A stretch of DNA of 63,467 nt, filler included, from Diploschistes diacapsis (taxonomy: Eukaryota), in the NCBI GenBank assembly GCA_023645945.1. It is 33 parts of 33 records of this genome, joined end to end, with 100 filler letters (N's around TTAATTAATTAA, not from the genome) between each part and the next. Parts side by side here need not be neighbours in the genome. Positions count along the whole stretch, not along the records: positions 13,562 to 33,851 come from JALAIB010000348.1; 32 more parts are not named here. One strand, written 5' to 3'. Positions 1-63,467 of the stretch are shown here, piece by piece; within the stretch, counting starts at the first letter, position 1, and every line of letters starts with the position of its first letter. Both the position numbers and the translations under genes were made by a program. Under the pieces are notes generated by a model that made no database searches, was not told the DNA's origin, and saw only the letters and a list, made by a program, of their open reading frames with translations.

Positions 1-360
1 CGCGTATATCGTTCTATCGCGACGGAAAACTATATTCGATTAAATTAATCGTACGTTTAAGAATCGTTTCTTTTTTTAACACAATTAAATTTATTAAGTT
101 AATTAAAACATCGTATCTTAAAATACGACCATCGCGTCGAGCAATAAGCGTTATACGAAAAACCTTATATATTTAAAATACGCGTTTTATAATAAGATTT
201 AAGTTAATTTAATAGATTATAATGCTATTATAATTCTATTTTTAATTAAAGATAATTCCATAATCGTACGCGTAGAAAATTAATATAAAAATTGAAAGTT
301 CGTAAAATCGGATGTGAGGTATCCGTTCGTTATGAGTGTCCGCTCATTATGTATATACGT
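1..360 (-). mobile_element. Fot1/pogo-type DNA transposon (family H), 5' end, RIP-degraded
   Basis: Reverse complement of about 62713-63070. The TIR ends ...GTATATACGT and is followed by TA. Confidence 0.8.
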
Positions 361-387
361 TATGGATTTTAATAAAATATTAATTTT

Positions 388-615
388 TGTTGAGCAGACA
401 GGCAGAAGGCATGGCTAGGAGTTTGACTAAGATCTAGAAGGAGGTTCAGTTCAGCTGAACCTCCTGGAATTCCAACTAGACCGATTAAGGAATAGTGTAG
501 GTAGTAGGGCTTAGCGTATCCCACGAGGATAAAAGTCTGCAAAGTAGGATAACCTCCTAGACAAGACCTCTAGACTTCAATATATCCATTACGTTACCAA
601 ACAGGTTATGAGCCC
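388..615 (+). mobile_element. Ty1/Copia 5' LTR (family C, 388-603) plus PBS (604-615)
   Basis: Termini TGTTG...AAACA, immediately followed by GGTTATGAGCCC (copia-type PBS complementary to the tRNA-iMet anticodon arm). A second copy is at 59575-59828. Confidence 0.85.
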
Positions 616-1258
616 GGGTTAGCCTACTCGAACCACTTCGTATTGTTAATACATTAGAGATAAGTCTTCCCGGCAGCTGGGACGGTCACGAGCGCGGGCA
701 CCGATTACGCTGGCTTAGGGAAGGCCTAAATAAGAAGTACTTGGCTCCCGGATTTATCATCTGCCAGGCCAACGAAAAACCTCCGACTCCCTTCTTTCTT
801 CGACAATATCGAAGTTCAGTTGAATTACGTTGAACCTTATCGATCATTTGTTAATTATCGAAATCTAATCGAACCGTTATCTTTGCTATTAGATTTATTC
901 GATCTTTCATTAATCATCGAAGTTTAATTAAATTCGCTAAATTCATTCGATTATCTTCATTTTTATTATGGAAGATTATTTTCTGTATCATTTATTAATT
1001 ACTTATTAATTACGAGTTATTTATTTAATAAACCTTTTTTATTTACGAAAATAGTAATACGATGGACGATATCTTATTTAAGAAGCGGGTTGCCCCTATT
1101 TTAAAAAAAGATTATCAATAGTAATGATTCGAGCTCATACGTATATACCTTAAAAGTAAAGAGGTAGATTACGTTTTCATAATCAGTCATTAGTATCGTC
1201 TATTATAGATACCTCAGATAACTCGATATCATCTATTTTTACCGATTTAGGTTTAGTT

Positions 1259-1358
1259 NNNNNNNNNNNNNNNNNNNNNNNNNNNNNNNNNNNNNNNNNN
1301 NNTTAATTAATTAANNNNNNNNNNNNNNNNNNNNNNNNNNNNNNNNNNNNNNNNNNNN
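1259..1358. other. Artificial contig linker (first of 32)
   Basis: N44 + TTAATTAATTAA (stops in all six frames) + N44. It recurs at 2617, 3975, 5332, 6689, 8045, 9400, 10754, 12108, 13462, 33852, 35204 and onward to 62125. Confidence 0.99.
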
Positions 1359-1513
1359 TATAAAAAAGATAATCGAGCGTTTAAATACCTAATTCTTTTA
1401 AAAAAGTTTTAATACAATTAATATAAATATATAGGCGCATTATCTTATAAAAATGTCTATCCAGGTTCGTAAATTTGAGGCATAATATCGTATAAAGTAA
1501 ATAATATGCTTCG

Positions 1514-2133
1514 TGTTACGATCCAGGGTGACTGGGCAGTCAACTGGCACGTCACAGCTAGTCGGGCACTCCCCAGTCCCATTCTTGTATATAGCCAACC
1601 ACGGACATTAAATCACGTGATTAACAGATGTTTAGTAACAGATGTCTGTTAGAAATAGATCTGTCTGGATAATTATCTGTTGTTACGATCCAAGGTACTA
1701 GGTGTAGTACTTAGCACGCAACAGCTGGTCGAACACTTCCTAACTATTCTTTATATATAATCCAATCAGGGTAACGCGGGTCACGTAATAAATAAAAAAT
1801 CTAAAAAACTATTTTATTCAATCATAAATAAAAAAGAAGAACGATAATTTTATTTATTTATTTATCTATTTTATTAAAAGAATTATTAATTATATAAGAA
1901 CGTTATTATAGCCTTCACGAGTTTAGGACGTATTTACTTTTATAGACATCCTTAGCGATTACTCGGGATCAATTTATATTCGTTATTTCTATCGCTAGAG
2001 AGCTTTCTTTCTAGAGACAGTCCAAAACCTATAACTACTCTATCTTCTTCTCCTGCCACACTCCTCTTCTAACAGAGACCAAACCCACCTTGATCCTACT
2101 CGTGTATACCTTGTATAGATAGAGATCATAACA
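1514..2133 (+). mobile_element. Gypsy LTR family A: partial copy (1514-1680) followed by a full LTR (1681-2133)
   Basis: Inverted termini TGTTACGATC...GATCATAACA; about 10 related copies in the window. Confidence 0.85.
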
Positions 2134-2716
2134 TATTCTTTCTCGATATCGAAGTTGTCGGTAAGAATTCTAATTTCCTATAATAAATTCGCCGGTAAAA
2201 AAAAAGATAAAAGAATAGGTAACTAAAGGTTATAAAAACAGACGAAAGCGTTAAAAAAAATAAGCCAGTATCCCAGGATTCCAGTATCCAGCTAGATCTT
2301 GGTGGCAGGAAAGAAGAAAGACGAATGGCGAGACCGGCTCGAAAGGATGATCTAGCTGATATCTAATAGCTGCTCCAGGCAAATGTTCGAGATGCTGGAT
2401 CTTGATATTCCAAAACATTCTCTTCTCTCATAAAGATTTGATAGAGAAAGAAAAGACACGAGAATACGTTAACCGATAAATAATTATTCTATAAGATTCC
2501 ATTTTTAGACCAAACTTACTAAACGAAAAAAAAATAAAAAAATATTTATTTATTACTGTAATAAAACACAAAGAAATCATTTTAAAAACCACAAATCCTT
2601 ATATAAAATATATAATNNNNNNNNNNNNNNNNNNNNNNNNNNNNNNNNNNNNNNNNNNNNTTAATTAATTAANNNNNNNNNNNNNNNNNNNNNNNNNNNN
2701 NNNNNNNNNNNNNNNN

Positions 2717-3233
2717 CCTTTTTACCATTAAGAGGTCCCATCTTTTATACTATTACCGCGAAGTTCCTTTTTATAAATATATACTTTCTTAAGGGATTTA
2801 AAGGAACTTTATCTTCAGGATCCTCGTTAATGTATTTTTCCGACATTTCTTTTATAGATCTATCTTTATTCTTTTTGACCGTCGTTCTAGAATCCGGCAC
2901 TACCACCTCTTCCATAGAATCAATAATAAAAGCCTTTAGCCTTTTGCCTGCAAAGGTTCCAGCGAGGCTTGTTCTATTAAGCTCGATAAGCTTATATACT
3001 GACTTCTTATAGTCTATATAGGTTATCTTGTAAGGACCGAGCTACTAAAAGTTCAACTTTCTCGATACGGAATAGTCTTTCTAGTATTTGCTGTTATAAA
3101 GTAGTACAAGATCCCTAATATGAAAGATATGGGTCTTTATATAGGTACCTTTATGACGTAAATCGATCACTTAGCCCTTCCGACGTTCCATTTTAATAAA
3201 GATTTCTTTTATATCCTCATCACGGCTTTCTAG
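2717..3233 (-). mobile_element. Ty3/Gypsy integrase C-terminal (GPY/F) remnant
   Basis: Minus strand reads GDLVLLYNS...RKLNF**LGPYKI...YKLIELN..LAGTFAGKRLKAF, with RIP-type stops. Confidence 0.75.
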
Positions 3234-3529
3234 TATAAACACAAGGCGCGCTGTCTAGGGAGACTTCCCTTGCTGTAGTAGGTAGGTAGTCGTAGGTGGT
3301 GTAGTAGATGAATGTAGTGGGACCTGATAGTCAACAGCATACCTAGGTAGGACATTTGTGAGGTATAGGATGCATTAATTGTCTAGAACTACTTAATAGG
3401 CCTCTTTAAATAGAGCTGCCTTATAAGGACCACCTCTATCAAACCTGCGGCCTACTTTTTTATTTATATACGACTTCCCCTTTAATAGTTCGCTGTCCCA
3501 TAACGAACTTTATACAAGTCTTATTAACA
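3234..3529. mobile_element. LTR family F (296 bp)
   Basis: Termini T(G>A)TAAAC...TTAACA. Copies of the same length, inverted, at 5477-5772 and 54465-54760 share one internal flank. Confidence 0.8.
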
Positions 3530-4074
3530 AGAAATCTCTATCTTTTTATCTTTATATCTTAATATAGTCCTATATTTCTCCGATAATTAAAATATTTAAC
3601 GATTTATTATCCTTAACGTTCCTTTTTTCACGTAAACGTACTTCTGGACCTATCTTTCTATATTTCACTCTCCAAACACAGCTAGATAGAAGAACGGTGC
3701 CTATCTAAAGACATCCTTATCTCCGATCGTATTTATATTATCCGTAAATACTCCGCCCGACAGATATAATTAATAACACGTCCTACAACCTTCTTCCTCT
3801 TCTTTCATTTTCCTTCCTCTCGTTACGACCAGTAAGAATTTAATTATAAATAAATATATAGAAAGACAGGCAAGTAAACAAATTATATAAAAAAAAAAAA
3901 TAAATAAATTAAACGGAAAAATAAGAATACTATAAAATTAATAAATAAAATAAATAACCGCGTAAGTAATAAACNNNNNNNNNNNNNNNNNNNNNNNNNN
4001 NNNNNNNNNNNNNNNNNNTTAATTAATTAANNNNNNNNNNNNNNNNNNNNNNNNNNNNNNNNNNNNNNNNNNNN

Positions 4075-4403
4075 GCCTCAACCTTCCCATCTCCCCCTCC
4101 CCGCTCGCCTCCCCGACTGCCCGCAACACCATGCTCAACTCGCGCGTCCTCTCCACCACGTCCCTGCACCCGCACACCCCTGCCGCGGCACCCCCGTACT
4201 TGACGGGCGCCAGAACGAACGGCGGGATCCTGAAGAAGGCGGGCTGCGCGTGCACGAGGGCGGAGGGGGGGAAGAAGATCTCGTTCAACAAGGAGACGAG
4301 AGTGACGCTTGTGAGCCCCATGCCCGAGGGGTACCATGGAATGTACACGAGGATGGCGAAGGACGAGGTCAGGTGGGCTGTGACGGGGGACATGCAGGGT
4401 TGA
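4075..4403 (+). CDS. 3' end of a hypothetical protein carrying GILKK and KKISF motifs (5' truncated)
   Basis: GC-rich frame open from the contig edge to TGA 4403, with strong GC3 bias. Confidence 0.6.
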
Positions 4404-5476
4404 GATGCAAAGGATATGTATGCGGGGGCGAGAGAGCCCCCCACGCCGGGCTCGATTGTACATATGCTGGCGGCGCCGTGGGGTCTTGTGGGGTGGACTC
4501 CCGGGAGGGGGATTTCAGAGAGGATCGGGAGGATTGTAGATAGCGATCCGACGACGCGGTGTCCGCGGATGCAGATGCAGATGCAGGTGGAGGGGACGGG
4601 GAGACAGGCATACGGCCCGCTTTGGCGGGTAGGCACTTGCTTGCTTGCTTTGGTGGATTGGCGCTTTGTCGCTCGTTCGGCTGGGTGGCCGTCTGCTACG
4701 AATGGATCCTACATCACAACACCCCTCTCTCTCTCTTGTGTGTGGCCCAACGTAGTCTTCGTCCTCGTCGTATCTTTTTGTTCCGCCCGCTCCGTCTCTT
4801 CCACTTCCCCCCCCCCCCGCCTTTTCAGCCCTCGCCAGCTAGCTTTCGGTACCCGGCGCAATGAGGCCCACCGTGCAAGTACAATACACTACGTACGGGG
4901 GGGGAGTGGGAGTGCTAACCCAGGACACGCCGAGGGAGAAAGCAGGAAGCTCGGAGATTGGGATGGAGCTGCAAAAACAGAGCAGAAGCAGATGGAGAGA
5001 AAGAGCGGTAGGACACGGATAAAGACAGGAGCCCGGCCCGTCAAAAAAAGGCCTTTTCTTTTTAATAAAAAAAAATTAAGCTTCATTCCATCCCCCCATC
5101 CCCGATCCGCATTTACCAATGTACCGGCGAGCCACACACGCCAAGCAAGCACACTTCCAGAAGACCCAGCAGATCCCGAATCCGGAAAAGAAAAAAAAAA
5201 GGAAAAAAAAAAAAAAAGGGGGCACGCGATGCCGCTGCACCCCGGTATACCAGCGGCCTCTCTTCTCTACCTACCACACGACGGTCGGGGAAAGGGGGGC
5301 CGCCACCCACCCAGCCCCATCACCTATACCCNNNNNNNNNNNNNNNNNNNNNNNNNNNNNNNNNNNNNNNNNNNNTTAATTAATTAANNNNNNNNNNNNN
5401 NNNNNNNNNNNNNNNNNNNNNNNNNNNNNNNGATATAAAGTTATATTAAAATATAGATAACGGAATAAAGATTTCT

Positions 5477-5772
5477 TATTAAAAAGATTTATATAGAGTT
5501 CGTTATAGGACAACGAATTATTAAAAAAAGTATCGTATATAAACATAAAAGTAGGCGGTAGACTTAATAGAAGTAGTCCTTATAGGGCAGTTCTATTTAA
5601 GGAGGCTTACTAGGAAGTTCTAGACAAGCAATACATCCTATACTTCACAAATGTCCTACCTAGGTATGCTGTTGACTACGAGATCACACTACATTCACCT
5701 ACTACACCACCTACGACTACCTACCTACTACAGCAAGGGAAGTCTCCCTAGACAGCGCGCCTAGTGTTTATA
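5477..5772. mobile_element. LTR family F copy
   Basis: Reverse complement of 3234-3529. Confidence 0.8.
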
Positions 5773-6688
5773 ATAGAAGCTAGGCGATAACGGTAAAATC
5801 CTTAATCCAAATGCGATAGTAAATATATATTTCTAGAAATCCTCTTATTTGTGTTATATTTCGAGAAATAGGCTAATCCATTATTTTTAAGATCTTCTTG
5901 GTTTCTAGAGAGCGTTTTTCCGGGGTATAAAGATAGTTTATTATTTTTAATTTTTTAACGCATTATTGTGATTTCGCTTTTAAGGTAATTATATTTATTA
6001 TTTCTATCGTATATAGGGCCTAATCGATATTTTAAATGTATTTAAGTATATATTTCCGTATATTAGATAAAGCCTCTTTTCTATTATAAGTATATTTGAG
6101 GTCCTTAATTCCAAAATCGTTAAAAAAGGGCTGAATTATATAAAAAAAACCGACAAAAATGATTATTATTATTCGTACAAATTGTCCGACCGAATTAATA
6201 CTTCCCTATAATAAAATAATACTCCTCAATAGATCTAAAAGAGTGGCGAAAGCCGTAAGATTACAAAACCTTTTATAAAAAATGCACTAATCGTATCCTA
6301 AAAATATATCTATTAAAGAACCCACGGCCTATGTTACGAAAAATTTTACAAAATTATCCGTATTAAAAGGTAAATTAACGTCCCGACGAGTTATTTTGTT
6401 AATATATATTACTATATTCATTATTTTATACTTCTTAAAATCAGTCTTAGCTATTAAAAACCATAGATTCTTATACGGTCCTTAACAGTATTCTAATATT
6501 CTAACATTTATCTTTTTTTAAAGCATCTTAATCACCACCGGCTCTAAAGCTTTTAAAATACGAAAGGGTTTTATCTACCAAGCTTCATAATCGATAATAT
6601 TTATTTCTTAAGGCGGCGCAACCTCTGGGCGTATGCGTCCTATATAGAAGAAATTTTAGGCTAAAGTTGCTTTTCGATTTGATAGTAC
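5773..6688 (-). mobile_element. Ty3/Gypsy reverse transcriptase remnant
   Basis: Reads GPYKNLWFLIAK...TRRDVNLP...GSLIDIFLGYD...LTAFATLL, matching fungal Gypsy RT motifs with RIP stops. Confidence 0.8.
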
Positions 6689-7108
6689 NNNNNNNNNNNN
6701 NNNNNNNNNNNNNNNNNNNNNNNNNNNNNNNNTTAATTAATTAANNNNNNNNNNNNNNNNNNNNNNNNNNNNNNNNNNNNNNNNNNNNTATATCGGTCGA
6801 ATAGATATAATTTATCTTTTATTTCTCGGATTGTTTTAGGGTTTCGATTATAAAAAATAATTTAAAAACGATAAACTAATTTCTTTCTTATATCTAATAT
6901 TTAATCTTCCTCGAGGATCTTTATCTCGATTATAAGTACCGTGAATTAAATTAAGAATTTGTTAAATTCGTTATTACCCTATTATAATTTCCGGTAATTA
7001 TCTTTAACGATTAACCGAGTATTTTTATTTATTTATCGGTTATTTAATCGTTCGAATAATATTTCGAAAAAAATAATTCGATTAATCGAATCTTTATTCG
7101 TGAAAGCT

Positions 7109-8044
7109 TGTTATGATCTCTATCTCTACAAAGTAGACACGAGGTATTGATCAAGGTGGGTTTGGTCTCGTTTAGGAGAAGAGTGCAAGCAGGAGAAGAA
7201 GATAGAGCAGTTATAGATCTTAAACTGTTTCTAGAAAGAAGATTCTAATAATAAAAATAACGAATATAAATTAATCTCGAATAATAATTAAAAATATTTT
7301 AAAAATAAATAATAAAGATATACATAATCTTAATACGAGAATTATATAATAAAATTCTCGATAAACTATTAATATCTATTTCCCTAGCTCTTAAAAAGCG
7401 AAGAAAGCGCCAGAGATAACTCTTATAAAATAAAGAAAACGCTGCCTATTGCTCCTATAGAACATATAAAGCGGCACCGCTCGCTCCAACAACTCACGTG
7501 ACACGAGCGTCAGTGAGTTCCTTAGTGAGTGGCTGGGACGTGACATGTTAGGTACATGGATCGTAACATGGCACCCACATATTATTTATTCCTGCCACCC
7601 TTCTATCTAGATAGTTTCTTCTCTAGCTTTTCGAATCGAGACCTTCTACCTGCAGATTGTTATGATCTCTATTTCTACAAAGTAGACACGAGGTATTGAT
7701 CAAGGTGGGTTTGGTCTCGTTTAGAAGAGGAGTGCAAGCAGGAGAAGAAGATAGAGCAGTTATAGGTCTGAGACTGTTTTTAGAAAGAAGGTTCTGGTGA
7801 TAAAGGTAACGAATATAGATTGATCCCGAGTAATAATTAGGGATGTCTATGGAAATAAACATATTAAGACTTAAAAGAGTTATAATAGAGATTTTTATAT
7901 AATTAATTATTTTTTTAACGGAATAGATTAATAAATAAATAGAATTACCGTTCTTTCGTTTTATTTATAGAGGGTAAAATAGCTTTTAAGATTTTTTATT
8001 TATCACGTGATTAATATTATTATAATTGGATTATATATAAAGAA
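7109..8044 (-). mobile_element. Two family A LTRs (7109-7568; 7658 to contig end) separated by a fragment of LTR family B (7569-7657)
   Basis: TGTTATGATCTC starts at 7109 and 7658, and GGATCGTAACA ends at 7568. The spacer matches 50401-50490. Confidence 0.85.
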
Positions 8045-8144
8045 NNNNNNNNNNNNNNNNNNNNNNNNNNNNNNNNNNNNNNNNNNNNTTAATTAATTAA
8101 NNNNNNNNNNNNNNNNNNNNNNNNNNNNNNNNNNNNNNNNNNNN

Positions 8145-8724
8145 CAATAAGAGATTTAAAAAATTATTAAGGTCGATACCAAGATCCGAAAAAATCGATC
8201 CGATTCCGTTAAAAATAGAATCTATCGTTGAAATAATAGAATTATTCGATGATTATAAACCTATAATTATCAAGCTTAATCTCGATACGAAAACATAATA
8301 TAACTTTATTAATAAGAAATTCGTAATCGAAAATCAGTTAATTCCCTTGCCTAACGCGGAGCTATTAATTCCAAAATGGGTCAACGATTCGAAAGCATAT
8401 TATTATGAAATATATTAAATAACAATATACTTAACGGATTTTTTAGGTACTTATGGTACTATTACGGGTATCTTTTACCCTATTGATAAATAGGTAATCC
8501 ACTTTTATTGGGCTCCCCAGGACTGGCAAAAGGATCAATTTCAATTGACTGCGAAAAGCAAGCCTGGAGATATCGCATTGATTCCAAAAAACATGACGTT
8601 TTCAATCCGCCAGAATTTTCAGGACTACTCCAAAAAGAGACTAGCGTATTTTTGTTGATGATAAAGGAGGTCGAAGATCTATACACTGAAAGAAGGGAAT
8701 TTAAATTAGGTAATATTGGAGAAA
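8145..8724 (+). mobile_element. Gypsy aspartic protease region remnant
   Basis: Degenerate LNLDT..*.NFI and LLLGSPGL....ISID.....WRY motifs. Confidence 0.6.
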
Positions 8725-9175
8725 TGTTATGAACTCTATCTCTACAAGGTAGACATGAGCTATTGTTCTAGGTATGTTTGGTCTCGTATAAAAGAGGATC
8801 ATAGGCAGGAAAAGAAAATAGATCAGTCATACGTCTAAAACTATCTCTAAAAGAAGGCTTAATAATAAAAGATATTCATTATAATTGTTATAGATCTATC
8901 GCTAAAGATAATATGGGACTTAAATACGCTAGGATTCAGAAAAGCCATAACCGCGTTTATTATGTAATGCCTTCTAGCCGCTGCCAGATACCAGATGCTA
9001 ATTAATTGACAGCGCTCATCTAACGCGAGTGCTAGATATTAATTATTAGACAGCTACTCGCTGTTATTTGGTAACCACGTGACCCGTGTTACTATAATTG
9101 GTGCTATATATAGAAAATAATTGAGACGTGACAAGATCGATATTTCGGATCGTAATATTATTATTTTCTTTTAAT
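8725..9175 (-). mobile_element. Family A 3' LTR (8725-9157) with adjacent degraded polypurine tract
   Basis: Family A termini. The flank matches 57045-57090, whose reverse complement is GAAGGAAAGGGATAA. Confidence 0.75.
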
Positions 9176-10884
9176 ATTATCGGCCCGATGATTCATCGAA
9201 GGATGTAATATAAATATTAAATAAAAAGAATCTTAAGTCGTAGGATAATGATATCTTCGTTTATTTTTTATAATTATCGTTTGGTCGACCATATATACCG
9301 ATTCGGATTTTTTAATTCGTTCTTTTATTAAGTCTGTTTTCGGTTAAAAAAAATTATTACAAGATACTTCCGAAATCCGTTAAGTACATAAAATATATTN
9401 NNNNNNNNNNNNNNNNNNNNNNNNNNNNNNNNNNNNNNNNNNNTTAATTAATTAANNNNNNNNNNNNNNNNNNNNNNNNNNNNNNNNNNNNNNNNNNNNA
9501 TCCAATTTTTAACGTTAAATTAAATATTCGAAGACCTTTAAAAACTAATTTAAACGAAAAAGTAGCGTACGCGTTTCGTATTTTAAAAAAAATTATAAGT
9601 AAATAAAAGTACCTTCGAAAGAAAGTTCTCATCGTTAATAATCGGAAATATTTAAATTACATACTTTTCGACGAATGCGGGAACTTCGGATACGATTACG
9701 CAAAATGATTCGGGAGTATCACCTACTTCCCACCCCGTTCATATAAATCTCGTAAGGCTGATAATTAATTTACATACACGCTAAGTTAGGTCCCATATAA
9801 ATTTATATATGTATTTTTTTAAGTCCTTTAATATTTATATCACGTAATAACATTTTTTATTATTAAAATTCTTTTTTTTCTATATATTTTAGAGCTTTTT
9901 TTAAAGTTTAATATATAATTTATTAAATTATTTAAATAATTAATATTTAAATAACCTTTTTACGACATTATTAGCTATTAATTAGCTCTGCGCGTTTTAT
10001 ATTTTATTCTTTTTTTTTTTTTCTTTCTTTTATTCTTGTATTAATATCTTTATAGATCTTATGGCCGCCGTTTCTCTCGTCGCGTTCCTCGTCGCCGTTT
10101 TTTAATCTTTTGTCGTCGTTATTATTATTATCGCTACCGCTTTTTCTTCTATTTTAATTTTAATAGCTTTTCGTTTCCGTCGTTTATTTATCGTAATAAA
10201 ATTCGTTTCTTACGGTTGCGACGCGTTCTTTCGATTCGATTATCGTGCGCGCCTCGTCGTTAACGTTAATTTTATAAACGGGAACGCTACGTCGTCGCCG
10301 TTAAAAAAAAAGATAGGATATTTTAAATAACTGGCTACGGAGGAAGAAATGAGGTAATAAAGGGTTAAGAAAGGATAAAGAAAGGGGGGAAGGAGGAAGG
10401 GAAGAAGGGGATTAAAGGAGGGGAAAAGGTGGAGGAAAGGCGGTGCTAGGCGGCGTTTTAAAAGGCAAAAAGGCTTGCCGCGGCGGCGTGGATCCCCCCT
10501 AAAGCGACGACGAAGGTAAAAAACCTTTGAAAGAAGAGGAAAAAACGGCGAGAGAGATATAAGAACTGGATAAAAGATGTAATAACTGCTTTTTAAAAAT
10601 TATATTAGGGCGTAAAGAGCTTTAAAGCCTTAATTTAATTAATTTTAATCTTTTACGACATTTCTATATAAAAATTTAGTCTTTTATATAATTATTTAAA
10701 CGGATTTAATCCGCGTTTATTTTAAAATTAACTTTTTATGATCTATATAGATANNNNNNNNNNNNNNNNNNNNNNNNNNNNNNNNNNNNNNNNNNNNTTA
10801 ATTAATTAANNNNNNNNNNNNNNNNNNNNNNNNNNNNNNNNNNNNNNNNNNNNCCTCCCTCCAGACCCCTCTTACTCCCCAAAG

Positions 10885-12107
10885 ATGGTCGCACTCTCCA
10901 TGGCCGACGGCTACGCTCGCGTCTCGGGCCAACCCCAATGCGTCATCGTCCACGTCGACGTCGGCACGCAGGGCCTCGGCGCCGCCGTCCACAACGCCTC
11001 GACGGGCCGGTGCCCCGTGCTCATCTTCGCCGGTCTGTCCCCCTACACCCAGGAAGGCGAGGCCCGCGGCTCCCGCACCGAGTACATCCAATGGATCCAG
11101 GACGTGCCGGACCAGAAGCAGATCGTGGCCCAGTACTGCCGGTACACGGCGGAGATCAAGACGGGCAAGAACGTTAAGCAGATGGTGTTCCGCGCGCTGC
11201 AGTTTGCCATGAGCGAGCCGCAGGGCCCGGTGTATCTGTACGGAGCGCGGGAGGCGATGGAGGAGGAGCTGACTCCGTATGCGCCGAAGGTGCAGCGGTT
11301 TGGCGCCGTGGGACCGGCCGCGCTGCCGGAGGAAGGGGTGAGGCAGGTCGCGGAGGCGCTGGTGCATGCGAGCAACCCGCTCGTGATAGCGGGGTACTCA
11401 GGCCGGAATCCGGCCTCCGTGCCGGAGCTGGTGAAGCTGGCCGATACCGTCAAGGGCCTGCGCGTGCTCGAGACGGGCGGGTCCGACATGTGCTTTCCCC
11501 AGACCCACCGCGCCTCGCTGGGCCTCCGGTACGGCGTCGACCGGTCCATCCCCGACGCCGACGTCGTGCTCGTGCTCCACTGCGACGTGCCCTGGATACC
11601 CACCCACAACAAACCGAATCCCTCCGCCACCGTCTTCCACGTCGACTCCGACCCGCTCAAGCAGCAGATGCCCGTCTTCTACATCGAGGCCGAGGGCCGC
11701 TGGAAAGCCGACGCGGAGACGGCGCTGCGGCAGATAAACCACCACGTCTCCGCCTCCGCCTCCCTCCGCAAGACCCTGTCGTCGTCCACCTTCTCCTCGC
11801 GCTGGACCAGCCTCGGCGAAGCCCACTCGGCCCGCCTGGCCTCCATCGAGGAAGCCGCCGCTCCCGCCCCCGACGGCAGCCTCTCCGTCTCGCAGCTCGC
11901 GGCCGCCGTGCGCCGCGCCTGTCCGCCCGACACCATCTTCGCCGTCGAGGCCGTGACCAGCGCGCTGCTCGTCACGGACCAGCTCCTGCCAGAGATCCCG
12001 GGCAGCTACCTGAACTGCGGCGGCGGCGGCCTGGGCTGGTCCGGCGGCGGAGCGCTGGGGATCAAACTGGCATCCGAGGCGAAGGAGGGGAGGGGGCGGG
12101 GGAGGTT
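10885..12107 (+). CDS. Thiamine-pyrophosphate-dependent enzyme, acetolactate synthase-like family (internal exon; gene truncated at both ends)
   Basis: MADGYAR, HVDVGTQG..AVHNA, PQGPVYL and GGGLGWSGGGALG motifs; preceded by an intron 3' end (CTTAC...AAAG). Confidence 0.9.
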
Positions 12108-12207
12108 NNNNNNNNNNNNNNNNNNNNNNNNNNNNNNNNNNNNNNNNNNNNTTAATTAATTAANNNNNNNNNNNNNNNNNNNNNNNNNNNNNNNNNNNNN
12201 NNNNNNN

Positions 12208-12806
12208 TATTTAAAACAATCAAGCGTAAATATATCGTATTTATATAAAGTTTTAAAATAGATTATTTATATAATACTTTTTTAAAGATATCGGAAAGTA
12301 AAACGCGTTATCTTTCTTAATCGCTATATTTATAGATTAAAACAAAACGGACGAGAATAGTTCGAGTATATTTCCGTTAAATTAAAAGAAATAAATTTCA
12401 TTTCGGCGAACTTCGATCCCTACGTCTTTATTTATGTGGATTCTTCTTACGAAAGATTTTATATATTTTTATATGTAAACGATCTTGTGTTAATTGGACG
12501 TTTAAAGAAACTTATGGATTAAATAAAGCAATAGATCAAAAAAAATTTCGTCTATAAAGAATTAAAAAAGACGAGATATATCTTAGGATTTGAAATCCAT
12601 TATAAAAAGGATTATATTACGTTATTATAGAAGATATACGCAGATCGAGTAATCGAACGGTTTTATATAAAGAACTCTCGTATAATTATTATTCTTTTAT
12701 TTCCGAATATTATTATATCTCGAGTTTTATTTAATTTAGAATCTAAAGACTAGTCACTATATTAACAATATATGGGATCGTTAAGTTATCTTTTAATCGA
12801 GATAAG
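12208..12806 (+). mobile_element. Ty1/Copia reverse transcriptase remnant
   Basis: IYRLKQNGRE*...FDPYVF...LYVNDL, a RIP-altered form of LYGLKQSGREW / DPCVF / YVDD. Confidence 0.85.
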
Positions 12807-13014
12807 TGTAGTAGCTATTGAGCTACTAGGGGTGTCGCTTGCTCCTGCCTTCGCCGGCGTCGCTCGTGATGCCATGGGTGATGATGCCATTGGGCATCCA
12901 CCCACTTAGCAGCTATTGTAGTAGCTATAAAGGCTCGCTGCCCACCTAGCTTTTAGCAATCCATCTTCTATATATACTATAATTTGAGTTTATACTGACA
13001 ATTTGGTAGCAACG
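12807..13014 (+). mobile_element. LTR family D 5' LTR (12807-13000) plus PBS TGGTAGCAACG (13004-13014)
   Basis: Termini TGTAG...TGACA; near-identical inverted copy at 45271-45463; PBS begins with TGG, typical of tRNA 3'-end priming. Confidence 0.8.
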
Positions 13015-13984
13015 ATTGTTTAATTAATTCCTAGAACGTCTATTAGCTCCAGTAGCAAGGTCCTTATCTGCACTAGTCCCTTGTTCGGATCAGAGTCACT
13101 GCAAAGCTTAGTTTTTGTAGTACTTCCTTATCTGTAGTAACCAGAGCTTTTTCTATATTCTGTTTAGTCCCTTTCTATATTCTTTAATTAGGTTATAATT
13201 AAGATCTAATTTCATATATCGACCTCGTCCTTCGGTTCTTTTATAATTAATTAGAATTTAATTTAAAGTTATTAACTATCACTTAAGGTCTACGAAGATA
13301 CTTTAATTAAGATTTTTTGGATCTGTTTATATCTAAAAGAGACGAATATCGAATATAAATTACTTATTAGTTTAGAGCAAGCCCTGACCGAAGAGCAGCT
13401 TTCTAGACCACTTATTTCGATAAGAAGTCTCTATATCAGAATAATTAACCAAGAAATAGCGNNNNNNNNNNNNNNNNNNNNNNNNNNNNNNNNNNNNNNN
13501 NNNNNTTAATTAATTAANNNNNNNNNNNNNNNNNNNNNNNNNNNNNNNNNNNNNNNNNNNNGTTTTGGGGAGGTGATATAGGGAGGTAGATGATAAAGTA
13601 TCGGAGTGAAAGAGGGCGGTTGTTTGGGGTGGCCCGTGAATGTAAATTGTTGTTGTTGCTGGTGGGCGTTTTGGCAGGCGTTCCGAGTACATATTTTACA
13701 TCTGTTGGATAAAGACTAGGAACAGATTGATCACCTTGATATGTAGTCATGCCTTTTTGGGGAGCTATGAGGATGGAATTGCGAGGTTTGAAGGACCAGC
13801 ATATGCTCTATCTGCCAAGTATCTAGTTCTTACAGTATTCCAAAAAAAAGCGTTACAACCGCACTCAGCATAAGCGTGGTATGCCTCACGATATTTCGTA
13901 CAACCAAAACAATACAGCAGACCCGCAAGCCTCGCCTCCCTCCAACCCATAGTCTCGTATATCTCGTCGCAAGTCATACTCCCG

Positions 13985-16900
13985 TCACCACAGGTGCTCG
14001 GTCATTTGCGTAATCGCCAACCTCGTCCTCTCCCTCACGTCTTGCTCGGCATCATTTTCCAGCTCTTGCAACTTTTTCAGCACCCCCAGCTTTCGTAGCT
14101 CGTTCGCCCGGTTTTTTGAGTGTATTTTGTCCGCCTGGTCGCCCGTCCACGTCAGATTGATCACCGTCCAGACACAGCACACCCTCACGTTTGAATTACG
14201 GTGGTTGAACAGGGGAACCATAAGCCTCAGCAGTTCTGGCTTCGCGATCAGCAACTGCCGGTGCTTGGGGTGGCTACCGGCCAGGTGCACCAGGATGTAA
14301 CAGACGGCAGTAACGATCTCTGTGGGGGGCGGAACGAGCTTAGGGGGACCTCCGCCGGGGCGACGATTGTTGGAATATACGTCGACACTCTTAGGCTTGA
14401 GGAGGTTGGTGAGCATCTCGAACACCTTGTCCTGACCGAGGTTCTCGAAGAGAAATTCGACCATCTCATATGCGCCAGGCCCACAGATCAGGTTACGCAC
14501 CAATGCAAGGCCCTGTTCCTGAATCGCGAGATCGTCCTGCGCACTTTGGGCCGCCTGATCATTCACGTCGTTCATTTTTAAACACGGGTCGTGCTGTGGG
14601 GAGTAGTCGGTGGCCTGCACCGTAGCGAAACGACTGCCCCTGTGCCGTTCTGAACGACTCAGGGGACCCACACTGTCTACCATGTTCACTTCGTCGTCGT
14701 CATCGTCGTCTTGATTAAGGCTGGAATTGGCGGATCTGTCATCCATAGCGTTTAGCAAGTCAACCTGCTCACCCGCAGCATTAGAGGTTCCCAATATCGG
14801 CGTATTGCCGCGCTCCGCCGACCCGCGACGGGAATCAGTACCGCTTTCTTCTGTTCCATTGCAGATGATCTGCTTCAGCCATCCCACGCCAAGCTCCGTT
14901 ACGCATTCCTGCTTCAATTGGATCGAGGCTGATAGCACCAAGTGTTTGAGAGCCCACACGGCATTTAATCGAAGTTTGTGGTTGACCGAATGAGCATGCT
15001 GACACAGGACCTTGAGGACACCTTCCTCGATTATACCCTGCGGAGCAATTAACTATCGGTAAATGTTGCGTCGATCGACAATCATAGAAACTTACCTCTC
15101 GCATAGAACTAAACTCTAGGATTATATTGATGACGGCGGATGTAGCCGCAATCTTCACCTCAAGTTCGGGATGCTTCAACAACTCGTAGATCGGTTTTGC
15201 CAAGCCGGCATCGACCAGTATAGTCCTTAAAGAGCCGACTGATCTTGACAAAGCTCTCGCAGTAGTGCATGCTGCAATTAAAATGGAGGTTGGATTTGCC
15301 AGCCTTTGCTCGCTCTCTCTTGGTTCTTTGGTGTCTTCTTCGCTTCCGTCCGGCTGGTCATGGCGCTTCAAAGACGCTATGATGAACGGAACCACGCCGT
15401 TGTCGATAATCGCTTTCCTGTACTCGTCCTTGGTGGTTGACATCGCGGCAAGCGCAGTCAATGCAGCTTCACGCATTTGTAAAGTATGGTACACAACGGG
15501 TTGAAGCCCGCTCGGACCAAGTCTAGAGGAACCTGAAGGACCGGTATTCTCGCTGACCGCATTTGGCTCTTCAGGCTTCCACATTGGTGTTGTGCTAGAA
15601 GCCGGTATTGGATCGTATGACTGCTTTAGCATTTGTGAGAGCTTCTTTACGATGTCCGCATCTGCTGCAGCCCTTTGAAAGTCTTCGTTTTCAGCAATCA
15701 GAAGAGCTAGTATTCGCGGTGTCTTCTGTGCCATGGTCCGGGCGGCGATCTTCGCAGGGCTTGTATCGTGCAACATCTCTTCGTTATCTAATGGCTTGAC
15801 ATCTCTGTCAAGCATGCCCACGAGAATGGGAACCAGCAGCATGGAAAGACTCTTCTCTCGGCGTGTACTAATACAGTCGGCTCTATATAGTAAAGCGATT
15901 AGCCATATGGCCATGAGCCGTGTCATACCAGTCCTAATTCTAACGACCTCAAGAAGCCATGGAACCAAGGGTGTTTCGTCATCGTCCCTAGGCAAGCCTT
16001 CCATGGAAGTAGCTTCAGGTCCAAAGCCAGATCTGTACGAGCATTGCTGCTTTCCCCATGTTGCAAAGCTGCTCATTGGAGGATAGCTTGAGACTTTCCC
16101 GGTACCGTGGAGCGCTAATGGCGGCAAGATAGTCTCTAGAGAGGCATTGGAATGTTCCAGCTTGCCATTCTGCGCAGGCGGTACCCTCCAAGAATACGGG
16201 TCTTTGTCGATAGGAAAGATACTGGCGAAAGCGGCAGAACAGCAAAACCAGCTGGCTCGTATTTTAGAGTCTTGGATGATTGTGCACACGGCCTGCAGGA
16301 TAGTTTCCAAGCGAGCCTTCGGTCCTGCTGGTTGAATTCCTGTGTTTGCAATAGGCACGGATCCAGATATCGCACTGAAGGCTGGACTAACAATATGAGA
16401 TGCAAGTCGAGTGGCTAGCGCGTCAAGGATGCCACAAAAGCGAAGTTGCTTTCTACGGGACTCGGTATTGCATGTTTTGGAGATGAGAGATGCGGTGAGG
16501 GATATTTGCTCTTGAATGATGGGTCGGGCGGAAACTTGCTCTAGGATCTGACAGAGGCTCGACAGATGTTGGTCGGTGTATAGCACGCGCAAGAACGCAT
16601 CTTCATCATTGTGTATGCGTTGATCGCCAAGCGCGACAGCATCCGCAATAGCATTCAGAGACCACAAAGCTGCTAAGACAAGAGAAGGTGCGGATTCCGC
16701 CGGGCAGAGGATATCGAGTAATGAAGGATAGATCTGGCCGGCTCGTAGAGGAGAAAGAAACGAAGGACCGCCTAGAGTCTGTCTTTAGTAACAGCATTGC
16801 GCTCTTTAAGGACCTCCCATACCGTGTGCGAGACTTCCCACGATGATGATGGCTTGCCGTCGTGCTTCCTCCTCGTCGGGCCGCGACGCTGTTGACATAC

Positions 16901-17126
16901 CATTTACTGGACGGCTGACGTCTCTTTGCCTTCTCTTGGAGCTTAATCTATGGGTACTCAACACGCCCTCTAGGGAGTCTACCACTCCTGAGTTGATCCA
17001 CCACTCCTTCTTCTGTTCATGGCCAATTATCTCGTTCTTCAGACTTCGCAAGGCCTGGACCTGGTTGTGGGCGGATGACGGCTGTAACAACTCTGCAAGA
17101 ATGGGAGAGGTTGAGAGTCTGGCCAT
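13985..17126 (-). CDS. ARMC8: Armadillo repeat-containing protein 8 / Vid28 (Gid5)-like subunit of the GID/CTLH E3 complex, about 1010 aa
   Basis: Exons 17126-16823, 16771-15096 and 15037-13985 with GT-AG introns of 51 and 58 nt give 3033 nt in frame. Motifs LKNEIIGH, RALSRSV..LRT.LVD, LEFS.MRE, WALKHLV, IQEQGL..VRN and VWTVINLTW. Confidence 0.9.
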
Positions 17127-17824
17127 AACAGGGAAGGCTACAGCATGTGCGGTCGTCCTAACGGCAGTATGTTGACGATATATGATGCTCAGATATGCCG
17201 AGCAGAAAGGGCGCGAGAGAGCCGATTTATAATGGTAGCGGCATCTTGGCTTCTGGAACAGCAAAACCGCCGTACGAAGAATAGTTCACCTTCTTTCGGA
17301 AGCCTGAACTCAAGGTAAAGAGTGTAGATACCCACTGACATGAAATGTAAGTTCGGACTGGAGGGATACCTCGGGACTTTATTCTGGCATTATTTGTATC
17401 ATGTATCATTAGTTAAAATTAGAGGTGATTAAGACAGCTCGGGCCGAAGACCTCCCCGTCTGTTCTATCTTCGGTATAATTGCTATCAATCATATAGACA
17501 ACTGGAAGTCTATCTACGATAACTTTACATGGTTAAAGCATCAATGACAGTATGAGCGATAGCCAGCTCGTTAATCGTTCCAACATGATGTATCATTCAA
17601 ACGTGTTCTAATTGAGCTGTATAACCAGCTGTGTCCAGGAATGTTGCCCTGGAATAGGTAGAAATCAACTGGACGCTCAATCTCAACCCTCTCATATCAC
17701 TGAGAGACATCTCCTCCTCCGTCCATATAGGAGGACTCTGCCCGCTTGCATCAGCAACAAGAGTATTTTATTAACCCTAATACTCATCCACTATTTAGAG
17801 GGATAAGGCGGATTCTATCCACCT

Positions 17825-18559
17825 TCATCCCATCTCAGCCCCCGTCCTCTCCCTGAATAGTTCCTTTTCACCAGTATCCTCTTCCAGAGGCCTTTCCCTT
17901 GTTGTCAGATCCGCTCCCAGTACCTTCCCGTAATCCTCAAATCTCCTTTTCTCCGCAGTTTTCTTCCTCGCCTCCTCCCTTGCTGTGGCGCTGTTTCTTG
18001 TATATGAGTCCTTTATCGGCCTACTGCTCCCTCTCTCCAGCTCTATCTCTTTCGCGGCTTGCAGTTCCTCTTCAGTATACCCGCCACCGCGCTCGCTAAA
18101 ATTCGACCGTTCCTCAGCTCCAATGAACGATGCCGTGTCTCAAGGGGTTAAATCTGACCCCCTTCTATGGAATGGGCTCAACATCTCGATGCACAAGTCC
18201 TGGTGAGAGAAACGACGAGATGCCGCAGTCAGCTATGTCTAGACCAAGAGGGGAAGATGTAGCTACAGAGGTGGCGCTATTGACATAGCCAGAGGTTGGT
18301 TTGGATAAAGGTTCCTTGCCTTCCCCTTACCTTCGTCTGAAGAGCTGGTATCAAGATGAGAGCTGGAGGATCTCGGACGGCTGGAGATGGAGGATCCGAT
18401 CGAGAGGTCACCTGTGGTGGGATGCTTGAATAGTTTAGTGAGTTTTGTGGATGGGATTCAGCCTATTTGGAAAGACAAAGATGATAAAGACGATATGCTC
18501 ACTACACCTCCGCCCTGTCCGATTGCCTTGGGTTTAGGCTTCTCTTGGCCGCTCGGCAT
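17825..18559 (-). CDS. Possible small multi-exon orphan gene
   Basis: ATG at 18559 (MPSGQEKPKPKAIGQGG), donors GTGAGC and GTAAGG, and a charged ~95-codon ATG-less terminal frame ending at TGA 17825. The last acceptor is uncertain. Confidence 0.35.
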
Positions 18560-20693
18560 GACGACAAGATGTAAGAAACCAGTGGGAGAGCGGAATTATG
18601 AGATTGAGACGTAAAGCCTGAGAGAGAAAGTGGTGTTGAATGTGTGACTGCCTTGAGAGGAAACGAGACGGGGAAGACTCAAGGCCTCACTCGATCGAAA
18701 GAAACAAATGATAGCTGATCATGCTCTTCTCGACACCAGAAGAGCATGGGGAAAGCGACGAGCAAAAGGCTTAAATAGAGGTCAAAATTTCGAATGTGCT
18801 ATCCTGGTAGGTCAAGCTATACAGTCAGTTGTCTATTTTCGATTCGATTGGTTGAGTCGGAACGGTACCTTATTCGGTTAGATATCTACGATACACTATC
18901 TTACCCGGTGCCTCGACTCATTTGCGTGAAACGAGGTAAGACAGATCAAGAGAGAGGTGAGAAGGGTATCCATGCCACCAAGGTCGTGGTCATTGTAAGG
19001 ATAGGTAGGTCCCATCATCACACGGTGTCACCCACGATGTTTTGACAGGACCTTCGGTGATCAAGAGCTCCGCTCGCGGCTAGCTAAGTTGACAAGCACT
19101 GCGACTCCCATTTGATCCAGGGTTCAGCTTATCACGTTTCTTGAAGTCTGTCTTGCCCTTCAATTTCTTGATGGGCTACATGACCTTGCAATCATATTTC
19201 TTAGTCATCAATAGCGAAAGAAAACCACTGCACTTCTTTACTCACAAACATGCATACTCGTTACAACTCAGACGAAGGCGAAAATAGAGTAGTTCGAACT
19301 TACATTGTTCTCTGTTCTACGTCCTCGCTTTAAGAAACGTAGGGACCCTCCTATTCTTCCCTTTTAGCACACTTTTTGCCTTCCTTACACGCGCCGGCAC
19401 CTTCATGGCACTGTTGAGCGAGCTCTCCTTATATCTTAGCACATGATTCTTGTCTGTACCTTCTTTCAAGTAGTTAATTCTTGGCTCTTGAACTTTCATT
19501 ATAGCTTCAAGAGCTTGATCCTCAGGCTCTGTCTCTCAACAGCAACGTACAACCGCTGTTCTCGAGCCTCTGCGCCTTACTTGTAGTATCAATCGGGGTT
19601 CCCCATTGGCCTGGTATGCCGGCTTTGAAATTCTGTGGCTACCGGCACAATATCAAGGTGCTATCATTTGAATACGTCAATGATGCTAGCAAGACTCCGT
19701 GGCTGGCGCCATGCCGATCTGCAAAGTCTCGTGGTTGCAGCGCTGTTTTCGGTCTGAGCTGCTGAAGTTTGATCGAGGGACTATGATGCATGAATCAAAA
19801 AGGTTTGGTGATACGACCTCAGGAGCTGGCAGCGAAGCGAGGGAGCTCTGGAGTTTGATCCAATGCCTTGGAATTTGACGGTTCTATCTGTTTTATAAGA
19901 TAAGCCTTGTAGTTATTATGGCGACCTCAGCCATTTCATGGGAGACTTAAGAACAGCACAAACTTGATCAATGGGGATGTGATGTGCTGGTCGTAAAGTC
20001 TGCTGTTTGCGGCGCTTTTAGGAAAAGGGGGGATGAAGCCCTTCCAACATTATAATATATGAACGAAAGAAAAAGTTTGAGAGGAGTAATGCATTCTAAC
20101 GGTATGCTGGGTAAACCTACCTGTCGATAGAGAAAGATGCATTGTGGTTGCGCCCTGACGGTGAACCCATAAACATACCATTATACTGTTGAGATTATCT
20201 TTTCACAGAACCATGACCCCCCAGAATAGTTGTTGTAGCAGCCATGAGCAAAGAATTTCTCATGACGCTCAAGCGAATGAATTGCGGAGAGCAAATCATT
20301 GAAAGCTCATGCAGCTAGTTGGCAAAGACTTCTCCCATAGATATCAACACCACTAAATCGTCATCAGAGAGTAGAGGCTTTTCAGCACTCAATTACACTC
20401 GCTCGCGGGAACAACCATTGTTGAAGAACAATGGCTTTCATGAGTAACAGCGGCATTGTCTCTTTCAACAATGGTCCTTGTAATCCCTTTGTCACATTCT
20501 TATCGTCCATTCAGCCTATTGCCTGTCTTAGACGACAACAAATTTTATAAGTACTTGCTAGTTAAGGTGGTCTTCAATCATGACCCAGCATCTACTCTTT
20601 GCCATCCTCACCCATGCTAGAGATATTCTAGACACTCACCACAAGCTCCCTCAGAGACGCACTGCAAATCCACTTCTTCGAAACCAATATAGC

Positions 20694-20999
20694 ATGTGCC
20701 AGGTTTCACGCATGGTCTATACATGCTCCCACGCCGGCACCCGGATATGCTTGGCCTCTTGCGAGGCAAGTTTCAATTTTTCCAAAGCCCGCTGCAACGT
20801 ACGAAACGAAGAAGTGATGGAGTGGTTCGAGCGTAATGAGCGGTGCTCCCGATGCCGCTGGAGCAACAAGCCGCAAGGCACTCCGGAGATGGAGCAGAAA
20901 AACACTTTCAACCCGGATGTGCACACGCATAAGGACCACAAGGCGTTGAAGAGGAGGCTGAAGCAGAAATCAGAGGGATATGCTTGGAAGCGTAGGTAA
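20694..20999 (+). CDS. Small Cys/His-rich hypothetical protein, 101 aa
   Basis: MCQVSRMVYTCSH...C...C...C...CSRC pattern; TTTATAAG about 150 nt upstream; an alternative ATG at 20580. Confidence 0.55.
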   Translation: MCQVSRMVYTCSHAGTRICLASCEASFNFSKARCNVRNEEVMEWFERNERCSRCRWSNKPQGTPEMEQKNTFNPDVHTHKDHKALKRRLKQKSEGYAWKRR

Positions 21000-21295
21000 G
21001 CGTCCACTTTGACCAATTAATAAACAGGGTAGTTTGTTAGAGTAGATTGAAATCGATTTCATCGCAGATTCAAACCTTTGGAAATCGTCATCGGTCGGCA
21101 GTGTCCTCAACTGCTCCTTATTTGTAGAGCAAGCTCACAGGCGAGACATATGATATTCGTGATAAGATTTGGTGCAGCAAGAAGAGCTAATACAGCATAA
21201 AAAGATGAAGTGTGACATAAAGCGAGCAGAATCATGTCCTCTTCATGGCAAGCAGGGACTTAAGATTTTGAGCGTCAAGCACATCAGATCCAGAA

Positions 21296-23534
21296 TCACT
21301 GAGCCGCCCGTCTCCCATTGGTTGACATCAAGGTGATCTTCTTATTCTTTTTCTTCTTGCTAGAAGTTGGTGCCGGAGCCTGCTCTCTCAGAGATGCAGT
21401 TTGTACTTGAGAGATCAGGTGCTCTTCTTCCCGTAACAGGTCTTGCTCCCACCCTTGAAGCCACCCATCGCTCTCTTGCGCTTCAGGAGCAAACGTTGCT
21501 TGAAGTGGTGGAGACTCGCTTGTAGGCACAGCCGCCGTTCCCCATACTGTTTTGGGGCCGCTAGGACTAGTGGAAGGGGATGCAAGAGAAGCAAACCCCG
21601 TGCGCTTACGCGACCACGGCGGCGACGCGGCTGCTGTAAGATCGATAGGCAGGGATTCCTCGACAAGATTTGCAGGTCCAGCCTCGCCGTTGTTGTCCAG
21701 TTCGGGCTGGATACTTGGCCGACGACGCCTGATAGCAGCCCATTTTTTATCGTCTTCTTCCTTTTCAGCTCGAAGCCTTTCCTTCTCTTCTCTCGCCTCC
21801 TTGTCCTTATTTCTTTTCCGTCGCCGCTCTAGTTCGGTTGAAAAACTCTGAATGATGCTTGGGGGAACAATATCAGTCCAGTCGCATTCCAGAAACGCTA
21901 CTTCACATCCTCGAGGTAAATGTGCAAGGTATTTGGAGCGTTTCCGGAGGTCATCGTCAACAATGTGGCCAGTCGAGACTCTCTCTACGCGCGGGAGGAC
22001 CGCACTGGGAAATAACGAGTAGTCATCGAATGCGGTCTTTAAAATTCTGACATCCAGTGGGGCAAGGTAATAATGCAAGAGTGCCTGATAAAAGAAAAAT
22101 GTGGTGGTTGCGGGCGTCGAAGACACAGTGGCAGACCTCACAGGTCTCCTCAGAAGTGATTCCTCACGGAAGCTTACAGGTGATGTTGGTGTACCACGTG
22201 TGTTCCGATCTTCGTTCGGAGAGCTTGGGAAGGCAGGTGCATCCTTCTCTGTTGATCTTTGGCTAATTGTCCGTCCCGATTTCGTAGCTTGCGATATTCT
22301 GTAGAAATCTGGAAGATCATTCTCTTCGGTGAAAGTGATCGGGTCTCGAACAGGTCGCTTCTGCTCTGACTTGACAGAAACTTTCAATGGTGGGTTTCCA
22401 ATTCCTTCCAATCTTTCTTGAGCGTTGATAATCGCTGCAATAGCCTTCCGTGTCCATTGCGTCTCTTCGCCAAACATTAGCTCATCTTCCCTTTCTTGGA
22501 CTTTCAGATGGTTGATCTCTTCGTCAAATTGTGATCGCATGTAGTCCTCACTACCTTTCATTACGCGGGCATAGTCCATCACTTCGGCCGCAAAGTACCA
22601 AGGTAGTTCGATCTTGAGGTTCGAAAGCTCGGAGCACTCCCTGGGCAGAGCTAAAGGGCTATCTGCATCACGTTTCATGAGTCGCAGAACGACGTCGCTG
22701 CCTTCGCGTGGAGGCTCTCCCTCCTGGCCCACAAACCAACGTACAGGTCGGGCCTCGGACATGAAGATGCTATCCCAGCATATCGGACATTTTTTCCAAC
22801 GCGCCTTCTTCTCTGGCATCGGGGTTGCATCATCGGTTGAGTGCATATAGCGTATAAGACACGGTAGGCAGAATATGTGACCGCACTTTGCCATTCGCGG
22901 AGCTACCGGAGGAGAAAGGCAGATCGGACAGCTTGCAGCCTGCGATTGAGCCGAGGCAAGAATTTGCAATACATCTTTCCATTCTAAATGATCATCGACA
23001 GAATGAAGGCGACTATAGTCTCCCTTGGGGTGGATAATGAAGCGATAATTTGCGTGGATGTATCTGGCATGGTAAGAACCGACTATAATCATTGCGAATA
23101 TAGGCTATCTACCTTGCTTTGTCCACTGCATTGTAACCCCAGTTATATGACCTGCGTCCTCCAGAGGACCGGTTGTCGTGGATGTGGGTAAATTGATTTG
23201 TTGGTCTGGGCGGTAAAGAAAAGTTCATCAAGTGCGTGATCGAGGTCTGGCCCTTTCGACTGCTCGTCGATCTAATTGCAGCTGCTTCTGACATGTCTTC
23301 ATAGCCAAGCTTAGGACGCCTGGAGTCCTTATTCTGCTTTCGACGCGACTGGTTGTTTCTAGGACTGGATATGGCTGCTCTGGAGGAGGCCGCTGCTCCA
23401 AAACTAGAGCCGCTCCGGCGCTGACGATCAGCACTTGGGAACGTCGAGGTAGCCTGCGATTGCGAGGGTGAAGGAAGCTGCGTAAAGATGCTCGTGCCTT
23501 TGGACAATGGCATAGAAGGGGCATTAGATAACAT
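21296..23534 (-). CDS. MAG2: RING-finger E3 ubiquitin ligase, Mag2/RNF10 homologue, about 729 aa
   Basis: Exons 23534-23113 and 23063-21296 with a 49-nt intron. C3HC4 RING CPICL.PPVAPRMAKCGHIFCLPC...WKKCPIC, ITHLMNF, YIHANYRF, FYQA, RKRSKYLAHLP.GCEV.FLECD and a C-terminal KKKKNKKITLMST tail. Confidence 0.92.
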
Positions 23535-24012
23535 TGTGGTGGGGTTAGGCCGGAAAGTAGGAACTGGGCGAGCAGGAGCTCCCAAAACTTCGCGTACCTT
23601 AAACACGAGAGTTCTGGAGGTGGACTCAGGATATTCAATACTGCTCCGAAAACCAATATATAGAAGTCTGAAAGAATATACACCTGAGGGTGAGCCGTCA
23701 TTCGAGCTGAAGCGATATAGATGCGAGTCATCCATCACGATAGAGGTTGCTTACTAAGTGAGCAGCGCTTGGACCAACCGGGAAATAAGTGAGTTCAAAA
23801 TTCCGACTTCAGACTTTCTCGCGCTGCCCATTGCTGGCTCAAGCCTAATACCTCAGCTCCTCAATCAGAGGAGCCAACAAGCAATTCCGATCTAGACCAA
23901 TCTTCTACAACCACTCTGTTAATACTGAGATAATCCTGCTTCCTCGTCTATAACCCTACAGATGCAGTTCGCCTTCTGAGGAGGTCCTTGGCCCTCCTCC
24001 GGCGCTGCGACA
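23535..24012. promoter_or_regulatory. Compact divergent intergenic region, a probable bidirectional promoter
   Basis: Only 478 bp separate the opposing start codons of MAG2 and UBP3, so it must hold both promoters and both leaders. Confidence 0.7.
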
Positions 24013-26828
24013 ATGATGAACGGCTCGCAGCCTGCGATACCCATGTATCCAGGGCGCGGACAACATGATATACAATACAACCCTCCTCATCATGCGCCAT
24101 ATCCACAGCAATATCCTGGGCAGCACCAGCAGCACTTTAGGCAGCCATACTACCAGCAGCCTCCTCAACAATGGGCATACTATCCGGGCATGCAAGCGAT
24201 GCCGCGCCCGTACTCACATCAGTACCAGCCCATGATGAACGCGCCATATCCCATGCCCCAGGCTCCTCAGTCGATGTCGCCACGTCCTCCTCAGCACATG
24301 TCTCCTCATCACCCTTCGATGAGACCACACCAAGCAATCTACTCACCCCCACCTCTAGAACGGCCAATGCATACTCTACCGCCCGCACCGTCATCTCGAC
24401 CTTCACCACCGCCTGCTCCTCTGCCCCAAACTTCACGCACGCCATACTATCCTCCGGTATGTTCTATTTTGGTATGCTTGCCGTTGGTCTAACGTTCCTT
24501 AGCTTCCCTGGTACTCCGTTCCAGAATCCGAGTTTCCAATCACGCCATCAAGACGCAAGAAACGAAAGCCACCACCGCAGTCTTCTAACCTCCCAGTTGA
24601 ACTTCCAGAAAGGGCACTTGCAAGATCATCCGAACCTAGACTCGAGATGGACACGGCTATGGAGCCACAGTCGGGGCCCATGACTAGCTCCCCTACGTCT
24701 TCCGTACCTCTTACGAATCTCGAAGTCGCAACATCTGAAACCCCCGCCACATCACATGCGCCATCTGAAGCTGATTCAACCCAACCCACCACACCATCTT
24801 CTGCCATTCCCCCACGGCTGCCGGTATCCAATGGTGCGCCACGGTCAGCTTCAAAGGTAGCCCCTATCGTGCCTGCTATTCCACATATACCATCGCTTTC
24901 TCGGCCAACAAAAGAAGATTCTATTTCTTCGAGGCCAGACTCGAGTAAGGAAATGGAATTGGAGACTGAGAAGCATGGTATCACGGAGACTCCAAAAGAT
25001 AGCGGCGAAGAGGCCTCGAAAGAAGATTCGAATGAGTCTACGGAAACACCACAGCCATCATCGCCTCAGCCCAAGGCGGTGCCAAAGTCATGGGCAGACT
25101 TGGTTCGCTCAAAAGCACCACCCATGACAGCAAATGCTGCCACATCTCCCGACACGGATGAAGCTCAGCTCAATGGCAGCCATCTCAAAGGCAGTCCATT
25201 ATCTGAAGTCCTTGGTAAGTTCACGGTCAGATCCAACGAAAGCGACAGCAAAATCGCGTTCACTAAGCCTCGAGGACTCGTAAACACGGGAAATATGTGC
25301 TACATGAACTCTGTAAGCACTTCGCTCACTGTGCTTACGTTTGATAGTCTGACAAAGCCAGATTCTACAGGTTCTCTTGTTTTGTGTACCTTTTTATGAT
25401 CTTCTTGACCTCGTCAGCCGGAATGCGACTCATAGTTTCAAAAGCGAAACGCCCATGATTGATGCTATGTAAGATGCACTATTACCCTAGGAGATATCAA
25501 GGCTAATGCTCTTTTCGTTCAGGGTTCTGTTTATACGCGAATTCTCAGTTATCGACGCGGCTGCGTCTATTGAGCAATTGCGCATGCGGTTGAAAGATAA
25601 TGAATTAGAAGAGTATGGGGAAGCCTTCATACCAGACTTTGTTTATGAAATTATCCGCAAATTGCCTAGGTTTTCTTCAATGAGGGTATGTATTTGTCTG
25701 GCCATTTCTTTTAGGTCATGCGCTAACTATCGATAGCGAGGGCATCAGCAGGATGCAGAGGAGTTTTTAGGTTTTCTGCTTGAAGAAATGCACGAAGAAT
25801 GCGTTCGGGCTATGAAAGGCCTCGGCCCTCCTGCAATGGACAGTGCGATTCCTGACGAACTTTTATTGAATGAGGAGACGGCTCCCTCAGAGGACGGGGG
25901 CTGGCTTGAGGTTGGCCCAAAGCAAAAGGCTTCCATTACACGATCTTCGGGATTTGTCACGACCGAGTCTCCTATCACAAAGATCTTTGGTGGAAAATTG
26001 CGGTCAGAATTCAGGGTGCCAGGCGCAAAGAACTCCGTTACTCTTGAGCCGTACCAGTCTCTTCAGCTTGATATTGGGTCCCCCCACACAAACAACATCA
26101 CCGACGCCTTGAAAGGCCTAGCTCGTTCTGAGGTGCTTCACGGTGATTTTAATTCCTCACGTGGTCCCAACGTCGGAGCGACCAAGCAGGTCTTTTTCGA
26201 AACAGTCCCACCTGTTCTTATACTGCATCTTAAGAGATTTCAGTATGATAACACGGGTGGGACACAAAAGATCTGGAAAAAGGTTGGATATCCTCTTGAC
26301 CTTGAAATCCCGAAAGAGGTCTTTCCGCCGCACAAACGTGGCGGTCTTGCGGCACATGGTGGTCTACCGAAATATCGGTTGATCGGGGTTGTCTACCATC
26401 ACGGCAAGAGTGCCAGTGGCGGTCACTACACAGTGGACGTCAGGCGCCAGGAAGGTCGGGAGTGGGTTCGGTTTGATGATACGATCATCCGTCGAGTGCG
26501 GAGCGAGGATGTTGCCGAGGGTGGGAGTGAGGAAGATCCCAAAGTTCTTGCTGCCGCACTAGAGCAACACAAACGCGATCAAAGCGTTGGCGGGAACATC
26601 TTCGACCAAGTACGCGAAGAGCAGGAGGAAACTTCCGACAATCAGAAAGGCTGGAGCCACGTCAATGGCACAAACCACGCCAGCTCGACCACGAAAAAAT
26701 GGTCGGGAGTTGTCAACGGTACGGTGACACCGACGTCATCTTCCGGAAAGCACACGCCAATAGGAAGGTATTGGGCGAAAGACAACAAAGTGGCCTATAT
26801 TCTGATATACCAGAAAATGGGCTACTAA
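24013..26828 (+). CDS. UBP3: Ubiquitin-specific protease, Ubp3/USP10 homologue, about 871 aa
   Basis: Exons 24013-24456, 24503-25312, 25362-25468, 25523-25685 and 25737-26828 give 2616 nt in frame. P/Q-rich N-terminus, KSWADL, Cys box PRGLVNTGNMCYMNSILQ, GHQQDAEEFL, LHLKRF and His box YHHGKSASGGHYT. Confidence 0.93.
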
Positions 26829-27563
26829 AGACGCGATCAACGGCAGCTCTGGGTCATGAAAGCGGATCGCTAGCTGTGAAAATCCAACGGACGGTTACGG
26901 AGTACAGCGATCGTTTCCAGCACTCTCACACGCCTAATGACACAGACTCTACGTACAACGCCGGGTAAATCTTATGTTGCTGTTGGACGCAGTTTGTTTG
27001 CTGGATGTTGATACCACAAGTTAAAAGGAGGCAGGCAAAGGCATTGTCAAATAAACCATCTAATTGCTAGCTTGGCTACATCAAATCAATCTTAACTCGT
27101 ACATCCAAGCGTGAACACGACTAAGAAATGCATTCAAACTATCACAGCGCATTCCTAATAGAGCATAACAGCCGGAATGGGACTTCATTCGGAGTCGTAT
27201 AGTAAAGTAGCCCATAAAGTTGTTGAGGAGCGGCTGGCGGACTGGGTGTGTTAGCGTGCCACCTTCAATGTCAAGGCCAGCCCGCAATTAGCTCGGCTCC
27301 TAAAGAAACACGTAACGTGATAATATATTGTATCTAGATAATGATGATGGATCTCATGTGCGGGTTATATTCATAGGCTGGTCTCCACAAGATCTTCCGC
27401 TATTGATTAGAAGTTCTCACAGCCTTCACGCAGCTACAGTGGCTGGCATGGCCACAAAACCTTACCTTTGGACGTCGAGTATGTGCATCCACATCTTAAG
27501 CGCTTCGCTTTTAATTGACCGACCATTCTAGTCGGGGATCTCTCTTCAATAGCAGCCGCCTAC

Positions 27564-28677
27564 ATGGCGTACAGTAACCTCACCCTCAAAAATCTCCTTG
27601 GCTTAACGCAGCCAGGTGGCACATGGCGCCTCCTCGCCCTGATATTCGCGCTTCTCAACCTCAAGTCACTCCCGTTCGTTTGGCATGTATGACGGCGCCT
27701 TTCCTTCGCATAGTCCTAAAAAGCCTTGAGGACTGTGCTGACCTACTTGTTACCAGATTCAAGTGTTTTATGGATTGCTCAGACACATCTTCCTCTTCAA
27801 GAGCCGTGCTCCGCCGCCCCATCCCCCGGGCGCCCTATTCCAGCCATTGATAACCAGCACCCGTTGCTCCTTGATGGAGATGGATTACAACCTGCATAAG
27901 TCAAATAGCACTTACTTCTTAGACCTAGATGTTTCGCGAATGCATCACCTCGCATGTCTCATGCGCCTGGGCCTCCATAGAGCCCATTTCAAGACCGCAC
28001 CGAGATCCTCGAATGATGATCAAGAAGGACAGTTTCGAATAATGTTTGGTGGTGTCACATGCAGCTTTAAGGAGGAAATCCGACCGTTCCAAAGCTATGA
28101 AATTTGGACAAGAGTGCTAAGCTGGGATCAGAAGTGGTTGTATCTTGTCTGTCACATTGTCAAAAAGGGGGCCGTGAAGCCAAAGGGGTATACTCTACAG
28201 CCATGGCAGAGAGGGTCAAAATCCGAACTGGGAAGCAACGACCTGGAATTGAATGGCACAGCGCAGGAAGGAATAGGACCTCATCCGGCTATCCTAGCAG
28301 TGTCTGTCGCCAAATACGTCTTCAAACGGGGCAGAAAGACGATTCCACCAGAAGACTGTCTCTGCGTTGCTGAGCTCCTCCCCCCGAAACCGGAGGCGCA
28401 TCTGGGCAGGCAGCCTCCTCCAATGAAGGCAGGCGTAGAAACGCCGACTATCGACGAAAGTGCCACAGAAAACATCGTGGTTGATGCTGTATCGAGTTTC
28501 GTGCCGGACAAGGAGGTGTTAAGCCCGAAGATACAGGTAGATTTCAGTCGATGGGACTGGGATACGATCGAAGCTGAAAGACTTCGGGGCATGGAGATTG
28601 CGCAGCATATGGGAGGTTTGGATCAGGCATTGAACGTATGGACTGCAGATAAGGAAACAGCGTTGGGTGAGTTCTAA
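27564..28677 (+). CDS. THEM6-like hotdog-fold thioesterase family protein, about 347 aa
   Basis: Exons 27564-27686 and 27757-28677. Motifs LNLKSLPFVWH, EMDYNLHKSNSTYFLDLDVSR, YEIWTRVLSWDQKWLY and KYVFKRGRKTIPPE. Confidence 0.85.
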
Positions 28678-29235
28678 AGAGTGGAATTAATAAAATCCGC
28701 CATAGAATCGCGAACCGTATGTATGAGCTTGGTAGCATGATTCACTTCACTGATACCGTGTCGGTATTCAACCAGGGTTGGTGGCTGTATCCACCCTCGG
28801 ATACAAGGTGGACAGGCAATATTAAAAATAATTACACACCCAATTACCTGTTCTACCACTTAATGGCCAGGCAAGGAGCTCGAAAGATGCTTCAGACCGA
28901 TCATAAAATAAAGCTAAATTTTTTGGGGACAGCTCCACGCATCTCAGGTGTTTTTATAATCGATCTGAAGCATTTCTCAAGCTGGATGTGCAAACTACTG
29001 TTAACTCGGCCTGGTGGACTAGAAAGTAATTCGATGGAAGGCTGTCGAAGAAACCTCTTCACGATACGGGAAAGGTCACATGCCGGCGCGTAACCCTTTC
29101 TCTACGCGCTCCAAGCGCGCCTTGCTGCACGTGATTTGGTTGACGCAACTTATGTAAGCCGCAAAATGGCTGCCAGTAATGTTTACTTCCTTTTCGCCTA
29201 AACTTGCTCAAAAACTGTTTCCCACTTCACACACA

Positions 29236-29269
29236 AATTCTCAATTCTCAATTCTCAATTCTCATTCTC
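29236..29269 (+). repeat. Short (AATTCTC)n tandem repeat upstream of a gene
   Basis: About five heptamer units, the last imperfect. Confidence 0.8.
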
Positions 29270-29537
29270 TTTCTCTGCGCGCTTCTTTTCAGATACTTTG
29301 CACGATTCACGATTTCACGACTCCAGTCTAATGATTCATGAGAGATTACGAGGTCACGATAGAGATACCCCATTCTAGCTTCAGTTGTTGCTGCTGGTTT
29401 GTTTTAATATCAGCAGGTTACCAGGCAACCACAGCCAAAACACTTGAATTCAATCAAAAAGTGTTTCTCGGGAAGCCACGGTGCAGTGTTGTTGCACTCA
29501 AGATTTGAAATACTCCTTGCTTCAAATTGCATTAATC

Positions 29538-31729
29538 ATGGGCACCGAAGCAACGGGATCCCCTACCACCGGGTTGATGCAGGTGCGTGACGATGCTACC
29601 TTTTGCAGATGACTGCAACTTTACGCGGCAAGAGCTGGGCTAACTGCTGTGAACAGGCTAACGATAATTTTGACAATTCTTTCTCAGCCGATAGTGTCGT
29701 GGCTGAGTTCAATCCACCCTATCGATCTAATGATACTTGTAATTTTTCTACCACGAGCACAAAGAAGCGTGCTTTTGGTATGCTCGATAATGCTTCAGAG
29801 GATCCTGCAGATCTCGAGAAGCGAATCAACGATGCAGTCAAAGACGCTGTTTTTGGCAGCGTTTCTAAGAAGGCCCGCAAGAACGGCGATGCCTCAGCTG
29901 CAGCCCTTGGCCTAGGATTGGCCAAACCTGAGTCTCAGGAGGAACCCCTAAGGTCTCCCAACAAAGATTCACCAAAGAAGAAAGGTTCGTACAAATCAAA
30001 ATTTATCGAGGGAAGCATGAGAGATCGCCGAAGCCTTCCACCGCCTGCTCATATCGTTGGCGAGGACTTGGCGATGAAGTGGGCCGCCGAAGACGAAAAG
30101 TCTAGGCCTTCACAAGATCTCCACATGCCCTTCACAGGTGGCGCCAATGCTGAACGTCCGAGCAGTATGTATGCTTTCGGAAATGTCGTCGCCGGCGCTT
30201 GGAAAAACATGAACAAGTACTGGTGGAGTGGATTAGCAGCCGAGAGCAAGGCAGCCGAACCCATTAATGAAGATCCCAAAGTTAAGGCGGAGAGAATCTA
30301 TGCCGAGCTCAAGAATAACAGTGCCTTGACCGGCAAATCCATTGCTGATATGCTAAAGAATGGTGACTTTGCCGAGAATGAGATTCTGAATCCGAAAGCG
30401 AGCAGTCCTCCGAAAAAGTCTGTCGAAGTCAAACACGAGCCAGTCTCACCAGGAGCTCAACTTGCACAAGAGATGCAGAATAACGACATTGGCGACGCTG
30501 AAAACGCCGAAATGCCTCTAGATAACCCTACCGGCCCTACGCAAACAAGAAATATGGTTGAACGACCGCCCGGACCGCATATGAAACGCTTGGAGGATTT
30601 CAAGGCAATTGTGGATGCACAAACCCCTCTGGATAGTGGTGAAAGCTACAAAGAAGCACATATTAAAGTTGAAGAAGGCAAACGAATCGTTTCCCGGGCT
30701 CCCTCAAGCCGCAGTGTTCTCACTGACTCTAGTGAAAGTCAACTTCTGGAGATTCCTTGGTCCGAGAGTTTCACTGATGGTCCATCACCTACTTTTCAGT
30801 CTAACGGTTCTTTCGTCAATGCTGAATTGTGTGCGAAGAACGCACCAGGGAACCGAGATTCTGGCGTTGAGATGAATGACTTTCATTCTTCTCAAGAAAC
30901 CCATAGCCTTGAAGTTGGCGTCGAGTCAAGCTTTATTAATGGGAACTTTCAAAGTCCCGTGCCAAGAGGGAGCAACATTAGAATCGAGACACCTAGCGCC
31001 CGGGAAAAGTCCATCGATTTAAGCACGGCACAGAGTAAAAAGCACGGTCTTCTCAACCGTGCGTCGATACAAGGCCTCAGAAGCGCCGCCTCCCGCTTCA
31101 ATCTGAGAAGTCGTAACAGACCAGCGCTTCCTGAAGAATGGGGTCAAGGAAATGCTGAGGCAACTCCCAAGAAGAATGAGAGAGTCATACAAAGGAAGCA
31201 GTCGAAAGCGTCTCTGGCCAAACAAACCAAGCTCACCAAGAAGATCGAACAGTTGGAAAAGGAGCTTGAGAAAGCGAAAGCGGCGCGTGCCACCATCTTG
31301 ATTAACGACGACAACGACGAAGATGTAAAAGGGGGAAAGTCATTGCAAATAGGTTCCATGAAGGCGGTGCTCTCCAGATCGGAATCACAGCGCAGTGGCA
31401 CAAAGCGTAAGAGTGATGAGTCCGAGGCAGCGCGCGGAGATAAGACGATGGCTACTCCCCAGAGTGCTTTGAAGCGGCGCAAGAGCGGTAAGTCTGTTCC
31501 CGAGAATGAAAGTTCTCCACCTGAACAGATGCGTTCTAGCAGAGCTGCGGCGCGGACTGCTTCAGAAAAATGGAGAGCTGCCTGTAACCTCGACACTGAT
31601 GCCGTGCCACCTGTTCCGACAGTCCCTACAAAGTATCAAGAACAGGTTGCACGGGTTGCATCTAAGAGGAGCAGACAAAAAAGATTAAAAGAAGAAGCTT
31701 GGAACGGGTGGGATGAGGAAGTGTTTTGA
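29538..31729 (+). CDS. Hypothetical, largely disordered basic protein with a coiled coil, about 705 aa
   Basis: Exon 29538-29582, intron GTGCGT...GCTAAC...CAG, exon 29657-31729. Short motifs SKFIEGSMRDR..LPPP, KLTKKIEQLEKELEKA, VPPVP and C-terminal WDEEVF. Confidence 0.8.
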
Positions 31730-32192
31730 ATGCAGTAGTTTTTGATGTTTGGGACAAGCGTCCTAAACGGCTGGCTGTGGGTTTTGTCTTGAGGGTTTTT
31801 TTTCCTCTCCATTCTTATGGATTTGAAAGCCGAGTATCCCTTATTGGCAGCTGTTTTCACTGACCCTCTCTACCTACCAATAACTTCTGTACGGCAACAT
31901 ATAACCAGGCTGACTGGTCTTGCATCGTGCCGCTGCTGCCCTTAAGGGTAGTGTGCTGGCTGGCTTGACATGCTGTTGCTCTCTAAGAGAACAAGAGCGG
32001 TGGCATCTGGCTATTGCATAGCTCTGCTTTGTATATTAATACCGATAATACTGACACAACACCCAAAAAGCGCGAGAAGTCACAAAAGAGTGTCGAAAAC
32101 TATAGCGGGGATCTCCATTAGACCTCTAAGCAAGTACCGTGAAAAGGTATGGTTAAGCAAAGCTATATTACAACGATCAATTACTACGAGCC

Positions 32193-33767
32193 TTACTTTG
32201 TCAAGTCCTCAAACATTTTCTTCGCTCTCTCGAACTCCTGCGTCACATCCTCGTCCCAGATCCACTTAAACTGGTGGCTAAGCTTGTCGGACAGCTTGTC
32301 CAAATCATCGTCAACGCCCGTGGCATGCAGCTCGTACAGCTCGCCCGCATTATGGCTCGTCGTTACCAGCTTCTGTGACCTCTCCCTCCTCACCTCATCG
32401 TACGCCCGAAACGCGGCCTCCGCCTGTTCCGGCCTCTTGACCAGCCCCAACAACGAACTAAGTACGTAGGCGTCCTCGATCGCCATCCCGGCTCCCGCCC
32501 CCTGATGCGGCGTGCTCGCATGCGCCGCGTCCCCAATGACCGCCACCCTGCCCTTCCAATACTGTGGCAGTGGCGGATCTTCGAACAGCGCCCAGACATC
32601 CGGCCTTTCCATCAGACTCAGCAACTTCTTCGATTTCTCTCCCCACTCCTCGAAGTCCTTCATCAGATGCTCCCGTTGCATCGGCAAGACCCACTTCTCG
32701 TCCCGCCACTGCCCGTCCTTTGCCCTCCGGAACGCGACAACGTTCATGAGCTTACCGTTCTCAATCGGCATGGTAATAAAATGGCCCCCGTGCCCGACGT
32801 AATTCTGGGCCGTCATCACAAGCGCTTTGTCCCCCAACAACTCCAGCGCCTTCGCCATCGGCAACAGCCCGCGGTACGCGTACTTGCCCGAGAACACGGC
32901 ATCGTACTCCTTGCCCCACAAGTGCCTCCGCACATCGCTCTTGATCCCATCGCACCCCACCGCAACAGAATGTCTCGCCGACTCCGACCCATCCGCAAAA
33001 TACAAAACCACCCCCAGCCCATCCTGCTCGATCCTCTTCACCCGCTTCCCAAACGACACCCCCTCCCTCGGATAGAGCTCAACCAGCTCGTCCAACAGAT
33101 GCGCCCGATGCGCTACACTCATCCCGAAGCCTCCCTTCGTGTGCCCCTCCCCCTCCAACTTCGCGAACCCGCCCAACACCGCTCTCTCGTCGTCGAACCC
33201 GGCCACCCACTCCGCCTCGCTGCGCCCGTTGATCTCGGTGACCAGAGACCCGGCCTTCCACCCGGCGGCCTTGCCGCGCCCATCCATGCCCATGCGGAAC
33301 TGGAAGTAGATGTCGCGCTTCGAGGGATCGAGGTTCTCGCACGAGACCTTGAGGTAGCCGGCCAGGATGCGCGGGTCGATCAGCGACATGGCGCGCTGCG
33401 CGTTGATGCCGATCCCGACCCCGGCCCCGATCTCGCCGAACTGCGAGGCCGCTTCGTAGATGTGGCAGGGGACCGAAAGCCGCCGCAGGCCGAGGGCGAA
33501 GGTCAAGCCAGAGATGCCGCCGCCGCTGGATGGGGAGTTAGTGTGGACGGGGAAGGGGGGTGCAGGTAGAGGGCGGAAGGGTTGGTAGGTGGTGGAGGAA
33601 CATGGCAACGAGAGCTGAGGATTGCTAATGAAGGCGAGACAAGAAGGTTGAAGAGGTAGAAGAAGGGGGAAAAGAACAACGATGGGGAAGGATGGAGATC
33701 AGAGGGTTAAGACTGGAGCTGGGTGGACTTACATAATGGCGACGCTGAACTGCTCGTTCGAGCTCAT
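32193..33767 (-). CDS. FAD-dependent monooxygenase, salicylate hydroxylase-like, about 455 aa
   Basis: Exon 33767-33733, a 207-nt intron and exon 33525-32193 restore VAIIGGGISG. Also EIGAGV, GCDGIKS and GDAAHASTPHQGAGAGMAIEDA. Confidence 0.93.
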
Positions 33768-33951
33768 TTTTTCCTGGCGTGTTTCCTGACTGTCTTATGT
33801 CTCTTCAATATCAAAACTTCTCTAGCCCTCAATAACCCTTCGAGGGGGAGGNNNNNNNNNNNNNNNNNNNNNNNNNNNNNNNNNNNNNNNNNNNNTTAAT
33901 TAATTAANNNNNNNNNNNNNNNNNNNNNNNNNNNNNNNNNNNNNNNNNNNN

Positions 33952-34359
33952 CAGGAGTACGTGTACAAGCCGCCGCAGGCTGTGTGCAAGAGGCAGTTCT
34001 GCACCATGGCGCAGACGTTCGGGTACGAAGACGCGGTGCAGTTTGCCCTGGTGGTGGAGCGCATGACGCAGGGGGAGAGGCGGGACTGCTTGGATAGGTT
34101 CTATGCGGTTAGAAGGAGGGAGTTGGCTGGGATGGCGCGTGGCGGTGGCGGGGGTGGCGGCGGTGGTAATACTGGTGATAGTGGTGGTGGCGATGGTGGT
34201 GGTGGTGGTGATGATGCGGCTGCTTCTGGCGCTGGGGGTGGCACTGGCCTAGGCGCTGTAAAAAGGGAGAGGAAAAGAGATAATGGAGACAGTGCCGGAC
34301 AAGCGGTAACGAAGGCGGAGACGAAGAGGGAGGAGGAAGGGTGGGACGAGGCCTGGTGA
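33952..34359 (+). CDS. 3' end of a hypothetical protein with a Gly-rich tract (5' truncated)
   Basis: GC-rich frame open from the contig edge to TGA 34359. Confidence 0.55.
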   Translation, partial: QEYVYKPPQAVCKRQFCTMAQTFGYEDAVQFALVVERMTQGERRDCLDRFYAVRRRELAGMARGGGGGGGGGNTGDSGGGDGGGGGDDAAASGAGGGTGLGAVKRERKRDNGDSAGQAVTKAETKREEEGWDEAW

Positions 34360-34473
34360 TTCCGAAACGGGGTAGGTAGGTTCTGTGTTCCTGTGTGTTG
34401 GGGGCGTTTCTGGGTATGGGGTCTTTTCCTTCCCTTTTTCTCCCCCCCCCCCGCCTTCGGGATACGCTACATA

Positions 34474-35203
34474 CAGTACTAGTCCAAAAGTAATGGTCCC
34501 TCGGTTAAATCGGTACAAATAAACAATAAATGCCTACTATTATTTCTATAATAATGCCACCATATCGTCGTGTGTAGCTTTAGGAGCGCTATGAGCTTAT
34601 AGGCGTATATAGATCAGGTGTTATCCTGAAAAATGTAGTTAATAGGCTAAATATTCTTTATTTTATAGTTAAAAAGACAATAGCAAAGGTTTCAGAACGT
34701 AATAAAGATTAAGATGATTTAAAGCGTTCCGGAAGATCTCGAACAACGTCCGAAAATCAAGAAAATAAATTCTATCGAACGGCCAGACGCTATCTAGAAT
34801 CTAAATGATTTAAATTGCTCGATATCTCGTTTATTAGTAAAAATATAGTGCGCCGAAAATTCCGCGACATCGATCCTTCTTTTAAAAAATATAAGATACG
34901 GTGGAAGCCATATTTAGAGCTTAAAAATACGGAAAAACGTTTAAGGTACTCTCGAATACACCGAACTTAGCGCGCCGAGAATTTTATTAATATTTAATTT
35001 ATCGACGAGTGCTCTATAATAATAGAAAGTAATAAAATACGAAAATAGATATAAAGATATATAAGAAAATAATGGCTTTCCGATTACTTAATAAAAACGA
35101 TTAAAAATAAAGAAAGTATAATATATTAACTTAATATAAAAGCCGATAAACGCGTCGTATAATATTTCTTCGAAAATTATTATATAAATAAACGAAATGT
35201 TAC
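34474..35203 (+). mobile_element. Tc1-like DNA transposon, 5' half, RIP-degraded
   Basis: TA followed by the TIR CAGTACTAGTCCAAAAG. Frame from ATG 34554 contains KRSGRSR (GRPR-like), KP.L and *FIDEC (first catalytic D). Confidence 0.8.
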
Positions 35204-35303
35204 NNNNNNNNNNNNNNNNNNNNNNNNNNNNNNNNNNNNNNNNNNNNTTAATTAATTAANNNNNNNNNNNNNNNNNNNNNNNNNNNNNNNNNNNNNNNNN
35301 NNN

Positions 35304-35676
35304 ATATCCCGCTGTCGTTTATTAATAACGGAAGTCGTATTATATAAATTTTTAATATTTTGAATAATTATAATTATTAAAGCGTCGTTTATGTCGTTTA
35401 TTATTCGAGAATACTATATATTAAACGTTGTTAATATGGCGTTGACGAGTGCTGTATGCGTAATTAAATTATTAATGGCGCGTATAATGCCCGTTATTGA
35501 CGTAATAAGCTTCGGTGTATCCGGTTTAGTAAATTCAAGTTTAGATTCAGGTTCAACTCTTTTCCTTAGAATTTCAACTCGTAAGAACTTCTTTACTAAC
35601 CATCGGCCACCATCATTTGGCTCGGGTTAATCATAAGGAACGGGAGTAAGGGTTTTTAGGGTGCTGTGATCCTCGG
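35304..35676 (-). mobile_element. Copia pol fragment (region upstream of RT)
   Basis: Reverse complement of 59880-60250 and 52460-52719; the 59880 copy runs on into a YVDD RT. Confidence 0.65.
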
Positions 35677-35847
35677 TGTGACAGCGGGGGTAGTGCCTAA
35701 TAGGGTAGCGCTATCCCACTGAGCCAAAAGACTAACACTATGCTTTCAGGAACCCCGAAGCACTGTTTCCCTATTACACTATATGTAGGTGCGTGGCTGC
35801 GGCAGCAGGGGGACCTGAACCCCGGTGCGCACACTGCGGGCGTTGCA
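35677..35847 (-). mobile_element. LTR family E, single LTR
   Basis: TG...CA termini; matches 52095-52258 over about 125 bp. Confidence 0.8.
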
Positions 35848-35999
35848 TTTAGGTTCAGTTTTAGATTTTGTACTTTTTGAATCTTTATCGTTTGAACCTT
35901 CTGCATTATAACGCGTTTGTTCTTGCCTTTCTTGTCGCGGATGTTTTGAGATTTTTTTTCTCCCGCTTCTTGTCTTTCGTTATGATAACTATTTTTTTA

Positions 36000-36555
36000 A
36001 ACTCTTTAGCGAGCTTGTACTATATTGCGCGATAATTATCGCTATAAAGTAGATATCCTTTTCTTAAGCTAGAACGGCGGCCTCGTTATTCGTTAGATCG
36101 TTATTGGTAAGTGCGAGACGATCTTTCATAACCTAGGGAATATATTATAATTTTTATTATTAGTTTTTTTTGCTTGTCGATTAGCCTGTTGAGCCATTTG
36201 TCGAAGTTGATATTGACGGATAAAACATTCTCGATTTATATATTAATGGTATCGATAATGATTTTGTAACTAAACGATAATGCTATAAATAATTATTAGA
36301 AAAGAATCTTTAGGGCGTATTCGGTTCGTTTATACGACAACTTCTTTAAAAGTTTTATTAAATATATCCAAGCTTTTTGAATAATAGTACCGTTCTTGAA
36401 TTTATAGTTAGTAAACTCGAGGTTCAGTTGTCGGCGTTCAGGTTCAATTATCGTTTAATAATTTATCTACAAAGAATCTTATTTGGCTTTTATAATAAAT
36501 AAATCACGAAAACGTTTTTGGTCGATCTCTATCGTATAAATCATAATTTAATAGT
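36000..36555 (-). mobile_element. Probable Copia gag remnant
   Basis: Degenerate AK*DSL*.KY...EFTNYKF....IQKAW...LFIALS.SY...IDTI; boundaries approximate. Confidence 0.45.
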
Positions 36556-36655
36556 NNNNNNNNNNNNNNNNNNNNNNNNNNNNNNNNNNNNNNNNNNNNT
36601 TAATTAATTAANNNNNNNNNNNNNNNNNNNNNNNNNNNNNNNNNNNNNNNNNNNN

Positions 36656-37539
36656 ATGTCCGTGTCCGTGCATTTATCGAAATATTTTAAATTATTTTTT
36701 TAATTTTAATAATTCTAGAATTATTATGTTTATTTCTTACGTTTTTATTTTTTTAAAAATTTTTCATCGCGGTGTTTCGATGGATTTATTATAATATTTC
36801 GATGGATCTATTATAATATAATGTCCGTGTTAGTATTAATGTTTTAAAAATTATAATTATAATATCCGTGTTACACCGGGGGGCCGCAAGGTTCTCGATT
36901 TGCACCGGGGGTTAAGAAAAGCAAAAAGCTCAATAGCGATTCAGGCAAGAACCGGTGTAAACGGGTTGAACAAATGTTTTAAAAAATGGAACGTTCTCGG
37001 AATCGAATCGTTAAGATGCCGTTGTGGCGGCGGATTAAAAACGGTCCGATATATAGCCATTTTCTATATCCTGTATAACAGGGAAGAATTGAGATATTAA
37101 GGAAGATTAGACTGAAAATAATTAACGATAGACCCGTAAGAAATCCAAATTCTTTCCGACTGGATTATATATACAGGCCGCTTAATTTAGTATAATCTCG
37201 CGTTTTCTCTACTTTACGATGTCTCGATCAGTTAAACAACAACATTTCAACGAGATATTATAGACGGCGTAGGAACGGATGGGAACCGAATCGTCAGTAG
37301 GGCGGTAAACGCCGAATTTTAGGGTTTTAACATCCTAAAGGTTTTTTCCTTAGAGAAGACGTATAGTTAGTCCTACATGCCCCCCGAGGGATAGATTAGA
37401 GTAAGATTAAATAATAATAATAATAATAATATCCGTGTTCGTGCGTTTATTACAGTATAATATCCGTATTAATATCCGTATTTTAAAACTTTAGCTGTAG
37501 TGTCCGTGGCAGTGTCTGTGGCACGAAACGGCCAGCCTA
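36656..37539. mobile_element. hAT-type MITE copy (right part), interrupted by a LINE
   Basis: GTGTCCGTG repeats and the terminus ACGGCCAGCCTA, as at 49895-49906. Confidence 0.8.
36873..37425 (+). mobile_element. 5'-truncated Tad1-like LINE insertion
   Basis: LHRGLRKAKSSIAIQARTG..GL...CRCG (ORF2 C-terminal CCHC region), a (TAA)n tail and flanking direct repeat ATAATATCCGTGTT. Confidence 0.8.
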
Positions 37540-37613
37540 CTCGTAGGTACGTTTCACGTTATAATAATTTAATCATTTATAATCGTAAATCAATCGTAAT
37601 AATTCCGATCTAA

Positions 37614-37860
37614 TGTTATGATCTCTATCTATACAAGGTATACACAAGTAGAGTCAAGGTGGGTTTGGTCTCTGTTAGAAGTGGAGTGCAAGCAGGAGAA
37701 GAAGGTAAAGCAGTTACAGGTCTTAGACTATCTTTAAAAAGAAGGTTCTTTAAAGATAAAAATAACGAATATAAATTGATCCCGAGTAATAACTAAGGAT
37801 ATTTATAAAAGTAAACACGTTCTAAATTCGTAGAAATTATAATAACGTTTTTATATAATT
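37614..37860 (-). mobile_element. Family A LTR, partial
   Basis: Begins TGTTATGATCTCTATCT. Confidence 0.8.
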
Positions 37861-38005
37861 TAAAACGATAATGAATCACCGATAATAAAGTTATCGTGAT
37901 AAAACNNNNNNNNNNNNNNNNNNNNNNNNNNNNNNNNNNNNNNNNNNNNTTAATTAATTAANNNNNNNNNNNNNNNNNNNNNNNNNNNNNNNNNNNNNNN
38001 NNNNN

Positions 38006-38542
38006 GAAATATTAGGCCATATAAAGATCGTAATTATTTTAAATCGCAAAAATAGACCTCGTACGAAACAATTCGATAATCGAAAATAAGTTTTTATTAG
38101 CTAAACTATTTACGCGGACGATTATACGCTAAATACTAATTCTTAAAACCGAGTTTAAGATATTTCCTACTACGAATAAGGTACTTGGTAAACGAAAAAA
38201 AGTTAAAAAAACTCGCGTTATAAACTAAAGAATTATTTAACGTATTAAAAATAATCGCATTACGGTCTTTAAAAATCAAAATTCGTATAAAAAAAACTAA
38301 TATATCTAAAAATAAAGATCGTACGAAAGAAATCGGATTACACGTACGACGTTATAACAAGTATAATCAATCCGGATATAATACGCGAATTTATAAAATA
38401 GAATTAATAGCTTTTAAGAAAAATATTAATAATTAATATAATGAATTATCGTAAGAATTGATTGCGTAAATATAATTACAACTCGTACGAATCGAGAAGG
38501 ATATCCGTTCGCTATAAGTGTCCGCTCGCTATACATATACGT
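38006..38542 (+). mobile_element. Fot1/pogo family H, internally deleted 3' end
   Basis: A QPGNREWV-like segment is joined directly to the C-terminal RRC..C..PGHN..C-like segment, then the TIR and TA. Confidence 0.75.
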
Positions 38543-39105
38543 TATCGATTATTTACTTTTATTTTCCTTTTATAAGTTAATCTTTTGTCTACTTAAGTAA
38601 TCGAAATATATTAGTACCTTTATCGTCTGTTATTCCCCGATGTTAAAACCCGATTTAGCCATGTTTTACACGTTCGAAAAATCGTAGTTATATTCTTTAA
38701 ACTTCGTTTTAATTACGATAAATCAGCGTTTCGCACGTTTATAAATTGCTCATTCATAACGAGCGTATTTAAATTAACGAGCGTACATAATATTAATCTA
38801 AAAATAACGTTTAATAAATCGATAGACCCAATTAAAGCCGAGAAATTCGAGTTAAATATAAGAACGTAACGCGAAACGAACGCCTTCGATTCGTAAATAT
38901 TCCGCAAGATCTTTTAATAACATATACGTTAAAGAAATTCCTGCTATAATATATCGTAATATCCAGCGTTTTAATATTAATTCTTCCGCGTTTATAAAAA
39001 TTTAAAGCATTATAATAGATTATAATATATAAAACGTTTCCGGTAAGCCTACGAGTGAAAATTTAACGTAATATTTTAAAATATTAAATAGTAATATAAA
39101 TATTA

Positions 39106-39254
39106 ACGTGTTTCACGGTCATCTGGGCCACCCCCCCATCTGGTCCACCTCATATTGCGATATTCACCATTCTTTCGGTTTTTCTCGATACTGGCCGCTT
39201 CGAATTAAAACGACTCGATATTATTAAAATCGGATATTAACGACTATCTATATG
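39106..39254. mobile_element. Fot1/pogo family G terminus
   Basis: TA followed by ACGTGTTTCACGGTCATCTGGGCCACC...; same end as 47650-47795, inverted. Confidence 0.8.
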
Positions 39255-39354
39255 NNNNNNNNNNNNNNNNNNNNNNNNNNNNNNNNNNNNNNNNNNNNTT
39301 AATTAATTAANNNNNNNNNNNNNNNNNNNNNNNNNNNNNNNNNNNNNNNNNNNN

Positions 39355-39494
39355 TGGGTGCCAGCCCTACGGGGTTCGGGTTCTACCCGCCTACACAGCC
39401 ACCCCCTAACATCCTTGGCACGGTTGGTACCCGTCATGTGACCCTGCCGTCACGTGACCCCGGTGGCTTGGCACGCCTGGGCTGATCTGTCTCA
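39355..39494 (-). mobile_element. LTR family B, partial
   Basis: Near-identical reverse complement of 50270-50409. Confidence 0.85.
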
Positions 39495-40233
39495 ACTCGA
39501 TTAAATAAATCGCGTATAACACGTTCGGAATAAATCGAATTATTTCTAATAACTCGAAATCGAGCTTTTACGAATCGAAACGCTTAAACAAACTTTATAA
39601 ATACTAGATTATAATCTATTAATCCTATAACCGTATTTAATAAACTCTTTTCGACTTATCGGACCCCTTCACCTCCATTTTACAACCCTCTTTCAACCTC
39701 GAATTAATTTGATTTAAATTTATCCTTACTATATAACTCTTTACCAAATACGACCGAACTACGAAAGACTAATAAAAAATTTAATTAAACGTTACGAGCC
39801 GTTTTAAAACTAATTAGTCCGATTCGACGCTATTCGAATCGAATAACCCGTATATTTAAATCGACGCATATTAAGCTCACAACGTTTCGTAAAGAAAACC
39901 GAAAGCAAAAAACGCTTCTTAATAATCGTAAAAAACGTAAATTAAATAAACGAATCGAATTAAAAAATCGTTTTATATTTAATATAAACGAAATTTTAAA
40001 ATAATAATTCGGATTAAATCGAGTCGGACAATTTCGAAACGACCTACAACGCGCAAAAAACGTCGTCGCATTTCTGAAATCGAAAAAGATAAAAAGGAAA
40101 AAAATAAATTCGATTCAGATCGATTAGATTCTAATTACGACAAACAGGTTATATCTAAAAACCGTAGAATGTTAACGATAATGATTTGAGGTGGCCGGAC
40201 TCTGGGGGTAGCCGGACTCACCGTCAAACACGT
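39495..40233 (+). mobile_element. Fot1/pogo family G, 3' part with TIR
   Basis: Homologous to 43430-44051 and 41384-41952; ends CCGTCAAACACGT followed by TA. Confidence 0.8.
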
Positions 40234-40703
40234 TATTTAAAAAATAATTAAACGAACTATCCTTTCAAAACGAGAAGAGATCGATAAAGATAAAAAGCTT
40301 ATTAACGAAAATAATAAATAAAAAAAGGAATTAAAGAAGCAACTCCGTAAGATTAAAAATCGTCGTTTTTAACGTAAACGTTGCATTCGCCGTAACCGGA
40401 AGGTTCTTAAACTGACGAAAGATTATATTAACGAATAAGCGCGTTGTTTGACGGAGGAGTTAGACTTAAAATCGTCCGAGGTATATATTAACGCCTAAAA
40501 AGGTTTGTCATCGAAATTCGGTCTAGAATTGTTTAAGTTAACGATAATGTCGCCGGGTTAATTAAATTAGATTCTAAAAGATGAAACTTCCGTTCTATTA
40601 GATNNNNNNNNNNNNNNNNNNNNNNNNNNNNNNNNNNNNNNNNNNNNTTAATTAATTAANNNNNNNNNNNNNNNNNNNNNNNNNNNNNNNNNNNNNNNNN
40701 NNN

Positions 40704-41383
40704 CGTTAATAACGCGTTTATCGAAGCATTATTAATACATTAAATCTATATAATCGTATTATAAGGATATAGCGTTCTGAAAGATACCGTGCTTAAGATT
40801 AATAAAAGCTTATATAAATTAAAGCAGGCGGCCAAAGATTAATATAAAAAATACGATATTATAATCTTAAACTTAGGATTCGTTCGATCTAATATTGACC
40901 CGTACGTTTTTATTTTGCGAGATCGAAAGTTATTAATTGGCGTTTACGTGAACGATATTATTATAGCAGCATCGGACCTATATGATGTATATAGGTTTAA
41001 AAAAGTACTGGTTGAACGCTACAAGATTAAGGACCTGAAAAAGATAAAAAAGCTTTTAGACATATAAGTTCAGCGATAGCGCATTTTAGGTTCAGGTTCA
41101 GCAAATTCAGCTAAATTGACTTTAAATTAAGAAACATACGTCGAGAAGATGCTCCAGCGTTTTAAAATGATAACGGACATATATAAAAATTAAAAGATAC
41201 CGCTTAATAAATACGACGATATTAAATTAAATAAAGAATCCTTCGAGATAATCGATAAAACGTAATATTAAAAGATTATTAATAATATTATATATTTAAC
41301 GATTTATACGAAATTAAATATCGTATTTATTATTAGAAAAGTAAGCCAGTACATAACTAACCCATATACCCATCATTTATATA
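40704..41383 (+). mobile_element. Copia reverse transcriptase remnant
   Basis: KSLYKLKQAAKD*...GFVRSNIDPYVF...GVYVNDIII...YKIKDL. Confidence 0.85.
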
Positions 41384-41952
41384 ACGTGTTTGACGGTAAG
41401 TCCGGCCACCCCCAGAGTCCGGCCACCTCAAATCACTACCGCTAACATTCTACGGTTTTTAGATATAACCTATTCGTCGCAATTAAAATCTAATCGATCT
41501 AAATCGAATCTATTTTTTTCCTCTTTATCCTTCTCGATTTCAGAAATACGACGACGTTTTTTACGCGTTATAAATCGTTTCGAAACCGTTCGATTCGATT
41601 TAACCCGAATTATTATTTTAAAAACTTCGTTTATATTAAATATAAAACGATCTTTTAATTCGATTCATTTATTTAATTTATATTTCTTACGATTATTAAG
41701 AAGCGTTTTTTATTCTCGATTTTCTTTACGAAACGTTATAAGCTTAATATACGTTAATTTAAATATACGGGTTATTCGATTCGAATAACGTCGAATCGAA
41801 TTAATTAATTTTAAAACGATTCGCAACGTTTAATTAAATTCTTTATTAATCTTTCGCAGTTCGGTCGCATTTAATAAAGAATTATATAATAAAAATAAAT
41901 CTAAATCGAATTAATTCGAGATTAAAAAAGGATTATAAAATGAAAATAAAGG
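41384..41952 (-). mobile_element. Fot1/pogo family G 3' part inserted in Copia RT
   Basis: TA followed by ACGTGTTTGACGGTAAGTCCGGCCACC. Confidence 0.8.
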
Positions 41953-42052
41953 NNNNNNNNNNNNNNNNNNNNNNNNNNNNNNNNNNNNNNNNNNNNTTAA
42001 TTAATTAANNNNNNNNNNNNNNNNNNNNNNNNNNNNNNNNNNNNNNNNNNNN

Positions 42053-42471
42053 GAAAATAATAAAGAAATTCGTAGAAGTTTTTAGATTTAAACTTCCGAA
42101 AAAGCTTACCCTAACGCGCGTCGTTAATCACATTATCGACACGAGAAAAACGAAATTAATCAATATCAATACGTATACATTATCTATTAAGAAATTAGAC
42201 GAACAGACTCGATAAATAACGGACCTACTCGAAAAAAATCTATTAAAAGAATCTACTAATTTATAAAGATTCCCGGCTATATTTATTAAAAAAGTCAACG
42301 GATCATGACGAATATGTATTAACTATCGAGCTTTAAACAAGATTATTAAAAAAAACACTTATCCGTTATTTTGAATCGACGAGTATCTTCATCGTATCGG
42401 ATCGGCTCGAGTAGTCTCTAAGTTCGATTTAACGTCTGGATTCTATCAGGTTCTAATACAATCGAATCACA
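42053..42471 (+). mobile_element. Ty3/Gypsy reverse transcriptase N-terminal remnant
   Basis: FIKKVNGS*RICINYRALNKIIKKNTYPLF*ID...SKFDLTSGFYQV. Confidence 0.9.
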
Positions 42472-43429
42472 TATGGTAGCAACGACAAAAAGCGTTGACA
42501 TCAGGAGATGGTTCAAGCTTAGTAAGGGAAGGACAAGATATCATCCACTCGCCCAATCAAAACGATATAACGGAGAAAGCAGTGAATGCTTCCCTTACGA
42601 AACGAAGGCGTAAAAAGAACGTTAAAATAGGTCAAATAGAGTTTAATATAGATTTATCGACACGAATAACTCCGTAATAAGTAAACGCATTTATAAAACT
42701 AGGTAACGATTAATAAGACGCCAACGACGCCGCCAAACAACTCGATTTGATTATATAATCTAAAAAAATGAAATTTAGGATAAAGATAGATCTTATAGAT
42801 CCTATAAGCCCAAATTTAGGTACAAAAATCAGTACATCAATATAACTAGACCCCGATTTAAATCTAAAAATCGACTCTAATAGATTCAATCCGAATCTAA
42901 CAGAACATACTATAAATCTTAGATCCAACAGAAGATCGGGATTACGAAACAATCCTAAACGAAAGATTTTTAAGGATTAATTATGAAACATTATAAAGAT
43001 TATTATTAAAGACATAAAATATTTTAACCGAAACTTTGAACCTTAATTTAATTAGGTTTATTAATCTTTAATAATATTTACTTTACTTCTTCTTTATTTA
43101 TCATATTCTCGGCGGTAACCGCGAGTTCTTTGATTAACTTAATTAAAACTTTTTTATTATAATATCTATTTATAATATAAACTCCTCCGCTTAAAATCGA
43201 ATAGCCCTTAATAAACTTAAATTAAGATTTAAGTTTATTAATTTTATATACTTTATATATCTTTTTCGATCTTTTAGTTCTAATAAAATCTGTTATAACC
43301 NNNNNNNNNNNNNNNNNNNNNNNNNNNNNNNNNNNNNNNNNNNNTTAATTAATTAANNNNNNNNNNNNNNNNNNNNNNNNNNNNNNNNNNNNNNNNNNNN
43401 CCCTATTAGGCACTACCCCCGCTGTTACA

Positions 43430-44051
43430 AAATAAATCGCGCATAATACGCTCGGAATAAATTAAATTATTTTTAATAATTCGGAATCGAGCTATTACGA
43501 ATCGAAACGTTTATATAGGTTATATAAATATTAAATTATAATTTATTAATTCTATAACCGTGTTTAATAAACTTTATTCGACTTATCGGATTCCGTTATT
43601 TCCATTTTATAACCTTTTTTTAACCTCGAATTAATTCGATTTAACGTTATTCGAATCGAATAACTCGTATGTTTAAATCGACGTATATTAAGTGTATAAC
43701 GTTTCGTAAAGAAAACCGAGAGCAAAAAACGTTTTTTAATAGTCGTAAAAAACGTAAATTAAATAAATGAATCGAATTAAAAGATCATTTTATATTTAAT
43801 ACAGACGAAATTTTTTAAATAATAATTCAGATTAAATTGAGTCGGATAGTTTTAAAACGACTTATAACGCGTAAAAAACGTCGTCGCGTTTCTGAAATCG
43901 AGAAGGATGAAAAAGAGAAAGATAGATTCGATTCGGATCGACTAGATTCTGATTGCGACGAATAGGTTGTATTTAAAAACCGTACAATGTTGGCGGTAGT
44001 GATTTAAGGTGGCTTAGATGGGGGGGTGGCCCAGATGACCGTGAAACACGT
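43430..44051 (+). mobile_element. Fot1/pogo family G 3' part (preceded by an LTR E end, 43401-43429)
   Basis: Same body as 39495-40233 but with the alternative TIR variant. Confidence 0.8.
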
Positions 44052-44647
44052 TATAGAAAAAGCTAGAGCTTTTTAGTTATGAGCCAAATTAAGAAGTTAT
44101 ATATCATAAATATAAGCGCTGGTATAACGGTTCTAAAACGATAGTGAATCTGGATTACTTTTGAAATTAGACCGGACTGATATGCCGTGCGAGTACTAAT
44201 CGATTTAAATGTCATAATGAACTTTATCTCAACCTCTTGTGTATAACTATTGAAGATAAAGAACTACGAACTAAAACAAAAATACATATTCGAAACCGTG
44301 GCGACACGTAACGCTTTATAGATCATTAGGAGTACGTTATCGCTAACAGTCAGGATTTTAGGCCATATTAAGGAACTTATCTTCGATTTAATAGATATAG
44401 CCATTTACGACGTTATTCTCGGAAGTCCTTAACTAAATATCCATAATCTAATAATTAATTTCAAGACACGGATTTTTAAGTTAAATAAATATACGTATAT
44501 TAACATATCCCGCCCGGACGCAGTCATAACAACTATGACGGATAAAATAAAAGTATGATACGATACTTCTCGAATCGGAATTAAGAAAACCTTAATTAAC
44601 AAATTTAATCACAAAAAAAAACAATTATATTTTAGAAATTTTAAAGA
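44052..44647 (+). mobile_element. Gypsy protease remnant
   Basis: VLIDLNVIMNFIS and YDVILGSP*L..HNL.INFKTR. Confidence 0.7.
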
Positions 44648-45256
44648 NNNNNNNNNNNNNNNNNNNNNNNNNNNNNNNNNNNNNNNNNNNNTTAATTAAT
44701 TAANNNNNNNNNNNNNNNNNNNNNNNNNNNNNNNNNNNNNNNNNNNNATAAATAACTTTCCGAACCCCGGAACTGATTATCAGTTTATATATAATATAAT
44801 AATTATAAAGCTCTTAGAAGGAAGTTATCTCGCTACTCTTTAATTAATTATTCTAACATAAAAACTTCTCACCGAAACAATTATTCCAGAAAGCTGCTCT
44901 CCGGACAAGGCTTAATATAAATTATAAACAAATTTGTTCTCGATGCTTTCTACTTCCAAATAAAGCAAATACAGGAAATCTTAATTAAAGTATCTTCCGA
45001 GACATTAAATAATAATAGATAACTCCAAACTAGTTTTAAACTAATAAAGGGAGGACCGTGGACGAGGTCGACACATATAGCTAAAAGATGATTATAGGCT
45101 AATTAAGGAAAGATAGGAGGGACAAGATAACGCATAGAGCCAGCACTAGTAGCTGTAGATAGAGAAGTTTCTAAGAACGCTGGTTCAATACATGAACTGG
45201 TGCAGTCAAAATCTTATTATTAGAGTTAATACTGCTCTGGGAATTAGAACTTTAAT

Positions 45257-45463
45257 TCGTTGCTACTATTTATAATGCGTATTTAAATTATTGTGTGAGT
45301 AGAAAATGGATTGCTAAAAGCTAGGTGAGCAGCGAGCCCTTATAGCTACTACAATAGCTGCTAAGTGGGTGGATGCCCAATGGCATCATTACCCATGGCA
45401 TCACGAGCGACGCCGGCGAAGGCAGGAGCAAGCGACACCCCTAGTAGCTCAATAGCTACTACA
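45257..45463 (-). mobile_element. LTR family D 5' LTR plus RIP-altered PBS
   Basis: Inverted copy of 12807-13014. Confidence 0.8.
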
Positions 45464-45993
45464 CGTACCCTAATATTGATCGACACGGGGGTTAACGGAA
45501 TATGTTTTATCGATAAAGAATTCGCCGAATAATTAACAAAACGATTTAATTTCGCCCCGATAAAACTATTTAAAAAGATAAATAATATTTATATCGACGA
45601 TAAGCCGCAAAGGCCCATTATTCACGTTTTTTATCTATTATTACAATTAAAGAATCATTCTAGTAATATAATCCCCTTTTATATCTTATTCAAGATCGGG
45701 AAACACTGCGTGATCGTTAAAAAAAATAATTGTATTTATATAATACAATGATAGACTATATTGTCTTCGAGATAACCTTCAAACCGAATTATTATAAGTA
45801 CCTGGAATTATTTTCTGTCAAGGAACGAAAGAAAGTCGATGAAGCTTTAATTATTTTCGACTAGATTCTGAAGTAATTAGGACCGATAGGCCTTTAATTA
45901 TTAAAATCTTATTACGTGGTATAATAAATAATAATAATAAAATTAATATAAAGAATTTAATTTACATATCTGTCCTTCGTAAGACCGATAAAC
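45464..45993 (+). mobile_element. Gypsy protease remnant
   Basis: ILIDTGVNGICFIDKEFA. Confidence 0.75.
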
Positions 45994-46093
45994 NNNNNNN
46001 NNNNNNNNNNNNNNNNNNNNNNNNNNNNNNNNNNNNNTTAATTAATTAANNNNNNNNNNNNNNNNNNNNNNNNNNNNNNNNNNNNNNNNNNNN

Positions 46094-46314
46094 TAATTTT
46101 AATAATAATATTTTAGATTTTTTAGCTACGATATCCGTGTCCGTGCTTTCATTATAATACAGTATCAGTATTAGTGTTAATGTTTTAGATTTTTTAATTG
46201 CAGTGTCCGTGTCCGTGCTTTCACTGCAGTGCAATGTCAATGTCAGTGTTAGTGTCGAGAAAATTTTTGCTGCGGTGTCAGTGTCAGTGTCAGTGGCACG
46301 GAATGGCCAGCCTA
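46094..46314. mobile_element. hAT-type MITE right end (variant rich in GTGTCA repeats)
   Basis: Ends GGCCAGCCTA. Confidence 0.75.
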
Positions 46315-46878
46315 TGTCTACGGTCTATCGAGGATGGGTAACGGTTTTTAAAAATTTTAAAGAATTTAGATCGTTAGTTTTACTCGATAGCAATCGTTGC
46401 AATTCCGAATAAATCGGGCGATAATAGCTTTTATTCGAGAAAATATAAAGTTGTTTTTAATTACTCGGAAGGTTCTATTAATTTTAACGTATTTTATTTT
46501 TTTACCGTAATAGATCGATTAAATAATATAAATGACTTAATTTTCCGGAACGGCGAATTTATCGTTGATTTATAATAAGATCTCGTTCGTTTTATAAGCG
46601 TCCAGTCCATAGTCGTGAAAAAATTTAATAATCATATTTTTCTTTAATCTGGCTCTGATTTCTTTGAATGTTTAATCCCGTCGATTAACGTTTTTTATTT
46701 CTTTAATTATCGGCGAAGGTAGCTTCAGCGGCCGGCGGGGGCGTTTAGGTAAGGTTCGGGATTTTTATGGCTGTCTTTTGCGTCTCGGGAGCATGATCTT
46801 TTTTATTTAGGGCGTGTATGTTTAAATCTTGTTTGATTTTTTCGGAAAGCTGTTCGGGTTTGATCAACGTCTGTTATA

Positions 46879-47333
46879 TATTACGATCCAAGTACCAGAC
46901 TTAGCACGTCCCAGCTTTATATATAGGTCAGTCACGGGACCAGGGGTCACGTGATACGTTCACTGCTCGCGTTTACTTTCGTGAGCGGCGAATAGGCTTT
47001 CGTTATCGTTCAATAATCGCGCTTATTCTTATAAGCGGTAAGCCTCGAGGGTATCGTTCGTTAAACTTACGATAAACGGTAAGCGAGTTAATTATATATA
47101 AACACGATTTTATTTTCGTGGAAAAGGACGTATTTATTTTTATAAATATTTTTAATTATTATTCGGGATTAATTTATATTCGTTATTTCTATTATTAGAA
47201 AGCTTTCTTTCTAGAAATAGTCCAAGATCTGTAACTATTTTATCTTCTTCTTTTATCATATTCTTTTTTTAATAAAAATTAAATCTATCTTAATTCTATT
47301 CGTGTATATTTTATATAAATAAAGATTATAATA
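46879..47333 (+). mobile_element. Family A LTR variant
   Basis: RIP-altered termini TATTACGATCC...GATTATAATA; followed by CTTAAA as at 57635. Confidence 0.75.
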
Positions 47334-47439
47334 CTTAAANNNNNNNNNNNNNNNNNNNNNNNNNNNNNNNNNNNNNNNNNNNNTTAATTAATTAANNNNN
47401 NNNNNNNNNNNNNNNNNNNNNNNNNNNNNNNNNNNNNNN

Positions 47440-47795
47440 AATATAAGCGATGCAGTAAGCTGATTTATATAAAACGTATAATTTATCGTTTTAGTAATTT
47501 TTTTTTTAGGTTTAAGAAGAATTAAGTCGATTCGTAATTATTAAAATATAATTATATTTTATTAAATCGATTTATAATGATCGATCGAAAAACTTTAAAT
47601 ACGCGGGCGGTCGTTCGAATATTACTATATTATTAAAAATTTAAAACATATAAATAATCGTTAATATGCTATTTTAATAATATCGAGTCGTTTCGATGCG
47701 AAGCGGCCATTATCGAGAAAAACCGAAAGAATGGTAAATATCGCAATGTGAGGTGGCCCAGATGGGGGGGTGGCCCAGATGACCGTGAAACATGT
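47440..47795. mobile_element. Fot1/pogo family G terminus
   Basis: TIR GGTGGCCCAGATGACCGTGAAACATGT. Confidence 0.75.
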
Positions 47796-48784
47796 CAATG
47801 AATTTATTAATGGGGTAGGAGCTCTTATCGTGATATTTACAGTTCGTTATTCTATAGAATCGATAACTTTGTCGTACATGCTCTAAATATATAGGATCTT
47901 CGTCGGATAAATTAACTCTTCGAGCTATACAGACTTACAATCTCTAGTCGTGATAAGCTAAAATCATGCAATACTTATCGCGGCAATAATTTATTAGGTA
48001 CGTTGTCGCATAATTAGAATAATCGTGTCTTTCAATCCGACACGTCTCGAAAGCGAAATAAACTTTTAAGGTAACGATTTCTCTATTTTAACTTAATAAG
48101 TTTCTTTCATTCTGTTTTCGTTTCGGGTTGTAATAATAAATATAATAGCCCCGATTATTACAGTCGTATAGAAAGCGATAATCTTTATGTGGTTTATCTA
48201 TTAGAACGTTTTCTTAATAAATTTAAAAAGTAACGTTTATAATGATTCGTCCGTAAAGAATATAAATTATAATTTCGTGTTTCGTAAGTTCGCATATATA
48301 GTTTTTATATTCGTTAACAATCGTGTAATTTAAATACTTCCGGACACTAATAATAACGACTTTCCGTCGAAAGTATTCTGTTTTGTCGATAACGCGGTTA
48401 TTAATACGGAACTCGTACGATGTATCTTTATTCGGATTGTTGCGTAAAAGTTCTTAAGTATTCGATTTAGTATTAAAAATTAGATCGCATGTTTAAACGT
48501 AAAAGAATAATTATTCTATTAATTTCTTATATTTCGTTATATCGTTATTCGGAATATTGTTACTTTTCGAAACTAGTTCGTCTATACATATCTAAATTAA
48601 TAAAGATTTGGTTTCGGTATTTTCATTAATAGATTCGTCGGTATCGCTTTACCAGATTATATTATCCGATTTTTTTATAATTTTNNNNNNNNNNNNNNNN
48701 NNNNNNNNNNNNNNNNNNNNNNNNNNNNTTAATTAATTAANNNNNNNNNNNNNNNNNNNNNNNNNNNNNNNNNNNNNNNNNNNN

Positions 48785-49290
48785 ATTATATACCGCCCCG
48801 GTAAGATAAATCCTGCCGATGTATCGTTACGGAAATTAGATTATTACGAAGCGAATTATTAAATTAATAGATTATTATTTATTTTAAAGTATAAGCTTGT
48901 TAGGTTGAATAGATTATTCGTTATGTTATATCGAAGCGTGTTCAGTATTATATCGTAGGTTTTTCGTAAGGATATCGCGATGTTACGAGAGTTTAGAGAA
49001 TTTTGTTTTGGGTTAAAATATTCGGAAAACGAAGACGACGATTAGATATTATAGGTTTATCGTAGGTTAATCGAAGTGTTATTTTATTAAGGAAGTTTAA
49101 ATATAATATTATTAATTTTTAAAGTGTTTAGGTTAGAAAACCCGGAAGGCGAGGACGACGGCAAGATGTCGTAGGTTTATCGTTGGTTAGTAAGAGTGTT
49201 ATTTATTCGGAAGGGCGTGGATAAAGTATTATTAATTTTAAATAATATGTTTGAGTTAGAAAATCCGGAGGGCGAAGAAGAAGATTAAAT
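48785..49290 (+). mobile_element. Gypsy RNase H C-terminal remnant followed by ~120-bp degenerate tandem repeats
   Basis: IIYRPGKINPADV..R.LDY motif; repeated TCGTAGGTTT...GAAAA.CCGGA.GGCGA.GA.GA units. Confidence 0.65.
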
Positions 49291-49906
49291 TAGGCTGGCC
49301 GTCACGGACACTGACACGGCCGTGGGAGTGTCCGTGTTTTGAAATTTTTAGCCGTAATGTCCGTGTCCGTGTTTTTATTGCAGTGCAGTGTCCGTGGAAG
49401 TGTCCGTGTTTTAAAATTTTTAGTCGTAATATCCGTGTCCGTGCTTTTATTATAATATAATGTTCGTGAAAATGTCCGTATTTTAAAATTTTTAGTCGTA
49501 ATGTCCGTATTAATAGATTTATTATCGTGTCCGTGCATTCACCGAAATACTTTTAAATAATATTTATTTTTTAAAAGTTTTAGAATTATTACGTTTATTT
49601 TGTACGCTTTTATTTTTTTATCGCGGTATTTCGATAAATTTACGGTAGTGTTTCGATAGATTTATTACAATATAATGTCCGTGGCAGTATCGTGTTTTAA
49701 AATTTTTGGCGGTAGTGTCCGTAGAAGTGTCCGTGTTTTAAAATTTTTAGCCGTAGTGTCCGTGTCCGTGCTTTTATTATAATATAATGTCCGTGGAAGT
49801 ATCCGTGTTTTAAAATTTTAGCGATAGTGTCCGTGGCAGTATCGTGTTTTAAAAATTTTCTCGGTAGTGTCCGTGGAAGTGTCCGTGGCACGAAACGGCC
49901 AGCCTA
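49291..49906. mobile_element. Complete non-autonomous hAT-type element (MITE), 616 bp
   Basis: Perfect 12-bp TIR TAGGCTGGCCGT/ACGGCCAGCCTA, 8-bp TSD GATTAAAT (49283-49290, 49907-49914) and internal GTGTCCGTG arrays. Confidence 0.92.
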
Positions 49907-50129
49907 GATTAAATATCGTAAATTTATCCTAGGTTAATTAAAGGGTTGTTTATTTAAAAAAGGGTAATAATAGAATATTTATTTATTCCGCGAGTATTCG
50001 TGAAAGATATCACGAGGTAAGAATTTATCNNNNNNNNNNNNNNNNNNNNNNNNNNNNNNNNNNNNNNNNNNNNTTAATTAATTAANNNNNNNNNNNNNNN
50101 NNNNNNNNNNNNNNNNNNNNNNNNNNNNN

Positions 50130-50187
50130 AAATAGTGATTTGAGGTGGCCGGATTCTGGGGGTGGCCGGACTCACCGTCAAACATGT
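50130..50187. mobile_element. Fot1/pogo family G TIR
   Basis: GGTGGCCGGACTCACCGTCAAACATGT followed by TA. Confidence 0.8.
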
Positions 50188-50269
50188 TATATATCATATA
50201 ATATATTTATATTATAATCTTTTTTAAAAGATATATAGTATAATTTATTATTAAACTTATCTATTATAA

Positions 50270-50566
50270 TGAGACAGATCAGCCCAGGCGTGCCAAGCCA
50301 CCGAGGTCACGTGACGGCAGGGTCACATGACGGGTACCAACCGTGCCAAGGATGTTAGGGGGTGGCTGTGTAGGCGGGTAGAACCCGAACCCCGTAGGGC
50401 TGGCACCCATACACTATTTATTCCTACTACCCTCCTATTTAAATAGTTTTTTCTTTAACTTTTCGAATCGAGACCTTTTATCTATAAATGTCCAGCTACA
50501 CGTAATCTTATCGGATCAGGCCCAGCCCCCGATAATATAATATCCCATTCCTGCGCTAGCGTTTCA
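50270..50566 (+). mobile_element. LTR family B, full LTR (297 bp)
   Basis: Termini TGAGAC...GTTTCA; the relative at 56032-56351 follows a chromodomain and a purine tract. Confidence 0.85.
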
Positions 50567-50663
50567 TATTCGAAAAGCTCACTTTATTTTCGTATTCGTA
50601 ACGAGAGTTTAAAACGTCAACCGAATTAAGTATTTAAATAAATCCACGATAACCGGAATTCGA

Positions 50664-51117
50664 TGTTATGATCTCTATCTCTACAAGGTAGACACGAGGT
50701 ATTGATCAAGGTGGGTTTGGTCTCGTTTAGAAGAGGAGTGCAAGCAGGAAAAGAAATAGAGTAGTTATAGGTCTTAGACTGTCTCTGGAAAGAAGGTTTT
50801 TTAATGATAGAGGTAACGAATATAGATTGATCCCGAGTAATCGCTAAAGATATTTTTAAAAATAAACATATTAAGATTTATAAAAGCCATAACGACGTTC
50901 TCATATAATCAATTACTCCCTAACGGAATAGATTAATAAATAAATAAAACTACCGTTCTCTTATTTTATTTATAAAAAGTAAAATAACTTCCAAGGCTTT
51001 CTACTTATCACGTGACCAGTATCACCATGATTAGACTATATACAAGGAGTGGTTGGGTTAGGCCCGATCAGCTGTGAAGTGCCAAGTGGCTATCACCTAG
51101 TCACTTGGATCGTAACA
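50664..51117 (-). mobile_element. Family A full LTR (454 bp)
   Basis: TGTTATGATC...GATCGTAACA. Confidence 0.88.
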
Positions 51118-51688
51118 TTGCCGTAATAATCTACTTATTCTTAAAAGAAGTTTCAGGTAATATACCGATTAAATCGATTTCTTAGCGTTTAAAAGGTTAT
51201 ATATTAGAATACAAAAGAACGTAATTTTATTTAACGTTTTAATTAGATCTTAACCGAGCTGAAACTTGATAATTAAAATATAATCGAACGAAATTTTTGA
51301 TAGACTTTATTATATTCGACTATCATCTTTTTAAACGATAGATTCCTAAAAAATCTCAATATCTTAAATACTGTNNNNNNNNNNNNNNNNNNNNNNNNNN
51401 NNNNNNNNNNNNNNNNNNTTAATTAATTAANNNNNNNNNNNNNNNNNNNNNNNNNNNNNNNNNNNNNNNNNNNNAAATTAAATATAATAATCGGATATAT
51501 CAATATCGACAAATAAGATAAGATTTAAATACCCGATATTTAAAAAATCATTAAAATTAATTTAATTAAATTTAAAAAAGATAAGACGCTTATTCTTTAA
51601 AAATTGAAACTACCTGAAAGCTATAGAAAGGACGATAACGTAATATTTATCCGAAAGCCACCGGGACGTCCAGTCAATGATCTAATAC

Positions 51689-52258
51689 TGTAAGGCCTGC
51701 GGGTTTACACATCTGCCACCTGCTGCCACAGCCACGCACCTACATATAGTGTAATAGGGAAACAGTGCTTCGGGGTTCCTAAAAGCATTATGATTAATCT
51801 TTTGGCTTAATGAGATAGCGTTATTTATTAGACATTTCTCCCCGTTGTTATAGTTATGTTTTTAATTTTTAAATCGTTGATTCGAGTATAACTTTATTAT
51901 TTATTGGTCGAATTAATTGCGCACTATTATTACCTATAAATATGGATCTATTCGGGAGCGTAATAAACATACCTAAAGGCCTTTAAGTTATTATAAATAG
52001 TTACGATAAACGGCTTAAGGTATCTAACATACCCGGGGCGTTATATGAGACGTGACAGGTGCTAGGGGCCAGCACTATAGGAAAAAAAGATAGTTATAAG
52101 GCTTACGGGGTTACACATCTGTCACCTGCTACCACAGCCACGCACCTACATATAGTGTAATAGGGAAACAGTGCTTCGGGGTTCCTGAAAGCATTATGGT
52201 TAATCTTTTGGCTCAGTGGGATAGCGCTACCTATTAGGCACTTCCCTCCGCTGTTACA
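51689..52258 (+). mobile_element. Miniature LTR retroelement (TRIM-like), family E, 570 bp
   Basis: Two 164-bp direct LTRs (51689-51852, 52095-52258), a 242-bp non-coding interior, purine tract AGGAAAAAAAGATAG before the 3' LTR and 5-bp TSD AATAC on both sides. Confidence 0.88.
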
Positions 52259-53563
52259 AATACTTAATATTAAAGGTGTTAACGACGGGTTAATTACTCA
52301 CGTCAACGATAAATCAATTATTTACGTTAACGACGGGTCAATTACTTACTTCAACGACGGGTCAATTACGCACGCCAAAAACGTATTAAAAAACGCATCA
52401 ACGACAAAAGCAAAGGTTTAACTAAATCATACTAAATCTTCATTATTTGTTCTTATTGAGGATCATAGCACCCTAAGGGCCCCTGCTCCTATTCCATGTG
52501 ATTAACTCGAGCCAGATGATGGTAACCGACGGTTAATAAAGAAATTCTTATAAATTAAAGTTTTAAGAAAAAGAACTGAATCTAAACTTGAATCTAAACT
52601 TATTAAACCGAATATATTAAAGTCTATTACGTCAACAATAGGCGTTATATACGTTATTAATAATCCGATTACGCATATAACACCCGTTAACACTACGTCA
52701 ATAACGTCTAATATATAAGNNNNNNNNNNNNNNNNNNNNNNNNNNNNNNNNNNNNNNNNNNNNTTAATTAATTAANNNNNNNNNNNNNNNNNNNNNNNNN
52801 NNNNNNNNNNNNNNNNNNNCACCTCACCCCTCCCGCACCCATGCTCCTCCTCCATGACAGTCGTGAGCAGCGCTAAGCTCGCTCAACAATGAGGGGCCGG
52901 GGCAAAGCTTTTGATCCCGGTACCCATCCTTACTTTTTTAAAATCCCTGGAATGCCTTTAGACTTTTCGGCCCACAAACACCGGAGGGGGTTTCAAACCA
53001 TCTCGGCCTTTCTCAGGATTTCATCTTCTGGTGGCGACTCCGTCGTTGTCGTTCGTACCAGCCTCATGCAACGATCCCCCTCAACCTTGGCCCAAAAGTA
53101 TACAACAACTTGAAAACCCTTTGGCGCTATTGAAGTATTGGCGATGAGACGGCCGCCGGCGGTGCGCGTCGCGCTGGCAGGGACTTTACAGCTGAAGGGG
53201 GAGGGGGAAGGGAAAGAGGGCTGGCTTCGACCATATGCACGCTGCCCATTTTGCGTGCCAGACTTTAAAGCCCCCCCCCCCGGCGCGATATCATCAGTGG
53301 CATATACTGGAAAGCTTGGCCTCTCACAAACCCAAAAAAAAAGGGGGGCGGGGGGAGAATAGCAATGCAGCGATTGACGAGGAAAGTTGGTCTGGAAAAA
53401 CTTGTGAAAGTAAGATTCGGGAAGCCGCTTCGAAGCAAGTGTTTTTTGGGGCAGCAAAAGCTCGAATTGCTGCGGGAGCACGGCTGAATCAAAATCAAAC
53501 CAAATCGCGCGGATTGGGAACAAATACTTAACGAATTGACTTTGACCCCCATCCGGAGATTCG

Positions 53564-53564
<1 letters not shown>

Positions 53565-53600
<36 letters not shown>
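53565..53600 (+). repeat. (CAG)12 microsatellite
   Basis: Twelve perfect CAG units. Confidence 0.97.
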
Positions 53601-53602
<2 letters not shown>

Positions 53603-54464
53603 TTGATGTGATAGAAGCTTGAGGGCCAAGTAAACTGGTCTGCGCGCGAGTGCTAATATTTTCAAAACAGCGACTGGAAGTTGTAAGCCTCGAGTTTGAA
53701 ACGGTGATTTAATCTTAAAAATTTGTTGCTTGATCAAGTCCGAATTGCTTATGGATTTGTATTTGATTTTATTTTCTGTATGGGGTTTGAGGGGGGGGTA
53801 TCAAATAGACTAAGGAATAAGCCAAGCGGAAGGGAGACCCCAAAATCCAGCTAGATAACCATATGGAGGATGAAAGGGGAAAGAACCACAGACACCGCCC
53901 CAAGCCCCTGATCCAAATTCCCATTGAAACACCAAGCGATCGTAAACAAGACGATATCCCAAAGCACCACCACCACTAAGAATGTGCCATCCGCCTCTGT
54001 ACTCCGTAACCCGAAGCGTCATATTGCCGTACCCACTCAAACCTCTCCCCCTAAACCTCCCCCNNNNNNNNNNNNNNNNNNNNNNNNNNNNNNNNNNNNN
54101 NNNNNNNTTAATTAATTAANNNNNNNNNNNNNNNNNNNNNNNNNNNNNNNNNNNNNNNNNNNNATCTAAAAGAATATTAACGGATGGTATAAATATTATA
54201 AAAGATAAAGATGTTTTTAGAAAGGTATTTATAATTAATAAAGATACGGTAGAAATTAGGAATATTTTTAAATAATTATCGCCCTTCTGTCCTATCGTGA
54301 TTCGAAAGAATGGGATATAAGAGAATAAATTTAAGAATATTATTGCGTCCAAAAGTATAATTACGTCGAGAAGGGAATATTAAGAATAATAAGCTTTTAA
54401 ATATTTCGGTTGTTTAAAAAGTATAAAATTATATTAAGATATAAATAACCGGATGGAGGTTTTT

Positions 54465-54760
54465 TACTAATAAGACTTATATAAAGTTCGTTATAGGGCA
54501 ACGAACTATCGAAGGGGGGGTCGTATATAAATATAAAAGTAGGCCGCAGACTTGATGGGGGTGGTCTTTATAGGGCAGCTCCATTTAAGGAGGCCTGCTA
54601 GGTAGCTCTAGACAATAAATGCATCCTATACCTCACAAATGTCCTACCTGGGTATGTTGTTGACTACGAGATCACACTACATTCACCTACTACACCACCT
54701 ACGACTACCTACCTACTACAGCAAGGGAAGTCTCCCTAGACAGCGCGCCTTGTGTTTATA
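54465..54760. mobile_element. LTR family F copy
   Basis: Matches 5477-5772. Confidence 0.8.
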
Positions 54761-55407
54761 ATAATACATCCGGTGTCCAGATAAAAGCGATATACTTCAT
54801 TACTAATTCTTAACTTTATAAATACGGTCGTATATTTATAGCTCTTAAATCCGAAATTTAGACTCAAATTAAGCTTTATATCCGACTTAATAATTATATC
54901 GATATAATAATAATTCTATTAGGATCGACGAGATAGTAATCGATATAAATCTTGCAAACGTGTTAATAGTCGTCGGCGAAGCGCCGTCAATATTCGTAAA
55001 AGTCGCAAAATTAAGAACAACGAGATCCTTTATATCTAAAATCTTTAGCGAGGTATTCTTCTTAATAACACGTTTTAAATACTTTAGTTTTATTTTCTCA
55101 TCCTAACATTTATTCATTATAAAATATGCATATAACTTAATCTTAAAAGGCCAAATCTTGTTGTAACTCTTATACGTGACTTTTATCTTTAACTTTAAAT
55201 CCGATTAATTAACGTCTACGTTATAAAAATCCTAATTATCTTTAAGCGACGTAACGGATTCGCCAGCATCAAGAAACTGCTACTTTAATGCTTCTTCGTT
55301 GGCGAGCTCTTAATAATAGGTATCCCTTTCTTAATTACTTTAAAAGTAATCTCCTAATTAATCTTTTAAAGATGTCTCGGTTTTATCATTTTTATCTATC
55401 CCAATAT
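54761..55407 (-). mobile_element. Gypsy gag-protease remnant interrupted by LTR F
   Basis: Long degenerate frame ending VYRFYLDTGC. Confidence 0.55.
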
Positions 55408-55507
55408 NNNNNNNNNNNNNNNNNNNNNNNNNNNNNNNNNNNNNNNNNNNNTTAATTAATTAANNNNNNNNNNNNNNNNNNNNNNNNNNNNNNNNNNNNN
55501 NNNNNNN

Positions 55508-56351
55508 ACGTATTTTAGATCATTTCCGGTAAAGACGGAGGGCGAAGAAGAATAAGAGATCGAAGAGATCCTCGACGCCAGAAAAGGCCCCGGACGAGGA
55601 ATAAACGTCTAATATAAAATACGTTAGGTAGGATTTTACCGACGATAACTAATATCCCGCCGCTAACTTCGAAAATATTTTCGAGATCTTACGGGAGTTT
55701 TATCAACTAAATCCCGAAAAAATAAGACCCCCGTAATTAATAATACCCGAGAACAGGCAGCCAACGTCAATAAAAATTATAAACGGGAACGAATCTTTAA
55801 AATAAAACGATATTAATTATCACGACGATTATACTTTCTTATAAAATCTAGAAACGTATTTAATTAAAAACGACGCTAAAAGAGGTTTAAAGAAACGGAA
55901 ACATCTATTACGAAAAAACAACGGGTATCCTTTTAAATAAATTAGAAAAAAGAATAAAAATCGAGATAAAGATTGATTAAAAAAAAAGCATCGCGCTTAT
56001 AAGAAACATAAGCATCTAGAAAGAAGAATAATAAAACAGCCCAGCCCAGAAATCTACCAAGCCACGGTAGGATTAATGTCCAGAAACTTGCCAAGACACG
56101 GCAGGATCAATGCCCAGATATTTACTAAAACACGGCAGGGTTAAGAAATAGCTGTATAAATGGGTAATCCCCGAACCCCGGTAGGTCTGGCACCCATACT
56201 ACTTAACGGTACCTTCCTCCCACCTAGATAGTTTCTTCTTCAGCTTTTCGAATCGAGATCTTTTACCTACAGATGCCCAAGCTACACCTAATCCTTCCGG
56301 ATCAGGCCCAGCCCCCGATAGAGTAGCATCCTTTCCTGCGCTGGCGTTTCA
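55508..56351 (+). mobile_element. Chromovirus 3' end: chromodomain, purine tract and family B-related 3' LTR (56032-56351)
   Basis: EGEEE*EIEEILDAR...*YKIR*VGF...YPAANFEN...LREFYQLNPEK. Confidence 0.85.
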
Positions 56352-56751
56352 TATAATAAGTATATTATAATAATTAATCTTAAAACATCGATTTCGATTC
56401 GTATTAATTTATTTAAATCATAAAATCCTAAAATAGACGCGTTAATTATTAAATCTTTAAATTTTCGAAAGACCTATTCTTGATCTTATATCTATTTATA
56501 AGATAAATCTTTTTTAATAAGTTTTATTAATAATTCTATTATTTTTAAATAATTTCTAATAGATAATCGATTATAATTAACGAATCTTAAAAAAGATTAA
56601 ACGTCTTTTACGTTCTTTAAAATTAGATATTTAAAAATCGATTATACTTTCTTTAAATCGATCTTAACGTTTTCTCGTCCTATAACGTGTCCTAAGAAGT
56701 CAATTTCTATTTTATAAATACGTATTTCTTTAATTTTAAACGAAGTTCGTA
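56352..56751 (-). mobile_element. Gypsy RT (thumb region) remnant
   Basis: EIDFLGHVIG...KNVKDV*SFLRFVNYNR. Confidence 0.8.
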
Positions 56752-56851
56752 NNNNNNNNNNNNNNNNNNNNNNNNNNNNNNNNNNNNNNNNNNNNTTAAT
56801 TAATTAANNNNNNNNNNNNNNNNNNNNNNNNNNNNNNNNNNNNNNNNNNNN

Positions 56852-57180
56852 TTTAAAACAATAGCTAATCGTCGACAGCAGAACTATCGCGATAGCGTTA
56901 TTATTAATAAAAAGCTATCCGAATAGATCTATCCCGACAAACATTTATTATTAAACATCTATCAATCACGTAACCCGTGCCATTCCGGCTAAACTATATA
57001 TAAGAAAGCTGGGACGTGCTAAATCTAATATTTAGATCGTAATATTATCCCTTTCCTTCAGTATTATCAGCTCGATGATTCGCCGAAAAGTCTGACATAA
57101 GTATTAAATAAAAGAGAATCCCAAGTCGTAAAACAACAATATCTTCTTTAACTTCTTATAATCACAGATTTACTGATCGA
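56852..57180 (-). mobile_element. Family A 3' LTR start with polypurine tract and internal flank
   Basis: GATCGTAATA ends at 57044 and is followed by TTATCCCTTTCCTTC. Confidence 0.75.
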
Positions 57181-58095
57181 TGTTACGATCCAAGGTACTA
57201 GTTGGTAGTACTTGGCACGCAACAGCTAGTCGGGCACTTCCCAATCATTCCTTATATATAGTCCAATTAAGGTAACACGGGTCACGTGATGAATAAAAGG
57301 TCTAAAAGACCATTCTACCCAATTATAGGTAGAAAGAAAGAACGGTAGTTTTATCTATTTATTTATTTACTTTATTAAAAGAACCGTTAACTATATAAAA
57401 ACGTCGTTATAATCTTTATAAATCTAGAACGTGTTCATTTTCATAAATATTTTAAATTATTACTCGGGATTAATCTATATTCGTTATTTTTATTATCTTA
57501 GAGCCTTCTTTTTAAAAATAGTCTAAAACTTATAACTATTTTATCTTTTTTTCCTGCCACATTTCTTTTTTAATAGAAATTAAACCCACCTTAATCCTAC
57601 TCGTGTATATCTTGTATAAATAGAAATCATAATACTTAAACATCTTCAAAAATAAGTATTATTAATAATATAACTGGGCGATCGTTACCGATGACTAGAT
57701 CCGTACCTCGCGTATTTAGGGCAACAACGCCATTAAATGAAACCGATATTCCGATAACGGATATTACGGAAGCTAAAAGCGACGATCCCGGAAGTAACGA
57801 TAAACCTAACGAAAATAAATCGTATAAAGAACTTATTATAAAAATTATAAAACCAATAACGTTTTACGAAAACCGAAAGAAATTAAAATATTAAATATTT
57901 TAATTTTCAATATATTACTATTAAAACGCGTACATTATAAACGATTAAAAAAAACGAATAATCTTCGCCGTAGAATTTATACGTGACCGCGTATTAATAT
58001 AAATAAAACCTTATCTCGACGTATATTTAAAAAATTAAAAAAATAATTACGGAATATTTAAAAACTTTATAAAATTTAAAAAATAAGTCCGACTA
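57181..58095 (+). mobile_element. Family A 5' LTR (57181-57634) followed by Gypsy gag
   Basis: gag-like KIIKPITFYENRKKLKY*...KRIIFAVEFIRDRVLI*IKPYLD from ATG 57691. Confidence 0.8.
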
Positions 58096-58195
58096 NNNNN
58101 NNNNNNNNNNNNNNNNNNNNNNNNNNNNNNNNNNNNNNNTTAATTAATTAANNNNNNNNNNNNNNNNNNNNNNNNNNNNNNNNNNNNNNNNNNNN

Positions 58196-59162
58196 GCGAT
58201 ATTACGATTATATAAAGGATATAAGATACTCGTGGTTCTGAATAGGAAGCTTTCGCTATAGTTTATAGATTTTTTTAAAATTTTTAAACGAGTAGGTAAG
58301 CTCGCTTATAGACTGGAACTTCTTTAATATTATAAAATACACGATATTATTAATATAACATATCTGGAACCTATTTTAGATCCCGTCGGCGATTTTTACC
58401 ACCGCCGATCCTTACCCTTATTATTTGTGACAGTCGACTTGGAGGAAGAATATTATAAAGTGGACAAGCTACTGGTTAAAAGGAAATTTAAGAAGGGCAG
58501 AGAATGGAGAATAGAGTATTTAATATATTAAACGGGATACGATGTTAGCGAAGATATGTAGATATCGTCGAAAGAATTATTACGGTATATTAAGGATCTC
58601 GTCGCCGATTACGAAAAGAATTATAACGAACTTATAGAGGTTGGATAAGACTAGGAGTAAGATGTAGGTAAAGATGGCGACGATTATAAAGGTTTTGATC
58701 TCTTGAAAGAGTTAAAGTTGTTTTATTATTTAAGGGTTTTTGGTAAGCCTTTTTGGGAGGTTTTTTTTCCAAGACAAATGGGTATAAGAGAAGATGCTTT
58801 GGGATCGTTATTAATAAGGATATAAGATGGATACATGCTTATGGGGGTATAAGCTTTTGCTGAAAGGGGGAGATTGTGGTAGTTGTTGGGCTTGCTTGTA
58901 GGTTGCTGCTGGGGTAGGTGTTGCCGATTTCGCTGTTTAGGCATCATCTATGACGATGGCGCTTGGCATCTACTGTATATAAGTAGATTTTGCTCCAGAT
59001 TAGCTACCAATCTACACACTTCTCACACTTGATTTTATAGATGATTTGCTTAGCAGGTTTAACTGAATTGAACCTCGGAGTTCAGCCGAATTGAATTTCT
59101 TTCTAGAATTCAATCGAATTTCCAGCCATACCTTCTATTTATCTATTCAACAATCTTCCATA
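58196..59162 (+). mobile_element. Chromovirus 3' end: GPY/F domain, chromodomain, PPT and 3' LTR (58875-59162)
   Basis: RVGKLAYRLEL...IHDIINITYLEP...YKVDKLL.KR...EYLIY*TGYDVSEDM*; PPT GAAAGGGGGAGAT followed by TGTGG...CCATA. Confidence 0.85.
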
Positions 59163-59438
59163 AGCGGAATCGTCCGGTATATTTATATAATCTAATTAAA
59201 TATCTTTTAAATTAAGTCGAGTCCTTTAATAAAGGCGTCGTGCTTTAAGTAATTTAATAGCTTCGTAAACCTATTAATAATGATTTTATCGGTAGAAATA
59301 TAAGATATTTTAATGCGTCCTTACTTAATAAGATTTCGTACGTAATAATAAATAATATCGACGTGTTTTGAACGGTCGTTATTTCTTACGTGTTTTATTA
59401 GATTTAAAGAACTAATATTATTACCGAGTAAATTAATA
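59163..59438 (-). mobile_element. Copia RNase H C-terminal remnant
   Basis: DRSKHVDIIYYYVRNLI..GRIKISYISTDKIIINRFTKLL. Confidence 0.85.
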
Positions 59439-59560
59439 NNNNNNNNNNNNNNNNNNNNNNNNNNNNNNNNNNNNNNNNNNNNTTAATTAATTAANNNNNN
59501 NNNNNNNNNNNNNNNNNNNNNNNNNNNNNNNNNNNNNNGCGTAATAAAGTAAGTATTAAT

Positions 59561-59828
59561 CCGGATTTATAAGCTATTTAATAACGTAATAGATATATTG
59601 AAGTTTAAAATTTTTAATTATAAAATTATCCTATTACGTAGACTTTATATCTTACGGGATATACTAAGCTGCGCCTCGTTATTACCCCTAATTGGGTCTA
59701 GTTCTAATTCCAACATCAACACTAATAGGTAGGAAGTTCAGCTGAACTGAACTTCCTAGTTCAGATGAACTGAACCTGGTGGAGTTGGGTCTAGCCTATA
59801 GCCATGCCTTCTGCCTGTCTGCTCAACA
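59561..59828 (-). mobile_element. Copia LTR family C plus RIP-altered PBS
   Basis: Inverted relative of 388-615. Confidence 0.8.
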
Positions 59829-60781
59829 ATAAAGATTTAACTAAATTATACTAAACCTTCATTATCTGTTCTTATTAAGGATTATAACATCCTAAAAGTC
59901 CCTACTTTTACTCCATATGATTAACCCGAATTAAATGATGGTAACCGACGATTAATAAAAAGATTCTTACGGGTTAAGATTTTAAGAAAAAGAATTAAAT
60001 CTGAACCTAAATTTAAATTTATTAAATCGAATATATTAAAGCTTATTAAGTTAATAACGGGCGTTATATACGTTATTAATTATTCGATTACGTATATAGT
60101 ACCGATTAATGCCACGTTAATAACGTTCAATATATAAGATTTATAAATAATAGACGATATAAACGACGCTTTAATAATTATAAATATTTAAAATATTAAA
60201 AAGTTATATAACACGAATTCCGTTATTAATAAACGACAGCGGGATATTAAACATTTTTTATCAATTAAAGCATTAAGAAGTCATATAACGCTTATAACAA
60301 ATAAATAGGAAATAATAAGCGACGTTGGTTCAAGATCGACGCGTGTTAGTATCTTAATTTAAGATTCGTCCGATCTAATGCTTATTTATGCGTCTTTATT
60401 TTGCGAGATCGAAAGTTCTTGGTTGGCCTTTACGTGGACGATATTATTATACCAGTACCGGACCTATATGATGTATACTGATTTAAGAAAGCACTGGCTG
60501 AACTTTATAAGGTCAAAAATCTAGAAAAAATAAAAAAGCTTTTAGACATAAGAGTTCAGCGATAGCGCAATTCAGGTTCAGGTTTAGCAAGTTTAGCTAA
60601 ATTGACCCTAAATTAAGAAATATACGTCGAGAAGATGCTCAAACGTTTCAAAATAATAACGGACATATACAAAAATCAAAAGATACCGTTTAATAAATAT
60701 GACGGCATTAAATCAGATAAGAAATCCTTTAAAATAATCAATAAAACATAGTATTAAGAAATTATTAATAATATTATATAT
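59829..60781 (+). mobile_element. Copia pol/RT remnant, internally deleted
   Basis: LVGLYVDDIII...KKALAELYKVKNL; homologous to 40870-41300. Confidence 0.85.
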
Positions 60782-60883
60782 NNNNNNNNNNNNNNNNNNN
60801 NNNNNNNNNNNNNNNNNNNNNNNNNTTAATTAATTAANNNNNNNNNNNNNNNNNNNNNNNNNNNNNNNNNNNNNNNNNNNNCC

Positions 60884-61411
60884 CCTCCACCCTCTACCGC
60901 ACCCGCTGTATCTGGCGAACCCGCCAATTCTCCCACCGGCCCCGGCGCAGCCACTGCATCCACCACGACGCCAGGGCCCGAAGCCCGCACGTCCGCGGGA
61001 GCCGTCGCAGTGCGCTCGATCGAGGGCTGGATCGTGATGGTGACACACGTCCACGAGGAGGCCAGCGAGCAGGATCTGCAGGAGCTGTTTGGAGACTATG
61101 GGGAAATCAAGAATTTGCATATGAATTTGGATCGGAGGACGGGGTACGTTAAGGTATGTTTGAGCACCCTGGGCTGTAATTGGCTAATGCATGAACAGGG
61201 TTATGCGCTCGTGGAGTTCTCGACGCTGAAAGAGGCACGAGCAGCGATTGAGGGGACAAATGGGACGAAGATGTTGGATCAGACGTTGACGGTCGATTTC
61301 GCGTTTGTAAGGCCGGCACCGAATAAAGGAGAGGGGGGCAAGGGTGGGAGAGGGGGGAGGAAGGGTGGCAGAGGAAGGAGTCGCAGTCCGGGAGCGAAGG
61401 ATGATGATTAG
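60884..61411 (+). CDS. RBM8A: RNA-binding protein 8A / Y14, exon junction complex core (5' truncated)
   Basis: [17 protein letters not shown]...[29 protein letters not shown]; intron 61154-61198; RS-like tail GRSRSP. Confidence 0.95.
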
Positions 61412-62086
61412 GGTGTGAAGGGGGCTAGGCAGCGCTGTCTTTGGCGCTCTCGTAAGTTTGATATCTCGAAAGGATTCGTCGGCGGAGTATTGATCTACAA
61501 GAGCAAGAGAGTACCGGATAAGGAAGTTTTTGTGTGAGTTGCGAGGATTTCGCAATGGAATGAGTACACAGTGCCGTCCAGCTATGGCGCCGGCACAGCA
61601 TGGCCGAAGGCCAGGAAGCATGCATGTCGGCACTTAGAAGACTAGTCGAACTAGGTACGAGTCTCCCTTTCTAGTGTGATCCTGCTAATCTTTCATTAGA
61701 TGCTATTATGACTTAGGTACCGATGACCAAACACCACGTCCTTGCCTCCTGCATCGCCTTGTGTTTCTCGTGCTTTTATGGGCCAAGCATGAATGGACAA
61801 TGAAAACAGCAGTGCCCACTCCAACGCCTGTCCCTTCTTTGTCCCGGTATCCCTTCTCCTTCTCGAACAAAGAACCTCCCACGAGTCCCAACTCCACATT
61901 GTGTCTCCCATCCGCATCCAAACCCCTCCCCTCCACCGCTATATAACACCCCGAAACCCTACTCTCCCGCCAAGAACCCTCAAAACCACTCAAAAAAATT
62001 ATCTACCTATACCAGCCGCCAGCGAGCCAGCCAGCCAGGCCCAAACCCAAACCCAGCCCAAAGCCCAAAAAAAATTTGTCAAAAAA

Positions 62087-62124
62087 ATGAAATACGCCCT
62101 CCTCCTCGCCGCCTCAACCGCCAC
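62087..62124 (+). CDS. Start of a probable secreted protein (signal peptide, truncated by the contig end)
   Basis: MKYALLLAASTA after an A-rich start context; TATATAA at 61940-61946. Confidence 0.5.
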
Positions 62125-62224
62125 NNNNNNNNNNNNNNNNNNNNNNNNNNNNNNNNNNNNNNNNNNNNTTAATTAATTAANNNNNNNNNNNNNNNNNNNN
62201 NNNNNNNNNNNNNNNNNNNNNNNN

Positions 62225-62712
62225 CTATAAACCGTTCTTAAAGTTACTTAATAACAATCAGTACCTTATAAAGATTATAAATAATTATTCGCGAAGAACC
62301 TGATTTATCTTTTATAAAACTCGGAAGGATGTTATTCATATTTTATAAATTTAGAAAATAAATATAGAGTTTTAAAACAATAAACAATTAAAAGCAGTAC
62401 GTTTCGATAATATACCTAAACTAATATCTATAATCGACAATTAAAAAAGAAGTTTAGGAATTTAAATAAAATCCATAGTATTATACACGTAGAGTTAAAA
62501 TAACACTGCCGAAAAATCTATATAAATTACCGAAATAAACATCCGTGTTATATTTAAAAAAAAGAAATAAAGATACGCTTTCTAAGACGAAACAATATTG
62601 ACTCAATACAACATCCGAAACAGAACGACGATAAAACCTAAATTAAACGATTCAATCGCGACGCTTGTCGAATAATAATTAAACGAAAAATTGTTAATAA
62701 ACAATATCCGTA
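62225..62712 (+). mobile_element. Copia integrase core remnant
   Basis: KAVRFDN.PKL...YT*S*NNTAEKSI...AF*DE.....NIRNRT. Confidence 0.75.
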
Positions 62713-63467
62713 AAGTATATGCATAGCGAGCGGACACTCATAGCGAACGGACACCCCCCATTTAATTTTATAAACTTTTAACTTTTGTACTAATTTTCTA
62801 CGCGTACGATTATAGAATCATCTTTAATTAAAAATAGAATTATAATAATACTTTAGATAATTAAATAAGATCTAAATTTTAATATAAAACGCGTATTTTA
62901 AATATATAAGATTTTTAATACGACGTTTATTATTCGACGCGATAATTATATTTTAAAACACGATATCTTAATTAACTTAATAAATTTAACCGTGTTAAAA
63001 GAAGAGACGATTTTTAAACATACGATTAATTTAATCGAATATAATTTTCCGCCGCGATAAAACGATATACGCGATATAATCAATTTAATACGCGTAGCTC
63101 GAAATACGCGGCCGATCGAACCACGATAAACATAAAATTTCGTACGAAGGTAAAAAATGCTTAAAATACCATTTCAATATAGAATGGATTATTAAAAAGT
63201 AACAATTAAAAATCCAGTAGTCTTACGAAACTGATTCGATCTGGTACGTAACGTAATTAATAAATATAATATCCTCGATTCGAATATTTACAATTTCGAC
63301 GAAACCGGCTTTCTTATAAAAATATTAAGTCATATAAAGGTCGTAATTACTTCAGATCGTAAAAAAATAGACCTCGTACGAAGTAACCCGGTAATCGAGA
63401 ATAAGTTTTAATTATCTAAGTTATCTACGCGGACGGTTATACGCTGCCTCCGTACGTGATTATAAAG
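62713..63467 (+). mobile_element. Fot1/pogo family H, 5' TIR plus DDE transposase remnant
   Basis: TA followed by a TIR with an internal direct repeat (CATAGCGA.CGGACAC x2); NIYNFDETGF and *PGNRE*V...ADG..LPPYVI. Confidence 0.9.

Follow-up and report, generated by a model that had tools for sequence, protein, structure and literature searches.

The window, a 63,467-nucleotide stretch of Diploschistes diacapsis DNA joined end to end from parts of 33 records of assembly GCA_023645945.1, contains a RING gene of the Mag2/RNF10 family on the minus strand and a Ubp3/USP10-type protease gene on the plus strand. Both genes are intact and lie head-to-head, with their start codons 478 bp apart. The RING gene, the only one of Mag2/RNF10 type in the window, encodes a product of 729 amino acids (CDS join(23534..23113, 23063..21296)), and the protease gene one of 871 amino acids (CDS join(24013..24456, 24503..25312, 25362..25468, 25523..25685, 25737..26828)). 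The initial annotation had placed two divergent genes on one contig with a 478-bp gap, and our models reproduce these coordinates and this spacer. The features of the locus are as follows:

21296..23063, minus strand: RING gene exon 2, with the stop codon at 21296-21298; encodes the C3HC4 RING as well as the conserved C-terminal part of the protein (open reading frame and Pfam).
23064..23112, minus strand: RING gene intron of 49 nt, GT..AG; the splice ...AVDKA-R / YIHANYRF agrees with the alignment of intron-free homologues.
23113..23534, minus strand: first exon of the RING gene; its ATG is at 23534-23532 (alignment and homologue N-termini).
23535..24012, no strand: spacer between the two ATGs, 478 bp from the sequence; putative bidirectional promoter region.
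23725..23730, minus strand: TGACTC element, oriented as the RING gene and 196 nt 5' of the RING ATG; a recurrent upstream 6-mer.
24013..24456, plus strand: protease exon 1, Pro/Gln-rich N-terminus (open reading frame; N-terminus aligns with P0122, P0121, and the N-terminal motif of named homologues).
24503..25312, plus strand: protease exon 2, with the LPWYS motif at its start and the catalytic Cys box at its end (Pfam UCH match at the Cys box).
25362..25468, plus strand: protease exon 3 (tblastn with P0121, P0122, and P0124; frame-consistent splice model).
25523..25685, plus strand: protease exon 4, from enumerated splice models as the sole stop-free combination that fits the homologues across the junctions.
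25737..26828, plus strand: protease exon 5, which carries the stop codon and encodes the larger part of the USP catalytic domain with its His box (Pfam UCH, E 2.7e-26).

The start of the RING gene at 23534 agrees with the N-termini of 11 named homologues. In an N-terminal profile composed of 10 named homologues and the window protein, model position 1 falls on the RING-gene methionine with 143.9 bits; as the window sequence is itself part of this model, independent support comes from the homologue alignment and the N-termini.

The C3HC4 RING lies in the N-terminal half of the protein and occupies residues 55-105 of the large exon. Matches to Pfam zf-C3HC4 and to a further seven RING models fall within residues 53-109, and every Cys/His position is invariant in an alignment of 12 sequences. 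Over this alignment, the window protein is 56-59% identical to its 11 named homologues. A family profile built from the window protein and 11 homologues was searched against 1.84 billion representatives; it matches P8B7.23 of S. pombe at 443 bits, a “RING finger protein 10” from a chytrid at 276 bits, and a Saccharomycopsis “Mag2 protein” at 265 bits. BLASTP of the window protein yields 32% over 530 amino acids with P8B7.23 (O94271; E 2e-84) and 27% over 549 amino acids with the Saccharomycopsis protein (E 8e-50). The similarity to both is collinear and nearly full-length, including a conserved box preceding the RING as well as the long C-terminal region. Further, one Atlas neighbor of the RING protein is annotated as “alkylbase DNA N-glycosylase”, an earlier name of MAG2. 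With these profile and BLASTP matches, membership in the Mag2/RNF10 family, as first proposed for this gene, is well supported at the level of sequence, and a role as uS3/uS5 ligase is predicted.

The translated protease has an intact Cys box and an intact His box. Exon 5 is 65-75% identical to at least 120 longer homologues, some of them named UBP3 or USP10. Among these homologues listed, the specific enzyme names, all automatic annotations, are UBP3, “hydrolase 3”, or “hydrolase 10”, and no other USP number occurs. Solved domains of USP7, USP8, USP15, and similar enzymes reach only ~45-62 bits, and no close relative of the protease or of the RING protein was found in the PDB. The Pro/Gln-rich N-terminal region of ~400 amino acids carries a conserved LPW[YL]S..P..RRR motif, and its N-terminus fits a motif conserved at the N-termini of homologues named UBP3/USP10. 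Exon 2 had no sequence match in the PDB at E up to 10. We conjecture that the LPW[YL]S..P..RRR motif may relate to the Bre5/G3BP-binding segment. The Pfam UCH domain and the UBP3- and USP10-named closest relatives are in line with the original assignment, so that membership of the protease in the Ubp3/USP10 family is likewise well supported as a homology-based prediction.

The arrangement of the two genes was followed in a metagenome survey of 80 loci, grouped in 50 clusters. Of the 30 metagenome-contig clusters whose upstream flank extends over 4 kb or more, 24 have the protease gene 5' of the RING gene in divergent orientation. When evidence from short flanks is added, the pair is present in 28 and absent in 8 clusters (28/36 informative clusters), and all 28 positive clusters are strictly head-to-head. 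In 18 of the 50 clusters, the sequence 5' of the RING gene contains the LPW[YL]S motif. Moreover, both genes carry consecutive NCBI locus tags in all eight species with ordinal tags in both homologue lists, namely Xylographa soralifera, X. trunciseda, Lambiella insularis, Squamulea squamosa, Candelaria pacifica, Candelina submexicana, Cirrosporium novae-zelandiae, and Thelocarpon impressellum. Because the same divergent arrangement recurs in 24/30 clusters and 8/8 tagged species, the adjacency is no chance event. Nor is it limited to one lineage, a possibility that the initial annotation had named as evidence against its own reading: pair-bearing clusters cover five classes, with Pezizomycetes (RING protein of L076, with 89% identity to its Terfezia claveryi counterpart), Eurotiomycetes (in Eurotiales, proteases of L049 and L068, 91% identical to Thermoascus and 77% to Penicillium, respectively), Leotiomycetes, Lecanoromycetes, and Pleosporomycetidae-like Dothideomycetes. 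The divergent arrangement is ancestral to Pezizomycotina and has been kept in most sampled lineages, with at least two losses of the pair within the group.

Beyond Pezizomycotina, a remnant of the linkage exists in S. pombe, where ubp3 (SPBP8B7.21), erd2 (SPBP8B7.22), and the RING orthologue (SPBP8B7.23) follow one another. Here, erd2 separates ubp3 from SPBP8B7.23 and runs in the same direction as the latter, whereas the window pair is adjacent and divergent. By the naming rule for the “c” suffix, we take S. pombe ubp3 to lie on the same strand as erd2 and SPBP8B7.23 and hence not to be divergent. In S. cerevisiae, MAG2 adjoins YLR426W without linkage to UBP3, which we assume to reside on a different chromosome, whereas the window genes are linked. 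The human RNF10 and USP10 genes are presumably unlinked as well. Human RNF10 and USP10 (with G3BP1), which regulate the ubiquitin marks of uS3 and uS5 on 40S subunits in iRQC, belong to the same two enzyme families as the window proteins, for which such activity is predicted; while transcriptional coupling has not been described for the human genes, the window pair has a common spacer. Analogously, yeast Mag2, which acts in 18S non-functional rRNA decay, and Ubp3, which acts in deubiquitination of Rps3/uS3 and eS7 and in ribophagy, represent families orthologous to the window pair.

The genes around the pair provide a background for its retention. By our reading of the locus map, 18 of 29 informative clusters retain linkage to an unrelated sterol-reductase gene, ERG4/ERG24, which lies downstream of the protease in 5 of them and of the RING gene in the other 13. 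In these 18 clusters the pair is intact wherever the RING-upstream side is informative, except in L015, L025, and L032 of the N-clade; L012 was left unscored in this comparison. The RING-protease pair moves as a unit, as it survived rearrangements that shifted ERG4/ERG24 to the other side. The other neighbors of the window pair are missing from all 80 loci, bar one gene in one cluster. In a Dothideomycetidae-like clade in which the pair is broken, the RING gene forms a new divergent pair with a dienelactone-hydrolase (DLH) gene in all seven informative clusters, with RING proteins down to 56-59% identical, approximately the values found between classes. A DLH gene also recurs near the locus in Lecanoromycetes, Eurotiomycetes, and Dothideomycetes. 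The retention relative to other divergent pairs, on which the initial annotation had made its reading depend, thus gives a divided result: the pair (28/36) exceeds ERG4/ERG24 (18/29), but the RING-DLH pair is equally persistent in its clade. Conservation by itself does not prove a functional module.

ATG-to-ATG spacers measure 451-747 bp in eight other clusters and ~1740 bp in the Pezizomycete L076, and LPW-motif distances of 1151-2076 nt give an estimate of 0.6-1.5 kb for Leotiomycetes. Given this range from 451 to ~1740 bp, a tight shared promoter cannot be a universal feature of the pair. Among the upstream elements, TGACTC(C) is the best conserved, and it sits closer to the RING gene. Of 35 sequences, 22 carry TGACTC in RING-gene sense at −100 to −400 relative to the RING ATG, where it is the top 6-mer (shuffle mean 2.65; antisense 5). 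TGACTC(C) is kept in three clusters without a protease neighbor (L052, L062, and L066), and this persistence after loss of the protease neighbor is consistent with a self-contained RING promoter.

The biochemical relation between the two families is taken from published work, as far as the accessible text of the cited sources extends. Ubiquitin is placed on uS3/uS5 by RNF10/Mag2, and these marks increase when USP10 is lost (PMC10878831); RNF10 and USP10 are described as opposing each other on the same ribosomal lysines (PMC10878831; bioRxiv 10.1101/2021.04.20.440649; PMC12008924). Yeast Mag2 marks uS3/uS5 (PMC12700985), and Ubp3 acts on eS7 (PMC10878831); the title of Jung et al, 2017 (cited via PMC12700985) presents it as a counterweight to mono-ubiquitination of Rps3. 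In the accessible passages on yeast, the ligase set against Ubp3 is Hel2 or Not4 rather than Mag2. Conserved divergent fungal gene pairs tend toward functional relatedness and close spacing (Davila Lopez et al, 2010; PMC2871058), and Table 1 of that study also contains many without a marked functional link. Its pairs, such as RAD16/RAD7 and ribosomal protein pairs, resemble the window pair in being head-to-head with a short spacer, and the likeness extends to conservation across Pezizomycotina and partly Taphrinomycotina and to partners acting in one pathway. In contrast, the partners in the window are predicted antagonists, a writer and an eraser, and not subunits or consecutive enzymes. The RNF10-UBP3 pair is absent from the accessible main text and supplement text of PMC2871058. 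Overall, the literature searched held no description of an RNF10-UBP3 linkage, in agreement with the initial annotation, which knew of none.

The window genes are probably the single-copy-type orthologues of the 40S ubiquitin ligase Mag2/RNF10 and the deubiquitinase Ubp3/USP10, and their linkage is real, ancient, and apparently undescribed. We regard as evenly poised the proposal that the pair is held together via its common promoter spacer, which would couple ligase and protease transcription and stabilize their ratio; the shared-promoter mechanism is plausible but unproven. According to this proposal, the compact spacer would carry promoter elements serving both genes, or could not be split without harming one of them. 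Ligase and protease would consequently be transcribed in a coupled manner, and the coupling would stabilize the ratio of writer to eraser by which the extent of uS3/uS5 ubiquitination is set.

It is also possible, although we lean against it, that the genes have been neighbors since one early-ascomycete event and that breaks in a short divergent spacer are purged as promoter-damaging. Selection for coupled expression would then play no part, and the functional relation of the partners would be a coincidence. The replacement RING-DLH pair, kept in 7/7 clusters of a clade lacking the protease neighbor at RING identities as low as 56-59%, behaves in this manner, and the unrelated ERG4/ERG24 (18/29) and the DLH gene recurring nearby in three classes extend such persistence to further genes. 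TGACTC moreover remains with the RING gene once the pair is broken, the repeated losses of the pair mark both genes as evidently dispensable as neighbors, and many conserved divergent pairs have no functional link marked in the accessible Table 1 of PMC2871058. Against such passive retention, the one conserved divergent partner of the uS3/uS5 ligase belongs to the very deubiquitinase family known to reverse its marks, a coincidence whose probability we roughly put at one or two per ~10,000 genes for each neighbor position, or ~1% if any ribosome-quality-control gene counts. Furthermore, the pair was kept more often than ERG4/ERG24 (28/36 versus 18/29) and outlasted the side switch of the latter, and the other neighbors of the window are found in none of the 80 loci, bar one gene in one cluster.

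Improbable in our view is a linkage that was selected without a shared promoter, through a common chromatin or replication domain, co-adapted alleles, or dosage balance, with each gene under a separate promoter. The long spacers of Pezizomycetes (up to ~1.7 kb) and Leotiomycetes (~0.6-1.5 kb), the apparently autonomous RING-proximal motif, and the close yet not divergent genes of S. pombe would fit such a linkage, but pure linkage does not require the strict head-to-head orientation of all 28 positive clusters. Finally, we consider it very improbable that one of the genes is a paralogue instead of the Mag2/RNF10 or Ubp3/USP10 orthologue, which would void the writer-eraser reading: the PDB lacks a close relative of either protein and the names in public records are automatic, but the RING protein is collinear over nearly its full length with S. 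pombe P8B7.23 and Saccharomycotina Mag2 and its profile finds RNF10-, Mag2-, and P8B7.23-named proteins at 265-443 bits, while the protease exon is 65-75% identical to UBP3/USP10-named proteins, with no other USP number among at least 120 listed and the closest solved USP domains at only ~60 bits.

If the two genes are indeed coupled through their common spacer, the stabilized writer:eraser ratio would also stabilize the balance of rescue versus decay for stalled 40S subunits.

On the minus strand of the window, an open reading frame of 598 codons (21296-23092) encodes a C3HC4 RING and is preceded by a second open reading frame in another frame. Alignment with 11 named homologues gives a protein of 729 residues from a start at 23534, equivalent to the methionine at the homologue N-termini. 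The exons of the protease gene were placed by tblastn with three homologues and enumeration of frame-keeping splice sites. These models confirm the divergent pair proposed in the initial annotation, with start codons 478 bp apart.

Predicted gene models of the pair
21296-23534, minus strand: RING gene
23064-23112, minus strand: intron of the RING gene, 49 nt, GT..AG, junction read from the sequence
24013-24456, plus strand: protease gene, exon 1 (871 residues in all)
24503-25312, plus strand: protease gene, exon 2
25362-25468, plus strand: protease gene, exon 3
25523-25685, plus strand: protease gene, exon 4
25737-26828, plus strand: protease gene, exon 5

Protein comparison bears out the families predicted for both products. 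The closest relatives of the RING protein are Pezizomycotina proteins, mostly unnamed, at 53-69% identity (among the 119 matches listed, its own product excluded). A profile of the window protein and the 11 homologues, searched against 1.84 billion representatives, matched 573 proteins at E ≤ 1e-30. Among 20 of its more distant matches, whose names were checked, are S. pombe P8B7.23 (443 bits), a chytrid protein named 'RING finger protein 10' (Geranomyces, 276 bits) and 'Mag2 protein' of Saccharomycopsis (265 bits). A Rhizoctonia protein in one matched cluster is named 'alkylbase DNA N-glycosylase', an obsolete, MAG2-derived name also met in the Atlas search. In pairwise alignment, the window protein is collinear with S. 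pombe P8B7.23 over 530 residues (32% identity, E 2e-84) and with Saccharomycopsis Mag2 over 549 residues (27% identity, E 8e-50); one Leotiomycete homologue is itself annotated as 'putative RING finger protein P8B7.23'. On these profile matches and collinear alignments, the RING gene is accepted as a probable member of the Mag2/RNF10 family.

The protease retains intact catalytic Cys and His boxes, and its N-terminus fits a motif common to named homologues. Exon 5 shares 65-75% identity with at least 120 longer proteins among the matches listed, and all enzyme-specific names among its listed homologues are UBP3, 'hydrolase 3' or 'hydrolase 10'. Domains with solved structure from other USP subfamilies score only about 45-62 bits. 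Searches of PDB sequences with both proteins returned generic RING and USP domains only, and no match for protease exon 2. The homologue names and the weak scores of other USP subfamilies argue for a protease of the Ubp3/USP10 type, and this assignment is likewise accepted.

The linkage extends beyond the lineage of the window, from Pezizomycetes to the leotiomycete classes. Locus tags of the two genes are consecutive in all eight species that have ordinal NCBI tags in both the RING and the protease lists: four Lecanoromycetes, Cirrosporium (class Xylobotryomycetes), Thelocarpon (leotiomyceta incertae sedis), and two others, which we take to be Candelariomycetes. The RING alignment, used to scan metagenomes, gave 202 confirmed matches, of which the best 80 (loci L001-L080) were grouped into 50 clusters at ≥90% nucleotide identity. 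Upstream flank of 4 kb or more is available for 30 clusters, and in 24 of these tblastn with the window protease exons detects a Ubp3-like gene there, on the strand opposite to the RING gene. Among shorter flanks, those of L005, L013, L027 and L044 contain the 5' portion of the protease gene, and another gene occupies the expected place at L025 and L058. Overall, the protease gene is present in 28 clusters and absent in 8, where absent means not found within the locus, with 4.4-8 kb upstream covered; 14 clusters are uninformative. By nearest named relatives, the positives comprise Lecanoromycetes, Eurotiales (L049 protease 91% identical to Thermoascus, L068 77% to Penicillium), Leotiomycetes (RING 70-93% identical to Hyaloscypha or Mollisiaceae), Pleosporomycetidae-like Dothideomycetes (70-79% identity to Lojkania, Zopfia or Lophium), and a Pezizomycete (L076, RING 89% identical to Terfezia claveryi). 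Since these positives span both sides, the pair is older than the split between Pezizomycetes and the leotiomycete classes. The adjacency survey stands without Sordariomycetes, Orbiliomycetes and Basidiomycota, and takes in Saccharomycotina by name only.

The protease gene itself varies in structure. An intron at 24457-24502, immediately ahead of the LPW[YL]S motif, shows up as a stop codon adjoining the motif on its upstream side in the window, L001, L009, L049, L061, L068 and L080, while Pleosporomycetidae-like loci lack it and read PFYPPLPWLS unbroken. Presence or absence of this intron thus differs between classes.

A quick maximum-likelihood tree of RING proteins (61 rows) contains an 11-row clade (SH-aLRT 99) that unites seven of the eight absent clusters and includes no present row; its nearest named relatives are Cryomyces and Myriangium, the latter a member of the Dothideomycetidae. 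In all seven, a dienelactone hydrolase (DLH) gene lies divergently upstream of the RING gene, and RING identity within this clade falls to 56-59%, about equal to between-class values.

Loci with RING and DLH genes head-to-head, Dothideomycetidae-like clade
L003, L015-L017, L025, L032, L058, L062, L066

The eighth absent cluster (L047, L052 and L079) is nested among positive Lecanoromycetes, and its RING gene has genes for an alpha/beta hydrolase and an F-box protein upstream; therefore, at least two independent separations have occurred. The 8-kb upstream flank of the L052 RING gene contains (2646-6075) a fragment of an alpha/beta hydrolase, a pof12-type F-box gene and a zinc-knuckle (zf-CCHC) open reading frame. 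The window RING protein sits on a long terminal branch of the tree (0.87 versus a median of 0.21).

Neighbouring genes serve as controls. The window's thioesterase-like gene, 712-aa open reading frame, FAD monooxygenase and small open reading frame each recur at 0 of the 80 loci, and its HEAT/Arm gene recurs in one cluster only among the 80 loci searched. Flanks were annotated at 15 positive loci, and all loci were then searched for the neighbours found. In 18 of the 29 clusters judged informative, the pair has a linked gene of the ERG4/ERG24 sterol reductase family, and a DLH gene recurs nearby in Lecanoromycetes, Eurotiomycetes and Dothideomycetes. An older microsyntenic block thus surrounds the pair, and the lineage of the window has lost both ERG4/ERG24 and DLH; as other lineages keep these neighbours, the control with the window's own neighbours carries less weight and does not show the pair alone to be conserved.

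Example positions of the older block
L076:128-1359
L049:10365-12083
L020:10419-13494
L068:10678-13845

The Pezizomycete and four Leotiomycete clusters have the reductase gene downstream of the protease gene; Eurotiomycetes, Lecanoromycetes, one Leotiomycete and the clade without a protease neighbour have it downstream of the RING gene. At least twice, either the two genes were inverted together or the reductase gene switched sides. Because the head-to-head arrangement stayed intact through those rearrangements, the junction can be argued to be protected.

Unlike many relatives, in which ERG4/ERG24 occupies the position downstream of the RING gene, the window has about 4 kb there (17300-21295) without an open reading frame of at least 110 codons except 20562-20999, a Cys-rich frame of 139-145 aa with no Pfam match. 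The window as a whole is fungal, with GC-normal gene islands (about 0.47-0.55 GC) alternating with AT-rich stretches that look like repeat-induced point mutation isochores.

AT-rich stretches of the window (GC 0.26-0.33)
1-4000
6001-10000
12001-14000
36001-52000
54001-60000

The spacer between both start codons measures 451-747 bp in the eight clusters where N-terminal profiles place both starts, and about 1740 bp at the Pezizomycete locus L076. Measured from the RING start, the LPW[YL]S motif lies 951 to 2194 nt away across loci, versus 971 in the window, which suggests spacers of 0.45-1.7 kb overall. In a k-mer screen of the spacers, TGACTC and CGCCCCTC alone rise clearly above shuffles. TGACTC, usually TGACTCC, is the top hexamer: 22 of 35 sequences have it in RING-gene sense at 100-400 nt before the RING start (shuffle mean 2.65, antisense count 5).

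TGACTC element
23725-23730, minus-strand sense: TGACTC in the window, with equivalents in 21 loci

CGCCCCTCA frequently lies close to this element; CACGTG occurs in 12 of the 35 sequences, and CCAAT boxes hold no consistent position across the spacers. The TGACTC core resembles a bZIP (Gcn4/CpcA-type) half site, though the next base is never A. TGACTC is kept in three clusters without a protease neighbour (L052, L062 and L066). It is part of the RING promoter at the least, and might or might not act on the protease gene as well. An in-frame ATG at 23733-23735, 201 nt upstream of the RING start, would add 67 residues absent from homologues, and a 5-codon upstream open reading frame (23962-23979) starts 51 nt upstream of the protease ATG. 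Should the conserved N-termini be the true ones, the RING transcript would start between 23535 and about 23733.

We take UBP3 of S. cerevisiae to lie on another chromosome than MAG2, and human RNF10 and USP10 likewise to lie on different chromosomes. In S. pombe, the supplementary tables of PMC2911108 list SPBP8B7.21 as ubp3 (also PMC3032702), SPBP8B7.22 as erd2 and SPBP8B7.23 as a predicted E3 ligase, which by sequence is the probable orthologue of the RING gene. The supplement of PMC2871058 gives erd2 and P8B7.23 as co-directional neighbours, and places MAG2 beside YLR426W in S. cerevisiae. From tag order and this co-directionality, the S. pombe genes are two positions apart and not head-to-head. 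By a rough estimate, chance would bring two genes this close about once in a thousand cases in a genome of about five thousand genes; a remnant of older linkage is likely. The pair dates at least to the Pezizomycotina ancestor, and may go back to the divergence from fission yeasts, in which the two genes remain close.

To our knowledge, it is not known how cells keep 40S ubiquitin ligase and deubiquitinase activities in proportion. According to the review PMC10878831, RNF10/Mag2 ubiquitinates uS3 and uS5, loss of USP10 increases uS3/uS5 ubiquitin, constitutive marking leads to 40S degradation, and eS7 is deubiquitinated by Ubp3 and Otu2. PMC12700985 names RNF10 as the human orthologue of Mag2 and cites a title by which Hel2 and Ubp3 balance Rps3 mono-ubiquitination. 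The yeast accounts in the consulted sections of these two papers do not pair Ubp3, as eraser, with Mag2 marks.

Our leading interpretation, held at about even confidence, is a writer-eraser pair whose compact, at least partly shared control region couples transcription of the two genes. Among fungi, conserved divergent pairs are separated by short spacers and more often combine genes of related function (PMC2871058). The main rival, by which a spacer difficult to break is retained neutrally, remains a serious minority possibility. The initial annotation asked for a comparison with the background retention of divergent pairs, and here the outcome is mixed: the pair persists in 28 of 36 informative clusters (78%) versus 62% for the unrelated ERG4/ERG24 gene, but the RING-DLH pair persists over comparable divergence. 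Since ERG4/ERG24 is nearly as well retained and RING-DLH persists, short divergent spacers are sticky here whatever the partner. Coupled transcription of writer and eraser could also be given a bolder form, which we consider doubtful: an ancient, selected ascomycete cassette in which shared stress- or starvation-responsive elements of the spacer, TGACTCC and CGCCCCTCA, would fix the set-point of uS3/uS5 ubiquitination and so 40S turnover, and in which the neighbourhood would mark Ubp3 as dedicated eraser of Mag2 marks.

Both enzymes, their antagonism, and conserved divergent pairs as a genome feature are known already; the linkage of these two genes is apparently undescribed. As the initial annotation supposed, no description of RNF10/Mag2-USP10/Ubp3 linkage was found in the consulted portions of the literature on these enzymes, nor in the main text and supplement text, the latter perhaps incomplete, of the 2010 gene-order study PMC2871058; a literature search found no Neurospora 'ring-15' paper.

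Opposing ubiquitin ligases and deubiquitinases decide between rescue and destruction of a stalled 40S subunit. This very ligase and protease, kept head-to-head from truffle relatives to lichens and moulds, provide independent evolutionary evidence that they act as a pair, and point to Ubp3 as the natural antagonist and cognate eraser of Mag2 in fungi. If coupling is absent, the locus would be a clean case of short divergent spacers freezing gene order regardless of function. Lineages that keep or lose the junction form a natural experiment, and one spacer may offer a genetic handle on the coupling of writer and eraser.
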